DNA from: Maricaulis sp.
Lineage (GTDB): Bacteria; Pseudomonadota; Alphaproteobacteria; Caulobacterales; Maricaulaceae
Assembly: GCF_039978735.1 (NCBI RefSeq)
Contig: NZ_JBDWAS010000058.1
Coordinates: 525-64,524, forward strand
Reading direction: 5' to 3'
DNA length: 64,000 nucleotides
A program made the translations under genes and the position numbers. This document shows positions 1-64,000 of this stretch, one piece after another. Each line of letters starts with the position of its first letter. Positions within the stretch are counted from its first letter, which is position 1. The notes beneath the pieces are model-generated. The model ran no database searches. It saw nothing but the letters and a program-made list of their open reading frames with translations, and was not told the origin of the DNA.

Positions 1-1939
<1,939 letters not shown>

Positions 1940-2147
1940 TCATCAATACTGCGGGAAGGATGACGGGAGGAGTTCTATGAATCAAATCGATTTTATCAGG
2001 CGATCCCATAGATTGTTTCACTGTCATGGCCGCTCGCGACCTTGTGACAGTCATTTGCGCCTGCTGCGGCGTCCGGGTTTGCCCGGCCACTTGTGCCCGC
2101 GGCAAAACAGGCCCACTTCGACGGTGATCAAGCAAGGGAGCGTGTGA

Positions 2148-2663
2148 ATGGGTGCGATTCCGGATCAGGTCGGTTTTGCCGTCATGACCGTGTCCGATAC
2201 GCGCGATGCAGCTACGGACAAGACAGGCCCCTGGTTGCGCGCGGCCATCTCGGCCGACGGTCACCGCGTTGTGGATCACGCCATTGTCCCGGATGATGTT
2301 CCGGCGATCCGCAAACAGCTGGGCGCCTGGATCGCCAATCCCGACATTCACGCCGTAATCGCCACAGGCGGAACCGGTCTGACCGGGCGTGACGTCACGC
2401 CGGAGGCCTTTCGCGGTGTCTATGACAAGGAGATGGACGGGTTTGCCGCGGTCTTTCACCAGGTCAGCTATGCCTCGGTTGGCGTGTCGACGATACAATC
2501 GCGGGCAACGGCCGGCATCGCCGGTGGCACCTACCTGTTTGCCGTGCCGGGCTCGAGCGGCGGCTGCCGGGACGCCTGGGAGAAGGTGCTGAGGATCGAA
2601 TTCGACCGCACGCACCGGCCCTGCAATCTGGTCGAGCTCATCCCCCGCCTGACGGAGCGCTGA
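2148..2663 (+). CDS. moaB: molybdenum cofactor biosynthesis protein B (MoaB/MogA fold)
   Basis: 171-aa ORF containing AVIATGGTGLTGRDVTPEA and AGIAGGTYLFAVPGSSGG. moeA follows after a 1-nt gap. Confidence 0.85.
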   Translation: MGAIPDQVGFAVMTVSDTRDAATDKTGPWLRAAISADGHRVVDHAIVPDDVPAIRKQLGAWIANPDIHAVIATGGTGLTGRDVTPEAFRGVYDKEMDGFAAVFHQVSYASVGVSTIQSRATAGIAGGTYLFAVPGSSGGCRDAWEKVLRIEFDRTHRPCNLVELIPRLTER

Positions 2664-2664
2664 G

Positions 2665-3870
2665 ATGAGCGACTCCGCCATGCTGACCGTCGATGCAGCC
2701 CTGGATGCGATGCTGTCCGCGCTGTCGCCGCTGGCTCCGGTGAGGCGACCGCTCGCGGACTGCGGGGGCGCTTTCCTGGCCGAGCCGCTGGTCGCGCAAT
2801 GGACACAGCCGCCTTTCGCCGCGTCAGCCATGGACGGTTATGCCGTCCGCTCGGCCGATCTTGCGGCAGGATCCGAAGCGCTGCGCCTGGTTGGCGAGGC
2901 GGCGGCCGGGCATGCCTTTGGCCGGCCGGTCGGGCCGGGCGAGGCGGTGCGGATTTCCACCGGAGCGCCGGTGCCGGACGGTGCCGATCAGGTGGTGATG
3001 CAGGAAAAGGCCTCGCGTGCGGGCGATACCGTCCGGCTCGACGATACGGTGCGCCCGATGGCGAATATCCGGCCGGCGGGTACGGACTTCTCCCGCGGAG
3101 ATCGTCTTATAGAGGCCGAGCGACGCCTGTCGCCGGAGGCTGTCGCACTTGCGGCCGCGGCGCGTGTTGCAACCCTTCATATTCACCCGCGACCCCGCGT
3201 GGCGATCCTGGCGACGGGTGACGAGCTGGTCGAACCCGGTGCACCCGCCGGGCCTTCGCAGATCGTCAACTCGGTCGCGCCCGGGCTCGTGGAACTGGTC
3301 CGTATCTGGGGTGGGGAACCGGTCTATCTGGGCATCGCCCAAGACCGGCCCGAAGCGGTCCGTGACGCGCTTCGACGCGGGCGCGACTGCGACCTGACGG
3401 TGACGGTCGGCGGGGCGTCGGTTGGCGGGCATGATCATCTGCGCGCGGTCTTCCAGGCCGATGGTGGCCACTTCGTATTCGAGCGGATTGCGGCCCGGCC
3501 GGGCAAGCCGACCTGGTTCGGCACAATCGCAGAGCATCCGGTGCTCGGCTTGCCGGGCAATCCGGTTTCGGCCCTGGTCATGGCGCGCCTCTTTCTCCGG
3601 CCGGCGCTGGCGCGGCTGGGCGGCGGTGCAGCGGCTGCCGTCTTCGTAGAGGCTCCCCTGGCCGTGACGCTCGAAGCGAATGATTGGCGGGAAAGCTATC
3701 TGCGCGCAACGCGCGATGAAGCCGGCCGCGTTGCGCCGCTGCCCAACCAGGACTCCTCGGCACTCTCCGCGCTCGTACAGGCCGACTGCCTGATCCGGCG
3801 GCCGGCCGGTGCCCCCGCGCTAGCAGCTGGCGAGCGGGTCGAGATACTTGTCCTTTCCGATCGCGCCTGA
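2665..3870 (+). CDS. moeA: molybdopterin molybdenumtransferase MoeA
   Basis: 401-aa ORF with PPFAASAMDGYAV, ISTGAPVPDGADQVVMQE and LPGNPVSALV, all typical of the MoeA/gephyrin-E family. Confidence 0.9.
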   Translation: MSDSAMLTVDAALDAMLSALSPLAPVRRPLADCGGAFLAEPLVAQWTQPPFAASAMDGYAVRSADLAAGSEALRLVGEAAAGHAFGRPVGPGEAVRISTGAPVPDGADQVVMQEKASRAGDTVRLDDTVRPMANIRPAGTDFSRGDRLIEAERRLSPEAVALAAAARVATLHIHPRPRVAILATGDELVEPGAPAGPSQIVNSVAPGLVELVRIWGGEPVYLGIAQDRPEAVRDALRRGRDCDLTVTVGGASVGGHDHLRAVFQADGGHFVFERIAARPGKPTWFGTIAEHPVLGLPGNPVSALVMARLFLRPALARLGGGAAAAVFVEAPLAVTLEANDWRESYLRATRDEAGRVAPLPNQDSSALSALVQADCLIRRPAGAPALAAGERVEILVLSDRA

Positions 3871-3927
3871 ACGCGCCTCTGTCGCTTTTGTAATACCCGG
3901 CAGGCCTTGTCAAAGTCTGGCCATTTC

Positions 3928-3957
3928 GCTATTTACATTAACGTCAATGTAAATAGC
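3928..3957. promoter_or_regulatory. perfect 12+6+12 palindrome, candidate repressor operator upstream of the hydrolase/DUF2147 operon
   Basis: GCTATTTACATT-AACGTC-AATGTAAATAGC read directly. It is AT-rich in a GC-rich background and ends 18 nt before the ATG at 3976. Its core, ACATTAACGTCAATGT, resembles the site at 6045-6060. Confidence 0.6.
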
Positions 3958-3975
3958 GACGCGAGAGAGACACCC

Positions 3976-4833
3976 ATGGCATCCAATTCCGGAACTCCCA
4001 GCGATCTGGTCATCCAGCGGCGCGACATGCGATTTGGCCGCGATACGCCCAATCCGCGCTGGTGGCACGGGGGGGACCCGGGACGTACGGCCTTCTTCAA
4101 TGCGCTGTCCTCGACCTTCCCGCTTGGCGAGAAGTTCTTCATGCAGTCGATCAAGCGCTATCGCGATCGCACCGAAGAGCCGCTGCGCAGCCAGATCGAC
4201 GACTTCATGTACCAGGAATCCATGCATTCGCGGGAGCATGCCGTCTTCAACCGGCAGGCCGAGGATGCCGGTTATGACATCCGGCCGCTGGAAGAGCGCA
4301 CGCGGGTCACGGTGAGCTGGGCCAAGTCGCGACCGCACCAGATTCAGTTGGCCGCGACGTGCGCGCTCGAGCACTTCACGGCCGTGCTGGCCCATGGCGT
4401 GCTGGCCGACCCGAAATATCTCGACGGGGTCAGCCCGGAGGCGCTGCGTCTGTGGCGCTGGCATGCAATCGAGGAGATCGAGCACAAGGCTGTGGCCTTC
4501 GATACCTGGAACAGCGTGACCCGCAACCTGCCCGGCATTCGCCGCTGGGCCCGGCGCTGTGTCGTGATGGCGACGGCGACCGTCCGGTTCCACTGGGTTA
4601 TCTTTCGCAACACCGCCGATCTGCTCAAACAGGACGGGCTGAACAATTTTGGAACCTGGATGCGTCTGCTCGGTTTCCTGTATGGTCGTCCCGGTCCGAT
4701 GCGGGTGCTGGTACAGGGTGCGTTCGGATATATGCGCCCCGGCTTTCACCCCTGGCACACGGACGATCGCGAACTGGTCGAAGGCGCCCTGGAGTCGCTG
4801 AACATGTTCACGGAGCAGGAGAGTCCCGCATGA
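3976..4833 (+). CDS. predicted metal-dependent hydrolase (PF10118-like family, recalled from memory)
   Basis: The track ORF is 3907..4833, but its first 23 codons read through the operator palindrome, so I prefer the ATG at 3976 (MASNSGTPSD). Motifs: RWWHGGDPGRTAFFNALSSTFPLGEKFF, FMYQESMHSREH, IEEIEHKAVAFD. Confidence 0.7.
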   Translation: MASNSGTPSDLVIQRRDMRFGRDTPNPRWWHGGDPGRTAFFNALSSTFPLGEKFFMQSIKRYRDRTEEPLRSQIDDFMYQESMHSREHAVFNRQAEDAGYDIRPLEERTRVTVSWAKSRPHQIQLAATCALEHFTAVLAHGVLADPKYLDGVSPEALRLWRWHAIEEIEHKAVAFDTWNSVTRNLPGIRRWARRCVVMATATVRFHWVIFRNTADLLKQDGLNNFGTWMRLLGFLYGRPGPMRVLVQGAFGYMRPGFHPWHTDDRELVEGALESLNMFTEQESPA

Positions 4834-5258
4834 TGTCCGGATACCTGCCTTTGCTGGCCGGTCTGCTGATCGCTACGCCGGCCGCCCATGCTGACAGCAT
4901 GCCGGACATCACCGGCGTCTGGGCGACCGGCTCGGAGGGTGGCAAGGTGGAAATCTATCGCTGCGACGACGCGCTGTGCGGCCGGATCGTCGATGCCGAT
5001 GCGCTGCGGGAAAATCCCGACCAGCTGGATGTGCGCAACTCGGACCGCAGCTTGCGCGACCGGCGTCTGGACGGGCTCGTCGTGCTGCAGGACTTCTCCG
5101 GTGGACCACGCGAGTGGGAAGGCGGTCCGGTCTATGACCCCCAGTCCGGCGACGGTGCCCGCAATGGAGAGCTGCGCCTGCGCGAAGACGGAAGTCTGGA
5201 AGTGAAGGGGTGTGTTGCCTTCTTCTGCCGGACCCGGGTCTGGACGCGGGCTGACTGA
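4830..5258 (+). CDS. DUF2147-family periplasmic protein
   Basis: In frame within track ORF 4359..5258. The ATG at 4830 overlaps the upstream TGA (ATGA). Signal peptide MMSGYLPLLAGLLIATPAAHA is followed by ITGVWATGSEGGKVEIYRCDDALCGRIV, the DUF2147 signature. Confidence 0.7.
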   Translation: MMSGYLPLLAGLLIATPAAHADSMPDITGVWATGSEGGKVEIYRCDDALCGRIVDADALRENPDQLDVRNSDRSLRDRRLDGLVVLQDFSGGPREWEGGPVYDPQSGDGARNGELRLREDGSLEVKGCVAFFCRTRVWTRAD

Positions 5259-5261
5259 GGG

Positions 5262-5882
5262 TCAGCCCGTACCTTTCGGGCGCTCCAGGAAGGCCGGCAG
5301 CAAGTCGGCCATGATCCGGCGGCTGGCCTTGTCATCCTGGCCGAGAATGTCCCGCAGCGGCAGACCGATAAGGGCATCGCCGAAGGCGGTCAGCGCAATG
5401 AAGAGAACCGCTGCCTTGATCCGCTCGCGGGGCAGCTGCGGATCGTGTCCGGCCATCTCGTCGACTGCATCGACTACGCCCAGTACAGCCTGCCGGACTG
5501 GCTCGAGCCGGGATGTGTCACCGGTCATCACGATCCAGGACGCAAGCCGGCCTGCACCGCCTTCGCCGAAGGCGTCGAATACGGCATCGACCAGTTCGCG
5601 GGGCGCGCTCTCGTCCGTGCGAAGCCGGGCGACGGCTGCATCGAGCGCATCGCGCAGATCGTCCACCATCGACCCCATCAGGGCCGCCTGCAGGTCGGAA
5701 GCCGATCCGAAGTGGTGGATCAGGTTGGCGTGGGTCACGCCGATCTTCTTGGCCACAGCCGACAGTGTGACGGCATCCGGTCCGGCCTGGAGCAGCAGGG
5801 AGCGCGCCGCGGCGAGGGCTTCGCTTCGTGCCTCGTCCGGCGTTCGCCGCCGGCGTTTCTGAACGGTCTTTTCTTTTGGCAT
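5262..5882 (-). CDS. TetR/AcrR-family transcriptional regulator
   Basis: 206-aa ORF. The N-terminal HTH is SLLLQAGPDAVTLSAVAKKIGVTHANLIHHFGS. It is convergent with the DUF2147 gene and divergent from the TBDR at 6211. Confidence 0.9.
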   Translation of the reverse strand: MPKEKTVQKRRRRTPDEARSEALAAARSLLLQAGPDAVTLSAVAKKIGVTHANLIHHFGSASDLQAALMGSMVDDLRDALDAAVARLRTDESAPRELVDAVFDAFGEGGAGRLASWIVMTGDTSRLEPVRQAVLGVVDAVDEMAGHDPQLPRERIKAAVLFIALTAFGDALIGLPLRDILGQDDKASRRIMADLLPAFLERPKGTG

Positions 5883-6044
5883 GTTGGTTGGTTACTTCGA
5901 TGTAGATAGCGGCTGTCTCCTAGACTGAACACCGGGTTAACACAAGCGGCGAGGGCCCGAAGCCTTGCCAGGAAGGCCTGCGCGCAGCGGAACCTTTTCG
6001 CGAGACGCGGCCTTGAGCACGCAGTGATGGAAAAAATCTTACTG

Positions 6045-6060
6045 ACATTGATATCAATAG
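6045..6060. promoter_or_regulatory. palindromic operator-like site in the TetR/TBDR divergent region
   Basis: ACATTGATATCAATAG contains the perfect 12-bp palindrome ATTGATATCAAT (6047-6058). It matches the 3935-3950 core at 11 of 16 positions. A TTGACA hexamer follows at 6063-6068. Confidence 0.5.
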
Positions 6061-6210
6061 TATTGACACTGTCGTGAATAACTGCACCGATATGCGCTCG
6101 AGGGCAGAGCCGCCGCTGTCAGCGAGGAAAAGAACCGGCGGATCGCCGTGCCCCCTGCCAAGGCCGCCTCAAGAGTGGCTGCCGGGGATCGGCAAGAGGG
6201 AGGAAGATAA

Positions 6211-9200
6211 ATGCGAGCTATCGCAACCGGGCGCGCCTGTCTGAAGGCTGGCGTATCGACTGCTGTTCTTGTTCTGGCGGGGGGTGCTGCCTTCGCGCAG
6301 TCCGCGGACGAGACGGAAACCGAGAATGAGCGCCGCTTTTCCGGCGACGTCATCACCGTAACGGCGCAGAAGCGCGAGGAAGTGATCCAGGATGTGCCGA
6401 TTGCGGTGTCGGCCTTCACGGCCGAGGATCTCAACCTGCGCGGCATCGAGGGCGGGTCGGAACTGCTTCGGGCCATCCCGAACGTCGCCTTTTCGAAGAA
6501 CAACTTCTCGATGTTCAACTTCTCGATCCGCGGGATCGGGACCAAGGCGATCTCCGCGGCCAGCGATCCGGCCGTCGCGATCAGCTTCAACAATGTGCCT
6601 CTGATCCGGAACCGGCTGTTCGAGCAGGAGTATTTCGACGTACAGCGCGTCGAGGTGCTGCGCGGGCCGCAAGGCACGCTCTACGGCCGCAATGCGACCG
6701 GCGGTGTGGTCAACATGCTCCCCAACCTGCCGGAAACCGGCGTGTTCGACGGATCGATCGAGGCCGAGGTCGGTGGGTATGACAGCCGCCGCCTGCGTGG
6801 ATACATAAACATTCCGGTCGGCGACACGTTCGCCCTGCGAGTGGCCGGGGCCTCCACCCAGCGCGAGGGTTTCGACTACAACAGCTTCACGGACCGGCAT
6901 GTGAATGACCGCGACCTGTGGTCCACGCGGGTCTCCGCCCTTTGGGAACCGACCGAACGCTTCAGCGCCAGCCTGATCTGGGAACATTTCGAGGAAGACG
7001 ACAACCGTTCGCGCACCGGCAAGCAATTGTGCACGACGGATCCGGGGCCGACCCAGGTGGGCAGCACGACGGTACCGACTTTCGTCGCCGGGACGATCGA
7101 TTCCGGTGATCTTCTGCAAAACCAGCTGAGCCAGGGCTGCCTGCCGAGCTCCCTGTTCGAGGACGCAGCCTTCGATGCGCCCAATGGCGGATCCCTGACC
7201 ATCGTTCGGGCCGGCAGCATGCTGCTCTATCAGGGACTCTCGTCCGACGGCACGCGCCTCGACATTCCCACCTTCGGTACGGATCCGTATGCAGGAGCGA
7301 CCGTTTCCCGCGACCTGCGGGAGATCCATGCTGCGATCGACCCGCGTTTCCGGGCCGAGAACGACGTCTTTCAGCTCAATCTGGCGTTCGAACTGACCGA
7401 TGATCTGACGCTGTACTCGCAGACAGCCTATGCCAAAGACGACTACTGGGCGACGCAGGATTACGGACGTTTCCTGTCCGATCCCATTTTCCCGGACACC
7501 AGCCTGCGGGTGGACAATAGTGGCAACCCCGCGCCGTCGCCTCTGTCGCCGGGTGGCATCTATACCGACCCGCAACTCGGCGCGTCGTCCCGTATGCTGT
7601 CGGCCGATCTGAGTCGTTCGGACAATTCGCAATGGTATCAGGAAGTGCGGCTGCAATCCGACTTCGAAGGGAGCTTCAATTTCAGCCTGGGTGCGAATTA
7701 TCTGGAGTTCGAGTCGCAGGATGACTACTTCGTTTTCAACAATCTTTTCACGGCGTTGTCTGAATACTACTATAATCAGGACGGGGGAATTGGCTCGACG
7801 AGCCCCTGCGACGAGAACTACAAGGCCGGATCTGATCCGAGCGCCACGGAATGCGTTTATGTCGACCCGACGCCGATAGACAATCTGGCTGGCGACGGAC
7901 ATAACTATTTCCGCAGCCGGAATGTTGTGGAGACCCGTTCCTGGGCCGTCTTCGGCGAGGGGTATTGGGAACTCAGCCCCGAACTGCGTCTGACGCTCGG
8001 CCTTCGCTATACGGACGACCAGAAGACTGCGACCCCCTATCCCAGCCAGCTTCTGCTGGGTGCGCAGTCGGATGGCGGTCCGGGTCCGTCTTCCGGCGGG
8101 TATTCCCGCCGCGGTTATCAGGCCGACCCCGATGTCGAACTGGGCTGGGAGGCCCTGACCGGCCGGGCCGTGATCGACTGGATGCCGGATTTGTCCTTTA
8201 CCGAGGATACGCTTGTCTATGCGTCGTTCTCGCGTGGCTATAAGGGCGGCGGCACAAATCCGCCGCGGGCCGAGATCAACCCTGAAGTGATCCAGTATCA
8301 GCCGCTCGAAGGCACGTTCGAGCCGGAATATGTCAACGCCTTCGAAGTCGGCACCAAAAATACCTTCGCCAACGGGCGCGGCATGCTGAATCTGACGGGT
8401 TTCTGGTACGATTATGAAGACTACCAGGTGTCGCAGATCGTCGACCGCATCTCGCTCAACGAAAATTTCGACGCCCGGATCTGGGGGCTGGAGCTGGAGG
8501 CGATGTACCGTCCGACGCCCGACTTCCAGATCGACGGAAATCTCGGTTACCTCAACACCCGCATCGCCGATGGCGAAGGGTCCATCGATGTCATGAACCG
8601 GACGGCGGGAAATGATGGCTGGACCGTGATCCGGCCCTGGGTGCAGGTCCCGTCGAACTGCATTGCGCCGACCGAGCATGTCGAGACCATACTTCAAAGG
8701 GCGCCGATCTTCGGAGTGGTGACCTCCAACGCCCTCTCCGCGCTCTGCGGTGGTGCGGCGCGGTTCGGCGCCTTCGATCCGGACTTCAATACCACTCTGC
8801 CTTACTGGCTGTTCTATGGATTCGAGTACAATCCGCTGGAAGATGCCCCCAACGGCGGGCGTGGTTTCGAGACCGATCTGAGCGGCAATGAACTGCCCAA
8901 TGCGCCCAACTGGACGCTGAATGTCGGGGCCCAGTACACCTTCCATCTCGGTGAATGGGAGCTGACCCCGCGGGCCGACTACTACTGGCAGGGCGAAAGC
9001 TATTTCCGGGTCTACAACACCGAATACGACCAGCTGGAGTCCTGGGAGAACCTCAACGTCTCGGTGACCCTGATGCGGCCGCGCGATGGTTTCGTCATCG
9101 AGGGCTATATCAAGAACGTGTTCGACGATGCGCCGATCGTCGACGCCTTCACCAACAGCGACGATACGGGTCTTTCGACCAATGTGTTCACGCTCGATCC

Positions 9201-9237
9201 CCAGATCTGGGGTGTCAGCGTACGGGCAGCCTTTTAG
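6211..9237 (+). CDS. TonB-dependent receptor
   Basis: 1008 aa. Signal peptide ends AFAQSADE. Plug region: DVITVTAQKREEVIQDVPIAVSAF and VEVLRGPQGTLYGRNATGGVVN. C-terminal aromatic residue (VSVRAAF). GGGAGGAAG Shine-Dalgarno before the ATG. Confidence 0.9.
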   Translation: MRAIATGRACLKAGVSTAVLVLAGGAAFAQSADETETENERRFSGDVITVTAQKREEVIQDVPIAVSAFTAEDLNLRGIEGGSELLRAIPNVAFSKNNFSMFNFSIRGIGTKAISAASDPAVAISFNNVPLIRNRLFEQEYFDVQRVEVLRGPQGTLYGRNATGGVVNMLPNLPETGVFDGSIEAEVGGYDSRRLRGYINIPVGDTFALRVAGASTQREGFDYNSFTDRHVNDRDLWSTRVSALWEPTERFSASLIWEHFEEDDNRSRTGKQLCTTDPGPTQVGSTTVPTFVAGTIDSGDLLQNQLSQGCLPSSLFEDAAFDAPNGGSLTIVRAGSMLLYQGLSSDGTRLDIPTFGTDPYAGATVSRDLREIHAAIDPRFRAENDVFQLNLAFELTDDLTLYSQTAYAKDDYWATQDYGRFLSDPIFPDTSLRVDNSGNPAPSPLSPGGIYTDPQLGASSRMLSADLSRSDNSQWYQEVRLQSDFEGSFNFSLGANYLEFESQDDYFVFNNLFTALSEYYYNQDGGIGSTSPCDENYKAGSDPSATECVYVDPTPIDNLAGDGHNYFRSRNVVETRSWAVFGEGYWELSPELRLTLGLRYTDDQKTATPYPSQLLLGAQSDGGPGPSSGGYSRRGYQADPDVELGWEALTGRAVIDWMPDLSFTEDTLVYASFSRGYKGGGTNPPRAEINPEVIQYQPLEGTFEPEYVNAFEVGTKNTFANGRGMLNLTGFWYDYEDYQVSQIVDRISLNENFDARIWGLELEAMYRPTPDFQIDGNLGYLNTRIADGEGSIDVMNRTAGNDGWTVIRPWVQVPSNCIAPTEHVETILQRAPIFGVVTSNALSALCGGAARFGAFDPDFNTTLPYWLFYGFEYNPLEDAPNGGRGFETDLSGNELPNAPNWTLNVGAQYTFHLGEWELTPRADYYWQGESYFRVYNTEYDQLESWENLNVSVTLMRPRDGFVIEGYIKNVFDDAPIVDAFTNSDDTGLSTNVFTLDPQIWGVSVRAAF

Positions 9238-9249
9238 CCGTCAGGCGAG

Positions 9250-9274
9250 GGGCGGGCACCTCGGGTGCCCGCCC
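9250..9274 (+). terminator. GC-rich hairpin after the TBDR gene (no clear U-tract)
   Basis: GGGCGGGCACC-TCG-GGTGCCCGCCC, a perfect 11-bp stem starting 13 nt after the stop at 9237. Confidence 0.45.
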
Positions 9275-9971
9275 TGCACCGTGTCCGGCCGGGCTTCCTT
9301 CAAACGGTGCCAGGCCTGATTCCGCCAGGCGGTCCGCGACGAAAGCGGGAGAGGGACGCTCCTGCGGCCTTGCGGCGGCCATGCAAGATCAGCGGACCAA
9401 TTCCGGGGCCCGCAGACAGTTAGCCGATAGGGGGGCGAGCCTGCCGCGAGGCAAGGGCTCGCGTAGTGGTGATGCCCGGATCCACCGGATCCGGCGTGTG
9501 GGCCAGTGCTGTTCCGGCCGCCATCTGCGGTGCGGATCGTCACTTCCTTCGGAGGCATCTCCGTGGGGCAAGTATCTATATACAAATTTACTTAAGTATT
9601 TGTTTTCAAATAATAATTTGACTCCAGGGTGCTGTGCGTGCATGCTACCCAAAGTTTCGCAACGGGCAGATGAAGGCTAGCCGGACGGATGCATTCGTCC
9701 TGTGTCATCAGCGGCTGAGGTCGCGAACTTCATCTGCATGAATTGCTCCGGAGCGTGTGTCCGGAGCTGGCCGTATCGCTCGTGCCGTGAGGTGCGTGCG
9801 ATCGTGAGAGGCAGGTCTGCCTCTCCTCCTGCACCTCGTGCCGGGCGCGCCCCTCTGCGCCCGGCGCCTTTCCCGGGCCCGGAAGGCGCGGTGCCGGATC
9901 TGTTCAAGCGTTCAGTGAAATCAATCGTCAGACGGGCCCGCGCTGACCGCGTCTCAAATGGAGGAAATACA

Positions 9972-10409
9972 ATGAAAATCAAGACCACGCTCATGGCCGC
10001 CGTATTCGGCATGGCCGTCACCGCCGCCCCGGCTCTGGCTGCCTGGCCGCCGAACACCAACCAGACGATTTCCGGCACGCTCAGCCTGGAGCAGAGCATC
10101 CAGATCGACTGTGTTGTCACCGTCAATCTGAGCATTGACGGATCCGGCGACCCGACGATTACCGGCCGCAGCTTTGCGCCGGGCAGTTTCCTGTGCGGCG
10201 GCGTGGTTTCGCCGTCTGGTACCTGGACGGCCGCTTGGGGCCCCGGAGCCAATGAAGTGACGCTCTCGATCGGCGCGTCCTCTGTCCTTGGCTCCTGCTT
10301 CGATACGGTGGTGGCCGATTTCGACCACACCACCAATACGCTCACCTTCAACAATGTGACCGTGTCGGGAACGCCGAGCGATTGCTACGTTGACGGCTCC
10401 CTGAGCTGA
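9972..10409 (+). CDS. small Sec-exported, Lys-free, 4-Cys beta-rich protein of unknown function
   Basis: In frame inside track ORF 9702..10409. The ATG at 9972 is preceded by GGAGGA. Signal peptide MKIKTTLMAAVFGMAVTAAPALA|AW. The mature ~122 aa are rich in S/T/G/V/N, have 4 Cys (IDCVV, FLCGG, GSCFD, SDCYV), no Lys and one Arg. Confidence 0.75.
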   Translation: MKIKTTLMAAVFGMAVTAAPALAAWPPNTNQTISGTLSLEQSIQIDCVVTVNLSIDGSGDPTITGRSFAPGSFLCGGVVSPSGTWTAAWGPGANEVTLSIGASSVLGSCFDTVVADFDHTTNTLTFNNVTVSGTPSDCYVDGSLS

Positions 10410-10441
10410 GTTCGGTCTCCACTTTCTGGTGGAACACGACG

Positions 10442-10472
10442 GGAGTCGGGCACGTATCGCGTGCCCGGCTCC
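10442..10472 (+). terminator. intercistronic hairpin (possible attenuator) between the small-protein gene and the ABC genes
   Basis: GGAGTCGGGCACG-TATCG-CGTGCCCGGCTCC, a 13-bp stem with one mismatch, followed by TTCGTCGTT. Confidence 0.35.
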
Positions 10473-10539
10473 TTCGTCGTTCATGCTCGGGCTTGAAGTG
10501 GAGCACAGTGGAGGTAGCATCTGTGCTGGAGGACACGGT

Positions 10540-11214
10540 TTGCTGGCGTTGACAGGTGTCACGAAAACTTATGGCGACGGCGCAGGTCGTGTGACCGCGC
10601 TCGACGATGTGTCGCTCCATGTGGAAGCCGGTGGTTTTGTGGCCGTGTGCGGACCGTCCGGGTCCGGCAAGAGTACTTTGCTCAACATCATCGGCTTGCT
10701 GGACAAGCCGGATGCCGGGGATGTGTCGCTCGGTGGCGAGCGGGTCGTGCTTGCCGGCCGGGCAGAGGCGGCCCGACTGCGCAACCGGCTCATCGGCTTC
10801 GTCTTCCAGTCCTTCCAGCTTCTGCCCCGCCTGACAGCCTGGGAGAACGTGGCCTTGCCGCTGTTCCATCGCGGCGTCGGGCGGGACGAGCGCCGGGTAA
10901 AGGCACTCGCTGCGCTCGACAAGGTCGGTTTGTCGGACCGGGCCACGCATCGACCGGAGGCCCTGTCCGGCGGCCAGCGCCAGCGCGTTGCGCTGGCCCG
11001 CGCGCTGGTCGGCGAGCCCGCGCTGATGCTGGCAGACGAGCCGACCGGCAGCCTGGACAGCGTCAGTGCCGGCGCCGCGCTCGATCTCCTGCGCGATGTG
11101 AATGTGCGTCTGGGCGTCACCATCGTCATGGTCACGCATGACCGTGAAGCAGCAGCCCGCTGCGACCGCACGATCAATATCCGGGACGGCCGGGTGGCCG
11201 GGGAGGCGGCATGA
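10540..11214 (+). CDS. ABC transporter ATP-binding protein (MacB/LolD-type)
   Basis: The track ORF starts at 10429. I prefer the TTG at 10540, which sits 6 nt after GGAGGA (10528-10533). Walker [13 protein letters not shown], signature LSGGQRQRVALARA, Walker B LMLADEPTGSLD. Confidence 0.9.
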   Translation: MLALTGVTKTYGDGAGRVTALDDVSLHVEAGGFVAVCGPSGSGKSTLLNIIGLLDKPDAGDVSLGGERVVLAGRAEAARLRNRLIGFVFQSFQLLPRLTAWENVALPLFHRGVGRDERRVKALAALDKVGLSDRATHRPEALSGGQRQRVALARALVGEPALMLADEPTGSLDSVSAGAALDLLRDVNVRLGVTIVMVTHDREAAARCDRTINIRDGRVAGEAA

Positions 11215-12407
11215 GGGCGGGTCCGCCACCGGCAGCGCTTGCCCTGGAAGCACTGACCAATCTGAGGGGGCAGGGTGCGCGCTCATTGCTGGCGCTACTG
11301 GGCATTGTGATCGGTGCCGCAGCGATCGTGGCGCTGACCAATCTCGGACATGTCGCTCAGGCCGAGACGCTGAAGCGGTTCGAGCAGATGGGGGTCGATA
11401 TGCTGGTTCTGCGCGGTATTCCGGCCGGCGAAGGCCCGGTCCGTCTCGATCGGGAAACGATCGAGCGGCTCCCTGCAAGCGATCCCGACGTGATTGAAGC
11501 CACACCGTTGGCTGTCGGGCGGGACGGGGTCCGGCCGTTGAACAGGAGGCAGGCGGCGGAAGAAGACGCCATGATCGTCGCTGTTACCCCGGCCATCTTC
11601 CAGGTTGCCGGGCTGGGCATTGCGCGCGGCCGCGCGCTGGGTCCGTTCGATGCCTGTGTCCCTGTCGCCGTTGCCGGATCAGTCGTCGCGCGCGATCTGA
11701 CGGCCGGCCAGGCCCACCTCGAACCGGGCGAACGGCTCAGCCTGGCGGGTTATGTCTTCACGCTGGTCGGCGTGCTTGAACCGGCGCCGCTGGAGGCGCT
11801 CAGCCCGGTCGACTATGACCGGTCGATCCTGATCCCGCTCTCCTGCGCCCGGCGCGCCCTGGCCGCCGGGGACCCCACCGTGGCACTCGTCAGGTTGCAG
11901 CCCGAAGCCGATCCAGACCGGACAGGGCCGCGTCTCGCGGCGGCGCTGGGCAATGCGACCGCGACGGTGACCGTGCGCAGCGCGCGCGAGATGATCGCGG
12001 CCATGAAGCGCCAAACGGGTCTCATTGCACGTTTGCTGGCGGGGATCGGAGGGATATCGCTGGTTGTCGGCGGGATTGGCGTGCTGAATGTCATGCTGAT
12101 GAGTGTGATGGAACGCCGCCGCGAGATCGGTCTGCGGGCGGCGCTTGGCGCCACTCCAGCCGATATACGCTCCCTGTTCGCGATCGAGGCCGCGATCCTG
12201 TCGCTTGGCGGAGGGATGCTGGGGGCGGCATTGGGTATGAGCGTTACCGTATTGTTTTCCTTTCTGTCCGGCTGGGACTATGCGGCGGCGTGGTGGATAC
12301 CCATGCTCGGCCCTGCCGTGGCGGTTCTCGTCGGCGGTGCCTTTGGTCTTTATCCCGCCTTCGCTGCTGCCCGGGTCGATCCGATCGAGGCCTTGCGTGC
12401 GGAATAG
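11211..12407 (+). CDS. ABC transporter permease, FtsX/MacB-type (single module with a large periplasmic domain)
   Basis: 398 aa. N-terminal TM SLLALLGIVIGAAAIVAL. C-terminal FtsX region ISLVVGGIGVLNVMLMSVMERRREIGLRAALGA. Its start overlaps the stop of the ATPase gene. Confidence 0.9.
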   Translation: MRAGPPPAALALEALTNLRGQGARSLLALLGIVIGAAAIVALTNLGHVAQAETLKRFEQMGVDMLVLRGIPAGEGPVRLDRETIERLPASDPDVIEATPLAVGRDGVRPLNRRQAAEEDAMIVAVTPAIFQVAGLGIARGRALGPFDACVPVAVAGSVVARDLTAGQAHLEPGERLSLAGYVFTLVGVLEPAPLEALSPVDYDRSILIPLSCARRALAAGDPTVALVRLQPEADPDRTGPRLAAALGNATATVTVRSAREMIAAMKRQTGLIARLLAGIGGISLVVGGIGVLNVMLMSVMERRREIGLRAALGATPADIRSLFAIEAAILSLGGGMLGAALGMSVTVLFSFLSGWDYAAAWWIPMLGPAVAVLVGGAFGLYPAFAAARVDPIEALRAE

Positions 12408-13878
12408 TCCTGCCCTTCTCCTTGCGGTGGCCGCCCTGGCGGTGCACTGGGCTCCGGCGGAGGCCCGGCAACGGTTACCTCAACCGGACCCGCTCGCCGG
12501 TGTGCCGTCACCGCCGGACAATCCCGTTCCGGGCGGACAGGTGATCGAGATCACGCTCGACGAGGCTGTCGCGCTGGGGCTCCGCCGGAACCGGACTGTC
12601 CAGGCTGCCCATCTGCAGCGCGCGGCCGAACGGTTCGATCTCTATGTCGCCGAGCGGGCCTTTGCGCCGCGCGGTGAATTGCGTGCGGAAGTCGTTCGCC
12701 GGGTCTCCGGCGGTGTCACCCGGTCCGAGGCATCGGTCTCGCCGGGGATAGGCCTTGTGACGCCGCTGGGCACGCAGATCGATTTTACCTGGCAGCTCAC
12801 CGAACGGCTCGGCGGTGCCGGTGGCGGTCTGTCCCAATCGGCGACCGTGAGTGTCAGCCAGCCACTGGTCCGCGGTGCTGGGCCCGAGGTCAATCTTGCT
12901 CCGGTCCGGATCGCGCGGCTGCAGGAGCGGATCAACCGTCTCCGGCTGGAGGGCACGGTTTCGGATACGATTACCGCGATCGTCTTTGCCTATCGCGCCT
13001 TGATGCAGGCGCAGGAACAGGTACGGCTGGCCGACATATCGCTGGAACGTGCACGGGCCCTGCTGGAGACCAATCGCCGCCTCGTCGAGGCAGGCCGGAT
13101 GGCGGCGGCCGACATCGTGCAGACCGAGTCAGCTGTCGCGGCCCAGGATGTTGCCCGCCTGCAGGCCGAGCAGAACCTCAACAGTGCCCAGCTAGCGTTG
13201 ACACGTCTTCTTGCGCTCGACCCGCGAACCAACATCCAGGCCGCTGGCCCTGTCGATGCAGAATATGTCGCCGTCGACACTGTTCGCGCGGTACAGCTGG
13301 CCCTGGACAATCGTGTGGATGTGCTGGCGCAGGACATTGCCGTCCAGCAGGCCCGTCAATCCCTTGTGCTTGCACGTGATCGCCGGCGCTGGGATGTCTC
13401 CCTGTTCGGTGCTGTTACGCAGCGGGGCGCCGAACAGGGGCTGGCGGAAATCTATGAGGACGAGACGGATGTAACGGCTGGCGTGCGCGTGGAGATTCCC
13501 TTGGGTGATGTGTCAGCCGAACAGGGCGTGGTGCGCGCCCGCACCAGCCTCGATCTGGCGGAACTGCGATCGGCGGATCTGGCCCAGGCCGTCGAGGTTC
13601 AGGTGCGCGACGCGGTGCAGCAGGTCGAGGCGCGATGGCGTCAGGTGGAGACGGCACGCCGGGCGCGGGACCTCGCTGAACGCGCCCTGGAACTGGAGCA
13701 GGAAAAGCTGCAGGCCGGCCGGACCTCGAATTTCGAGATTCTCTCGCTCCAGGCAGGGCTTCGCACGGCCGACATCCAGGCGCTCGCAGCCGAGATCGCC
13801 TACCTCAACGCGCTGACCGCGCTGGACCAGCAAATCGGGAGTACGCTTGAAACATGGCGCATCACGCTCGAACCCTGA
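12397..13878 (+). CDS. TolC-family outer-membrane efflux protein
   Basis: In frame in track ORF 12280..13878. The GTG at 12397 gives signal peptide VRNSPALLLAVAALAVHWAPAEA. Two-repeat OEP architecture (LDEAVALGLRRNRTVQAA ... LDQQIGSTLETW). Confidence 0.85.
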   Translation: MRNSPALLLAVAALAVHWAPAEARQRLPQPDPLAGVPSPPDNPVPGGQVIEITLDEAVALGLRRNRTVQAAHLQRAAERFDLYVAERAFAPRGELRAEVVRRVSGGVTRSEASVSPGIGLVTPLGTQIDFTWQLTERLGGAGGGLSQSATVSVSQPLVRGAGPEVNLAPVRIARLQERINRLRLEGTVSDTITAIVFAYRALMQAQEQVRLADISLERARALLETNRRLVEAGRMAAADIVQTESAVAAQDVARLQAEQNLNSAQLALTRLLALDPRTNIQAAGPVDAEYVAVDTVRAVQLALDNRVDVLAQDIAVQQARQSLVLARDRRRWDVSLFGAVTQRGAEQGLAEIYEDETDVTAGVRVEIPLGDVSAEQGVVRARTSLDLAELRSADLAQAVEVQVRDAVQQVEARWRQVETARRARDLAERALELEQEKLQAGRTSNFEILSLQAGLRTADIQALAAEIAYLNALTALDQQIGSTLETWRITLEP

Positions 13879-15089
13879 TTGCCGCTGCGGCGCTGCTCAT
13901 GCTGTCCCCCGGGTGCGGTCCGGGAGCAGGTGCACCTGTGACCGGTGCGACGCAAAGCCTGGTCCTGGAACCCCGTCCCGTCGAGATTGTGCTGGGTTTC
14001 ACCGGCCGCATCAGTCCCGGCGACCGTGCGGATCTGCTCGCACCCTATGAAGGCGTGATCGAGACCCTTCACGTGCATGTGGGCGACCGGGTCGCTGCGG
14101 GGGATGCGCTCGTCACGCTCAATCCGGCAGACCTGCAGCGCGAACGCGCGCAGGCCGAGGCGGCGCTTCTCCGCGCCGAGGCCGACGCCGCCGAGCTGGA
14201 GGATTGGGAGAACGGTCCGGAAATGTCCCGGGCTCGTCGTGATGTGGCGGGCGCCCGGGCAGACCTGTCGGATCTTGAGCGGCGTCTCGAGGAAACCGCG
14301 GCCTTGCTGGAGCGTGGACTGGTCCCCCGCGGGGAGTATGACGGGCTGGTGCAGCAGCGCCGCGATCTGGTCATGCAGCTGGACCAGGCGCTTGAACAGC
14401 TGGATGCGACCCGTGAGCGAGGTACCGGAAGCCAGCGCCGGATTGCGTTGCTCGAGCGCGATCTGGCGCGAGAGCGTCTTGAGCGGATCGAGGTCGAGCT
14501 GGCCAATTCAACCCTTCGTGCGCCGGTCGCCGGTCTCGTGGTGCGGCCCCCCGATGCCGATGGTGAGCTGGGCGAGCCGCTACGCGCCGGCAGCCGTGTC
14601 AGCCGCGGCCGGCCATTGCTGATTATTGCGCGTCCGGATGCGCTTGATGCGAGTTTCAGGCTCGACGAGGGCGATGTGACAGCGCTCCTTCCCGGTGCTC
14701 CTGTGCGGGTTACAGGGCCGGGCTTTCCGGGGGTGGAGCTGACCGGTACGCTCACGGCCGTCGCCGGTCAGGCGGAGGCCTCGGCCGCGGGGCAGCTGGC
14801 CGAGTTCACGGCTACGGCCCGTCTGGATCCCCTGCCGGAGCCAGCCGCTGAGTCGGTAAGGATCGGCATGACGGCCGACATCGATGTTGTGGTGTTTGCC
14901 GATGATGCGGCTCTCCTGGTCCCGGCACAGGCAGTCGAGGGCTCGCCGGGGGATGCCTGGGTTCATGTCAGGGACGCGCCCGGCGCGCCGCCGCGCCGCG
15001 TACAGGTGGAGATCCGGGCAACCGGTCCTGCCGGTGTCGTAGTGGGGGAGGGCGTTGCTGCGGGCGACACGGTCGTCTGGCAGAACTGA
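13854..15089 (+). CDS. HlyD/MacA-type periplasmic adaptor
   Basis: 411 aa. N-terminal hydrophobic anchor LIAAAALLMLSPGC. A long Ala/Glu/Arg coiled-coil segment. NSTLRAPVAGLVV lipoyl-like motif. Overlaps the TolC gene by 25 nt. Confidence 0.85.
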   Translation: MAHHARTLIAAAALLMLSPGCGPGAGAPVTGATQSLVLEPRPVEIVLGFTGRISPGDRADLLAPYEGVIETLHVHVGDRVAAGDALVTLNPADLQRERAQAEAALLRAEADAAELEDWENGPEMSRARRDVAGARADLSDLERRLEETAALLERGLVPRGEYDGLVQQRRDLVMQLDQALEQLDATRERGTGSQRRIALLERDLARERLERIEVELANSTLRAPVAGLVVRPPDADGELGEPLRAGSRVSRGRPLLIIARPDALDASFRLDEGDVTALLPGAPVRVTGPGFPGVELTGTLTAVAGQAEASAAGQLAEFTATARLDPLPEPAAESVRIGMTADIDVVVFADDAALLVPAQAVEGSPGDAWVHVRDAPGAPPRRVQVEIRATGPAGVVVGEGVAAGDTVVWQN

Positions 15090-15110
15090 ACTGGCGCCGG
15101 CGAGGCGCGG

Positions 15111-16316
15111 CTACACCCGTTCGACCACCATGGCGCTGCCGACGCCCGAACCGCCGTGCACCACAACCAATCCAAGACTGCCCCCTTGGCGCTCCATACC
15201 GTCAACAAGCGTGCCCAGCAGGATGGCACCTGAGGCCCCCATCGGGTGCCCCATCGCCAGGTGTCCGCCATCGGGATTGACCCTGTCGGGATCGGGTGCG
15301 TATTCGCGCTCGAAGCGGACCGGCGTGGCGGCGAAGGCCTCCATGAACTCGATCCGGTCGAAATCGCCGATCGCGAGCCCGGTCTGCGCGAGAACACTGT
15401 CCATCGCGGCGAAGCCGGCGGTGAGTTGCAGCACGGGATCGGCGGTGGCTTCGGCAAAGCCGCGAATCCGCGCGCGCGGGGCGAGGCCGGCGGCCTCGCC
15501 AGCCGCCCGTGACCCGATCAGCACCAGTCCGGCGCCGTCGCAGGTCGGCGGGCAGTTGGCCACGGAATGCACGTGCCGGATCGCGTCGAGTTCCGGCCGC
15601 GCCGCGAGCATGATGGCGTCGAATCCTTTTGCGCCCATTCCGGCGAAGGCCGGTTCCATCGCGGCGAGGCTTTCTGCCGTTGTGTCGGGGCGGATGCCTT
15701 CATCATGGGCGAGGGCGACCGATCCGTCCGCGCGGACGATCGGCACAACGCCCCCCAGATCGCCGCGCGCCCAGGCGGCTGCTGCGCGCTGGTGCGAGCG
15801 CAGCGTCACGGCGTCGAGGTCCGCCTTGTCATAGCCGTTCATCGTGGCCATCAGGTCGGCGGACAGGACCACCGGCACATAGCGCAGGCGGGCGGCGGTT
15901 TCCGGGTCGTCATAATAGAAAGCGTGGTCGCCCATGAAGGGCACGCGCGACATCATCTCGACACCGCCGGCAATGCGCAGCCGGTCGTCGCCAAGCGCGA
16001 GGGCGTCGCTGGCAGACAGGCCGACGGCGGTGAGGCCGGAAACGCAGAAATTGTTGAGTGAAAGCGCCCGCATCTCCGGCGGCAGATTGGCGTGTAGCCG
16101 GCTGACCAGCGCGATATGTCCGCCCTGGGCGCCGATCTGGCCGACACAGCCCAGCGTCAGCCCGGCCGCCCGACCGATCGTGTCTTCGCCGGTGCGGGTC
16201 CTGAGCGCATCGATCAGCTGGCTGACCAGTTCCTGCGGTGTGAATTCGGCAAGGCCTCCGGTGGCCTTCGACTTGCCGCGCGGCGTCCGCACCGCGTCGT
16301 AAACATAGACTTCCAT
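15111..16316 (-). CDS. acetyl-CoA C-acyltransferase (thiolase)
   Basis: 401 aa. MEVYVYDAVRTPRGKSK, active-site context NNFCVSGL, C-terminal GHPMGASGAILLG and VVHGGSGVGSAMVVE. Confidence 0.9.
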   Translation of the reverse strand: MEVYVYDAVRTPRGKSKATGGLAEFTPQELVSQLIDALRTRTGEDTIGRAAGLTLGCVGQIGAQGGHIALVSRLHANLPPEMRALSLNNFCVSGLTAVGLSASDALALGDDRLRIAGGVEMMSRVPFMGDHAFYYDDPETAARLRYVPVVLSADLMATMNGYDKADLDAVTLRSHQRAAAAWARGDLGGVVPIVRADGSVALAHDEGIRPDTTAESLAAMEPAFAGMGAKGFDAIMLAARPELDAIRHVHSVANCPPTCDGAGLVLIGSRAAGEAAGLAPRARIRGFAEATADPVLQLTAGFAAMDSVLAQTGLAIGDFDRIEFMEAFAATPVRFEREYAPDPDRVNPDGGHLAMGHPMGASGAILLGTLVDGMERQGGSLGLVVVHGGSGVGSAMVVERV

Positions 16317-16322
16317 GCCCGA

Positions 16323-17582
16323 TCAGACCCCGATCACCAGACTGACACTGGCGGTCGTCGATCCGCCGACATTATAGGTCGCCGCTGTGCGGGCGCCCTC
16401 GACCTGGCAGTCCCCCGCCCGGCCCGAGGTCTGGCGGGCTGCATCCAGTGCCATGCGCACGCCGGTCGCGCCGACGGGATGGCCAAGGCCGATCAGACCG
16501 CCCGACGGGTTGAAGGGAAGCTTGCCGCCGGGCGCGATGACGCCGTCCTCGACCGGTTTCCAGGCCTCGCCCGGAGCGGACAGGCCGAAATGCTCGATCG
16601 CCATGTATTCGGTGACCGAGAAACAGTCATGGGTTTCAACAAGGTCGAGATCGTCGGGCCCCGACAGGCCTGCCCGGGCGTAGGCATCGGTGATCGCCTT
16701 GCGCACCCAGGGGAAGATATAGCCGTCGGTGCCGGCGCTCTCCGCCAGCTTTGACTCAAGCAGAAGCGGCGCCGTGGTGTGGCCCCAGCCTTTCAGTCGC
16801 GGAATGTCTTCCAGATCGAGGCCGCGGGCGTCGGCATACTCCCGGGCCACCTCTTCTGAGGCGAGGAAGATCACGGCCGCACCGTCGGTGACCTGGCCGC
16901 AATCGCTCTTGCGCATCCAGCCCTCGATCACCGGATTGGCTTCATCGTCCTGGGCAAAGCTGCGCTCGGTAAACTCCCAGTTCCGCGTCTGGGCGTTCGG
17001 ATTGCGGCGGCCGTTGGCGAAGTTGATCTTCGAGATCTCCGCGAGGTGTTCCGGGTTCAGCCCGTAGCGGCGGTCGTACTCAGCAGCGAGATTGGAGAAC
17101 ATGGCCGGCCAGAGGTAGCGGGCGCCGATGGCCTCGCGTCCGGCCCAGGCCGCGGCGCCAAGATTCTCCGCTGCGGTCTGGCCGGGCACATTGCGCATCA
17201 TCTCGACGCCGATGACGCCAGCCAGTCCATAGCGGCCGGCCTCGATATCCGCCATGGCCGCCAGGATCGCCATGGAGCCGGAAGCGCAGGCGGCTTCGTG
17301 CCGGCTGGTGGGCAGGCCGGCGAAGGCGGGATTGGCGTGGACGGCCATGCCGCCCAGCAGACCCTGGCCGCAGAAGAGTTCCGCCGCGAAATTGCCGACA
17401 TGGAGCACTTCGACATCGCCGGCATCGATCCGCGCATCCTCGAGCGCGGCCTCGGTCGTCTCGGCGATCATGTCGAACAGGCCCTTGTTCTCGCGCGTCC
17501 AGTTGCGCGCGAAATCGCTCTGGGCGCCGCCGAGAATGAAGACGGGCGGGGCGCTGGTCCGGGCGGTCGATCGATAGGTCAT
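16323..17582 (-). CDS. thiolase-like protein (SCP-x / lipid-transfer-type thiolase)
   Basis: The track ORF extends to 17618 (GTG). The ATG at 17582 (MTYRSTART) has AAGGGGA upstream. Motifs: EAACASGSMAIL, NPSGGLIGLGHPVGATGVRM. Confidence 0.85.
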   Translation of the reverse strand: MTYRSTARTSAPPVFILGGAQSDFARNWTRENKGLFDMIAETTEAALEDARIDAGDVEVLHVGNFAAELFCGQGLLGGMAVHANPAFAGLPTSRHEAACASGSMAILAAMADIEAGRYGLAGVIGVEMMRNVPGQTAAENLGAAAWAGREAIGARYLWPAMFSNLAAEYDRRYGLNPEHLAEISKINFANGRRNPNAQTRNWEFTERSFAQDDEANPVIEGWMRKSDCGQVTDGAAVIFLASEEVAREYADARGLDLEDIPRLKGWGHTTAPLLLESKLAESAGTDGYIFPWVRKAITDAYARAGLSGPDDLDLVETHDCFSVTEYMAIEHFGLSAPGEAWKPVEDGVIAPGGKLPFNPSGGLIGLGHPVGATGVRMALDAARQTSGRAGDCQVEGARTAATYNVGGSTTASVSLVIGV

Positions 17583-17666
17583 GGCGTCCCCTTTTCGGTG
17601 TTCTGCGGCTCTGGGCACTCCGGCCGTCAGGCGATGATGGTCTGGTCGGGCAATCTGACAATGAAT

Positions 17667-17998
17667 TAACTTGCGTAGTCAAACCCACTTTATCGATGCT
17701 ATGGTCGTGGAGCAAGTGGAGAGCTGCGGGCACGGTGCTTGTGGTCTGTGCAAGTCAGTTTGCGGTCGCGATAAAGCCCAGACTGTGTGGCCTGTTGCAG
17801 CATCTGTGCAGGGCCATCCGGGGTTTGAATTCGCAAGTCCGTTCCGGGGCGCGGGACGTTCAGCGTGCACGGTCAGACAGCCGATTTTCTGGTTTCAGTG
17901 CGCAAGTGCACAAATGCCGAATAATGGCGGCAAGTCCCTTATATATCGCGATTTATCGCCCGGTTCGAAGAATCCGTACTAACTTGCATTGACGAACC
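17667..17998. promoter_or_regulatory. cluster of 5-6 copies of the ACTTGC(A/G)..AAACC motif in the thiolase/TBDR divergent intergenic region
   Basis: 17667-17685(+) TAACTTGCGTAGTCAAACC. 17739-17757(-) TGACTTGCACAGACCACAA. 17822-17840(-) GGACTTGCGAATTCAAACC. 17891-17909(-) GCACTTGCGCACTGAAACC. 17919-17937(-) GGACTTGCCGCCATTATTC (weak). 17980-17998(+) TAACTTGCATTGACGAACC. Confidence 0.5.
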
Positions 17999-18090
17999 TA
18001 GCTCGCTGCGTGTAGCGTTCCTTCCGGTGTGACCCTCAAACCAATAGCGCTGGCAAGGCAGCTTCGGGTGCACCGAAGGGGAGGAATACC

Positions 18091-20406
18091 GTGAATAAGT
18101 TCAAACAAATGACGGCACTGGCTCTGATACTCGGCATGACCGGGACAGCCGGTGCTCATGCCCAGAATGCCGAGCCGGAAGAGACCGGATCGGGCCCGCA
18201 GCTCGACGTGATCGAGATCACGGCGCAACGCCGTGCGGCAAGCGTCCAGGATTCCGCCATCGCTGTTTCGGCGATCAGCGGGGAAAACCTCGAAAAAGAC
18301 CGGATCCTCAGCTTCGAGGATCTGGCAGGCAGCGTGACATCGCTGTCCTTCACCGCACTGTCGCCGCTGGACCAGGAATTCAACGTCCGCGGCATCACCA
18401 ATACCCGTCTCGACTCACCGTCGGCAGACCAGTCGATCGGCATCTTCCTGGACGATGTCTATGTGGGCCGGTCGGGGTTGTTCAATGCCGACATGTACGA
18501 CATTGAACGGGTCGAGGTCGTGCGCGGCCCCCAGGGCGTGCTTCTGGGACGCAATGTGGTCGGCGGTGCCATCAGCATCGTGACCGCCAGCCCGGAATTC
18601 GAGACCAGCGGTGCGCTGTCGGTGTCCCTGGGCAATTACAATGAAACGCTCGTGCGGGGCCATGTGACCGGTCCGATCAACGAGGTGCTTGCAGGCCGGA
18701 TTTCCTTCTCGTCCCGCGATCGGGGCGGCTTCAATCACGACCTGCTGCATGACCGCGAGCTGGACGATCTGCGCTCCTTGCAGGCCCGGGCTCAGCTGCT
18801 GTTCCAGCCGATTGACGGAAATGTGTCGGCTCGCCTGGTCATCGACTATATGGACGACGAGTCGAACGGCTTCCATTCCGTGGCAATCGACGGCCCCGAT
18901 CCAGCGACGCAGGGCCCGTGGAGCGCCATGCGCGAGCTGATCGGTACCGCCCGCGGCCGGCCGCTCGATATCCGCGAGAGCTTCCCGGAACACCCGATCT
19001 ATGCGGGTGACACGGTGGAGTCCCCGCAGGCGCTGCGGCGTGAAGCCTGGGGTGTCTCGCTCGACATCGACCGGGATATCGGCGACTTCGCCACCCTGAC
19101 CAGCATCACCGGCTATCGCCAGGGTCACGCCTACAATCTCTATGACCAGACCGGCATGGGGCCGAACAGCGGCTATGGCATTGTTTCGCCGCTTCTGTTC
19201 CGCTTTCCGGTCAATGAGCGCGAAGAGATCAGCCAGTTCACCCAGGAATTCCGGCTTGTCTCCGATCTTGGCGACAGCAATTTCGACTGGATCGTCGGCG
19301 CCTACTACCAGCACGACGAAGTCGAGAAGTTCGACCGGTTCTGGGCGGAAGTTCCCTTCCCGGCGCTGGCAACCCTGTCCGGTGAATCGCACTGGGACAA
19401 CTTCGCGGAAACCACCTCTGCTGCCGTCTTCGGTCAGCTGGGCTACCAGTTCACCGAGAACTTCCGGGTCGTGGCGGGTATCCGCTACACGCGGGATGAA
19501 AAGTCCGGCACCGTGTTCGCGCGGGCTGTGGAAGGTGGCGACGCCTTCAACCCGACCGACCAGGTGGCCCTGACGCCGCTCGCCGGCACCTATGTGGAAG
19601 GCGATACCTTCTCGGCGAACTACGGCATGGAATGGGAAGAAGTGACGCCGCAGGTGACGGCGGAATACGAGCCCAATGACAATGCCCTGTTCTATCTGAC
19701 CTGGTCGCGCGGCTATAAGGGCGGCGGGTTCGAAGACGACCCGGCCAACCCGGCGGCCGCCCAGGCCGGCTATGATCCGGAGACGGTCGAGAATATCGAG
19801 TTCGGCGCCAAGCTGGACTTCTTCGACCGGCGGGCCCGGCTCAACGTTGCTGCCTTCATGATGGATTATCAGGACCTGCAGGTGACGCAGACCGATGATG
19901 GTTGCCTGTGCAACATCACCGACAATGCGGCCGATGCCGAGATCATGGGTATCGAGGCCGAGTTCCAGTTTGCCGCCACCGACCGCCTGATGATGTGGGC
20001 GGGCGCCACGGTGCTGGAAACCGAATATGTCGACTTCGTCGACAGCAACGGTCTCGACACGTCCGGCAACACGCTTCAGCGCACGCCGGAGACCCAGTTC
20101 AATGTCGGTGCCGAGCTGACGCTCGATGTCGGCACCTGGCGGGACGCGCTCTCCATCCGTGGCAATTACAGCTATCAGGGCGAGATGTTCTGGGCACCGG
20201 ACAACGCCCAGACGGAAGACGCATACGGCCTGCTCGATGGGCGTGTCACCCTGACGCCGCCGGATCGGGACTGGACCGTCTCGGTGTGGGGCAAGAATCT
20301 GACCGACGAGATCTATCGCACCAATATCATCGCCTTCTTCGGCGATGAGGTGTCCCGCCTGGGCGCGCCGCGCACTTACGGGATCGAGCTCTCGACGACC
20401 TTCTAG
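18091..20406 (+). CDS. TonB-dependent receptor
   Basis: 771 aa. GTG start after GGGGAGGAA. Signal peptide ends AGAHAQNAE. Plug: LDVIEITAQRRAASVQDSAIAVSAI and VEVVRGPQGVLLGRNVVGGAISI. C-terminal YGIELSTTF. Confidence 0.9.
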   Translation: MNKFKQMTALALILGMTGTAGAHAQNAEPEETGSGPQLDVIEITAQRRAASVQDSAIAVSAISGENLEKDRILSFEDLAGSVTSLSFTALSPLDQEFNVRGITNTRLDSPSADQSIGIFLDDVYVGRSGLFNADMYDIERVEVVRGPQGVLLGRNVVGGAISIVTASPEFETSGALSVSLGNYNETLVRGHVTGPINEVLAGRISFSSRDRGGFNHDLLHDRELDDLRSLQARAQLLFQPIDGNVSARLVIDYMDDESNGFHSVAIDGPDPATQGPWSAMRELIGTARGRPLDIRESFPEHPIYAGDTVESPQALRREAWGVSLDIDRDIGDFATLTSITGYRQGHAYNLYDQTGMGPNSGYGIVSPLLFRFPVNEREEISQFTQEFRLVSDLGDSNFDWIVGAYYQHDEVEKFDRFWAEVPFPALATLSGESHWDNFAETTSAAVFGQLGYQFTENFRVVAGIRYTRDEKSGTVFARAVEGGDAFNPTDQVALTPLAGTYVEGDTFSANYGMEWEEVTPQVTAEYEPNDNALFYLTWSRGYKGGGFEDDPANPAAAQAGYDPETVENIEFGAKLDFFDRRARLNVAAFMMDYQDLQVTQTDDGCLCNITDNAADAEIMGIEAEFQFAATDRLMMWAGATVLETEYVDFVDSNGLDTSGNTLQRTPETQFNVGAELTLDVGTWRDALSIRGNYSYQGEMFWAPDNAQTEDAYGLLDGRVTLTPPDRDWTVSVWGKNLTDEIYRTNIIAFFGDEVSRLGAPRTYGIELSTTF

Positions 20407-20415
20407 ACATGCAAA

Positions 20416-20441
20416 AGCCCCGGCGCCATGGCGCCGGGGCT
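20416..20441 (-). terminator. hairpin with T-run on the minus strand; terminator for the minus-strand SDR operon
   Basis: AGCCCCGGCGCC-AT-GGCGCCGGGGCT, a 12-bp perfect stem. On the minus strand it is followed by TTTTGC. Confidence 0.6.
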
Positions 20442-20453
20442 GCACTCCCGCCT

Positions 20454-20489
20454 GAGCCGGCCGTCAATGACGGGCCGGCTCTCTTTTTT
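20454..20489 (+). terminator. rho-independent terminator of the TBDR gene
   Basis: GAGCCGGCC-(10-nt loop)-GGCCGGCTC followed by TCTTTTTT. Confidence 0.75.
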
Positions 20490-20496
20490 GGGCGTC

Positions 20497-21240
20497 TCAG
20501 GTCTTCGGGGCCATCCGGTCGGCCATCGACTTGGCGAGACCGTAGGGGTCGCGGGCCAGATGCGCGCGCACGGCGATGGAATGCGGATCGGTGTCGTGCT
20601 CGGCGACGGCGTTTGCGATGGCCCAGAGACCGGCCTTGCCGATATCGCGCGGCTGGGACTTCTTCACCTTCACATGCGCGGCCATCCGGGTGTCGACCGA
20701 GCCGACGATCAGGGCCGTCACGCCGACGCCCAGCGGCGCCAATTCGGCGCGCAGGCAGTCCGATGCTGCTCGGGCTGCAAACTTGGACGGGCTGTAGCCG
20801 CCCATGTCCGGAACGGCGACGATACCGCCGGCCGACAGCACGTTGATGATGCCGCCGCCCCCGTTCGCGGCGATAACCGGCGCGAAGGCCCGGCTCATCG
20901 ACAGGACGCCGAAATAATTGACTTCCATCTCGCGCCGGGCCGCATCGGGGTCGTCAGTGCCATAGAGGCGCTGCATCTCGAACGCGCCGGCATTGTTGAC
21001 CACAAGCGTGACGTCCCGCGCCTTTTGCGCGGCGGCCGCGACCTGCTCGGGCCGGGTCACGTCCAGCTCGACGGGTACAATCCGCGACGGATCCGTTTTT
21101 GCGACGTCTTCAGCATCGGCCAGCTTGCGCGCGCCGACATAGACGCGTGCCGCGCCATGGTCGAGCAGCTCTTCGACAAAGCCGAGGCCGATGCCGCGGT
21201 TGCCGCCGGTAACGATCGCTGTGCAGCCTTCGATCTTCAT
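20497..21240 (-). CDS. SDR-family oxidoreductase
   Basis: The track ORF extends to 21342. The ATG at 21240 (MKIEGCTAIVTGGNRGIGLGF) lies 1 nt after the upstream stop. TGxxxGxG and YSPSKFAARA (YxxxK) are present. Confidence 0.85.
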   Translation of the reverse strand: MKIEGCTAIVTGGNRGIGLGFVEELLDHGAARVYVGARKLADAEDVAKTDPSRIVPVELDVTRPEQVAAAAQKARDVTLVVNNAGAFEMQRLYGTDDPDAARREMEVNYFGVLSMSRAFAPVIAANGGGGIINVLSAGGIVAVPDMGGYSPSKFAARAASDCLRAELAPLGVGVTALIVGSVDTRMAAHVKVKKSQPRDIGKAGLWAIANAVAEHDTDPHSIAVRAHLARDPYGLAKSMADRMAPKT

Positions 21241-21241
21241 G

Positions 21242-21802
21242 TCAGCTCCAGTCCTGGCTGTAGAGAATGTCGTCGGGTTTCTTGGCGCCGCGCACGAGAG
21301 CCGCCGGATCCGGCGCGATCGCACCGCGGCCCCAGCTCTCATGCAGCGGCATTTCGTGGTTCCACTCCCAGGCGAGGCGGCGATGGGCGATTGCCCAGCG
21401 GCCGTCGCGGCGCTCGAAGCGGTCGATCACGCGCGCCATGGTGAGGCTGTCGAACGGATCGTCGACGCCGGTATCGCGGCGGGAGAAGGTCATGATGTAG
21501 CACTCGGTCAGGGCGCGATCGCCGTCCAGCTCGATCATGATGTTGGTAACGGCGTGGGTCATGCGCGGCGCTTTGGGCAGGACCTTGCGCATCGTGGCCA
21601 CATACTCCGAAGCCGGGCCCTTGAACGTGCCGCCATGGTCCTCGATGGCGTCGTCGTGATAGGCGGCCGCAATCAGATCGGCATCGCCCCTATCAGCGCC
21701 GCGGCAATAGCTGACAAGGACCTCGTAGATCGCCTGTTTGTCGAGGAGCGCGCGGAGCTCGCTCATCATCGCAGCGTCGGCATTTGCGGGAGTGTCGGTC
21801 AT
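21242..21802 (-). CDS. NTF2-fold protein, SnoaL_4 / ring-hydroxylating-dioxygenase-beta-like
   Basis: 186 aa. LRALLDKQAIYEVLVSYCRGADRGDADLIAAAYHDDAIEDHGGTF. Clear paralog of 32096..32635. Confidence 0.8.
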   Translation of the reverse strand: MTDTPANADAAMMSELRALLDKQAIYEVLVSYCRGADRGDADLIAAAYHDDAIEDHGGTFKGPASEYVATMRKVLPKAPRMTHAVTNIMIELDGDRALTECYIMTFSRRDTGVDDPFDSLTMARVIDRFERRDGRWAIAHRRLAWEWNHEMPLHESWGRGAIAPDPAALVRGAKKPDDILYSQDWS

Positions 21803-22263
21803 GTCGGATTCCTCGTCTGGCTGGCCGGCGCAAGCGCGGCCGGTCGCGCGGTCAGCGCGGCTGTGAAATCGGGCAAGGGTGTGCCTGCGGCGCTGCGATC
21901 GGCGGAGCCGCGGTCGAAATAGTCGCGCCAGCCGGTGATCAGATCGCCGTCAAATTCGAGAATGCCCATATAGGGAACGACCGCGTGATGACCGTCTGCC
22001 GTGTCGAACTCATCGACGCCTTCAACGAACAGGGCGTCCTCGGTCTCGGCGATCCTGAAGATGCGCCAGCGCGGATTGCGAACCTTCGCCTTGTAGGCCT
22101 CCAGGAATTCCCGGGCTCCGGTCTTGCCGTGCTTTGGGGGCAGCGAGATCGCGGAATAGTGCCAGACCAGGTCATCACTGAGATGGGCCAGCACGGCGTC
22201 GATATCCTGATCGCGACACCAGACATTGATGATGGACTGGAGAATCTCGGTCTTGCGGCTCAT
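21799..22263 (-). CDS. limonene-1,2-epoxide-hydrolase-fold (LEH-like, NTF2 superfamily) protein
   Basis: 154 aa. LFVEGVDEF and ILEFDGDLITGWRDYFD, motifs shared with 26767..27255 and 27313..27741. 4-nt overlaps with both neighbouring genes. Confidence 0.75.
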   Translation of the reverse strand: MSRKTEILQSIINVWCRDQDIDAVLAHLSDDLVWHYSAISLPPKHGKTGAREFLEAYKAKVRNPRWRIFRIAETEDALFVEGVDEFDTADGHHAVVPYMGILEFDGDLITGWRDYFDRGSADRSAAGTPLPDFTAALTARPAALAPASQTRNPT

Positions 22264-23333
22264 TTACGGCCTCCTCCGGCAGCGCCCGGTGCCTGCCAGG
22301 CCAGGGTGAGTGGTGTCTGTGAAACGCCGGGTTCTGCGTCAACCGCGTGGCGAAGCGTGTTGAGGACGGCACCGGCAACGCCGAGCATTTCCGGCGTGGT
22401 GCGTTCGGTCCAGCCGTCCGGCGGTTCCAGGCCGAAGCTCAGCGCAACACTGGGCGTGCCCTCGACCCGGATCGACCACAGGCCCGGCTCGGCCTCGGCC
22501 GGGTCCGGCGGCTCCATGGTCCAGGACACACCGAGTTCGACGCGCACGGCGTCATCGGCCTCCGCCTGCCACAGCCAGTCAATGCGGGCCGCACGTCCAG
22601 GTTCGATCCGCCCCGCGGCGATTTCGAGGGCTTCGCGGGCCGGCCGCAGGCTGTGTCCCTTGACGACGCGGTCAGCGGTCCAGCCCAGCCGTTCTGCTAC
22701 ACAGGCGGTCACTTCCTCGAACAGGGCGTTCATCATGCCGGCGGGTGCCCAGTCCGGGGAATTGGGGTCGACGGTGTCGACCTCGGCGCCGAAGCCGATC
22801 ACGTCGAAGACGTATTCCGGGCTCTTGACGGCGCGGCAGTCGACAATCTCGTGAATGGAGACGCGTTTGACATCGCTGCAGACACCGGTTGCCAGGACAG
22901 CCAGTTTTTCCGCGGCAAAACCGGGATTGAGACCGGCGCCCATGAAGGTGGCATTGCCGTCCCGTCCCGCCGCTTCGAACGCGTCCCGGCGGGCCTTGGG
23001 CCAATAGTCGGGATTGGTGCCGCCATTGATGCTGACGACATTCTTGCCGGAACGCAGCAGGCGCTGGATGTCTTCGTCATGGCGCTCGAAAGGTGGATCC
23101 AGCCGGGCGGCATGGATCACCACATCGGCGTCCAGTTTCAGGATGTCCTCGATATCGCGGGTTGCCGCGACGCCCACCGGGGCCCGGCGCGCGATATCGC
23201 CCGCATCGCGGCCGGCCTTGCGCTCGCCATAGACATAAAGTCCGACAAGTTCGGTCTGGGGGCTGTCGATCACCGCCTGCAGGCAGGTCCGTCCCATGGC
23301 GCCCGTCGCCCACTGGATCACGCGAAGGGTCAT
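22260..23333 (-). CDS. DapB-like NAD(P)-dependent oxidoreductase (dihydrodipicolinate-reductase / amine-dehydrogenase-like family)
   Basis: The track ORF extends to 23846. The ATG at 23333 overlaps the upstream stop (ATGA). MTLRVIQWATGAMGRTCLQAVIDSPQTELVGLYVY is a Rossmann N-terminus. Confidence 0.7.
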   Translation of the reverse strand: MTLRVIQWATGAMGRTCLQAVIDSPQTELVGLYVYGERKAGRDAGDIARRAPVGVAATRDIEDILKLDADVVIHAARLDPPFERHDEDIQRLLRSGKNVVSINGGTNPDYWPKARRDAFEAAGRDGNATFMGAGLNPGFAAEKLAVLATGVCSDVKRVSIHEIVDCRAVKSPEYVFDVIGFGAEVDTVDPNSPDWAPAGMMNALFEEVTACVAERLGWTADRVVKGHSLRPAREALEIAAGRIEPGRAARIDWLWQAEADDAVRVELGVSWTMEPPDPAEAEPGLWSIRVEGTPSVALSFGLEPPDGWTERTTPEMLGVAGAVLNTLRHAVDAEPGVSQTPLTLAWQAPGAAGGGRK

Positions 23334-24259
23334 GTGCCGGTCTCCGAATTGTGGCGCGCCATGGTCTTGTAGAGGTCGGCGAAGGCCGGTTCCGCACCGG
23401 GGAAACCGCGTGCGGTTTCCAGGCCGGACTGGGTCTCGGCAAAGGCGTCGAACGCGTCGAGCGCCTGTGGCATCGGCCCGCCTTCGGTCTCGACGATCCT
23501 GACCTTGCGCAGCCAGCCAGCCCCGCCAAGCCAGATCTCGCCCGTGCGGGTGAGGGCCGGCGAGACCAGCCAGGCCGCTGCGGGGGCGATATGCTCGGGC
23601 AGAAGCCGCGGGTCGATCTCGTCCGGCCGGCTCACATCCGCCGTCATCTGGGTGGCCGCATAGGGGCACAGCACGTTCACAAGAATGCCCGGCTTGCGCC
23701 ATTCGTCGGCCAGGGTCAGCGCGAAGGCATTCATGGCGCCCTTGGAGGCGGCATAGGCCGCCCGGCCGCGCACGCCATAGAGCCCGGCCGAGGACGAGAT
23801 CATCAGCACGCGCGCAGCAGACGACGCCTCGAGGGCCGGTTGGCATGCGGCGAGGATGTCAGCCGTGGCAAAGAGGTTGGTGTCCATCACAGCGCGGATC
23901 GTCGCCGGACCCTCGGGCGAGAACCTGGCGGCCGGTCCGGTGATGCCCGCATTGCAGACGATGATGTCCAGCTGCCCGAACGCATCGAGCGCCGCCTTGG
24001 CGAGGCGTTCGCCGGCCTGGGGATCGGTGATGTCGGAGTGTTCGGCGACGGCCTCGCCGCCGGCATCGCGGATCTCCGCTGCGACGGCTGCGGCTTCGTC
24101 GGCGCGGCCCGGCTTGAGGCGGTTGTTGACGACGATGCGGGCGCCCTGGCGGGCGAGCTCGCGGGCGAATGCCGCCCCCAGCCCCTTGCCGGCGCCGGTG
24201 ACGATTGCGACCCGGCCTTCCAGCGGCCGTTGGGAGGGATTTGAAGCTTGCATAAACAA
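23330..24259 (-). CDS. SDR-family oxidoreductase with ~60-aa C-terminal extension
   Basis: 309 aa. RVAIVTGAGKGLGAAFAREL and YAASKGAMNAF. The start is TTG 24259 or ATG 24253. Confidence 0.85.
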   Translation of the reverse strand: MFMQASNPSQRPLEGRVAIVTGAGKGLGAAFARELARQGARIVVNNRLKPGRADEAAAVAAEIRDAGGEAVAEHSDITDPQAGERLAKAALDAFGQLDIIVCNAGITGPAARFSPEGPATIRAVMDTNLFATADILAACQPALEASSAARVLMISSSAGLYGVRGRAAYAASKGAMNAFALTLADEWRKPGILVNVLCPYAATQMTADVSRPDEIDPRLLPEHIAPAAAWLVSPALTRTGEIWLGGAGWLRKVRIVETEGGPMPQALDAFDAFAETQSGLETARGFPGAEPAFADLYKTMARHNSETGT

Positions 24260-24291
24260 ACTATAAAACGATGGTTTTATAGTGCAAGCCA
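24244..24291. promoter_or_regulatory. head-to-head pair of the island motif enclosing a 9+4+9 palindrome
   Basis: 24244-24262(+) AAGCTTGCATAAACAAACT faces 24273-24291(-) TGGCTTGCACTATAAAACC. The inner perfect palindrome is CTATAAAAC-GATG-GTTTTATAG (24261-24282). Confidence 0.55.
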
Positions 24292-24316
24292 GTTTCGGCG
24301 CGGCGACCGATTTTGG

Positions 24317-25282
24317 TCAGGCGCTGCCGGTGATGTCCGGGGCGCGGCCCGGGCCCTCGGCGATCTCGAAAGTCACCTCTTCCGGCGCCACAGGCTCGCG
24401 GCAGTGCGAGCAGACGACGACCGGGGTCAGTTCATGGCCGCAGGGCTTGTGCGTCAGCAGCAGCGGCGGGCCCTCCGGAGAGACGTAATAGGTGTCGCCC
24501 CATTGCAGCAGCATCAGCAGGATCGGGTAGTAGTCGATCGCCTTTTCCGTCAGCCGGTACTCATAGCGGTTGGGCCGCGTGGAATAGGGGTGCATCTCCA
24601 GCATGCCGATCTGGCAGAGCCAGTTGAGGCGCTCGGACAGGATATTGGTGGCGATCGCGGTGTCTTCGCAGATTTCGTCGAACTTGCGCAGGCCGGTGAA
24701 GATCGACCGCAGGACCAGGCTTGCCCAGCGGTCGCCGGTGATCTGGGCGACATGGTCCAGCAGGATGGAGGCGGCCTCGCGGTTCGTCGCCGTGTCGCGG
24801 TGGCGGCGCCGGCGCGAATAGGTCGGTGTCATCCAGCCCAGGCCCGGGCCTTCACTCCAGGCCATCTCGCGCGCATGGATCTCGCCGCCGCAATCGCCGC
24901 ACGCGGGTACGGGCTCGAACTCGTGGCCGCAGCCTGTGTGGCGCAGGGTGATCGAGATCTTGCCCTCGCTGGGGCCCCAACGGCGCTCCCAGCGCAGCAT
25001 CATCAGTGCGGTCCAGTAAAGCCCGCGGCCCTTCTCGGTCAGCCGGTACTCGAACCGTTTGGGCGAGGTGCTGTAGGGGGTCTTTTCCAGTACGCCGGCC
25101 GCCATGAGGCGCTTCAGGCGGTCGGACAGGAGCGGCTTGAGCAGGCCGGTCCGGTTGCGCAGCTCCTCGAACCGGCGCGCGCCGAGCCAGTTTGCTTCCA
25201 GGATCAGCAGGATCGAGGTGTCGCCGACGACTTCGAGGGCGCGCCAGATCGAGCAGGTACGAATGAATTTGCGGTCGGACAT
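24317..25282 (-). CDS. tandem (duplicated) HxlR-type winged-helix regulator, with a Cys/His knuckle after each domain
   Basis: 321 aa. Domain 1: CSIWRALEVVGDTSILLILEANWLGARRFEELRNRTGLLKPLLSDRLKRLMAAGVLEKTPY..FEYRLTEKG, then HTGCGHEFEPVPACGDCGG. Domain 2: VAQITGDRWASLVLRSIFTGLRKFDEICEDTAIATNILSERLNWLCQIGMLEMHPY..YEYRLTEKA, then HKPCGHELTPVVVCSHCRE. Confidence 0.85.
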   Translation of the reverse strand: MSDRKFIRTCSIWRALEVVGDTSILLILEANWLGARRFEELRNRTGLLKPLLSDRLKRLMAAGVLEKTPYSTSPKRFEYRLTEKGRGLYWTALMMLRWERRWGPSEGKISITLRHTGCGHEFEPVPACGDCGGEIHAREMAWSEGPGLGWMTPTYSRRRRHRDTATNREAASILLDHVAQITGDRWASLVLRSIFTGLRKFDEICEDTAIATNILSERLNWLCQIGMLEMHPYSTRPNRYEYRLTEKAIDYYPILLMLLQWGDTYYVSPEGPPLLLTHKPCGHELTPVVVCSHCREPVAPEEVTFEIAEGPGRAPDITGSA

Positions 25283-25390
25283 GTCGTGAGGCGCGATGGG
25301 TTCCTGTTGATCTGATGCGGAGCCCGAATCCGCGCTCCGCTTGCGCAGTGATACCTGTTAAGCGCCATGGCCCGTCATCGCAAGGCTGCC

Positions 25391-25417
25391 GGCCGGTCTG
25401 CGACAATCAGACCGGCC
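25391..25417 (-). terminator. GC-rich hairpin downstream of the MFS gene (no U-tract)
   Basis: GGCCGGTCTG-CGACAAT-CAGACCGGCC, a perfect 10-bp stem 10 nt beyond the MFS stop codon. Confidence 0.35.
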
Positions 25418-25426
25418 GCACAGGCC

Positions 25427-26770
25427 TCAGACGTCGACCTCCCGCCGGGCATAGCCGGCCGACAGGAAGAAGAGGCCGGTGGCAATCGCAAAGCCGATTG
25501 GCGACACGATCGCGATGGCGTAACGCACCCCCTCGTCGAACGGGAAGAAGGTGTCGCCCACCAGCGCGGTGGCGGTCGGTCCGGCGCCCAGCCCGACCAG
25601 GTTCACCACGAAGAGGTAGATCGCCGACAGGGTGGCCCGCATCCGGTTGGGTGTGAGCTGCTGAAGCGCGCTCGCGGCGGCGCCGATGGGCACGGCTGCT
25701 GCCGAGAAGAAGACCACGAAGGCAACGGCCGACAGCGCGGGCGATCCGGCGAGCGGGAAGATCACGGCAAACACGGTCCCCGCAAGGCCCGCAAAGCCGC
25801 AGAAGGCAAGGCGCCCCGCTGCCGTCCCGCCGCCGAAACGGTCTGTCGCCCAGCCGCCGCCCACCAGGCCGATCAGTCCGCCGATGATCAGCGCGCCGCC
25901 GGCGAGGTGGCCGGCTGACGCCAGGTCCATGCCGTGCACGCGGATCAGGAAGACCGGGAACCAGGAGACCGCGGCGAACACGGCGAAATTGACCATGCCG
26001 ACCGCGAAGCACAGGCCCAGAACGGCACCCGCGCGTTTGCGGATAAAGCTCATCACCTCGCGCATCGGCACCGCTTCGCGCACAGTCCCGGCGGCGACGC
26101 CGTGACGGGGCGGCTCGGGCAGGATCATGAACAGGCCCGCAATCAGCAGGCCGGGCATCCCGACGATGATGAAGGTTGCCTGCCAGGCGCTGAGTTCGCC
26201 GAACAGGGGCAGGGAAATCGACCCCGCATTGGCAACCATCTCGATCACGACGGCGCCGATCAGGAAGGCCAGGCCCGCGCCGACGGCCGACCCCAGACCG
26301 TAAACGCCCATGGCAAGGCCGAGGCGTTTCTGCGGAAAGGAATCCGAGATGATCGAATAGGCGGCCGGCGACAGGGTCGCTTCGCCGACGCCCACGCCCA
26401 TGCGTGCCAGGAAGAGCTGCCAGTAGTGTACGGCCAGACCGCAGGACGCGGTCATCACGCTCCACAGCGCCACACCGGCAGCAACGATGGGCAGGCGCGT
26501 CGAGCGGTCGATCAGCCGGCCCAGCGGCAGGCCCATCACGGTGTAGAAGATCGCAAAGGCGAAACCCTGCAGCAGGCTGACCTGCGTGTCCGTCAGGTCG
26601 AGGTCGGCCTTGAGGGGCTCGACCAGAAGACCGATGATCATCCGGTCGATGAAGGAGAAGATGTAGGCGATGAAGAGAACGGCCACCATCGCCCAGGCCA
26701 CGGCCGGCGCGGGGTAACCGTCCTCGCTGGCGGCGGCCCCGCCCGGGCCGCCGGCCGTTGCGTCACTCAC
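25427..26770 (-). CDS. MFS transporter
   Basis: 447 aa and strongly hydrophobic throughout. MFS motif-A-like GLPLGRLIDRSTR. Overlaps the upstream secreted LEH-like gene by 4 nt. Confidence 0.85.
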   Translation of the reverse strand: MSDATAGGPGGAAASEDGYPAPAVAWAMVAVLFIAYIFSFIDRMIIGLLVEPLKADLDLTDTQVSLLQGFAFAIFYTVMGLPLGRLIDRSTRLPIVAAGVALWSVMTASCGLAVHYWQLFLARMGVGVGEATLSPAAYSIISDSFPQKRLGLAMGVYGLGSAVGAGLAFLIGAVVIEMVANAGSISLPLFGELSAWQATFIIVGMPGLLIAGLFMILPEPPRHGVAAGTVREAVPMREVMSFIRKRAGAVLGLCFAVGMVNFAVFAAVSWFPVFLIRVHGMDLASAGHLAGGALIIGGLIGLVGGGWATDRFGGGTAAGRLAFCGFAGLAGTVFAVIFPLAGSPALSAVAFVVFFSAAAVPIGAAASALQQLTPNRMRATLSAIYLFVVNLVGLGAGPTATALVGDTFFPFDEGVRYAIAIVSPIGFAIATGLFFLSAGYARREVDV

Positions 26771-27255
26771 CGGGCTTCTGCGTCGAAGTCGGTGTGAATG
26801 CCCATGGCTTCGAGAAGCTCGGCGCGGTCATAATATTCCCGCCACTCCTGGATGGAGCCGTCATCATTGATCTCGATGACGCCGACCACCGGTACGGCGC
26901 CCGCATGACCGTTATAGACGAACTCGTCGACCCGCTCGATGAAGACGACGTCGCCGACCTGGCCGATATTCCGGACATTCAGCGTGATCTCCTCGATGCC
27001 GGCGCCGATATGGCCGATGCGGGCTGCGAGGGCTTCATGGCCCACGATCGGGTCGACCATCATCGAATGCAGCGAACCGTCCTCGGCAAACATCGAGACG
27101 ACGCGGTCCCAGTCCTGCGTGTTCCAGGCATCGACCATGTCCAGAACGACCTGGACCTTCGGATTGTCAGAGGTCTGCTGCGTGCCGGTGTCGGCAAGCG
27201 CGGCCCCGGCAGGCATAGCTACGCTCAGCGCGAGAGCGACGACAAGATTACGCAT
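26767..27255 (-). CDS. Sec-exported LEH-fold (NTF2 superfamily) protein
   Basis: 162 aa. Signal peptide MRNLVVALALSVAMPAGAALA|DTG. VFIERVDEF and IEINDDGSIQEWREYYD. GGGAGGAATTC lies before the ATG. Confidence 0.8.
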   Translation of the reverse strand: MRNLVVALALSVAMPAGAALADTGTQQTSDNPKVQVVLDMVDAWNTQDWDRVVSMFAEDGSLHSMMVDPIVGHEALAARIGHIGAGIEEITLNVRNIGQVGDVVFIERVDEFVYNGHAGAVPVVGVIEINDDGSIQEWREYYDRAELLEAMGIHTDFDAEAR

Positions 27256-27269
27256 GAATTCCTCCCATA

Positions 27270-27288
27270 GGTTTTATTGTGCAAGTCA
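27270..27288 (-). promoter_or_regulatory. island motif copy 14 nt upstream of the secreted LEH-like gene
   Basis: The minus strand reads TGACTTGCACAATAAAACC, then TATGGGAGGAATTC, then the ATG (27255). Confidence 0.55.
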
Positions 27289-27312
27289 TAAGAGCGGGAG
27301 AAATCCGGTGCG

Positions 27313-27741
27313 TCAAGCAGAACCGGATTCGCCAGCCAGCAGAGGCTCGACCCAGGCCGGCACAGGCTCGCCTGCGCGCGCCGCAGCAATCGCGGCGCTG
27401 TCGACATAATCCCGCCAGCGCCAGATGCGGCCGTCGCGGAACTCGAAAACGCCGGCATAGGGGGTGCGGATGCGCACGCCCTCGGCATTCACATAATCAT
27501 CGACGCCCTCGACCATCAGCAGGTCGCCGGTTTCGCTGTGCCGGGTGATCGACCAGGCGATCTCCGTCTGACCAGCACCGAATTTTTCGAGAAAGCGGCG
27601 GATGGCGTCGCGGCCCTCCAGCGGGCGGGAGCCGACATGATAGTGGTAGACAACATCCTCGCAGACAGCGTCCAGCACGGTTTCGATGTCGCCGCGCTTC
27701 CAGGCTTCGATGATGCGATGAACGGTGTCGATATGCGCCAT
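27313..27741 (-). CDS. LEH-fold (NTF2 superfamily) protein, cytoplasmic
   Basis: 142 aa. MAHIDTVHRIIEAWKRGD, LMVEGVDDY, VFEFRDGRIWRWRDYVD. Confidence 0.75.
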   Translation of the reverse strand: MAHIDTVHRIIEAWKRGDIETVLDAVCEDVVYHYHVGSRPLEGRDAIRRFLEKFGAGQTEIAWSITRHSETGDLLMVEGVDDYVNAEGVRIRTPYAGVFEFRDGRIWRWRDYVDSAAIAAARAGEPVPAWVEPLLAGESGSA

Positions 27742-27785
27742 TGCGCCGCCCTTCGGTGAGTTGCGAGCGCAGCCTAGTCATTTCA

Positions 27786-27804
27786 GGTAACGTAATGCAA
27801 GTCA
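27786..27804 (-). promoter_or_regulatory. island motif copy 44 nt upstream of the gene starting at 27741
   Basis: The minus strand reads TGACTTGCATTACGTTACC. Confidence 0.5.
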
Positions 27805-27876
27805 TATCGCGTGGCGGGTTTTCGGGTTGGTCCGTTCATCGATTGACAGTCCCGCGAAGAGCGCTCTAACGTGACA

Positions 27877-27895
27877 TGAATTGCATAATAATACC
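27877..27895 (+). promoter_or_regulatory. island motif copy 11 nt upstream of the acyl-CoA ligase ATG
   Basis: TGAATTGCATAATAATACC, then TGGATGTCGTC, then the ATG (27907). Confidence 0.55.
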
Positions 27896-27906
27896 TGGAT
27901 GTCGTC

Positions 27907-29751
27907 ATGCCCGCAGACTACCGCGCCGTGGAATTCCCGCCGGTTGACCTTGAAATAGACCGCCGTCCCGACGGGACGATCGTGATGACGCCGCGCGAGC
28001 CGCTCGATGTCAGGGATGCTTCCGTCCCGGCGGGTCTGGCGCGTCAGGCGCGGCTGCAGCCGGACAAGGTGCATCTGGCGGCCCGCCCGGCACGGGGCGA
28101 GCCCTGGGTGACGGCGAGCTTTGCCGAGGTGAAGGCGCGGGCAGACGCGCTGACCCGCTTCCTGCTCGACCGGGGCGTCGACCCGGCCAGACCGCTGGTG
28201 ATCGTTTCGGGCAATTCGATCGACCACGCCGTTGTGCGCTATGGCGCGATGGGGGCAGGTGTGCCGGTGTGTCCGGTCAGTGCGAATTATGCCCTGCTGG
28301 GCGCAGCCGGCGGGTTCGAGCGCCTGCGCCACGTGATGGACATGGTCAATCCGGGCTTCGTTTTCGCGGAAACGGCGGCTTATGCCCCCGCAGTCGACGC
28401 GACGGCGCCGGCCGATGCGGTGGTGTTGAGCCGGGCCCCCGACGCTTTCAGGACGCCAGCAAGCGATCTGGCCGACGTGCTGTCCGCACCGGCCGGAGAC
28501 GACATCGAAGACCGGATCGCTGCGCTCGATCCCGATGCGCCGGCGGCCTACATGCTGACGTCCGGCTCGACCGGAAAGCCCAAGGCCGTGATCCACACCC
28601 AGCGCATGATCACCTCCAATCTCTATCAGGGATGGCAGGTGCTCGGCCGCGCTGCCGGCTGGGACGATGTGCTGCTGGAATGGCTGCCCTGGAGCCATGT
28701 CTCCGGCGCCTTTTCCTCGATGGCCGCGGCGATCTTCGGCGGTACTTTCTACATCGACAACGGCAAGCCCTTGCCCGGTCTGTTCGACGAGACGATCGAG
28801 AATCTGCGCGAAGTTCCACTGACCTACTTCACCAATGTGCCCGCTGGCTATGCGATGCTCACCGAGGCGCTGGAGAAGGATGAGGCGCTGCGCAAGACCT
28901 TCTTCGAGAAGCTGCGTCTGATGCTCTATGGCGGAGCGGGTCTGCCGCAGCCCGTCTATGATCGCCTGCAGGCGATCGCCGAGGCGGAGACCGGAAATCG
29001 CGTCTTCATGACGACCGGATACGGCGCCACCGAGACCACATCGGGCTGTATGTCGATCTATTTCCATTCGGAAAAAGTCGGGATCGGTCTGCCGATGCCG
29101 GGGCTTCAGGTAAAGCTTGTCCCGCTGGACGAGACCCGTTTCGAACTGCGCATGAAGGGACCGATGGTGACGCCGGGCTATCTCGGCCGGCCGGACCTGG
29201 AAAGCCAGATCCGCGACGAGGACGGCTTCTACAGGATCGGCGACACAGCCCGCTTTCACGATCCGGCCGACCCCGCCCAGGGCCTCGCCTTTGCCGGCCG
29301 GCTGGCCGAGGAATTCAAGCTCGATACCGGTACATTTGTCAGCGGCGGCGAGCTGCGGGCCGAACTGGTGCGCGTCGGCGCGCCGCTGATCACAGATCTC
29401 GTGCTGTGCGGTGAAAACCGGTCCTACCTGTCCGCCCTGATCTGGCCCAACGCCGGGGCGCTGGCAGCCGAAGCCGGACTGCCGGACATGCCACCCGCCG
29501 ACCTGGTACGCGATCCGCGCGCCCTGGCCGCTATCGAAGCGCGCCTTGCGGCACACAATGCGGCGTGCTCCGGGTCGAGCGAACGCATTCGCCGGTTTGC
29601 CCTGCTGTCAGACCCGCCGAATGCCGAACGCCACGAAGTATCTGACAAGGGAACGATCAATCAGGAGGCGGCCCGGCGTCATCGCGCCGCCGATGTGGAG
29701 CGTCTCTATGCCGACACGCCCGACGCGGGCGTGGTGGAAATCGCACGCTGA
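27907..29751 (+). CDS. AMP-dependent acyl-CoA synthetase/ligase (feruloyl-CoA-synthetase-like long form)
   Basis: 614 aa. AMP-binding motifs YMLTSGSTGKPKAVIHTQR, TTGYGATET, YRIGDTARF and SDKGTINQ. Confidence 0.85.
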   Translation: MPADYRAVEFPPVDLEIDRRPDGTIVMTPREPLDVRDASVPAGLARQARLQPDKVHLAARPARGEPWVTASFAEVKARADALTRFLLDRGVDPARPLVIVSGNSIDHAVVRYGAMGAGVPVCPVSANYALLGAAGGFERLRHVMDMVNPGFVFAETAAYAPAVDATAPADAVVLSRAPDAFRTPASDLADVLSAPAGDDIEDRIAALDPDAPAAYMLTSGSTGKPKAVIHTQRMITSNLYQGWQVLGRAAGWDDVLLEWLPWSHVSGAFSSMAAAIFGGTFYIDNGKPLPGLFDETIENLREVPLTYFTNVPAGYAMLTEALEKDEALRKTFFEKLRLMLYGGAGLPQPVYDRLQAIAEAETGNRVFMTTGYGATETTSGCMSIYFHSEKVGIGLPMPGLQVKLVPLDETRFELRMKGPMVTPGYLGRPDLESQIRDEDGFYRIGDTARFHDPADPAQGLAFAGRLAEEFKLDTGTFVSGGELRAELVRVGAPLITDLVLCGENRSYLSALIWPNAGALAAEAGLPDMPPADLVRDPRALAAIEARLAAHNAACSGSSERIRRFALLSDPPNAERHEVSDKGTINQEAARRHRAADVERLYADTPDAGVVEIAR

Positions 29752-29778
29752 CGACCTGCCTGACCAACGGAGCAAGAC

Positions 29779-30585
29779 ATGCCTGAATTTGTGTTTGTGA
29801 TCGGCGTCAACTTCGCCGTCCTGATCGGTACCATGCTGGCCCTCTGGCTGATCAGCGTTGCCATTGGCGATGTCAGCTTCATCGACTCCTTCTGGGCGGC
29901 GGGCTTTGTGCTCGTGGCCTTTGTGACCCATTTCCTCACCCCTGACGGCGACGCCCAGCGCAAGCTCCTGCTGCTGGCGATCACGACGGTGTGGGGGCTG
30001 CGCCTGGCCGGCTACCTGCTCTGGCGCTGGCGCAAGGAAGGGCCGGACAAGCGCTATGTCGCTCTGCTCGGCAAGGCCAAGGGCAATCCGCACATGACCA
30101 GTCTGACGAAGGTCTTCCTGCTGCAGGGTGTCCTCTTGTGGATCGTCTCGCTGCCGGTGCAGCTGGGCCAGGTGCCGGCGCAGCCGGCCGGCGTCAGCTG
30201 GCTGGCCTGGGCAGGCGCCGCGCTGGCGATCATAGGCATCTTCTTCGAGACCGTCGGCGACTGGCAGATGGCGCGGTTCAAGGGCAATCCGGACAATGCC
30301 GGCAAGGTCATGGACCAGGGCCTGTGGCGCTATACGCGGCATCCCAACTATTTCGGCGATGCCTGTGTCTGGTGGGGCCTGTTCCTGATCGCGGCGGAGA
30401 CGACGCTGGGCCTGTTCGCGATCGTCGGCCCGATGCTGCTCACCTTCCTGCTCGTCCAGTGGAGCGGTGCCGCCCTCCTGGAGCGCCGTCTCAAGCGGTC
30501 GCGGCCCGAATACGAGGCCTATATCCGCCGCACCAGTTCCTTCATTCCGATGCCGCCGCGCCGCGATAGCGGCGAAACGGCCTGA
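29779..30585 (+). CDS. DUF1295-family membrane protein (steroid-5-alpha-reductase / ICMT-like fold)
   Basis: 268 aa with multiple TM segments. WRYTRHPNYFGDACVWWGLFLIA motif. Confidence 0.75.
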   Translation: MPEFVFVIGVNFAVLIGTMLALWLISVAIGDVSFIDSFWAAGFVLVAFVTHFLTPDGDAQRKLLLLAITTVWGLRLAGYLLWRWRKEGPDKRYVALLGKAKGNPHMTSLTKVFLLQGVLLWIVSLPVQLGQVPAQPAGVSWLAWAGAALAIIGIFFETVGDWQMARFKGNPDNAGKVMDQGLWRYTRHPNYFGDACVWWGLFLIAAETTLGLFAIVGPMLLTFLLVQWSGAALLERRLKRSRPEYEAYIRRTSSFIPMPPRRDSGETA

Positions 30586-30600
30586 TCACAGGAGTCCCCG

Positions 30601-32082
30601 ATGTCTGTTGTGAAGCTCGGCACGGTCCCGCACCGCGATCCCGATCCGAACCATCCCTATACGTCCGGTGCCTGGACGCCGGTGTTCGACGAGTATGACG
30701 CCGACGATCTCGAAGTGATCGGCGAGATCCCGAAGGATATCGACGGGATCTACGTCCGGAACAGCGAGAATCCGGCTTTCGGTTCGATCGGTCTTTATCA
30801 CCCGTTCGACGGCGATGGCATGATCCACACCATGTCCTTCCGCGACGGCAAGGCGAGTTACAAGAACCGCTTTGTGCGGACCAAGGGGCTGATGGCCGAG
30901 ATCGAGGCGGGCAAGCCGCTCTGGGCCGGCATTGCCGAGGATCCGCGCCTGTCGACCCGGCCGGGCTGGGGCGCGCATGGCGGCATCAAGGACTCATCCT
31001 CGACCGATGTCGTCGTGCATGCCGGCAAGATCCTGTCGACCTTCTATCAATGCGGGGAGGGCTATCGGCTCGACCCCTACACGATGGAACAGTTCGGGAC
31101 GGAAGGCTGGGTGCCGCTCGACGGTATCTCGGCACACCCCAAGCTGGACGAGAACACGGGCGAGCTGCTCTTCTTCAACTACTCCACCCACGCGCCCTAC
31201 ATGCATTACGGCGTCGTCGGGCCGGACAACAAGCTCAAGCACTACATCCCGATCCCCGTGCCGGGCCCGCGCCTGCCGCACGACATGGCCTTCACAAAAA
31301 ACTATTCGATCATCGCGGATCTGCCGCTGTTCTGGGATGCCGATATTCTGGCCAAGGGGCGCCATGCCGCGCGCTTCCACCGCGACATCCCGACCCGCTT
31401 CGCCATCGTGCCGCGCTACGGCCAGCCGGAAGACATCCGCTGGTTCGAGGCCGATCCGACCTATGTGCTGCACTGGATGAATGCCTGGGAAGAGGGCGAC
31501 GAGATCGTGCTCGACGGCTATTTCCAGGAAGACCCGGCGCCCAAACCGCTTGAGGCGCCCGGCGGCGATCCGCGCCTCGGCCAGCTGATGGCCTATCTGG
31601 ACGAGAACTCCTTCAAGCCGAAGCTGCATCGCTGGCGCTTCAACCTGAAGACCGGCGCGGTCAGCGAAAGCCATCTCGACGACCGGCTGCTTGAATTCGG
31701 AAGTTTCAACCAGACGTATGGTGGCGAGAAGTCGCGCTATCTCTACTCCACCTTCACCAAGCCGGGCTGGTTCCTGTTCGAGGGTCTCGTGAAGCACGAC
31801 TTCGAGACCGGCAAGAGCGAGACGCTCAACTTCGGTGAGGGCCGGTTCGGCAGCGAGGCGCCGTTTGCGCCGCGCGTCGGCGCCAGGTCGGAGGATGATG
31901 GCTACATCGTCTCCTTCATCACGGACATGGTCGAAAACCGCTCGGAATGCGTCCTGATCGACGCGCAGAACATTGCCGACGGTCCGGTGTGCCGGATCAT
32001 CCTGCCCCACCGGATTTCCAGCGGCACGCACGCAAGCTGGGCCGACGGCCCGACCGTGCGTGCAGCCCAGTCAGCAGCCTGA
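30601..32082 (+). CDS. carotenoid-cleavage-oxygenase-family dioxygenase (ACO/LSD/NOV-like)
   Basis: 493 aa. YHPFDGDGMIHTMSF. Four candidate iron-ligand His in the contexts DVVVHAGK, ISAHPKLD, RLPHDMAF and SGTHASW. Confidence 0.85.
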   Translation: MSVVKLGTVPHRDPDPNHPYTSGAWTPVFDEYDADDLEVIGEIPKDIDGIYVRNSENPAFGSIGLYHPFDGDGMIHTMSFRDGKASYKNRFVRTKGLMAEIEAGKPLWAGIAEDPRLSTRPGWGAHGGIKDSSSTDVVVHAGKILSTFYQCGEGYRLDPYTMEQFGTEGWVPLDGISAHPKLDENTGELLFFNYSTHAPYMHYGVVGPDNKLKHYIPIPVPGPRLPHDMAFTKNYSIIADLPLFWDADILAKGRHAARFHRDIPTRFAIVPRYGQPEDIRWFEADPTYVLHWMNAWEEGDEIVLDGYFQEDPAPKPLEAPGGDPRLGQLMAYLDENSFKPKLHRWRFNLKTGAVSESHLDDRLLEFGSFNQTYGGEKSRYLYSTFTKPGWFLFEGLVKHDFETGKSETLNFGEGRFGSEAPFAPRVGARSEDDGYIVSFITDMVENRSECVLIDAQNIADGPVCRIILPHRISSGTHASWADGPTVRAAQSAA

Positions 32083-32095
32083 ACGGAGATTGGAC

Positions 32096-32635
32096 ATGAG
32101 CTATCCGCCGAACACGCTTGAGACCCTGATCGCCAAACAGGACATACAGGACGTCCTCGCGCGCTATGCCCGGGGTGTGGACCGGGCCGACGCCGACCTG
32201 CTCCTGTCCTGCTATCACGCTGATGCGATCGAGGAGCATGGCAGCACCTACAAGGGTCCCGCGCACGAATACGTGCTGGGCGCGGTCGAGCGTCTGGCAA
32301 AGCTGAGCCATCCGATGGCGCACTATGTCAGCAATGTCCACGTCGAGTTCTCCGACGATGGCGAGACGGCCTGGGTCGAGAGCTATGTGCTCACCTTCGC
32401 GCGCTTCGACGACAAGTCGGGCCAGGCGCATGACACGCTGACCGGCGGCCGGCTGGCCGACCGTTTCGAGCGCCGCGGCGGGATCTGGCGGATCGCTCAC
32501 CGCAAGATGGCCTTCGACTGGAACCGCGACGCCCCGGCCAACGAGACCTGGTGCCTGGGCCTGTTCAATCCCGACGACCCCAAAATGGTCATGGGCAAGC
32601 GCGGCAAGGAAGACCTGTCCTACAGCCGGTTCTAG
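32096..32635 (+). CDS. NTF2-fold protein, SnoaL_4-type; paralog of 21242..21802
   Basis: In frame in track ORF 31973..32635, with an ATG at 32096. LIAKQDIQDVLARYARGVDRADADLLLSCYHADAIEEHGSTYKGPAHEYV. Confidence 0.8.
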   Translation: MSYPPNTLETLIAKQDIQDVLARYARGVDRADADLLLSCYHADAIEEHGSTYKGPAHEYVLGAVERLAKLSHPMAHYVSNVHVEFSDDGETAWVESYVLTFARFDDKSGQAHDTLTGGRLADRFERRGGIWRIAHRKMAFDWNRDAPANETWCLGLFNPDDPKMVMGKRGKEDLSYSRF

Positions 32636-33423
32636 CGGCCGGAGCCTCGCAGTAGGCGCTTTACTGACCAGAACAACTGCCAGGCGCGCAGGATGCCGGC
32701 ATAGACCCAGCTGTCATATGACCGGGCATACACGTGCGCGTAGATCGGATTGACGTCGCGGCCGCGTTTGTGCGGGTAGATGCCGAAATACGGGTTTCTT
32801 TCGCGAAAATTGAAGTTCATGCGATGCGGCTCAACGCCGGAGCGCCACAGGGCGTAGGGGAGGCTGACCTGGTCTCTCAAGCGATAGGCTGCAAAGCAAG
32901 CGTTCCAGCATTCCATCGCCGTATCGAGTTCGATCACCTTGTGATTTTTCAAAAGAACTCCGGTCTCGAACAGCCCAACATGATCATCGAAACCGCTTTC
33001 CAGATACGCCTGATATTCCTGTCTCAGCCTTTCAGCGCCTTCAGCCTTCTTGTTCTGAATGCAGCTTTCGACCTCTTCGGCGACGTTCTTGCGCAAGGGG
33101 TGCGGGAATGTCCCAACTGCTTTACCGGCCGCCAGAAAGGACCTGAAGAGCGCTCGTGTCGAACCGAGAACCCTGATATTACCATCGACGTAGATAGAAG
33201 CGTCGTAGCCTGGCAGAATCCGCTGTATCAAAGCGCGGTGATAGAGGTTTGCGGCCTTTGGCGTCGCAAACGCTCCAGCGTCGACTGCGCGAGTGGTCCA
33301 GCCATGGACCTGCATGTCGGGGTCGTCGGTTATGATGACGTAGTCAATCTCCGGATCCGCTTCTACGGGCGGGTAGACGCGGTCGTAATCTCCGAAGACT
33401 GCGGTGTAGACGAGCAGGCGCAT
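32632..33423 (-). CDS. DUF616 (TOD1/MUCI70-like) putative glycosyltransferase
   Basis: 263 aa. MRLLVYTAVFGDYDRV N-terminus. Visibly lower GC and more A/T-ending codons than the neighbouring genes. Confidence 0.65.
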   Translation of the reverse strand: MRLLVYTAVFGDYDRVYPPVEADPEIDYVIITDDPDMQVHGWTTRAVDAGAFATPKAANLYHRALIQRILPGYDASIYVDGNIRVLGSTRALFRSFLAAGKAVGTFPHPLRKNVAEEVESCIQNKKAEGAERLRQEYQAYLESGFDDHVGLFETGVLLKNHKVIELDTAMECWNACFAAYRLRDQVSLPYALWRSGVEPHRMNFNFRERNPYFGIYPHKRGRDVNPIYAHVYARSYDSWVYAGILRAWQLFWSVKRLLRGSGR

Positions 33424-33426
33424 GAG

Positions 33427-34299
33427 CTAGCGGCCTGCGATAATCCGGCCAGCCCGCCGTGCACCTCGCGCCATGACACTCGTCGCGACATCGGGCCAGT
33501 AAGCCGGCATTCCGGGGGGGGGCACATTGTCCGCGAGCGCCCGGCTCCAGGCAATCTGGGCGCGATAGTGCTTGGGCTTCATCAGGGCGGGCCGCAGGAC
33601 TGACGCCAATCGGGTCTGGAAGGTCTTGTCCTTGCGTTGCAATCCGTTATTGCCTTCGTACTCGCCCCGGTGACACACAGCGGCGCGTGGATTGAATTGG
33701 TAGAGGAGCTTGAGGTGCCGGGCGCGGGCAAAGAACTCCTGGCCAATGAACCCGTACATCTTCAGCCGCTCGCTGAAGAGGCCGGCTGATATCCAGTCTT
33801 GGCGGCGCATGCAGAGGTTGTTTTCGATCATGTACGCGTTCGGCCAGTCGCGATGCAGGGTCTCGAAGTCGAGCGGGGTGCAGGGCGGCAGTTTGGCCAG
33901 TTCCTGCATCTTCCAGACCATGCGCGTTTCGCGCGGATCGGACGGGTGGCGCGGGCCGCCTGTCATGACGCCGTCAGCGACGCAGGCCTTGTGCTCCGCA
34001 ACGAAATCCGGTTCGGGAAAGCTGTCGTCATCGAGGATGACAACGGCTTCGCCGTCGGCGGCAAGGATGCCCCGATTGCGCGCCACGGCGAGGCCATAGT
34101 CGCGGCATTCGGTGTCAATCCACTTCAGGTCGAAAGGTGTCCGGCTTCCGGCAAGCATGTCGGCTGTGCCATCCGTCGATCCGTCAATCGCGACGATCAG
34201 CTGGAAATCCGGATCAGACTGCTGTTCCAGCTCGGCGATCAGCTGCGCGACGAGATCCTTGCGATTGTAGGTCGTTACAACGATCGAAAGGGAAGGCAT
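33427..34299 (-). CDS. family-2 glycosyltransferase
   Basis: The track ORF extends to 34455. The ATG at 34299 gives MPSLSIVVTTYNRKDLV. IVAIDGSTDGT and VVILDDDSFPEPDF (DxD) are present. 3-nt gap to the DUF616 gene. Confidence 0.8.
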   Translation of the reverse strand: MPSLSIVVTTYNRKDLVAQLIAELEQQSDPDFQLIVAIDGSTDGTADMLAGSRTPFDLKWIDTECRDYGLAVARNRGILAADGEAVVILDDDSFPEPDFVAEHKACVADGVMTGGPRHPSDPRETRMVWKMQELAKLPPCTPLDFETLHRDWPNAYMIENNLCMRRQDWISAGLFSERLKMYGFIGQEFFARARHLKLLYQFNPRAAVCHRGEYEGNNGLQRKDKTFQTRLASVLRPALMKPKHYRAQIAWSRALADNVPPPGMPAYWPDVATSVMARGARRAGRIIAGR

Positions 34300-34364
34300 C
34301 TTGGTCAGACCTTTTCGGCAGCGCTGCAAAAGGCCTGCTCGTGCGCTCGCCATGAGCGTCCTGA

Positions 34365-34376
34365 TTTGTATACAAA
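34365..34376. promoter_or_regulatory. perfect 12-bp palindrome upstream of the GT cassette
   Basis: TTTGTATACAAA, 66 nt upstream of the GT2 ATG. It has the GT-N-AC architecture typical of GntR/FadR-type operators. Confidence 0.4.
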
Positions 34377-34568
34377 GGTGGAGGCTCGGTCCGGGCGCAG
34401 AGCCTTTGCTACAGCGTCTGATCGACCTCTGATGCTCGACACAACAACGCCCCAATCAATGCGCCCGGAACCCACTGGTCTTGATTGCATATCAGGGAAA
34501 GACGGACAAGCCGCATCAGGCCCCACGGACCTGCGTTTCGTTCCGGATTTCGCGGCTTAACGGTGTCC

Positions 34569-36059
34569 CTACCCCCCAAACACGACCGGCGAGAGCCAGA
34601 GCGCGGCCATGGCCAGGACGGCGATGGCGACGATGTTCAGAAGGAAGCCGGCCCGGGCCATGTGCGGGATCGAGACAAGGCCCGAGCTGAACACGATGGC
34701 ATTCGGCGGTGTCGCCACCGGCAGCATGAAGGCACAGCTGGCCGCCAGCGTGACCGGGATGACAAAGACCAGCGGATCCTGACCGGTTTCCACCGCAATC
34801 GCGGCGATGACCGGCAGGAAGGTCGCGGTGGTCGCGAGATTGCTGGTCAGTTCGGTCAGGAAGATCACGAGCGCTGTCGCGACGATCACCAGCAGGGCGA
34901 GGTTCAGCGCGCCGAGCGGCGCCAGTTGTTCACCCAGCCAGAGCGCGAGGCCCGAACTGGCGACGGCCGAGGCCAGCGCCAGGCCGCCGCCGAACAGGAT
35001 CAGCACGCCCCAGGGCAGCTTGCCCATGTCCTCCCAGACCATGAGCGCCTTTCCGTCCTTGCCGGAGGGAATGAGGAAGGCGCCGACTGCAGCGATCATG
35101 GCAACGCCGGTGTCCGAGATCGAACCGATCACCGGCACGCCCGACAGGAAGCCCCGTCCGACCCAGCCGATCACCAGAAAGGCGAACAGCATGGCCGTGC
35201 GCACCTCGGCCGTGCTCATCGGGCCGAGGGCTGTGCGCATATGGCCGATATGCTTCATGGCGTCTGCGGAGGCGGTGAAGCTGACCGGGAAGATGATGCG
35301 GGTGAGCGTCAGCCAGGCGATCGGGAGCAGCACGGCGCTCACCGGAACGCCCACCAGCATCCAGCGCGCGAAGTCGACCTCGACGCCATAGCTGTCTGAC
35401 ATGAAGCCGACCATGAATGCGTTAGGCGGGGTGCCGACGAGGGTGGCGACACCGCCCAGCGTGGCCCCGTAGGCGAGTCCGAGCAGGAGTGCGATCGAGA
35501 AATTGCTCCGCTGGCGAACGTCCAGATCCGGCATGGTCTCGCCGATCACCGTGACCACGGAAACTGCGATGGGCAGCAGCATCAGCGTCGTCGACGTGTT
35601 GGAGATCCACATGCTGACGATCGCCGCTGCTAGCATGAAACCGCCGACCAGTGCGCGTGCATTCGTGCCCACCATGCGGAAGACGCCGAGCGCGATGCGC
35701 CGGTGCAGGCCACACCGCTCAATGGCCAGGGCCACGACGAAGCCGCCAAAGAAAAGATAGATGATCGGATGGGCGTAGGGTGACGAGATCTCGCCGATCG
35801 TCGAAACGCCGAGGACGGGAAACAGGACCAGCGGCAGGAAGGCCGTGATCGCGACCGGAATCGCCTCAGTTGCCCACCAGATCGCCATCCAGGCGCCGAT
35901 TGCGGCGACGAACACGCCTTCGTTCGACAGGCCTTCCGGGCGCAGAAAGAGACCGATCAGGATTGCAGCCAGCGGGCCGGCGGCCAGTCCGATGCGCTGA
36001 TAGAGGGCGGGCGCGTCGTCATGCGTCGCGTCAGTCATGTCAGTCTCCGTTCGTGGCAA
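34569..36059 (-). CDS. DASS/SLC13-family anion (di/tricarboxylate or sulfate) transporter
   Basis: 496 aa and highly hydrophobic. WISNTSTTLMLLPIA and PVATPPNAIVFSSG hairpin motifs. Confidence 0.85.
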   Translation of the reverse strand: MPRTETDMTDATHDDAPALYQRIGLAAGPLAAILIGLFLRPEGLSNEGVFVAAIGAWMAIWWATEAIPVAITAFLPLVLFPVLGVSTIGEISSPYAHPIIYLFFGGFVVALAIERCGLHRRIALGVFRMVGTNARALVGGFMLAAAIVSMWISNTSTTLMLLPIAVSVVTVIGETMPDLDVRQRSNFSIALLLGLAYGATLGGVATLVGTPPNAFMVGFMSDSYGVEVDFARWMLVGVPVSAVLLPIAWLTLTRIIFPVSFTASADAMKHIGHMRTALGPMSTAEVRTAMLFAFLVIGWVGRGFLSGVPVIGSISDTGVAMIAAVGAFLIPSGKDGKALMVWEDMGKLPWGVLILFGGGLALASAVASSGLALWLGEQLAPLGALNLALLVIVATALVIFLTELTSNLATTATFLPVIAAIAVETGQDPLVFVIPVTLAASCAFMLPVATPPNAIVFSSGLVSIPHMARAGFLLNIVAIAVLAMAALWLSPVVFGG

Positions 36060-36954
36060 GCTGGCAGGCGGCTGTATTGTAGACCGGTTCGGACACCAGA
36101 TAGCGGACGGCGGCGGGCGCCATCCGGGTGTTGTCGTGGGCTACGCCGGGCACGGTCGCGACCGCCCATCCGTGTTCCAGTCCGGCATCGGCAGCCAATC
36201 GATCCACCAGGGCGGCAGTATTCAGGCCGCGCTCGAACCGGTGTGCGCCCTGGGCCCGGGCCTCGGGGGTCTGGCGCAGATTGGATGCATTCGGATCATT
36301 GTCGGCCTCGCCCAGAAGCAGGGTGACCGGCAGGGCGGCAATATCGCCCGGATCGAGCGGCGTGCGCGGCGCGCCGGCAAACCCGTACGGCCATTCGGCC
36401 GACATGTCCGGCCAGGTGTACCAGCCGGCATTGGCGACCACTGCGGCTTCGACGTGCGTATCCGGTGTCAGCATCAGGAAACGATGGACGAATTGCGCGC
36501 CGGCAGAATGTCCGAATATCGAATACCCGTTGCGTGTCGAACCCAGTCCGGCACGCATGGTTGCGAACAGGGGCTCGATGGCGTCGAAGGCTGAGACCGC
36601 ATCGGTGCCGCGAAGCGGTTCGCCCAGATTATATCCGGAAGATCTTGGAAAGCCGTCCTGGTCGAAACCGGGGGCGATGATTGCCAGTCCGCAGGCGTCG
36701 GCCAGGTCGATCCAGGCGTCTCGATAATCGTCGGGATTGCGGTTCACACCGTGCATCACGAAGATGATGGGGGCGTCGGCGGGGAGGTTTTCGGGCCGGT
36801 AGGTTTCGACGCTGAGATCGGGCCCGCCCCATCCGGAATAGACCAGCGAGGCGCGACCCGTGGGGATGGCAAAGCTCGAGTCCGTGCCTTGTGCAGCAGC
36901 GATGCCTGTCATCGCGGACAGGGCGGCGAGCGTGGCAATGTGGGAGAAGCGCAT
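36040..36954 (-). CDS. secreted alpha/beta hydrolase (esterase / PHB-depolymerase-like)
   Basis: 304 aa. Signal peptide MRFSHIATLAALSAMTGIAAAQG. IIFVMHGVNRNPDDY. Nucleophile elbow FGHSAGAQF. Overlaps the DASS gene by 20 nt. Confidence 0.8.
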   Translation of the reverse strand: MRFSHIATLAALSAMTGIAAAQGTDSSFAIPTGRASLVYSGWGGPDLSVETYRPENLPADAPIIFVMHGVNRNPDDYRDAWIDLADACGLAIIAPGFDQDGFPRSSGYNLGEPLRGTDAVSAFDAIEPLFATMRAGLGSTRNGYSIFGHSAGAQFVHRFLMLTPDTHVEAAVVANAGWYTWPDMSAEWPYGFAGAPRTPLDPGDIAALPVTLLLGEADNDPNASNLRQTPEARAQGAHRFERGLNTAALVDRLAADAGLEHGWAVATVPGVAHDNTRMAPAAVRYLVSEPVYNTAACQLATNGD

Positions 36955-37098
36955 GATAGACGGTCCGGATTCGGGCCGGGAGGGCAGGCTGGATGTATGG
37001 CGTGCTAGATCGCCCGGTTGCTGAGCATGCGGGCGAACTGGTCACACTTCGAGCGTGCCCTTGAATTCATGCTGCCCTCCCCGCATTTTGTGTTTCGA

Positions 37099-37129
37099 TG
37101 ACAGTGACGGCGAAGTTCCGACGGTGTCA
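37099..37129. promoter_or_regulatory. imperfect inverted repeat in the divergent region upstream of the double-TetR gene
   Basis: TGACAGTGACGG-CGAAGTT-CCGACGGTGTCA. The arms match at 9 of 12 positions, with TGACA..TGTCA ends. Confidence 0.3.
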
Positions 37130-37298
37130 ATAAAAAACGTACACGTCGTTCAAATTGCCTTCCCTCGGGCTTGTCAACAATGCCGGGCTGGGGTTGTATG
37201 GGGAGGAGCAAGACGGGCGCGCGACTCTTCGGAACGTCGCAAATGCCCGCGGGGTCGGTCTTTTCCGGTTCCGTACTCAAAGGAAAGAGGCACGATCT

Positions 37299-38603
37299 AT
37301 GAGCGTACTCCGTCCCGACTTCCCCGACCATTCTTCGCCGTTTTCGCGCGAACAGGAGCGACAGCGCAAGGAGGCGGCCATCCTGTCGGCGGCGGCGCGG
37401 CGCTTTGACGCCGAAGGTGTCCATGCGACGCGGCTCGAGGACATCGCCGGGGATCTGGGGCTGACGAAGACCGGGATCAGCTATTATTTCGCGTCCAAGG
37501 AAGACCTGGCCGGCGAAGTTTACCGTGCAGCGGCGCGGGCCCTGGCCGAGGCGGTCGAGATTGCGCGTACGGCAGACGGTGCCGCCGCCCAGCTGCGCAA
37601 GCTGTTCGAGGTTTTCGCCGATCACATGCGGGCCGTGTCGGAAGGCCGGCGGCATAATCTCGCGGCGATGAATGATCTCGATGCGCTGGGGGACGAACTC
37701 CACGCGAGCATCGCGGCGGAGCTGTCGCGCTGCGTCTCGGACGTCAATAACATGATCGCCAGCTGGGTCCGGGAAAGCGGGGCGCCACTCGGACGGCCTG
37801 AACCGGCGACCTTCCTTGTTTTCGAGCTGCTCGACTGGATGGGGTCCTGGCCGCGGCGCAAGCGCGACTGGAATATCGACACGGCGGCAGACACACTCCT
37901 CGAGATCCTCGCCGGCGGTCTCAAGGCGGGCGGCGACTGGCAGCCGGCCGCCCTTCAGCCTGGATCGCCCGATGTCGGCGTGCCGCAGGTCTTTGACCGC
38001 GAAGCCCGCAACCGCATGAAGCGGGAAGCCTTCCTCAAGGCTGGCACGCGCTTCTTCAACAAGAAGGGCTTCGGCGGTGTTGCCCTGTCGGAAGTGGCCG
38101 CCTCGCTCGGGGTCACCCGCGGCGCGTTCTACTATCACATCCCCGACAAGGAGCAGCTGCTGGAGCAATGTCTCGAACGGTCCTTCACGGCTGTCGAGCA
38201 GGCGCTGGACCGGGCTGAGGGCGGCGGCCGTTCCGGGCTCGGTGTGATCGAGCATGCCATTCGCGACCTGATTTATCAGCAGGCCAGCGGTGTCACACCG
38301 TTGCTGCGGCCCTCGCTGGCCGCAGCCCTGCCGGAAGCGCGCCAGCGCCGGCATGCGGCCAGGCTGCGCAATATCGCCCGGCGCTTCGGCGACGCGCTGG
38401 AGCATGCCGTCGAGGCCGGTGAGGCGCGGCCGGTGGATATCCAGGCGGCCGAGCGCATCCTGACACACGCTGTCTTCCTGAATGGCGGCTACACGATTGC
38501 CGCCGCGAACAGTTTCACCGACTGGCGGATATCCGAAGATCCGCTCACCGCGACCATCGACTATGTCTACATCCTGATGCGTGGTCTGGGAGCCGGGCAG
38601 TGA
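37299..38603 (+). CDS. double TetR-family regulator (two TetR_N HTH domains in one chain)
   Basis: In frame in track ORF 37155..38603, with an ATG at 37299. HTH 1: AAARRFDAEGVHATRLEDIAGDLGLTKTGISYYFASKEDL. HTH 2: KAGTRFFNKKGFGGVALSEVAASLGVTRGAFYYHIPDKEQL. Confidence 0.8.
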   Translation: MSVLRPDFPDHSSPFSREQERQRKEAAILSAAARRFDAEGVHATRLEDIAGDLGLTKTGISYYFASKEDLAGEVYRAAARALAEAVEIARTADGAAAQLRKLFEVFADHMRAVSEGRRHNLAAMNDLDALGDELHASIAAELSRCVSDVNNMIASWVRESGAPLGRPEPATFLVFELLDWMGSWPRRKRDWNIDTAADTLLEILAGGLKAGGDWQPAALQPGSPDVGVPQVFDREARNRMKREAFLKAGTRFFNKKGFGGVALSEVAASLGVTRGAFYYHIPDKEQLLEQCLERSFTAVEQALDRAEGGGRSGLGVIEHAIRDLIYQQASGVTPLLRPSLAAALPEARQRRHAARLRNIARRFGDALEHAVEAGEARPVDIQAAERILTHAVFLNGGYTIAAANSFTDWRISEDPLTATIDYVYILMRGLGAGQ

Positions 38604-40006
38604 GCCGACTGCGGCAGGCGGTTTGCGCCGCGGTCATCCTGTGCGCGGGGCTGGCTCCCGGCGCTGCAGGCGCACAGTCTGAGAGTATCGAGGACGTCTT
38701 CTCGGATGCGCGGCTGAATGCCTATGTGCTGGAGATCGAGGCTGCCCTGGCGCGCGCCCAGGCGGCCGAAGGCGTGATCCCGCAATCGGCGGCTGACGCG
38801 ATCACGGCGGCAGCCCGGCCGGAAGCGGTTCCGGCAGATGCGCTGGCGGCGGAATATGCGATCGTCCGCCACCGCATGGTTGCCTTCCTCAACGTGTTTT
38901 CGCGCTCGCTCGACGCTGACGCGGCCAACTATCTCCACTATGGCGCGACCACGGTCGACATCTATGACACGGCGGCGATCCTGCAGGTGCGGCAGTCGAT
39001 CCTGCTTCTGATCGAGGACTTGCGGGCGATCGAGCTGCAGCTGATCGATCTTGCCGAGACGCACCGTGACACGCCGATGATCGGCCGCACGCTGGGCCAG
39101 CATGCCCTGCCGATCACGTTTGGCAAGAAAGTGTCCGGCTGGATCGGCGAGAACCGCCGTCATATCGAGCGCCTTGCCGACCTGCTCGACCGGGTCGAAC
39201 GGTCAGCCATCATGAAGGGCGCGGTCGGCAGCTATGTCGGTCTGGGCGACCGGGCCCAGGCGGTCGAGCGCCGGTTCGGTGAGGAACTGGGTCTGTCGGA
39301 ACCCTATGCCGATGACTGGCACGCCTCGCGCGACGTGTTTGCCGAATATGCCGTCACCCTGGGTCTGCTCGCGCGCTTTTACGGTCGGGTCGGGCAGGAG
39401 GTCTTCCTGTTGCAGATGACCGATATCGCGGAGGTTATCGAACAGCGCAGCAGCACGGCGGTCGGATCGAGCACGATGCCGCACAAGAATAATCCGTCCC
39501 TGTCCGAGGCGCTGATCCACTATTCCCGGACCATTCCGGCGCTGTCGGACATCGTCGCGGACGACATGATCAATTTCTTCGAGCGCGACAACACTTCGCG
39601 GCCCAATGACGCCATCGGCGAGCTGTCGATCGAAGCCGAGGACATGCTGTCCGCGGCCAACCGGCTTGTGGGGCGATTGCATGTCGACGCCGAAGCGATG
39701 CGCCGCAATCTGGATCGCTCCGGCGGCTGGATACTGTCGCAGCGTTTCGTGTTCGCGCTGGCGCCGCATATCGGCCGGACCGAAGCGGAGGAACTGATCC
39801 GCGATCTCGCCGCCGAGGCGCATGAAAACGGTGCCGGGCTTCGTGAGGCGGCGATGGAAAATGCCGTTATCCGCGAAGCGCTTGGCGAGGCGGAAGTCGA
39901 GGCCCTGCTGGATCCGGAAACCTATATCGGCCTGGCCGGAGAGCAGGTCGATGCCGTGATCGCCGCAGCGCGTGCGGCGCGCGAGACGGACCCGTCCGCC
40001 GACTGA
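38600..40006 (+). CDS. fumarase/aspartase-superfamily lyase (adenylosuccinate lyase / 3-carboxymuconate cycloisomerase-like) with an N-terminal signal-peptide-like extension
   Basis: 468 aa. The GTG start overlaps the TetR stop (GTGA). MSRLRQAVCAAVILCAGLAPGAAGA|QSE precedes the conserved core, which starts at DVFSDARLNAYVLEIEAALARAQ. Superfamily signature GSSTMPHKNNP. Confidence 0.8.
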   Translation: MSRLRQAVCAAVILCAGLAPGAAGAQSESIEDVFSDARLNAYVLEIEAALARAQAAEGVIPQSAADAITAAARPEAVPADALAAEYAIVRHRMVAFLNVFSRSLDADAANYLHYGATTVDIYDTAAILQVRQSILLLIEDLRAIELQLIDLAETHRDTPMIGRTLGQHALPITFGKKVSGWIGENRRHIERLADLLDRVERSAIMKGAVGSYVGLGDRAQAVERRFGEELGLSEPYADDWHASRDVFAEYAVTLGLLARFYGRVGQEVFLLQMTDIAEVIEQRSSTAVGSSTMPHKNNPSLSEALIHYSRTIPALSDIVADDMINFFERDNTSRPNDAIGELSIEAEDMLSAANRLVGRLHVDAEAMRRNLDRSGGWILSQRFVFALAPHIGRTEAEELIRDLAAEAHENGAGLREAAMENAVIREALGEAEVEALLDPETYIGLAGEQVDAVIAAARAARETDPSAD

Positions 40007-40145
40007 CAGACTCCACCGCATTCGATATGAGACACTCGACGCTCCGGATCGGGTACCTTGCGCCTGCATCGGCTCTGGTAGAGCATGCCGGACTGTCCTG
40101 GGACAGGGCGCCAGAGGGGGCGGCCGGCTGCGGGGAAGCGTAAGA

Positions 40146-40724
40146 ATGGTGGCGGCCGTCAGTGATGCCGTAAATGTGGAAGAGTTGTACCGCGTGCACG
40201 GGCGGCGCGTGCGCTGGATCGTGTGGCGCATTGTCGGCAATGCCCAGGATGCGGACGACATCACCCACGCCGCGTTCGAGCGCCTGCTCGAGGTTGATGG
40301 CGATACCGGACCGGTGCGGAATGAGGGCGCGTTCGTCACGACGATCGCGACCAATCTTGCGCGAAACCATCTGCGGCACTGCAATACGGTGCGGCGCCAT
40401 TCTGCCGCAGTAGCGCATCATTACAGTGACGTTATTGCCCCATTCGCACCGCCTGCGGACACCATAACGGATGAAGAACGTGACATGGCCCGGCGCGCGG
40501 CCCTGTCCGAAGCCATCGGGCAGCTGCCGCCGAAATGCCGGCACGCCTTCGTGCTTTGCAAGCTGAAGGGGATGACCTATCAGCAGGCCGCAGAGCGGAT
40601 GGGTATTTCGATCCACATGGTCAAGAAACACGTTCAGCGCGGCATGGCGCGTCTGGCCGAGCATCTGCACGGGATGCCGGACGGGAACGGGGATACAGCA
40701 AGGGCGGCGAACGATGCCGGCTGA
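40146..40724 (+). CDS. ECF (FecI-like) RNA polymerase sigma factor
   Basis: In frame in track ORF 39972..40724, with an ATG at 40146. Region 2: DADDITHAAFERLL. Region 4: LPPKCRHAFVLCKLKGMTYQQAAERMGISIHMVKKHVQRG. Confidence 0.85.
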   Translation: MVAAVSDAVNVEELYRVHGRRVRWIVWRIVGNAQDADDITHAAFERLLEVDGDTGPVRNEGAFVTTIATNLARNHLRHCNTVRRHSAAVAHHYSDVIAPFAPPADTITDEERDMARRAALSEAIGQLPPKCRHAFVLCKLKGMTYQQAAERMGISIHMVKKHVQRGMARLAEHLHGMPDGNGDTARAANDAG

Positions 40725-41760
40725 TCGCGATATGAACATCTTCGACACCGCCTCTGTCTGGGCCGAGCGTCTTATGGCCGACGGTGCGCTGGACGCAGCC
40801 GTCGAAGCCGAGCTGGAAGCCTGGTTGCAGGCCGATCCGCAGCACCAGGCGGCACTCAATGCCTGTCTCGAGCTCGAGGGCATGATCGATGCCGCGCACG
40901 GCAGCGACTGGGCCGACGGTCTGATCGCCGCCACCGAGGCGGAACTGACGGCGGACGAGGCGCCCGGCCGTCCGGCCTGGATCGTGCCGGCCGTGATCGG
41001 CATGGCGGCGATGCTCGCCCTGGCGATTGCCTTGCCTGTGTGGACAGGCATGCTGGGCGGGGATCGGCCGACTGACATTGACGGAGCTGTGCAGGTCGCG
41101 GCTCTGGAAACCTATTCCACGGCGCGGGGTGACCGGCAGGAGATCGCCCTGCCGGACGGGTCGGTGATGACGCTGAACACCGGTTCCCGGGTCACGACGG
41201 CTTTTGCCACCGATGAGCGCCGGGTCGTGCTGGAAGCGGGGGAGGCCCTGTTCGAGGTTTCGCACGATCCCTCGCGGCCCTTCATCGTCGAGGCGGGCGG
41301 ACACGAAGTCCGGGCCGTGGGCACCGCGTTCAACGTCTATTCCCGCGATGACGGGCGTACGGTTGTGACGGTGGTCGAGGGTCTGGTGCAGACGCGGATC
41401 GAGAGCGGTCCGGCATCGGCGGCCCTGCTGCGCGCCGGTGACCAGGTCGAGCTTGTGCCGGGTGAGCCGGCGCCCGAACCGGCGCGGGTCGATGTCGTCG
41501 CTGCGACCGCGTGGCGTCAGGGGCGGCTTGTGTTCGACGGGCGACGCCTGAGCGAGGTGGTCAGTGAATTCCGCCGCTACAACGATCTCGACATTGCCTT
41601 CGCCGACGGGCAGCTGGGCGAATTGCAGATCTCAGGCTCCTTCGACCCGTCCGACAGCGAGGCGTTCCTGGCGGCCCTGTCGGCGACCGAGTCGCTGCGC
41701 ATCGAGCGGGTTGGCGACGGTATCCGGATCCACGCGTCCGAGGGAAATATACAACCCTGA
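40714..41760 (+). CDS. FecR-family anti-sigma factor / sensor
   Basis: 348 aa. Central TM AWIVPAVIGMAAMLALAIAL. FecR motif IALPDGSVMTLNTGSRV. Overlaps the sigma gene by 11 nt. Confidence 0.85.
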   Translation: MPADRDMNIFDTASVWAERLMADGALDAAVEAELEAWLQADPQHQAALNACLELEGMIDAAHGSDWADGLIAATEAELTADEAPGRPAWIVPAVIGMAAMLALAIALPVWTGMLGGDRPTDIDGAVQVAALETYSTARGDRQEIALPDGSVMTLNTGSRVTTAFATDERRVVLEAGEALFEVSHDPSRPFIVEAGGHEVRAVGTAFNVYSRDDGRTVVTVVEGLVQTRIESGPASAALLRAGDQVELVPGEPAPEPARVDVVAATAWRQGRLVFDGRRLSEVVSEFRRYNDLDIAFADGQLGELQISGSFDPSDSEAFLAALSATESLRIERVGDGIRIHASEGNIQP

Positions 41761-41812
41761 CTGGCCCGCACGTGCATCTTCCGGCAGCAATGCGACATTT
41801 CGGTAACAGCGA

Positions 41813-41843
41813 TGTCACATGGCTTCTGGCAAGTTGTCACATG
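41813..41843 (+). promoter_or_regulatory. 9-nt perfect direct repeat spaced 22 nt, at the expected position of the ECF-dependent promoter
   Basis: TGTCACATG at 41813-41821 and again at 41835-41843. GGTAAC lies at 41802-41807. The element sits between the FecR stop and the TBDR start. Confidence 0.35.
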
Positions 41844-41908
41844 AGGGGGATCGGGCGTCCCCGTATCGAGGTGCGGGGATGCGCGTCAGCGGCAGGACAT
41901 CAGTCAGG

Positions 41909-44900
41909 ATGAAAGGCGTCCGGGCAGCCCTCCTCGGTGCGCTGCTCCCGGTGATGATGCCGCACGTCCCGGCTGTGTCCCAGGAGACGCAAACCGCCGC
42001 GCCGGACGCTTTCAGCTTCGACATTCCGGCCGGACCGCTGGGGCCCGCGCTGTCGCGCTTTGCCCTGGTGACGAGCCATCAATTGCTGGCGGAATCGCAT
42101 CTGGTCGCCGGTGTGCAGACCCGGGGTGCCGAGGGGCAGTATTCCGCCGAGGAAGGGCTCGAACGGCTACTCGCCGGAACCGGGCTGGAGTTCAGCACCG
42201 TCGATGCCCGGACCCATGTGCTCGGGCGGCGCTCCGGCAATCCGTCCGCGGGTGTGTCTACGGATGCGCGGCCCGGCATTGTCCGCCTGTCCGGGCACCC
42301 GGTGAGTGACGATCCGGCCGGAACGCCCGCGGCGTCCGCTTATATCGATCCGCAGGAAGTGATCCTGGTCACCGGGTCGCGCTTCGAGCGGGCCGGGCGG
42401 GCGGCGGTGCTGCCGGTGCAGGTGATCGGCCGCACGGCGCTGGAAACCTCGGGCGCTATCGAGATCGGCGAGATGATCGCCAGCCAGTCGCCGGCGACGC
42501 TGGAGTTCTCCAACGCCTCCACGCATCTCAGCGCCCAGAATGCCGGCCTGTCCTCGATCGGGCTGCGCGGTCTGGGCACGACGCGCACGCTGGTCCTGAT
42601 CGACGGGCGGCGCACGGTGGCAAACAGCGGCAATGCCAGCCGCTTCGGCTCGGACACCATCCCGGCGGAGTTTGTCGAGCGGGTGGAAATCTCCACCGGC
42701 GGCGCGTCTGCGGTCTATGGCTCGGATGCGATTGCGGGCGTGGTCAATTTCGTCCTGATCGACAGTCTGGAAGGCGGCCGCCTGCTCGCCCAGGCCGGCA
42801 TGACCCAGGACGGCGGCGGTCAGTATCACGTGCTCAGCGCTACGCAGGGCTGGCGGTTCGGTGATGGCCGGGGGCGCCTCCTGTTCAACGTCACCCGTGA
42901 CCACATGCGCCGTATCGGTGCCGAGGACCGCGACTGGGCGCAGGTTCCGGTCAGCCTGGCGGGCGATGGCGAGACGCTGGAAGCGGACCTGTCGAGCTAT
43001 ACGCCGGGCGGACGCTTCATCGGCTATGACTTCTGGTATGACGAGGCCGGGCTGCAGACGGATTTCGATATCGCTGTCGATGGCTATGACACCCGCTCCT
43101 TCGCCACGATCTCGGTGCCGCGCGAGCGGGACCTGTTCGCGCTGAAACTCGACTATGATTTCGATGGCGGCGTGTCGGCCTATTTTACGGGCCTGTTCTC
43201 GCACAGCGAGAGCCTGTCCTCGCGGGAAGCCCAGACCGCCTATTACAATGAGCGCTTCGGGCTCGACAATGAGCGGATCGGCATGATTCCGGTGGACCAT
43301 CCGCTGGTGCCCGAACCGATCCGCCAGGCCGCGCTGGACGGGGGATTGTCCGGCATCACCTGGCGCCGGCGTTTCAGCGAGCTGGGCGAGGAATACCGCC
43401 GGAACGACCGGACGACACAGCGCTTCTGGGCCGGGCTGCAGGGCGAGGCGGGTATCTGGAGCTGGGACATCGCCCTGGGCCACGGCCGCTACGACCAGGA
43501 TCAGCTGCGCAGCGGCGAGGTGAATTACGCCCGCATCCGAAACGCTCTGGACATTGAGGCCGATCCGGCGAGTCCCGGCAATTATCGCTGTGTCAGCGCC
43601 GCTGCGCGCGCCGCCGGGTGTGCGCCTCTGGACATGTTCGGCGTGAATGCGATCTCGGCAGAGGCGGCCGACTATATCCGCGCCACCGACCGGCTGGAGG
43701 TCGAGGTCGAGCAATGGACGCTGGGCGGGTCGGCGTTGGGCGATGTCGCGCTGCCGGACGGGCGTGTGATCTCGCTGGCCTGGGGGGCGGAACACCGTGT
43801 CGACAGCCAGCGCACGCGCGGCGATGCGGCGGCGCTGAACCGCGAGACCGGCTATGTCGGCGTTCCCGATCTGGATGCGGTTGGCCATGCGAGCGAAGTC
43901 TTCGCAGAGGCCCTGGTGCCGGTTGTCCCGGACCGTTTCGACGTAACCGCAGCCGTGCGCCTGGCCCATTATGATATCGACCGGGTCGGCCTTGTCGGCA
44001 GCTATCGCCTCGGCGGTGTGTGGTCGCCCAGTGATGCGCTGGCTTTCCGCGGACAGGTCTCCCGTGCCCAGCGTGCGCCCAGCCTGACCGAGCTCTATTC
44101 CGGGCCGCGCGGCGACTATGACACCGTCAGCGACCCCTGCCACGGCGTGACCGGCGCGAGTTCCGGCCGGATCGCCGAAAACTGCCGCTCCGAGCCGGGT
44201 ATTGCCCGGGCGATCGCCGAGGACGGCATCTACGAGCAGACGATCACCAGCGTCTATGCGCCCAATTCGGGCAATCCGGATCTCGAGGAAGAGCGCTCGG
44301 ATGCCGTCACGCTGGGGCTGGTCTACACACCGGTGCGGGCCGAAGGGCTCAGCCTGTCCGTCGATCTCTACGACATCCGGGTGTCCGGTGCGATCTCGTC
44401 CCTGTCCAGCCGGGCGCTGCTGTCGGAATGTTATGGCGCGCCGGTCGCGATATCCGCCAACCGGTATTGCGCCGACATCCAGCGCGGCGAGACGGGCCAG
44501 CTGCTGGAGATGCAGAACCGCGTCGCCAATCTCAACGAGATCCGGTCTGCCGGAGCCGACGTGACGCTGGACTATGCCTGGCAGGTGTCGCCCGCCTCGA
44601 TCTGGGCCGGTGACTGGGATTTGCGGATTCTCTACGCCTATACCGACCGTCTCGAGCAGGTGTTTGAAGGCTCGGACGGCGATGTCAGCCGATCGGTCTG
44701 GGACGGCGAGGTTGGCGCGCCGCACCATCGCTGGACAGCGCGCCTGGGCGTGACGCGCGGGCCCTGGCTGGTGCAGTGGCGGGTGCGCTATGAGGGGGCG
44801 GCAATCGACGGGCATGACCGCGCCGCAAAGGCCAATGCCGGGGATATGCTCTTCCTCGAAATCGATCCGTGGATGCAGCACGACCTGCATGTGCGCTATC

Positions 44901-45070
44901 TCGCCGGCGCTGATGGCCGGCTGCAGATTTTCGGCGGCATCAACAATGTCTTCCACGATTACGGCCCCTTCCTGCCAAGTGGCACGGAAAGCGGCGGCCG
45001 GCGCAATTTCAGTCCGGGCTATGATGCAGCCGGGCGGCGCGTCTATGCCGGTATCCGGGCGCGCTGGTAG
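41909..45070 (+). CDS. TonB-dependent receptor with N-terminal STN signalling domain (FecA-like transducer)
   Basis: Track ORF 41819..45070. I prefer the ATG at 41909 (MKGVRAALLGALLPVMMPHVPAVSQE); 41879 is also possible. STN: FDIPAGPLGPALSRFALVTSHQLL..LLAGTGLEFSTVD. Plug: IEISTGGASAVYGSDAIAGVVNFVL. C-terminal GIRARW. Confidence 0.85.
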   Translation: MKGVRAALLGALLPVMMPHVPAVSQETQTAAPDAFSFDIPAGPLGPALSRFALVTSHQLLAESHLVAGVQTRGAEGQYSAEEGLERLLAGTGLEFSTVDARTHVLGRRSGNPSAGVSTDARPGIVRLSGHPVSDDPAGTPAASAYIDPQEVILVTGSRFERAGRAAVLPVQVIGRTALETSGAIEIGEMIASQSPATLEFSNASTHLSAQNAGLSSIGLRGLGTTRTLVLIDGRRTVANSGNASRFGSDTIPAEFVERVEISTGGASAVYGSDAIAGVVNFVLIDSLEGGRLLAQAGMTQDGGGQYHVLSATQGWRFGDGRGRLLFNVTRDHMRRIGAEDRDWAQVPVSLAGDGETLEADLSSYTPGGRFIGYDFWYDEAGLQTDFDIAVDGYDTRSFATISVPRERDLFALKLDYDFDGGVSAYFTGLFSHSESLSSREAQTAYYNERFGLDNERIGMIPVDHPLVPEPIRQAALDGGLSGITWRRRFSELGEEYRRNDRTTQRFWAGLQGEAGIWSWDIALGHGRYDQDQLRSGEVNYARIRNALDIEADPASPGNYRCVSAAARAAGCAPLDMFGVNAISAEAADYIRATDRLEVEVEQWTLGGSALGDVALPDGRVISLAWGAEHRVDSQRTRGDAAALNRETGYVGVPDLDAVGHASEVFAEALVPVVPDRFDVTAAVRLAHYDIDRVGLVGSYRLGGVWSPSDALAFRGQVSRAQRAPSLTELYSGPRGDYDTVSDPCHGVTGASSGRIAENCRSEPGIARAIAEDGIYEQTITSVYAPNSGNPDLEEERSDAVTLGLVYTPVRAEGLSLSVDLYDIRVSGAISSLSSRALLSECYGAPVAISANRYCADIQRGETGQLLEMQNRVANLNEIRSAGADVTLDYAWQVSPASIWAGDWDLRILYAYTDRLEQVFEGSDGDVSRSVWDGEVGAPHHRWTARLGVTRGPWLVQWRVRYEGAAIDGHDRAAKANAGDMLFLEIDPWMQHDLHVRYLAGADGRLQIFGGINNVFHDYGPFLPSGTESGGRRNFSPGYDAAGRRVYAGIRARW

Positions 45071-45195
45071 GCCGCCGCCATCTTTTTCTCAAAATTTGTG
45101 ACAACCCGGGTACCCGATGCGGTCCCTTGCGTGTCTCCCCTCTACCAACACTACGCGCAGTCGAGGGGACGGTGCGAAAAACAAGGGGATTTCCG

Positions 45196-48099
45196 ATGAG
45201 TTTGGGTAATCGAACCGCATGGACCACGGGCCGGGCCATGCTGATGGGCGGTGTGTCCGCTGCCGCCATGCTGCTCGGCGGCGCCGCTGTCGCGCAGGAC
45301 GCTTCCGCCGATCCGCAAGCGTCCAGCGAAGACACGATCGTGGTCACCGGCTCGCGCATCCGCCGGACCAACGCCACCACGGCAATCCCGACACAAATCT
45401 TCACGACGGACGATATCGACGAGTCCGGCACGGTCGATGTCGGTGAAATCCTGGTCGATATCCCGGGCGTCGATTCCAGCCTGTCGCCGGAAAGCACCGA
45501 TCTGAGCATCCAGAATTCGGGCCTCTCGACGATCAATCTGCGGGGCCTGGGCTCCGAGCGGACGCTGGTCCTGATCGATGGCCGCCGCGCCGTGTCGAAC
45601 TCGGGCAATGGCGAACGCGTCAGCCTGCAGACCATTCCGGCCGGCTTTGTCGACAGTATCGAAGTCACCACCGGCGGCGCCTCGGCGATCTACGGTTCCG
45701 ACGCCATTGCCGGCGTGGCCAACATCATCCTCGAGCGCAACATGGAAGGCGTCGAGGTCGACGCCCGCTATGGCTGGGCGGATGCGAGCGGCGAACGGGA
45801 AACCACGCTCGAACTGACCATGGGCCGCAATTTCGACAATGACCGCGGCAATATCATGGTGGCACTGAGCTACGACCATGAGACTGCGGTCTATGCCGAC
45901 GAGACGCGTCCGGACTCGCTGCGCACCGACGACTGGTCGGGAAATGGCGAGTACAATGACTACTCGCTGACCTCCTACCTGCCGGGCGGCCGTTTCGAGA
46001 GCGACGATGCCTGGAATGTCGATGGCGTCTGGTACAATGACAAATCGCTGGCGCCGAACGATGGCCGCGATCCGGCCATCGGCTTCGAAACCGAACTGGA
46101 TGGCTGGAACTACCGCCCCGGCCGGACCCTGTCCCCGGAAGTCACGGCCTACACCGCCGCCGCCCGTGGCCGTTACGAGCTGACGCCGCGGATCGAGGTG
46201 TTTGCGGATCTGCTCTGGTCGCGCGTGGACAGCCTTTATGAGGGCTCCTACGAGTCCGCGATCTATTCGACGGATATCGGCCCGATCGGCAATACGTTCG
46301 ATATCGGCCAGATCGCGAGCGACCATCCCTTCATCCCGGCGGCCGTCGAAGAGACGCGCTCCGGTTCGGTGAGCTGGTATCGCCGCTTTGTCGAAGTGGG
46401 CCAGGAAACCCGTGACAACGAGCGCGAGACGATGCGCTTTGCCACCGGTCTGACGGGCGAGCTGGGTGAAACCTGGCAGTGGAACGCCTTTGCCACCTAT
46501 GGCCGGTTCGAGCAGAACCAGATCCAGGGCAACAACCTGAATTACCTCAACATCCACTACGCGCTGGATGTCGAGTCCGATGGCGCCGGCGGCTATCAAT
46601 GCGCCGATGCCGGTGCCCGTGCGGATGGCTGTATCCCGCTGAACATTTTCGGTGAGGGCTCGATCACGCCGGAAATGGCCGACTACATCCGTATCGACGG
46701 TCACGTGCAGCAGATCCGCGAGCAGACCGTGATCGGCGGCTCGATGAATGGCGAGCTCTTCGAGGCCCCCGCCGGTGCGGTGTCCGCCGCCTTCGGTGTG
46801 GAATGGCGTGAAGAAACCCAGGACACGAATGTCGACGCCATCATTCTGGAAGAGACCACCAGCCTGTCGGTGATCCCGGAAATCGAAGCCAGCTTCGACG
46901 TCGTGGAAGCGTTTGCCGAAGTCGAGATCCCGGTTCTGGAAAATGTCACGGCACAGCTTGCCGCGCGGGTGGCCGACTACTCCACGATCGGCACGATCTC
47001 GTCCTACAATGTGGGCGGCTACTGGGAACCGACCGACACGCTGCGTTTCCGCACGCAGTATTCGCGCTCGCAACGCGCACCTACGATCACCGAATTCTAC
47101 TCGGCACCGCGTCAGGACGCCGACGATCTGCGCGATCCGTGTGATGGCCTGAGGCCGGACGGTTCGGGCGTCACCGCCCCGCCGGGTACCGGCTTCGATC
47201 CGGCCGTGATCGCCGCCAACTGTCTCAGCAATCCGGGCATTCAGGCCTTTTTCGCCGATCCCAACAATGCCGGACAGCCGTTCGAGTTCGACGGTTCGGT
47301 CAATGCGCCGAACGCGGGCAACAACACGCTGACCGAGGAAACCGCCGACACCTTCACCATCGGTGCGGTGTGGGCGCCGTCCTTTGCCGAAGATCTCGTC
47401 TTGATCGTGGACTACTACAATATCAAGGTCGAAGACGCGATCGGCTCGGTCTCGACCCAGACCACGGTCGACCTTTGCTATGGCTCGCCGAACTTCCCGA
47501 ACAACCGTTTCTGCGATGTCGTCACGCGCGACACGTCGAACGGCCGGGTGATCGAGGTGATCAACCGCGAGGAGAACCTCAACGAGCTGCTGTCCGAAGG
47601 CATCGACGTGTCGGTGCTGTGGGACTTTGAAGTGCAGTCCGTGCCGGGCGAGTTTGGCCTCGACCTGCGCTATTCGCGCTCGCTGGCTGACGAGTACGAG
47701 TTCATCGGTGAGGCCGGTACGCCGGTGCGCGAGGACTCCAACGGCTCCATGTACGACCCGACCCACGAAGCCCGGGCACGCCTGTCCTGGAGCCGCGGCG
47801 ACTTCTACGCCAGCTATACGCTGAAGTATGAGTCCGGCGGCATTGACGATCTCGATGTGGATCCGAGCGATCCGTATTACTTCGAGGCCGACGACCGCTT
47901 CGTGTCGAACATCTATGCCCGCTACCGCTTCGGCGACGACTACCGCACCACGGTCTATGCCGGCATCAACAATCTGTTCGACGATTACGGCACCTTCCTG
48001 CCGAGCAACTTCAACTCGGGCAGCACGTCCAACCTGAAGGGGCCGCAGAACGATCCGATCGGACGCCAGTTCTACGTCGGCCTCCGCTCCCGCTTCTAA
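45196..48099 (+). CDS. TonB-dependent receptor (long, non-siderophore-like type)
   Basis: Track ORF 45127..48099; the ATG at 45196 follows AAGGGGA. Signal peptide ends AVAQDAS. DTIVVTGSRIRR, IEVTTGGASAIYGSDAIAGVANIIL, C-terminal VGLRSRF. Confidence 0.9.
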   Translation: MSLGNRTAWTTGRAMLMGGVSAAAMLLGGAAVAQDASADPQASSEDTIVVTGSRIRRTNATTAIPTQIFTTDDIDESGTVDVGEILVDIPGVDSSLSPESTDLSIQNSGLSTINLRGLGSERTLVLIDGRRAVSNSGNGERVSLQTIPAGFVDSIEVTTGGASAIYGSDAIAGVANIILERNMEGVEVDARYGWADASGERETTLELTMGRNFDNDRGNIMVALSYDHETAVYADETRPDSLRTDDWSGNGEYNDYSLTSYLPGGRFESDDAWNVDGVWYNDKSLAPNDGRDPAIGFETELDGWNYRPGRTLSPEVTAYTAAARGRYELTPRIEVFADLLWSRVDSLYEGSYESAIYSTDIGPIGNTFDIGQIASDHPFIPAAVEETRSGSVSWYRRFVEVGQETRDNERETMRFATGLTGELGETWQWNAFATYGRFEQNQIQGNNLNYLNIHYALDVESDGAGGYQCADAGARADGCIPLNIFGEGSITPEMADYIRIDGHVQQIREQTVIGGSMNGELFEAPAGAVSAAFGVEWREETQDTNVDAIILEETTSLSVIPEIEASFDVVEAFAEVEIPVLENVTAQLAARVADYSTIGTISSYNVGGYWEPTDTLRFRTQYSRSQRAPTITEFYSAPRQDADDLRDPCDGLRPDGSGVTAPPGTGFDPAVIAANCLSNPGIQAFFADPNNAGQPFEFDGSVNAPNAGNNTLTEETADTFTIGAVWAPSFAEDLVLIVDYYNIKVEDAIGSVSTQTTVDLCYGSPNFPNNRFCDVVTRDTSNGRVIEVINREENLNELLSEGIDVSVLWDFEVQSVPGEFGLDLRYSRSLADEYEFIGEAGTPVREDSNGSMYDPTHEARARLSWSRGDFYASYTLKYESGGIDDLDVDPSDPYYFEADDRFVSNIYARYRFGDDYRTTVYAGINNLFDDYGTFLPSNFNSGSTSNLKGPQNDPIGRQFYVGLRSRF

Positions 48100-48124
48100 G
48101 TCTCCTCCTCCGAGACGATTGGGT

Positions 48125-48165
48125 CCGGCACTCTGTCCTGTCTTTATGGCAGGGCGGGGTGCCGG
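48125..48165 (+). terminator. long imperfect hairpin followed by a T-run after the TBDR gene
   Basis: CCGGCAC..(internal CTGTCCTG/CAGGGCGG pairing)..GTGCCGG followed by GCACTTTTCC. Confidence 0.5.
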
Positions 48166-48219
48166 GCACTTTTCCAACGCTTTGACTGGACGGCGCCGGC
48201 AAGGCGTCGCGAGGATAAC

Positions 48220-50304
48220 ATGTTCCGCCAATTCGCTTCTTCCGCCGTGGCCGCGATGCTGGCCGCGAGCGCATCCCTGCATCCTGCCTTCGCCGAAGAC
48301 CCGCTGCCTGCAACGCTCGCAGCCCGGCCGGACATCCCGGTAGCCGACCGGTATATGACACCGGTCGAGATGGTGGCGCTTCGCAGTATCGGCGAGGTCT
48401 CGCTGGCCGATGACGGCCGGCGCGCCATCGTCACGCTGACCCATGCCGACTGGGTCGAGGACGAACGGGCCGACCGGTACTGGGTGCTTGATATCGCCTC
48501 CGGCGAGCTGGCCTATCTGTCCGGCTTCGACGAGGCTGATACGGTGGCCTTCTCGCCCGACGGCCGGATGCTGGCGGCGGACCAGCCGCCGGAGGGTCGC
48601 AAGGAGGACGAGGTCTTCCTGGCCAATGCCGATGGCAGCGATCTGCGCCGGCTGACCCGGCATCCCACCGCTGTGCAGAGCATGTCCTGGTCGCCGGACG
48701 GGCAGTTCATCTACTACCTGGCGACCGACGATCTCAGTGACGAGCAGCGCGACCGGCGTGACCGGGTCGAGCTGATCGAGCCCTATTTCGAGACCACGCG
48801 GCACCGTCATCTCTGGCGGGTCGATGTGGACAGCGGCGCACGCCAGCGCATGACGCAGGGCGACTGGTCGGTGCGCAGCTATGATGTGGCTGCCAGCGGC
48901 GCCGTGCTGATCCGGATCGCGCCGGCCGCCGATCTGGACTCCGCCTATGACAGCGAGCTGTGGATCAGCGAGACGCCCGAGCCGGGCGGCCAGTTCCGCC
49001 GCATCACCGCCAACAACTGGATGGAAAGCAATGCCCGCCTGTCGCCCGATGGCCGGCGGATTGCCTACAAGGCGCGCGTCAGCGGCGCCGGGCTGGACTA
49101 TGTGCAGAACAATCTCATCGTCATCGATCTGGAGACCAATGAAAGCCGGATCCTGACCGATGGTGCCGATTTCGAAGTGGACGGCATGGCCTGGCTGCCC
49201 GATGGCGAGAGCCTGGTCATGGCGGTGCAGGCCGGCGTGCGCTCCGGCCTGGTGCGGATCGATGCAGAAAGCGGCGAGGTGACGGCGCTGTCGCTGCACG
49301 ATCGCCACCTGGCCGACTGGTCGCTGGATGCGGCGGGCAATGCCGTCGCCCTGTTCGAGACGCCGACGACGAATGGCGATCTCTGGCGGATCACGGCCGA
49401 CGGTACGGAAACCCGCCTGACGACGATCGGTGCGGCCACCGTCGCGCCCTATCACCTGCCCGAACAGCAGCTGATCCGCTGGCCCAGCCATGACGGCCAG
49501 GTGATCGAAGGTTTCTACTTCCCGCCGCTCGTCCACACCGGTGACGGTCCGCCGCCCCTGGTGGTGCAGGCCCATGGCGGGCCGCGCTCGGCAGACGAGT
49601 TCGGCATGTGGAAATGGGGCCGCTATGTGCCGGTGATGACGGCGCAGGGCTATGGCGTGCTGTGGGTGAATTATCGCGGCGGTACCGGTTATGGCGATGC
49701 CTTCATGCAGGCCATGCACGGCACCTATTTCGCCCATGCCGACCGCGATGTGATGAGCGGGGTCGATTATCTGGTCGAGACCGGCCGCGCCGATCCGGAG
49801 CAGCTGATCATGTCGGGCTGGAGCGCCGGCGGTCACATGACCAACCGGCTGATCACCACGACCGACCGTTTCCGAGCGGCCTCGTCCGGGGCCGGGGCTG
49901 TCGACTGGGCAGTGCACCATCTCACCAGCGACACCCGCCAGGCCCGCCGTCTGCTGTTCGGCGCCGATGCCTGGGCCGAGGGGGCGCTGGAAACCGTGTT
50001 CCAGCCGCAATCCCTGCTGCGGGATCTCTACCGCGTGACCACGCCGACCCTGATCTTTGCCGGCGAGGATGACGAGCGGGTGCACCCGTCACAATCCATC
50101 ATGCTCTACCAGGCGCTGCGCAATCTGGGTGTCGAGACGCGGCTCTACCTGGCGCCGGGCGAGGGGCATTCCTTCTCGGACCTGTCTCACCGCCTGTTCC
50201 GCATCAATGCCGAACTGGACTGGTATGCCCGGCATCTGGGGCGGGAAGCCTATGAGTGGCAGCCTCTGCCCGTCGATCCCGATGACGAGGATGACGGTGC
50301 GTAA
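48220..50304 (+). CDS. S9-family serine peptidase (prolyl-oligopeptidase / dipeptidyl-peptidase-like with N-terminal beta-propeller)
   Basis: 694 aa. Signal peptide MFRQFASSAVAAMLAASASLHPAFA. Nucleophile SGWSAGGHMT. C-terminal FAGEDDERVHPSQS and GEGHSF. Confidence 0.85.
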   Translation: MFRQFASSAVAAMLAASASLHPAFAEDPLPATLAARPDIPVADRYMTPVEMVALRSIGEVSLADDGRRAIVTLTHADWVEDERADRYWVLDIASGELAYLSGFDEADTVAFSPDGRMLAADQPPEGRKEDEVFLANADGSDLRRLTRHPTAVQSMSWSPDGQFIYYLATDDLSDEQRDRRDRVELIEPYFETTRHRHLWRVDVDSGARQRMTQGDWSVRSYDVAASGAVLIRIAPAADLDSAYDSELWISETPEPGGQFRRITANNWMESNARLSPDGRRIAYKARVSGAGLDYVQNNLIVIDLETNESRILTDGADFEVDGMAWLPDGESLVMAVQAGVRSGLVRIDAESGEVTALSLHDRHLADWSLDAAGNAVALFETPTTNGDLWRITADGTETRLTTIGAATVAPYHLPEQQLIRWPSHDGQVIEGFYFPPLVHTGDGPPPLVVQAHGGPRSADEFGMWKWGRYVPVMTAQGYGVLWVNYRGGTGYGDAFMQAMHGTYFAHADRDVMSGVDYLVETGRADPEQLIMSGWSAGGHMTNRLITTTDRFRAASSGAGAVDWAVHHLTSDTRQARRLLFGADAWAEGALETVFQPQSLLRDLYRVTTPTLIFAGEDDERVHPSQSIMLYQALRNLGVETRLYLAPGEGHSFSDLSHRLFRINAELDWYARHLGREAYEWQPLPVDPDDEDDGA

Positions 50305-52905
50305 CTACCGCGTGCCGATCTGGCGCGGGGTGAAGGTGGGGGCCGGCAGGTTGACGGCTCCCGCCGCCTTTGCGGCATCGAGGAAGGCCACCAGTTCCGG
50401 CACCGGCAGCGGCTTGGACAGGCCGAAGCCCTGTGCCCAGTCACAGCCCAGCAGTTTCACGATCGCCAGGCCTGCATCGTCCTCGACGCCTTCGGCGACG
50501 AGATCGAGACCCAGATTGTGGGCGAGGTCGACGGTCGACTTCACCACCATGCGGTCGCGTTCCGACGTCGCCACATGCTGCACGAAGGCCCGGTCCAGCT
50601 TCAGTTCGCGCGCCGGCAGCGTGCGCAGATAGGCCAGCGAGGACAGGCCCGAACCATAATCGTCGATCGACAGGCGCACGCCCGCCTCATTGATGCGGTT
50701 CAGGTTGGCGATGGCCAGTTCCGGATCGTCCATCACGGCGGTTTCCGTGATCTCGAACGTGATCCGGCCGGCGGCGGTCTTGATCAGATCGAGGGCGATA
50801 TTGACGAAATCCGTATCGCAGACGAGTGCGCCGGAAATATTGGTCGCAACGCAGATATCGTGACCAGCTTCGGCGAAGCGGCGCTGGTCGTCGATCACCC
50901 GCTGGATGGCCCATTCGGTGAGCGCGCGGATATGCCCCATCTCCTCGGCCTGATGGATAAAGGCCGCCGGCGGAATGAAGCCCTGCTGCGGATCGAACCA
51001 GCGGCACAGCGCTTCGGCGGACTGGTAGCGGCCGGTGCGCAGGTTGAGCTTGGGCTGGTAGTGCATGCTCATATCGCCCGACCGGGTCGCCTGGAGCATG
51101 CGGGTCATCAAGGTCAGATTGCGCGACGGATCGCCGTACTGGCCAGCGTCGAACAGGGCGGCGGCCTCGCGGTGCTGCTGCGCCTGGTGAACGGCGATCG
51201 TGGCGTGGCGGATGCACAATTCCGGATCGTCGCCAATCCCGACACCGCCGCGGACCGAGACATCGATATCCAGATCCGCAATCCGGACGGGCTCGGCGAG
51301 CCGTTCCACACAGGCCCGGGCCAGCGCCAGGGCGTCGTCGGCCGTGCGGCAGGTCGCCAGAATGCCCAGCATGCCGGGCGAGATGCTGTAGACCGTGTCG
51401 ACCGGCTCGATCTCGCGCAGGCGGGCGGCCATGCGGGCCTGGATCTCGGCGAATTTGGTGAAGCCCAGAACGCTTTCCAGATGCTTGCGGCGATTGAGCT
51501 GCAGGGCGATGACATTCGGCGGCACGTCCGAACGCACGGCCCGCTCTTCAAGGCTGCGCTCAAGCGCGGCGCGTGACGGCAGGCCGGTCTGGGAATCCTC
51601 GTACAGCGTGCGGGCCAGGATCCGCGCACGCTCCTTGGCCGAGCGCTGGCGCACGACGGCGACGATCAGCAGCATCAGCACCAGGGCCAAGGCCGCGGTC
51701 GCGACGATCACGCGCTGGCTGGCACGCGAGCTTTGCAGGGCGAGCTCGCGCTGCAGGCCCTCGATCCGCAGCCGGTCGATCTCCATTTCCTGGATGGCGA
51801 AGTCGAACTGGGCGTTGATCAGCGCCGTATTGGCCGAGGTGGCAAACTCCGCGCGGTCGTCGTCGAGGCGCTTGAAGGCACGCAGGTGTGCCATGGCGTG
51901 ACGCCAGTCGCCTTCGGACTCGTACAGCTGGGCCGCCATCTCGTGATAGGTGATGTAGGCCTGCGTGGTCGTTGTCAGGTCGCGTCCTTCGAAGACGCGT
52001 TCCATGTGCTGGATGGCGGTCGAGATATCGCCGCGGGCATAGGCAATCTGGGAGCGCACGCCCCAGAAGAAGCGCGTCCATTCCAGGTCCGGCATGTCGC
52101 TGACACGCTCGAAGGCCAGGTCGATACTGGCAGTGGCATCGTCATAATGACCGGCCTCGGCCTGCATGATCGCCAGGTTTTCGAGAATCCGGGCCTCCAG
52201 CGACGCGCTCTCCATGTCGCGCGCGAGGGTCAGCGCCGCCTCGAAGGCCAGTTCCGCCTCGTCATAGCGTTCCAGCTGGGTCAGCGCATTGGCGATATTA
52301 TTGTTGGCCGACAGGCCGAGCGCCGGGTCCTGATAGCGTTCAAGCGCATGACGGAAATACTCGACCGCGCGCTCATACTGGCGGGCATCGGTGTAGAGCG
52401 AGGCAATGCCCTGCAGGGTGATGGATTCGCTGCGCGGCTCGCCGATATCGCGATAGATGTCATAGGCATTCTGGTAGTTTTCCAGCGCCTCGCCATGGCC
52501 GCCGAGCATCTTGTTGATGCGGCCGAGCGCGGTGAGGATATCTGCGTGAAGCTTGCTGTTCGGCGGATTTTCGCCCAGCGCCTCGAGCGCGCGTCTGGCG
52601 ACGGGCAGGGCGTCCTCGAACCGCGCCAGGCGCAGAAGGGCTTCGGCCTGGAGCCACCAGACGGTTGCCTGGGCCGTGGCCGGATCGGTGAAATCGGTGA
52701 TGGTGGGGATCAGGGCTTCGGCCGTGCGGGCGCGCTCAAGCGCTTCCTGCGGCGAGGCCATCATGACCGCCTGGGCCGATTCAACGGCCTGACGATAGCT
52801 GCTTGCGGGCGGGGCATCGTCCGTGCGGACATGACCGGACGCAGGTTCGCACACTGCACCGAGCAGCAGACACACGCCTGCAATCGCCAGGATTAGCCGC
52901 TGCAT
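50305..52905 (-). CDS. periplasmic-TPR / TM / degenerate GGDEF / EAL signalling protein
   Basis: 866 aa. Signal peptide, then TPR-like repeats. TM VIVATAALALVLMLLIVAVV. GGDEF-domain start DSQTGLPSRAAL, but no GG[DE]EF motif. EAL domain: QPKLNLRTGRYQSAEALCRW, DDYGSGLSSLAYL. Confidence 0.8.
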   Translation of the reverse strand: MQRLILAIAGVCLLLGAVCEPASGHVRTDDAPPASSYRQAVESAQAVMMASPQEALERARTAEALIPTITDFTDPATAQATVWWLQAEALLRLARFEDALPVARRALEALGENPPNSKLHADILTALGRINKMLGGHGEALENYQNAYDIYRDIGEPRSESITLQGIASLYTDARQYERAVEYFRHALERYQDPALGLSANNNIANALTQLERYDEAELAFEAALTLARDMESASLEARILENLAIMQAEAGHYDDATASIDLAFERVSDMPDLEWTRFFWGVRSQIAYARGDISTAIQHMERVFEGRDLTTTTQAYITYHEMAAQLYESEGDWRHAMAHLRAFKRLDDDRAEFATSANTALINAQFDFAIQEMEIDRLRIEGLQRELALQSSRASQRVIVATAALALVLMLLIVAVVRQRSAKERARILARTLYEDSQTGLPSRAALERSLEERAVRSDVPPNVIALQLNRRKHLESVLGFTKFAEIQARMAARLREIEPVDTVYSISPGMLGILATCRTADDALALARACVERLAEPVRIADLDIDVSVRGGVGIGDDPELCIRHATIAVHQAQQHREAAALFDAGQYGDPSRNLTLMTRMLQATRSGDMSMHYQPKLNLRTGRYQSAEALCRWFDPQQGFIPPAAFIHQAEEMGHIRALTEWAIQRVIDDQRRFAEAGHDICVATNISGALVCDTDFVNIALDLIKTAAGRITFEITETAVMDDPELAIANLNRINEAGVRLSIDDYGSGLSSLAYLRTLPARELKLDRAFVQHVATSERDRMVVKSTVDLAHNLGLDLVAEGVEDDAGLAIVKLLGCDWAQGFGLSKPLPVPELVAFLDAAKAAGAVNLPAPTFTPRQIGTR

Positions 52906-52970
52906 TGACTCACTTGCCTCCCCAACTCGGCAGGTCCACCGCGCCGGAAGTTAGGGCATGCAAGTTAATA

Positions 52971-53002
52971 TAAACCAAAACCCCTTCGCGATTGCGAAAG
53001 GG
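52971..53002 (-). terminator. rho-independent terminator of the autotransporter gene
   Basis: The minus strand reads CCCTTTCGC-AATC-GCGAAGGG followed by GTTTTGGTTTAT. Confidence 0.65.
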
Positions 53003-53050
53003 CCTTGATTCATCTTGCAAATCACGTCCGCCGGTGGGCGGAAATGATGT

Positions 53051-56000
53051 TTAGAAGCGCATGCGGAAGCTGGCGCCGGCGGCCAGGTCGTTCCGGGCCC
53101 GGTCGAAGGCATTGCCGGCGACCTGCTGGCGGGCGAACAGGCTGGCTTCGCCCATAATGCCGGGCAGCGGCGTGGAATAGAGGAACTCGGTATAGAGCGG
53201 ACGCTCGCCACCCAGTTCCCACACCTGGCTGTCAAAGCCCAGCGCCCCGGTCTCCCGGTCGGTCACGCGGGCTGCCGTGTAACGCAGGGAGCCCGTCTCC
53301 ACATGCAGCGGCTGCATCAGGCTGACGCGGATGGCGTCGGCTTCACCGGCGATGCCGGAATACTGGATGCTCATTTGCGCCGCGGTCGAGACGATATTGT
53401 CGTCGAGATCCAGCAGGCCGCTGTCGAACGCGGTCTGACGGGTCACGGCGGCCGTGGTCGAGGCGCTCAGCCGCAGGCGCGGCGTGAGTTCGGTGTCCAC
53501 GCCCATGGAGAAGGCGCTGGTATCGGCACCGCCGGAGAAGTCCAGCGGACCGGTGCCCTGGGCCCCCAGAAGGCCGGTGGTTTCATGCAGCTGGGTCACT
53601 GCACCATGCAGCGTCGTCGTGTCCGACAGGCGGTGTTCAATCGCCACGTTCAGCGCCATTGCCTGATAGGCGGCCAGACCGTCATGCAGCGGCCGCTCCT
53701 CGCCCGTGCCGGGGATCAGATAGGTCCGCTCTTCGTGATTCATGGTCGAGCCGACTGTCAGGCGCGTCCGTTCGGAGAGCTGGAAGCCGCTGGCGGCAAA
53801 GACGCCGCCCGATGCGAAGCCGAGGACAGGGTTCACGCCGCCGGTCTCCGGACGGTGATCCGAGAACAGGCCGAACCCGTCATTCCCCGTCAGGGCGAGC
53901 GCCCCTTCACCGACACCCAGCATGACATCGCGGCCCGTGCTGCGGTCGGCAAAGCGCAGGCCTGTCTGGAAGCCCAGCTCGCGCGACAGGCCGCGGCCCT
54001 GCAGATCGGTGGCGCCGGCAAAGGCGGTGACTTCCAGATTGCCGCGGCGCAGGACCGGGCGGTCCATCAGGCCGGCATCGGTGAAGCTGGCACCCGAGCT
54101 GCCGGTGGTGCGTTCGTAGATATAGGTCTCGGCATAGATGCTGGAGACATTGTCGGACAGGCTGGAACCGGCCGTCAGCGCGTCCACCGAGATTTCGAAA
54201 TCGCGGAAAGTGTCGTTGACGTTCTCGAACAGCACGACGGTGTCGCTGGAGCCGTAGCGGAAGCGCAGGCGGCCGCCATCGATCATCACGTCGCTGGCCG
54301 AAACCTGGCGGCCGCGGCGGTCGACGACGTAGAGATCGCCGGCATCGATGGGCGCCATGGCGCCGGCCACGTTCAGAAGGCCGTGGCCGTAGACAGCGTC
54401 GACACCCTCATCGCCCAGATCGGTGGCAGATTGCAGCAGGACATCGGCCAGGTCGGCGCCTTCCAGCCAGCCCCAATGCCCCTTGACCAGCGCGGCGGCG
54501 CCGGAAACGAGCGGTGCGGCGAAGGACGTGCCGGACACGCGGACCACACCGCCATCGCTATCATCGACCAGGATCAGCTCGCCCGGAGCGACCAGGAAAC
54601 GGTCCATCAGGCGATGGCCGGGCTGGCAGCTGCCGCGCACCGTCAGGCACGCATCGCCCGGACGGTTGGAGAAGCTGGAGATATGGCCGCCCGGATCGAC
54701 AGAGCCAACAATCAGGAGGTTCTCGACGGTGTTGACGCCGGTCCAGTCCACATCGACCGTCTGGGCAGCGCCGTCATTGCCGGCGGCCAGGACGAAAAGC
54801 GTGTCGTCGCCGAACAGGCGCACGAAGGGGCTGGTGAAGATACGCTCCCATTCCGGCGCCAGCGTCCAGCCGGACACGCCCATCGACAGGTTCACGATGT
54901 CCGTCTGCATCAGGGCGAGATAGCTCATCCCCAGTTCGACCGTGCCCCAGTCGGTGGTCTGGGTGTCGTCATAGGGGTCGAAGGAGATGAGGTCGGCATT
55001 CTGGGCCACACCCATCACGCCGCTGCCGTCGAGCGGTGCGTTGATCAGGCTGCGCACAGCGGCGCCGTGATGGAAGTCACGCGAGCCGAAATCGCCTTGG
55101 CTGAGCTGGAAATAGCCGTCGCCCGACCGCGTGGAGAAGTCCATCAGGCCGATGCGGACGCGATCGCCGCCGCCATACATCTGCGAGAGCGCCGGGTACC
55201 AGTTGGTCGCCGCCATCCAGTGATCGACATGGTCGATACCGGTATAGGACATCAGATTGTCGTAGAAGGTCAGGAAAAACTCGGACCGGTCGGCGGCATC
55301 CATGCTCGCCAGAGAGGCCGGATTGGCCGGATCGATGCCGAAATCGTCGAGCAGCGCGTTGAGGAAAGCCTCGTTCATCGACTTTCCGGTCGCGCTCTGG
55401 ATGGCCTCGCCGAAGACGTTTTCCGCCTCGTCGAAGATCAGGTTGAGACCGTCGGCGATCGGCTGGTAGTCGCCGGTTTCCGGGTCGATCTGGTCCCAGC
55501 CGAGATTCATCACACCCCAGACACCGCCGGCGGTCTCCCAGAACGGATTGATGTCCCCGCCGAACGGGTTGATGTCCCCGCCGAAGGGATTGATGTCGCC
55601 ACCCACGGTCGAGAGATCGCCCCAGAACGGATTGATGTCGCCACCGAAGGGGTTGATGTCGCCACCGAAGGGGTTGATGTCGCCGCCAAAGGGATTGATG
55701 TCCCCACCGAACGGATTGATGTCACCGCCAAAGGGATTGATGTCGCCCCAATAGGGTTCGACATTGCCCCAGAACGGGCTGACGAAACCGTAGAACGGGC
55801 TCTGGGACGCCTGGAACGGATTGATGTCGCCACCGAAGGGGTTGATGTCCCCGCCGAACGGATTGATGTCGCCACCGAAGGGGTTGATGTCCCCGCCGAA
55901 CGGATTGATGTCGCCGCCAAAGGGATTGATGTCCCCGCCGAACGGATTGATGTCGCCGCCAAAGGGATTGATGTCCCCGCCGAACGGATTGATGTCACCA

Positions 56001-56209
56001 CCAAAGGGGTTGATGTCACCACCAAAGGGATTGATGTCCCCGCCGAAGGGATTGATGTCCCCGCCAAAGGGATTGATGTCGCCGCCCATGGCCCGGACGG
56101 GCCCCTGGCCGGTGGCTTCCTGCGCCAGAACGCCCTGGCTGAAGATTGCGGAAGACACGACGAGCGCGGTTGCAGCCGCACCGCTCAACAACTGACGTTT
56201 CATGGACAT
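53051..56209 (-). CDS. S8 (subtilisin-like) serine protease autotransporter with an N-terminal heptad-repeat array
   Basis: The track ORF extends to 56278 (TTG). I prefer ATG 56209 or 56203 (MSMKRQLLSGAAATALVVSSAIFSQGVLAQE). S8 triad contexts: IGLMDFS, FHHGAAV, SGTSFAAPLVSGAAALV. C-terminal ~280-aa beta-barrel-like region ends AGASFRMRF. Confidence 0.85.
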   Translation of the reverse strand: MSMKRQLLSGAAATALVVSSAIFSQGVLAQEATGQGPVRAMGGDINPFGGDINPFGGDINPFGGDINPFGGDINPFGGDINPFGGDINPFGGDINPFGGDINPFGGDINPFGGDINPFGGDINPFGGDINPFQASQSPFYGFVSPFWGNVEPYWGDINPFGGDINPFGGDINPFGGDINPFGGDINPFGGDINPFWGDLSTVGGDINPFGGDINPFGGDINPFWETAGGVWGVMNLGWDQIDPETGDYQPIADGLNLIFDEAENVFGEAIQSATGKSMNEAFLNALLDDFGIDPANPASLASMDAADRSEFFLTFYDNLMSYTGIDHVDHWMAATNWYPALSQMYGGGDRVRIGLMDFSTRSGDGYFQLSQGDFGSRDFHHGAAVRSLINAPLDGSGVMGVAQNADLISFDPYDDTQTTDWGTVELGMSYLALMQTDIVNLSMGVSGWTLAPEWERIFTSPFVRLFGDDTLFVLAAGNDGAAQTVDVDWTGVNTVENLLIVGSVDPGGHISSFSNRPGDACLTVRGSCQPGHRLMDRFLVAPGELILVDDSDGGVVRVSGTSFAAPLVSGAAALVKGHWGWLEGADLADVLLQSATDLGDEGVDAVYGHGLLNVAGAMAPIDAGDLYVVDRRGRQVSASDVMIDGGRLRFRYGSSDTVVLFENVNDTFRDFEISVDALTAGSSLSDNVSSIYAETYIYERTTGSSGASFTDAGLMDRPVLRRGNLEVTAFAGATDLQGRGLSRELGFQTGLRFADRSTGRDVMLGVGEGALALTGNDGFGLFSDHRPETGGVNPVLGFASGGVFAASGFQLSERTRLTVGSTMNHEERTYLIPGTGEERPLHDGLAAYQAMALNVAIEHRLSDTTTLHGAVTQLHETTGLLGAQGTGPLDFSGGADTSAFSMGVDTELTPRLRLSASTTAAVTRQTAFDSGLLDLDDNIVSTAAQMSIQYSGIAGEADAIRVSLMQPLHVETGSLRYTAARVTDRETGALGFDSQVWELGGERPLYTEFLYSTPLPGIMGEASLFARQQVAGNAFDRARNDLAAGASFRMRF
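55541..56086 (-). repeat. 26 in-frame 21-nt tandem units encoding GGDINPF heptads
   Basis: 13 perfect GGDINPF units (55814-56086). Three degenerate units follow (QASQSPF, YGFVSPF, WGNVEPY). Then 10 more units (WGDINPF, 5x GGDINPF, WGDLSTV, 3x GGDINPF; 55541-55750). The heptad register continues with WETAGGV, WGVMNLG and WDQIDPE. Confidence 0.95.
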
Positions 56210-56226
56210 CCCGTTCGCTTGGCCCG

Positions 56227-56242
56227 TTAAGAGAATATTAAC
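56227..56242. promoter_or_regulatory. perfect CtrA-box consensus TTAA-N7-TTAAC
   Basis: TTAAGAGAATATTAAC. With its flanking G it reads GTTAA..TTAAC and matches the consensus on both strands. It lies in the divergent region between the autotransporter and the ABC operon. Confidence 0.5.
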
Positions 56243-56405
56243 AGAGCTTTCAGTGGCTCGGCTAGGGGCGAGGCGCAATTTATGCTCGATATTTTATACA
56301 TCGGGCCCGACAGCGTGTGCGGCCCCGGCGCGAGGCGAAACTCTGCGGCGTCCGGGCGCACACCCTGCCTGCCGCATCGTGTTATAGAGAGCCGGTGAAG
56401 GGTGG

Positions 56406-57155
56406 ATGGAGCCCATGCAGGACACGCAGGGCCAGAGCGGTCGAGACCGGGACACGGCGTGTTTTCGCACGCGCGGCCTGACGAAAGTCTATGGCAGCGG
56501 TGCGTCTGCTGTGCATGCCCTGCGTGGCGTCGATCTGGACATTCCCGAGGGCGATCTGGTGGTCCTGCTGGGGCCGTCCGGTTCGGGAAAGTCCACGCTG
56601 CTCAACATACTGGGCGGTCTGGACCGGCCGACCGGCGGTGAATTCCTGTTCCGGGGTGAGAATCTCACTCAGGCCTCGACCCGGGCGCTGACCCTCTACC
56701 GGCGCCGGCATGTCGGCTTCGTCTTCCAGTTCTACAATCTGATGCCCTCGCTGACGGCGCGGGAAAATGTCGAGCTGGTGACCGAGATCGCGCAGAACGG
56801 TCTGTCCGCCGGCGAGGCGCTCGAGCTGGTCGGTCTGGAAAAGCGTGCCGATCATTTTCCCGCCGAACTGTCCGGCGGCGAGCAGCAGCGGGTCGCGATC
56901 GCGCGGGCCATCGCCAAGCGGCCCGAGGTCATGCTGTGCGACGAACCGACCGGCGCGCTCGACAGTGCGACCGGTATCCGCGTGCTGCAGGCGCTCAAGA
57001 CCGTCAACGAGACGCTGGGCGCGACGACGATCATCATCACCCACAATGCCGGCGTCGCGGACATGGCGCATCGCGTCATCACCTTTTCCGACGGGCAGGT
57101 CGGCAATGTCCGCGTCAACACCGAACGCGCCAATCCGGAGGATCTGGCATGGTAG
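56406..57155 (+). CDS. ABC transporter ATP-binding protein (MacB/DevA-type)
   Basis: 249 aa. Walker [13 protein letters not shown], signature [14 protein letters not shown], Walker [13 protein letters not shown]. Confidence 0.9.
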
Positions 57156-59551
57156 GCGGCGGTCGGTTCGACATGGCGCGCCTGGTGCCGCGCAAGCTCG
57201 ACCGAAAACTCCTGCGTGACCTCTGGGCGACCAAGATGCAGGCCATCGCGATCGCCTTTGTCGTGGCTGCCGGTATCGCGGTTCATGTCGTGGCGGCCGG
57301 CATGCTCGATTCGCTGCAGGAAACCCGGCGTGCGTATTACGACCGCTACCGGTTTGCCGATGTCTGGGCGCCGGTGGTGCGGGCGCCCGACCGGCTCCTC
57401 GCCGGTATCCGCGACATTCCCGGCGTGGCCGCTGCCGAAACGCGGGTGACATCGCATGTCCTGTTCGACATTCCCGGCATGGACGCGCCCGCCAGCGGCC
57501 AGGCGATTTCCCTGCCGGACAACGGCCGCCCCGCCGTCAATCACATCCATCTGACCGAAGGCCGTCTGCCCCGCCGCGGCCAGCGCGACGAGGCCGTTCT
57601 GCTGGACGCCTTTGCCCGGGCCCACGGCATTGCGGTCGGGGACACCGTCGCCCTGACGCTGCATGGCGGACGGGAGGAGTTGCGGATAGTCGGGATCGCG
57701 CTTTCGCCGGAGCATGTCTATGCGGTGGCGCCGGGGCAGCTTGTGCCGGATGCACGGCTGTTCGGCGTTGTCTGGATGGGGCGCGAGGCCCTGGCCCAGG
57801 CCGTCGACCGCGACGGCGCTTTTACCGAGGCCGTTGTGACGCTGGAGCCGGGCTATCCGGAGGCCGCGGTGACCGGCGCCCTGGACCGGCTGCTGGCGCC
57901 CTATGGCGCACCGGGTGCCTACGGCCGGGAGCAGCAGATCTCCGACGCCTTCATCTCCAGCGAGATCACACAGCTGTCGACCATGGCGCGCGTGCTGCCG
58001 CCGATCTTTCTCGCCGTTGCCGCCTTTCTGGTGAATGTCGTCCTCACCCGGCTCGTGGCGATGGAGCGGACCGAGATCGGCCTGCTCAAGGCGTTCGGCT
58101 ATCACGATGGCGACGTGGTCTGGCACTATGTGAAGTTCGCTGGTGCCATCGGGGTGCTGGGCCTGGCGATCGGGCTCGGCCTGGGCACCTGGCTCGGCCG
58201 GCAGATGGCGGTGCTCTACACCGAATACTACCACTTTCCCTTCCTGATCTTCCGTCTCGAGGCGGGGGTCTATCTGTCGGCCTGTCTCGTGACGGCCCTC
58301 GCCGTGGGCGGCGGTGGCGCCCTGGCCGCCTGGCGGGCCGCCCGGCTCGATCCGGCCGTGGCGATGCGCGCGCCGCCGCCGCCCGACTATTCCAAGTCCA
58401 TCGGCGCCGGCCTGACGCGCTGGCGGATGCTCGACCGCCAGACCCGGATGGTGTTCCGCCAGATCCTGCGCTGGCCGGGCCGTTCCGCTTTCACCCTGGT
58501 CGGCGTGTCCGTGTCCGGCGGGCTTTTGATCGGCACGCTCTTCTTCCTCGACAGTGTCGACGTGATGATCGACGTCTATTTCAACAGCGCCAACCGGCAG
58601 GACGTCTCCGTGTCCTTTGTCGAGCCGCGCTCCTGGGAGGCCTTTCATTCGCTGCGCCGCATGCCGGGCGTGATCGAGGCCGAGCCCGTGCGGCAGGTCG
58701 CGGTGCGGCTGCGGCATGGCGCCGCCGAGGAGCGCACGGCGCTGTCCGGTGTGCCGCGCGGGGCGCGCCTGTCGCGCATGGTCGATCTGGACAATCGCAG
58801 CGTCGAGGCGCCGCCGGGGGCCCTGGTCATGTCGCAGGACCTGGCCGACAAGCTGTCCATTGCCGCCGGCGATCTTATCGAGGTCGAGGTCACCGAAGGG
58901 CGCCGTCCGGTTTTCGAACTGCCGGTCTCGGCCGTCACCACGACCCTGGTCGGTTCCGGACTGCAGATGGAGATCGGCGACCTGAACCGCCTGCTGGGCG
59001 AGGGGCGGGTGCTGTCGGGGGCGTCGCTGCGGGTCGACGCCCATGAAACCCGTGCGCTCTATGCCCGGCTCAAGGATACGCCGGGCATTGCCGGCGTCTC
59101 GCTGCAGAGCGAGGCCGAGGAGCGCTTCGTGGAGCTGCTGGACCAGAGCCTGGGCACCTCGATCGTCATCTATACCGGGTTTGCGGCCCTGATCGCGATC
59201 GGCGTGGTCTACAACAGTGTGCGCATCTCGTTTTCCGAACGCGAGCATGAACTCGCCGTGCTGCGCGTCCTCGGTTTCACGCGCGGCGAGGTCGCCTATG
59301 TGCTGCTCGGCGAGATCGCCATCCTGACGCTGCTGGCCCTGCCGGTCGGCGCACTCATGGGAACCGGGCTGGCCTGGGGCTTCTCCCAGGCGATGAGTTC
59401 GGACCTGTTCCGCCTGCCCTTCGTGATCAGCCCGCGCACTTATGGCTATGCGGCCGGTGTCGTGCTGGTGATCGCGATATCGTCCGCCCTCATGATCCGC
59501 TCCCGGCTGGACAAGCTGGACATGGTCGCCGTGCTCAAGTCCGGCGAATAG
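57149..59551 (+). CDS. ABC transporter permease with two FtsX modules (YbbP/DevC-like, ~800 aa)
   Basis: In frame in track ORF 56936..59551. The ATG at 57149 overlaps the ATPase gene end. FtsX cores: [23 protein letters not shown] and [23 protein letters not shown]. Confidence 0.85.
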
Positions 59552-59563
59552 GAGATCATTCGC

Positions 59564-60769
59564 ATGAAACTCAGCTTCCGAACCGTGTTCTGGGGACTGG
59601 CCGCACTGATCGTCGTCATCCTTCTGGTGCTGGCCTTCCGCCCTCGGCCATTGCCGGTCGATATGGGCGAGGTCATGAGCGGGCCCATGTCGGTCACGGT
59701 GAGCGATGAGGGGCGGACGCGGATCCGCGATGTCTATGCCGTCGCCGCCCCGGTCGGCGGCCGCCTGCTGCGGGTGGCAGCCGAAGCCGGCGATGCCGTT
59801 GCGGCCGGCGATGTGGTGGCCCGTCTCCTGCCCAGCGAGCCGGCTTTCCTGGATGCCCGCACAGAAGCCGAGGCGCGCGCTGCCGTCGATCTCGCCGAGG
59901 CCGGCCTCGCCGCATCCCGCGCCGATGCCGAGAGCACCGCCGCCACGCTGGAGCTCGCACGGTCGGAACATGCGCGTATCCGCTCGCTGTTCGACAGCGG
60001 GATCGCCTCCCAGGCGCAACTCGATCGCCTGGCCAGCGAGCTGCGCGCGGCCCGGGCGGCGGACAACCGGGCGCGGGCCTCGGTCAATATGCGGCAGGCG
60101 GAGGTGGAAGCCGCGCGTGTCCGGCTGCTCGAGCCGGATGGCGCGCCGGGCGGCAATGGCAGCGTGCTGGACATCCGGGCGCCGATCGGCGGTGTCGTGC
60201 TGCGGGTGCTGCAGGAAAGTGAAACGCCGCTCGCGCCGGGCGCCGTCGTGATGGAAATCGGCGATCCGGCGGACCTGGAGGTCGTGGCAGAATTCCTCTC
60301 CACCGAAGCCGTGCAGGTTGAAGCGGGCGCCGCCGCCCGGATCACCGGCTGGGGTGCTGGAAACGACCCGCTTTCAGCGCGCGTGCGCCGGATCGAGCCC
60401 TATGGCTTCCTGAAGGTCTCGGCGCTGGGGGTCGAGGAGCAGCGGGTCAATGTGATCCTCGATTTCGACGCGCCGGCCGACAGCTGGCGGCGGCTGGGCC
60501 ATGGTTACCGGGTCGAGGCGGCGATCACCGTGTGGGAGACCGGCGAAGCGGTTCAGGTGCCCGTCGCGGCCCTGTTCCGCGAGGATGGCAGCTGGGCCGT
60601 CTACCGGGTCGAGGACGGCCGGGCGCGTCTGACCCCGGTCGAGATCGGCCACGACAATGGCGAGACTGCGGAGATCCTGTCCGGGATCGAACCGGGGCGC
60701 CGCATCATCCTCTATCCCGGTGCAGGCCTGTCCGACGGCGTTCGCGTGGCGCTGCGCGATCCGGAATAA
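59564..60769 (+). CDS. HlyD-family periplasmic adaptor
   Basis: 401 aa. N-terminal TM FWGLAALIVVILLVLAF. Ala/Arg-rich coiled coil. VLDIRAPIGGVVLRV. Confidence 0.85.
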   Translation: MKLSFRTVFWGLAALIVVILLVLAFRPRPLPVDMGEVMSGPMSVTVSDEGRTRIRDVYAVAAPVGGRLLRVAAEAGDAVAAGDVVARLLPSEPAFLDARTEAEARAAVDLAEAGLAASRADAESTAATLELARSEHARIRSLFDSGIASQAQLDRLASELRAARAADNRARASVNMRQAEVEAARVRLLEPDGAPGGNGSVLDIRAPIGGVVLRVLQESETPLAPGAVVMEIGDPADLEVVAEFLSTEAVQVEAGAAARITGWGAGNDPLSARVRRIEPYGFLKVSALGVEEQRVNVILDFDAPADSWRRLGHGYRVEAAITVWETGEAVQVPVAALFREDGSWAVYRVEDGRARLTPVEIGHDNGETAEILSGIEPGRRIILYPGAGLSDGVRVALRDPE

Positions 60770-60776
60770 AAGGAAC

Positions 60777-60800
60777 GGCGGCCCGAAAGACCGGGCCGCC
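60777..60800. terminator. bidirectional GC hairpin between convergent genes
   Basis: GGCGGCCCG-AAAGAC-CGGGCCGCC, a perfect 9-bp stem between the HlyD stop (60769) and the TBDR stop (60829). Confidence 0.5.
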
Positions 60801-60828
60801 GCACAGGGATGTGCCGGCTGGTTGGGGC

Positions 60829-63807
60829 CTAGAAGTTGACTGTCACACCCACCGTGTAGACCCGGCCCAGCACGTCATAGAGGCTGGGGAAGGTGTTGCC
60901 GGAGTTGAACGAGGTCGTCCCCGTCGAGTTGCCGATGACCGGCGGATCCTCGTCGAAGATGTTGGTGACCGTCGCGTTGAAACGGACATTGTCGTTCAGC
61001 CGGTAGGACCCGGCGAGATCGAAATAATCGTAGGCTTCGATCGAACGGAAGGCCGGGAACAGGTTTGCGGCCTCCCCCGTCTGCGCATCCATGCCGGACA
61101 GGTGACGCCACAGGTAGGACAGTTCCACATCGTCGAAGCGCCAGGTGGTGCGCTGGACGATACGCAGCTGCGGCACCGGATCGCAGGTCGTGCCGTAATA
61201 CCCGTTGCAGTCGACCACCGCCGAGAAGGGCGCCGATTGCAGCTCGTTGGTCATGTAGTAGTTGGCGTTGACGTTGATATCGAGATTGCCCCAGTTGCCC
61301 AGGTCGTAACCCGTATTGGCACTGATCTCGATGCCCTCGGCCCGGCGGAAGGTCAGGTTGGTGTTGTAGCCGGGAAGGCCGGCACCGGACGTCGCCAGCG
61401 ACCCGTTGATCCGCACGATCCCGGCACAGCCGGCCGGATCGGCCAGGACGTAGCACGCATCCATCGCTTCCTGTCCCGAGAACGTCCCGATGAAGTCGTC
61501 GATCTGGATATCGTAATAGTCGATCGAGATCAGCGGGTCGGTGACGCGGGGCAGGTTGAGGCTGGGCGACCAAACCAGGCCCAGCGTCAGGGTTTCCGCC
61601 GTTTCCGGTCCGGGCAGTGCGTTCGGCTGGGTGCCGCCGAACTGGTTGACCTGGCCGGACACGATGTCGCCGACGACACCGACCAGCGCCGGCGGCACGC
61701 CGGTCGCTTCGCACAATGCGCGCAGATTGGCGTCGATCGGGTTTGGATTGCCCGCCGAGCAGGGGTCGAACGTCGCGTTGGACAGGCCTGTGGTGATCGG
61801 GCTGAACAGCTCACTGATGTTCGGGGCACGGTTGGCCTGCTGCAGCATGGCCCGCAGACGCAGGCTTTCGACCGGAGACCAGTTGATACCGGCCTTCCAG
61901 GTCGCTGACTGGCCGGAGATGGAATAGTCCGAAAGGCGATAGCCCAGCTCTACATTGAGGTCTTCGAACAGGGGCCGCCCCTCGGCCAGCGGGATGAACA
62001 TCTCGCCGAAGGCCTCGTAGACGTCATAGGAACCGGAGACCGGCAGCACATTGCCGCCGGCGCCGCCCTGACAGCTGGTCGGCGGGGTTTGCAGGCAGTT
62101 GTCGGGCAAGGTCGAAGCCGTTTCCTGGCGATACTCGATCCCGAACGCCGCATCGACCGGATTGTCTGCCCAGGGCATCTGCCAGCCGGACACCGGTCCG
62201 CTCATCGAGGCGGACAGGATGTCCTGTGTCGTCTTTTCCTGCAGCAATGCCGTCACCGAGGCATAGCCCGCCATGGCGTCGGTGATGATCCCGAAACCGC
62301 CGGAGAACAGATCGAGCGGCACACAGGTCGACGGGCCGACCTGTCCGTTCGGCGTGATACAGGTGGTCGCGTCGACCGTATTCAGCGCCGTCGCGATATT
62401 GGTCACATTCGTGTAGCCGGCGCGGACCCGGGTCCGGTCGGATTCGCCGTGCTGGTAGGACAGATCATAGGCCCAGTCGCCCCACAGATCACCGCGCAGG
62501 CCGGCAACGATGTGGAACTGGTTGGCATCGAATGCTTCCGAGCGTGTGCCCAGTTCCAGCGTGCGGCGGCGGATCGGCACCGAGATGGAGTCGTTGAGGT
62601 CGAAAAGACCGTTGGAATTGTTGTCGATCGCACCGGTTGTCGGATCAAACACGCCGACGCCCGCATTCGTCGCGAAGCTGTTGACCTGGTCCAGGATCGA
62701 CTGGCGGGCAGCGGCCGACAGGAAGGGGTTCATCAGTGGAAGGGTGAACACATTGCCGAACACGCCGGAGGGCGCGATCTGCTGGGTCACGTTCGTCGCG
62801 GTGAAATTGCCGCGGCCGTAGAGCTCGAAATGCCGGTTGATCTCGTAGCGGCCGACAAAATCGAGATTAAACCGCTCCTGCGGTGTCTGATAGTAGTTGA
62901 ACGGGTTGAAATTGAAGCGGGAACAGCGCGGTCCCAGCGTTCCGTCATTGCGGAATTGCAGGGTCTGTCCCGGCAGGTCCAGCGCGGTCGGAATGGCGGT
63001 GGTGGAGCCGGAGGCCGTGTCGTCGACCCCGTTCGGTGACTGGCAGTCGGCCTCTTCGGGCAGCAACGGGGCGCCGCCCAGACCGGAGCCATTGGTCGAC
63101 GAGACGCCGACAAGCCCGAACGGGCGATCGCCGAACTGCACGCCCATTCGCTGGGTATAGCCCAGGCTGGCCATCACATTGCCACGGCCATTGTCGAGAT
63201 TGGTGCCCAGAAGGACGGAAAGATTGTGCTGCTCGCCGTCCGACTGTTCCGATGCGCGGCCCTCATAGCTCAGTTCCACGCCTTCGAAATCATTCTTCAG
63301 GATGAAGTTGATCGCGCCGGACATGGCATCGGAGCCGTAGACAGCAGACGCCCCGCCGGTGACCACATCGACCCGTTCGAGCATGTTCACGGGAATGGTC
63401 TGGGTATCGACGGTGCCGGTCAGCGAGAACGGCGTCAGGCGCTTGCCGTCGACCAGAACCAGGCTGCGATTGGTCCCGAGGCCACGCAGGTTGATCGATG
63501 CGGCGCCAGAGGTGCCATTGTTGACGTTCTGGCCATCGCCGGGGATGGTCGATGGAAGGTTGCGGAATATCCGCTCGATATTCGCCTCTTGCTGGAACTC
63601 CAGCTCGACTTCGCTGACTGATGTCACCGGGCTGCTGGAGACCACGTTGGGCGACTGGATACGCGTGCCGGTGACCACGACAATATCATTGCCGGACTCC
63701 GGCTCGTCCTGCGCCAGTGCAGGTGCGCCGGCGGCGGCAAGGCTCAGCGCAACGCCGCCGAGCAGCGCTGTGCGCAGTCTCGGCATGTATCTGTAATGTC
63801 CGCTCAT
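60829..63807 (-). CDS. TonB-dependent receptor (long type, paralog of 45196..48099)
   Basis: The track ORF extends to 63906. The ATG at 63807 follows GAGGGA (MSGHYRYMPRLRTALLGGVALSLAAAGAPALAQDE). NDIVVVTGTRIQ, VDVVTGGASAVYGSDAMSGAINFIL, C-terminal VGVTVNF. Confidence 0.9.
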   Translation of the reverse strand: MSGHYRYMPRLRTALLGGVALSLAAAGAPALAQDEPESGNDIVVVTGTRIQSPNVVSSSPVTSVSEVELEFQQEANIERIFRNLPSTIPGDGQNVNNGTSGAASINLRGLGTNRSLVLVDGKRLTPFSLTGTVDTQTIPVNMLERVDVVTGGASAVYGSDAMSGAINFILKNDFEGVELSYEGRASEQSDGEQHNLSVLLGTNLDNGRGNVMASLGYTQRMGVQFGDRPFGLVGVSSTNGSGLGGAPLLPEEADCQSPNGVDDTASGSTTAIPTALDLPGQTLQFRNDGTLGPRCSRFNFNPFNYYQTPQERFNLDFVGRYEINRHFELYGRGNFTATNVTQQIAPSGVFGNVFTLPLMNPFLSAAARQSILDQVNSFATNAGVGVFDPTTGAIDNNSNGLFDLNDSISVPIRRRTLELGTRSEAFDANQFHIVAGLRGDLWGDWAYDLSYQHGESDRTRVRAGYTNVTNIATALNTVDATTCITPNGQVGPSTCVPLDLFSGGFGIITDAMAGYASVTALLQEKTTQDILSASMSGPVSGWQMPWADNPVDAAFGIEYRQETASTLPDNCLQTPPTSCQGGAGGNVLPVSGSYDVYEAFGEMFIPLAEGRPLFEDLNVELGYRLSDYSISGQSATWKAGINWSPVESLRLRAMLQQANRAPNISELFSPITTGLSNATFDPCSAGNPNPIDANLRALCEATGVPPALVGVVGDIVSGQVNQFGGTQPNALPGPETAETLTLGLVWSPSLNLPRVTDPLISIDYYDIQIDDFIGTFSGQEAMDACYVLADPAGCAGIVRINGSLATSGAGLPGYNTNLTFRRAEGIEISANTGYDLGNWGNLDINVNANYYMTNELQSAPFSAVVDCNGYYGTTCDPVPQLRIVQRTTWRFDDVELSYLWRHLSGMDAQTGEAANLFPAFRSIEAYDYFDLAGSYRLNDNVRFNATVTNIFDEDPPVIGNSTGTTSFNSGNTFPSLYDVLGRVYTVGVTVNF

Positions 63808-64000
63808 TTTTCCCTCGTAGGCATGGATTGAGACAGGCGCATTCGCGCCCCGACGCGCGGTCCCCCCGCTCGTCTCCATCCACGCTGTCATGGGGGCGTG
63901 TGACACTTCGCCAGCAAAGCGTCGATCATCGCGGAAAACGCGACCAGCGGTCTTGGTCGCGGCGAAAAGTCCGGAATTCTTCGGTGAACGGTCCGAAAAG

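What the first reader, a model, noticed from the sequence alone, without database searches (positions are those of the whole stretch)
55541..56086. 26 (extended register about 29) GGDINPF heptads replace the usual propeptide of an S8-protease autotransporter
Directly after the signal peptide the passenger begins with 13 perfect GGDINPF units. Three degenerate heptads follow, then 10 more units. Trp-initiated variants (WGDINPF, WGNVEPY, WGDLSTV, WETAGGV, WGVMNLG, WDQIDPE) keep the 7-residue register. I do not recognise this repeat as a described family.

Ideas to test:
- A Gly/Asp-rich Ca-binding solenoid with a 7-residue rather than the RTX 9-residue period.
- A multi-copy peptide cassette released by the adjacent subtilisin/kexin-like domain.
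- A surface array of NPF short linear motifs. NPF is the ligand of eukaryotic EH domains, so this could mimic a host or algal motif. This idea is the most speculative.
Basis: partly seen in the sequence, partly recalled or inferred. Interest (0 to 1): 0.7.

Follow-up and report, generated by a model that had tools for sequence, protein, structure and literature searches.

The report
Conserved heptad array on S8 protease
A real, strongly selected run of 26 seven-residue repeats heads an outer-membrane-anchored subtilisin-type protease whose gene, in most alphaproteobacterial loci examined, lies beside a periplasmic TPR sensor gene, which points to an undescribed protease-linked signalling module rather than a simple linker.

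Summary
Window 55541-56086 (minus strand) encodes 26 in-register heptads, 21 of them perfect GGDINPF. All differences among the perfect units are synonymous, and copy number differs between seven related assemblies.

The repeat is the hallmark of a large, unannotated alphaproteobacterial family (more than 1100 proteins, at least 363 species). The family core is aromatic-G-x-[I/L/V]-x-[P/A/S/T]-F. The window's Gly at position 1 is a rare variant.

AlphaFold2 gives no fold for the array (pLDDT below 50). Asp3 and Asn5 are not universal. This argues against a general Ca-binding solenoid and against NPF/EH-domain mimicry.

"Autotransporter" is not supported as family membership. The C-terminal roughly 400 aa model as a large, porin-like beta-barrel with no autotransporter sequence signature.

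New finding: the gene is paired, co-oriented, with a membrane sensor that has a periplasmic TPR domain. The sensor's output is GGDEF-EAL or histidine kinase. The pairing was seen in 64 of 80 loci, and the reverse test agrees.

Best reading (inferred, about 0.35): the array is a disordered, multivalent I-x-P-F motif array. It would serve as tethered substrate or pro-region of its own S8 domain, and as ligand or source of heptapeptides for the TPR sensor.

No Pfam, NCBIfam or literature match was found for the repeat.

The parts
53051..56209 (-). Whole gene: signal peptide, heptad array, helical domain, S8 peptidase and C-terminal beta-barrel (1052 aa). It is 100% identical to an NCBI entry named 'S8 family serine peptidase [Maricaulis sp.]'.
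56120..56209 (-). Predicted Sec signal peptide (MSMKRQLLSGAAATALVVSSAIFSQGVLA|QE).
   Evidence: By inspection of the translation. AlphaFold2 models a helix at residues 3-19.
55541..56086 (-). Heptad array of 26 units: 21 GGDINPF, WGDINPF, WGDLSTV and three diverged central units (QASQSPF, YGFVSPF, WGNVEPY). The three diverged units correspond to the family's most conserved central units, ...GDINPF-YGDISPF-WGDISPF.
   Evidence: pLDDT is below 50 with no secondary structure.
55478..55540 (-). Three Trp-initiated terminal heptads (WETAGGV, WGVMNLG, WDQIDPE). They are counterparts of the family-conserved WGDIGPF-WGDINAF-WGDIDPF. They are modelled as an alpha-helix joined to the folded helical domain.
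   Evidence: One search gives helix 221-236 with pLDDT 83-90.
55172..55477 (-). Conserved all-alpha domain containing the FFLxFYDxLM motif. It has no Pfam match and no sequence match to any solved structure. It is not an I9 propeptide by sequence.
54344..55171 (-). Peptidase S8 catalytic domain. Asp, His and Ser are invariant and the oxyanion Asn is nearly invariant in 116 homologs (alignment positions D355, H379, S560, N476).
53054..54247 (-). C-terminal beta-barrel region of about 400 aa ending in Phe (…SFRMRF). It contains the strongly conserved loop SDHRPETGGVNPVLGFASGG.
   Evidence: No Pfam or PDB sequence hit.
52971..53042 (-). Two hairpins downstream of the stop codon. The first is at 53042..53027. 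The second is at 53002..52981 and is followed by TTTTGGTTT. Together they look like a possible terminator between the S8 gene and the sensor gene.
   Evidence: read by eye for the minus strand
50305..52905 (-). Conserved partner gene. It encodes a signal peptide, a periplasmic TPR module (aa about 30-420), a coiled coil, a transmembrane helix (VIVATAALALVLMLLIVAVV), a weakly matching GGDEF domain and an EAL domain.
   Evidence: Synteny.

Best explanation
The array is the defining N-terminal module of an uncharacterised alphaproteobacterial protein family. The family architecture is signal peptide, then 4 to about 40 heptads of the form aromatic-G-x-[I/L/V]-x-[P/A/S/T]-F, then a helical domain, an active S8 protease and a large outer-membrane beta-barrel. 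This protein works together with the adjacent inner-membrane sensor, whose periplasmic domain is a TPR array.

I propose that the heptads are an intrinsically disordered, multivalent short-linear-motif array rather than a folded solenoid. Each unit presents I-x-P-F. That places hydrophobic residues at P4 and P1 and a small residue or Pro at P2, which are the positions subtilisins read. The solvent-facing P3 is free to vary.

On this model the array acts as a tethered pseudo-substrate or sacrificial pro-region of its own protease domain. Either the intact array or the released x-G-D-I-x-P-F heptapeptides would be what the neighbouring TPR domain binds. Protease state would thereby be coupled to c-di-GMP turnover (in this window) or to histidine-kinase signalling (in other lineages).

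Shown: the array is real and selected at the peptide level, the motif is conserved, no fold is predicted, the catalytic triad is intact, a barrel is present, and the gene pairing is reciprocal. Inferred: self-cleavage, TPR binding, and the compartment where this happens. The periplasm is favoured because the sensor domain is periplasmic and the protease joins strand 1 of an apparently porin-sized barrel.
For: - All 21 perfect units differ only synonymously (15 distinct 21-mers), and copy number varies among seven related assemblies while the peptide stays perfect.
- In 1868 units from 118 homologs, I4 is 91%, P6 is 80% (plus A 14%), F7 is 90% and D3 is 78%. G2 is 100% only because it was the search anchor. 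Positions 1 and 5 are variable.
- Metagenomic variants such as YGNLRPF, YGKVNPF and WGDLESF keep only Ar1, G2, Phi4 and F7.
- A heptad profile searched against 1.84 billion representative proteins finds only 437 hits. Essentially all long hits with a recognisable heptad carry the helical, S8 and barrel domains.
- AlphaFold2 with a 116-sequence alignment gives pLDDT 25-45 and no secondary structure for residues 1-219, but above 85-90 for the rest of the protein.
- The catalytic Asp, His and Ser are invariant.
- A co-oriented TPR-sensor gene is adjacent in 64 of 80 S8 loci. Starting from the TPR module, 45 of 80 metagenome loci have the S8 gene adjacent, only 5 loci with adequate flanks lack it, and 30 are too short to tell.
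- The sensor output is swapped between GGDEF-EAL and HisKA-HATPase(-REC) while the periplasmic TPR module is kept. This is the signature of a conserved input module.
- Precedent: intracellular subtilisins are inhibited by an N-terminal [LVI]-[IFLV]-P-[YFH] motif that lies across the active site (PMC6220982).
- From established knowledge: suc-AAPF-pNA is the standard subtilisin substrate, and S1 and S4 are the main hydrophobic specificity pockets.
Against: - There is no direct evidence of cleavage or of TPR binding.
- The strictly kept Gly2 and the aromatic position 1 are not explained by subtilisin subsites. They would equally suit a structural repeat.
- Three hydrophobic residues in every seven is unusual for a disordered region.
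- In most genera the units have position-specific identities conserved across genera (consensus), which hints at a defined structure or ordered function.
- The charge test gave no complementarity between heptads and the TPR module. Spearman rho was +0.63, with both tracking habitat.
- S1-pocket residues could not be mapped reliably at about 23% identity.
- The ISP motif is Phi-Phi-P-Ar, not Phi-x-P-Ar.
- Some heptad-bearing paralogs have no adjacent sensor gene (L006, L011, L019, L063).
- If the protease is surface-exposed, a periplasmic sensor could see only re-imported peptides.
Confidence: 0.35

Rival explanations
1. The heptads fold into a narrow beta-solenoid or beta-roll with two heptads (14 residues) per turn. 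It might be stabilised by Ca2+ in marine lineages. It would serve as a rigid binding or spacer domain, and AlphaFold2 simply fails on it.
For: - Gly2 is strictly kept, and the periodic hydrophobic positions 1, 4 and 7 suit an inward-facing core.
- Solved 14-residue-per-turn rolls exist, such as the grass antifreeze protein and the YadA head (own knowledge).
- The TGNIEPL heptads of homolog P0118 score 29.5 bits against Pfam LbR_Ice_bind, whose cut-off is 30.
- Expansion in the window occurred in 42-nt two-unit steps.
- Unit identities are position-specific across genera.
Against: - pLDDT is below 50 with no strands across the whole array, despite 116 aligned homologs.
- The window's own repeat gets no Pfam hit.
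- Copy number varies from 8 to 14 between near-identical strains and from about 4 to more than 40 across the family.
- Whole lineages have no acidic residue (YGNLQPF, YGSINPF) or are basic (YGNLRPF, YGKVNPF), so Ca2+ binding cannot be general.
Confidence: 0.2
2. The array is a disordered, aromatic-rich sticky arm or entropic spacer. It would capture substrates or surfaces such as proteins, particles or envelope polymers for the protease. It would have no specific relation to the active site or to the TPR sensor. The gene pairing would reflect the protease domain acting on the sensor, or being regulated by it.
For: - No fold is predicted.
- Copy number is plastic.
- Positions 3 and 5 tolerate acidic, neutral and basic residues that track habitat.
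- Periplasmic TPR or Sel1 regulators controlled by proteolysis are known in Alphaproteobacteria (ExoR-ExoS), and TPR adaptors of periplasmic proteases are known (NlpI-Prc, LbcA-CtpA) (own knowledge).
Against: - A generic sticky spacer would not need zero non-synonymous change in 21 units.
- It would not need about 90% conservation of I4 and F7 across orders.
- The motif is essentially confined to this one protein family.
Confidence: 0.2
3. The array is a secretion or folding aid. It could be a periplasmic chaperone-binding or anti-folding segment, or a substitute for the I9 intramolecular chaperone. It would keep the protease inactive and unfolded until the barrel is assembled, and would then be discarded.
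For: - The array sits at the position of a pro-region, directly after the signal peptide.
- No I9 propeptide is detectable.
- Aromatic-rich peptides are preferred ligands of periplasmic chaperones such as SurA (own knowledge).
Against: - It does not explain the conserved TPR-sensor partner.
- A separate conserved helical domain is better placed to act as the folding or inhibitory pro-domain.
- Other outer-membrane proteins need no such array.
Confidence: 0.13
4. The array is a surface display of NPF motifs that mimics ligands of eukaryotic EH domains.
For: The window's unit contains N-P-F.
Against: - Asn at position 5 occurs in only 33-36% of family units, and Ser, Asp, Gly, Glu, Gln, Arg and Lys are all common there.
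- The hosts are free-living marine, soil and freshwater Alphaproteobacteria.
- Surface exposure is itself unproven.
Confidence: 0.01
5. The array is an assembly artefact or a meaningless low-complexity linker.
For: Short-read assemblies can miscount tandem repeats. Copy number does differ between assemblies.
Against: - Seven independent assemblies, including an isolate genome, share the same block layout.
- Units are distinguishable at wobble positions.
- The motif is conserved in at least 363 species.
Confidence: 0.01

Closest known systems
Subtilase autotransporters (type Va: Ssp, SphB1, NalP, EprS, fusolisin)
   Same: Both have a signal peptide, an S8 catalytic domain and a C-terminal outer-membrane beta-barrel ending in an aromatic residue.
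   Different: - There is no PF03797 beta-domain.
- The NCBIfam EprS and fusolisin models touch only the catalytic core, far below their cut-offs (24.6 versus 1700 bits; 11.6 versus 999 bits).
- The modelled barrel is porin-sized, and its best Foldseek hits are porins.
- There is no beta-helical stalk.
- The N-terminal heptads and the helical domain are unique to this family.
Pro-peptide of intracellular subtilisins (LIPY/F motif, [LVI]-[IFLV]-P-[YFH])
   Same: Both are short hydrophobic-Pro-aromatic motifs N-terminal to an S8 domain. The ISP motif lies across the active site and inhibits the enzyme (PMC6220982). Solved ISP structures are among the better sequence matches of this S8 domain.
   Different: The ISP motif is single-copy, cytoplasmic and of the form Phi-Phi-P-Ar. 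Here there are 4 to about 40 tandem copies of Phi-x-P-F in an exported protein. Binding to the active site was not tested.
Multi-copy peptide precursors processed by S8 proteases (yeast alpha-factor and fungal Kex2-processed repeat peptides; cyanobactin PatE with PatA/PatG)
   Same: Both combine tandem copies of a short peptide with a subtilisin-family protease.
   Different: In the known systems the precursor and the protease are separate proteins and the cores are flanked by recognition sequences. Here the units are contiguous and in cis with the protease. No product has been shown.
RTX nonapeptide repeats (GGxGxDxUx Ca2+ beta-roll)
   Same: Both are Gly/Asp-containing short tandem repeats in an exported protein.
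   Different: The period is 7, not 9. There is no HemolysinCabind hit. Asp is dispensable in many lineages. AlphaFold2 predicts no roll.
Porphyromonas gingivalis FimS-type sensor kinases with a periplasmic TPR domain
   Same: The partner protein has the same layout in its kinase versions: a periplasmic TPR module, a transmembrane helix and HisKA-HATPase. It gives 135 bits to NF053520 over nearly the full model.
   Different: The score is far below the family cut-off of 600 bits. In the window the output is GGDEF-EAL. No protease partner is described for FimS to my knowledge.
Periplasmic protease plus TPR or Sel1 partner pairs (NlpI-Prc, LbcA-CtpA, ExoR-ExoS) and LapD-LapG
   Same: These pair a periplasmic or outer-membrane-anchored protease with a TPR-like protein, or with a GGDEF-EAL receptor that controls a periplasmic protease.
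   Different: The protease classes differ (S41, cysteine). None has a heptad array or a fused barrel. The relationship here is inferred only from synteny.

Membership tests
Peptidase S8 (subtilase), PF00082 | A match to the family profile above the curated cut-off | tested here: met
   Pfam E = 5.1e-27, 95.4 bits against a cut-off of 21.8. A profile of 116 homologs hits subtilisins in the PDB at E = 3e-29. Foldseek TM-score (normalised to target) is about 0.8.
Peptidase S8 (subtilase), PF00082 | Asp-His-Ser catalytic triad and oxyanion Asn present | tested here: met
   D355, H379 and S560 are invariant and N476 is at least 90% conserved in 116 homologs. The motifs are GLMDFS, HHGAAV, AAGNDG and GTSFAAP.
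Classical (type Va) autotransporter | C-terminal autotransporter beta-domain (PF03797) detectable by sequence | tested here: not met
   No Pfam family at E <= 10 for aa 621-1052. None in 17 homologs. The profile of the region finds no solved structure at E <= 10.
Classical (type Va) autotransporter | 12-stranded barrel with a pore-spanning alpha-helical linker | tested here: inconclusive
   The AlphaFold2 model shows about 16-18 strands from residue about 655 to the end, with a 20-residue helix after strand 2. The top 50 Foldseek hits are porins, BamA and TonB-dependent receptors, with no Va translocator. Model coordinates could not be inspected.
Classical (type Va) autotransporter | The passenger is translocated to the cell surface | not testable with these tools
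   This needs protease-accessibility or fractionation experiments.
Subtilisin I9 propeptide (intramolecular chaperone) | A match to PF05922 between the signal peptide and the catalytic domain | tested here: not met
   No Pfam hit for aa 42-244 or aa 245-375 at E <= 10. The region models as all-alpha.
RTX / HemolysinCabind Ca2+-binding repeats | Nonapeptide GGxGxDxUx repeat with a conserved Asp | tested here: not met
   The period is 7. There is no Pfam hit. Asp3 is replaced by S, T, N, Q, H, K or P throughout whole lineages.
EH-domain ligand (NPF short linear motif) | Asn-Pro-Phe conserved as the functional core | tested here: not met
   Asn is present at position 5 in 33-36% of 1868 units. 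Variants include RPF, KPF, SPF, DAF and ESF.
Grass antifreeze beta-roll (PF21300 LbR_Ice_bind) | A match above the gathering score | tested here: not met
   The window repeat gives no hit. Homolog P0118 (TGNIEPL units) gives 29.5 bits against a cut-off of 30.
Proposed family: alphaproteobacterial heptad-S8-barrel protein with a TPR-sensor partner | N-terminal Ar-G-x-Phi-x-P-F heptads, an FFLxFYDxLM helical domain, an S8 domain and a barrel with the SDHRPETGGVNPVLGFASGG loop | tested here: met
   All four features are present in the window protein and in the 116-sequence alignment.
Proposed family: alphaproteobacterial heptad-S8-barrel protein with a TPR-sensor partner | An adjacent, co-oriented gene for a sensor with a periplasmic TPR module | tested here: met
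   In the window the partner is at 50305..52905 on the minus strand, 145 nt downstream. The pairing holds in 64 of 80 loci in the forward test and 45 of 80 in the reverse test, where only 5 loci with adequate flanks lack it.

The most novel reading that the evidence does not exclude
This could be a self-contained peptide-signalling module of Gram-negative bacteria. An outer-membrane-anchored subtilisin would carry its own multi-copy heptapeptide cassette (x-G-D-I-x-P-F). It would cut the cassette at each Pro-Phe and release 15-26 identical ligands per molecule. A dedicated periplasmic TPR sensor would read these ligands, for example through a free C-terminal Phe, and would set c-di-GMP levels or drive a phosphorelay. 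Protease and pro-signal in one polypeptide, with a cognate periplasmic TPR receptor, has no described counterpart.
Probability: 0.15. Interest if true: 0.85.

Novelty: new variant of a known kind. Interest (0 to 1): 0.62.

Why it matters
Subtilases, outer-membrane barrels, TPR sensors and tandem repeats are each familiar. This combination is not.

- The repeat family is unannotated and under very strong peptide-level selection.
- It is fused to an active S8 protease and a porin-sized barrel.
- It is genetically locked to a periplasmic TPR sensor whose output domain is swapped between c-di-GMP turnover and histidine kinase.
- The module occurs in at least 363 species of marine, freshwater and soil Alphaproteobacteria. 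These include the Maricaulis, Hyphomonas-group, Caulobacter, Erythrobacter, Novosphingobium and Rhizomicrobium lineages.

If the heptads are the ligand or substrate that links protease and sensor, this would give a testable input signal for a widespread orphan sensor class. Periplasmic TPR kinases such as FimS have no known ligand to my knowledge. It would also be a new way of coupling envelope proteolysis to lifestyle switching.

Even if the array proves structural, it would define a new 7-residue repeat fold.

Tried and rejected
- Pfam, NCBIfam and PHROGs on the whole protein and on each region found only the S8 core.
- Two literature string searches covering ten heptad variants returned 0 papers. 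Keyword searches found nothing on this family or on the gene pair.
- AlphaFold2 on the full length with an alignment gave no fold for the array.
- Foldseek with the full model returned only subtilisins. A domain model was needed to see the barrel.
- A sequence profile of the barrel region against the PDB gave nothing. The helical domain against the PDB also gave nothing.
- I tried mapping the S1 and S4 pocket residues onto subtilisin. The alignment around Gly166 is unreliable at about 23% identity, so no specificity call was made.
- I tested charge complementarity between the heptads and the TPR module. The correlation was positive (rho +0.63), reflecting habitat-wide acidity rather than binding. 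It neither supports nor excludes an interaction.
- The other neighbours (MacB-type ABC/HlyD cluster, S9 peptidase, TonB-dependent receptors) are conserved only in the two same-species loci, so they are not part of the system.
- Atypical long hits of the heptad profile (P0171, P0219, P0220, P0231, P0248, P0253, P0267 and others) are unrelated 7-mer repeats.
- I considered covariation of heptad P1/P2 residues with pocket residues and dropped it. P and A co-occur within single proteins, and the Leu7 variants were seen in only two sequences.

Full report
**1. The observation**

The finding lies in one gene on the minus strand, window 53051..56209. It encodes 1052 aa from MSMKRQ. It is 100% identical to an NCBI protein named only "S8 family serine peptidase [Maricaulis sp.]".

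Tandem Repeats Finder reports a single array at exactly 55541-56086, with period 21, 26.0 copies and score 526. Translated in register, the array reads as follows:
- 13 x GGDINPF
- QASQSPF, YGFVSPF, WGNVEPY, WGDINPF
- 5 x GGDINPF
- WGDLSTV
- 3 x GGDINPF
- then WETAGGV, WGVMNLG, WDQIDPE

The array starts 11 residues after a plausible signal-peptidase site (VLA|QE, by inspection).

**2. Real and selected, not an artefact**

The 21 perfect units are written with 15 different 21-mers. Every difference is at a wobble position. Only 14 of the 63 possible single-base changes in the unit are synonymous. Even the minimum of six mutational events would all be silent with a probability of about 1e-4 (my arithmetic).

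Units 6-9 and 10-13 are duplications of two-unit (42-nt) blocks.

Seven independent assemblies of the same species group were compared: the window, M. virginensis VKM B-1513, a Maricaulis MAG and four metagenome contigs. They share the same three-block layout. The first block has 8, 10, 13, 13, 14 or 14 units in the six that include it (L083 is cut at the contig end). The second has 4-5 and the third 2-3. Every GGDINPF unit is perfect at the amino-acid level. Copy number is therefore plastic while the peptide is held fixed.

**3. A family hallmark**

The protein has more than 1100 homologs in the protein collection. It has relatives in at least 363 species-level genomes. The named genomes are almost all Alphaproteobacteria:
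- Maricaulis, Hyphobacterium, Oceanicaulis
- Hyphomonadaceae, Caulobacter, Phenylobacterium
- Parvularcula, Aquisalinus, Rhizomicrobium
- Erythrobacter, Novosphingobium, Croceibacterium, Parasphingorhabdus

Almost all carry heptads in the same place.

In 1868 units from 118 proteins the position frequencies are:

| Position | Residues |
|---|---|
| 1 | W 37%, Y 27%, H 10%, R 7%, G 5% |
| 2 | G (search anchor) |
| 3 | D 78% |
| 4 | I 91% |
| 5 | N 36%, S 25%, D 17% |
| 6 | P 80%, A 14% |
| 7 | F 90% |

Metagenomic relatives add YGNLRPF, YGKVNPF, WGDLESF, WGNLDTF and HGTLNPF. The universal core is therefore aromatic-G-x-[I/L/V]-x-[P/A/S/T]-F. The window's Gly at position 1 is a rare variant, shared with close relatives that carry GGDIDPF.

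In most genera the units are not homogenised. They have position-specific identities conserved across genera, for example ...GDINPF-YGDISPF-WGDISPF-WGDINPF... and a terminal WGDIGPF-WGDINAF-WGDIDPF. The three Trp units are the counterparts of the conserved terminus.

A profile of five heptads was searched against 1.84 billion representative proteins. It finds only 437 proteins at E <= 1e-3. The long ones with a recognisable heptad all carry the family's helical, S8 and barrel domains. The exceptions are unrelated 7-mer repeats and one cadherin-like protein with SGDLDPF units.

No Pfam or NCBIfam model and no paper in the held library matches the repeat.

**4. Anatomy of the protein**

AlphaFold2 with 116 homologs gives a mean pLDDT of 79.
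- Residues 1-219 (signal peptide and array) score 25-45 with no secondary structure.
- From residue about 220 confidence jumps above 83. The last Trp heptads form a helix (221-236) that leads into a conserved all-alpha domain containing the FFLxFYDxLM motif. This domain has no Pfam or PDB sequence match.
- The S8 domain follows. Its Asp, His and Ser are invariant.
- About 400 residues of beta-strands end the protein, finishing in Phe.

"Replaces the propeptide" is only half right. No I9 domain is detectable, but a conserved helical domain occupies that position in addition to the heptads.

**5. Is it an autotransporter?**

By sequence, no. There is no PF03797 hit in the window protein or in 17 homologs. 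A profile of the region finds no solved structure. The NCBIfam EprS and fusolisin autotransporter models touch only the catalytic core, far below their cut-offs.

A separate model of aa 622-1050 (pLDDT 75) aligns over 370-420 columns to 16-18-strand porins: Omp32, BpsOmp38, OmpK36 and OmpT, with TM-scores of about 0.5 normalised to the target. It also aligns to BamA and TonB-dependent receptors. No type Va translocator appears in the top 50.

The barrel seems to start about 35 residues after the protease domain. It has a 20-residue helix after the second strand and a near-invariant loop, SDHRPETGGVNPVLGFASGG.

I could not inspect the coordinates, so the strand number and topology remain open. 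If the barrel is even-stranded with no lumen-crossing segment, the protease and the heptads would face the periplasm.

**6. The conserved partner**

The gene 145 nt downstream on the same strand (50305..52905) encodes, in order:
- a signal peptide
- a TPR module of about 390 aa
- a coiled coil
- a transmembrane helix
- a weakly matching GGDEF domain
- an EAL domain

Homologs of the TPR module lie next to the S8 gene, always co-oriented, in 64 of 80 genome loci. It is immediately downstream in 54 loci and upstream in 10.

In the reverse test I started from the TPR module in metagenome contigs. Of 80 loci, 45 have the S8 gene adjacent. Only 5 loci with adequate flanks lack it, and 30 are too short to tell.

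The cytoplasmic output varies while the periplasmic TPR module is kept:
- GGDEF-EAL in Maricaulis and in a Qipengyuania (Erythrobacteraceae) locus, L033
- HisKA-HATPase with or without a receiver domain in Rhizomicrobium, Aquisalinus, Caulobacter, Croceibacterium and Ponticaulis
- sometimes a separate EAL gene upstream of the S8 gene

The nearest named architecture is the P. gingivalis FimS periplasmic-TPR kinase, at 135 bits against a cut-off of 600.

The other neighbours in the window are conserved only in same-species loci. These are the MacB-type ABC/HlyD cluster, an S9 peptidase and TonB-dependent receptors.

**7. How it most likely works**

Shown:
- a peptide-level-selected, copy-number-plastic array with no predicted fold
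- an intact protease
- an outer-membrane barrel
- a reciprocal gene pairing with a periplasmic TPR sensor

Inferred: the heptads are a multivalent short-linear-motif array. Counting back from Phe7, the conserved positions are P1 (Phe), P2 (Pro or a small residue) and P4 (Ile, Leu or Val), while P3 varies. That is the pattern expected for a peptide lying in subtilisin's S1, S2 and S4 subsites with P3 facing solvent. This rests on established knowledge: suc-AAPF-pNA is the standard substrate, and S1 and S4 are the main pockets.

A precedent exists. Intracellular subtilisins are kept inactive by an N-terminal [LVI]-[IFLV]-P-[YFH] motif bound across the active site (PMC6220982).

TPR domains are peptide binders. 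I therefore favour (about 0.35) a model in which the array is a tethered pseudo-substrate or sacrificial pro-region of its own protease. Either the array or the released x-G-D-I-x-P-F peptides would be the input of the neighbouring TPR sensor.

Several observations weigh against this model:
- It does not explain the strictly kept Gly2 or the aromatic position 1.
- The hydrophobic density of the array is high.
- Unit identities are position-specific.
- The charge test gave no heptad-TPR complementarity (rho +0.63, driven by habitat).
- There are no cleavage or binding data.

**8. The rivals**

- A folded 14-residue-per-turn beta-roll (about 0.2) is favoured by the periodic hydrophobics. It also has a near-threshold hit of one homolog's TGNIEPL units to the grass antifreeze roll (29.5 against 30 bits). 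AlphaFold2 does not see it. A general Ca2+ dependence is excluded by lineages with neutral or basic units.
- A generic sticky or spacer arm (about 0.2) fits the disorder and plasticity. It does not fit the extreme sequence constraint.
- A folding or secretion aid (about 0.13) does not explain the sensor partner.
- NPF/EH-domain mimicry is effectively refuted, because Asn5 is not conserved.
- The assembly-artefact reading is effectively refuted by the seven concordant assemblies.

**9. Verdict**

The repeat is genuinely undescribed, and the peptide-cassette idea stays alive. The Ca-solenoid, NPF-mimicry and "autotransporter" labels are not supported.

The main added value is the discovery that the heptad-S8-barrel protein and a periplasmic TPR sensor form a conserved, widespread two-gene module of unknown function.

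I rate it a new variant of known kinds, with interest 0.62. The more radical reading is a cis-encoded multi-copy heptapeptide signal with a cognate periplasmic TPR receptor, to which I give about 0.15 probability.

Noticed in passing
window 50305..52905 (-): This gene encodes a membrane sensor with a periplasmic TPR module, a weakly matching GGDEF domain and an EAL domain. Its TPR module is a reciprocal, co-oriented neighbour of the heptad-S8 gene across Alphaproteobacteria. Its output domain is swapped for a histidine kinase in other lineages.
   Followed up: yes
window 55814..55981 (-), units 6-13 of the array: The DNA shows a higher-order 42-nt period. Units (6,7) equal (8,9), and units (10,11) equal (12,13). 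The first block therefore grew by duplications of two-unit blocks.
   Followed up: partly
L051, L055, L058, L070 (Erythrobacteraceae/Novosphingobium); L027 and P0121 (Hyphomonadaceae): Some lineages have super-repeats. One type alternates basic and acidic heptads (xGRIRxF + xGDIDPY, a 14-residue period). Another has 21-residue units (two xGDIDAF/xGTIDPF heptads plus one xGKSxxx heptad).
   Followed up: no
P0195 (1254 aa, residues about 900-970): This is the only hit outside the S8 family with a genuinely similar motif. It has ten SGDLDPF/SGDTDPF units in a protein with C-terminal cadherin-like and Big_9 domains.
   Followed up: partly
window 53054..54247 (-); alignment A2: The barrel region contains a near-invariant loop, SDHRPETGGVNPVLGFASGG, and a 20-residue helix after the second strand. 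Together they may form a plug or constriction. Neither matches any described motif that I could find.
   Followed up: no
window 52971..53042 (-): Two hairpins follow the S8 stop codon. The second (53002..52981) is followed by TTTTGGTTT. The S8 gene and the sensor gene may therefore be transcribed separately despite their conserved adjacency.
   Followed up: partly
window 56406..60769 (+): A divergently transcribed MacB-type ABC ATPase, FtsX permease and HlyD adaptor cluster lies here. It is conserved next to the S8 gene only in the two same-species genomes.
   Followed up: yes
window 41819..50304 and 60829..63906: Three TonB-dependent receptor genes (41819..45070 +, 45127..48099 +, 60829..63906 -) and an S9 prolyl-oligopeptidase gene (48220..50304 +) surround the locus. 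This suggests a neighbourhood for protein and peptide scavenging.
   Followed up: partly
(loci L081-L160 compared with L001-L080): Heptad charge tracks habitat. Units are acidic (GDI[ND]PF) in marine lineages. They are neutral or basic (YGSINPF, YGNLRPF, YGKVNPF) in the lineages that the genome records name as Rhizomicrobium or Caulobacter, and in many metagenome contigs whose origin was not checked. The partner's TPR module shifts in the same direction.
   Followed up: partly
L006, L011, L063; P0053 and P0078 (both from Maricaulis sp. CAU 1757): Some genomes carry a second heptad-S8-barrel paralog that has no adjacent TPR sensor gene.
   Followed up: no
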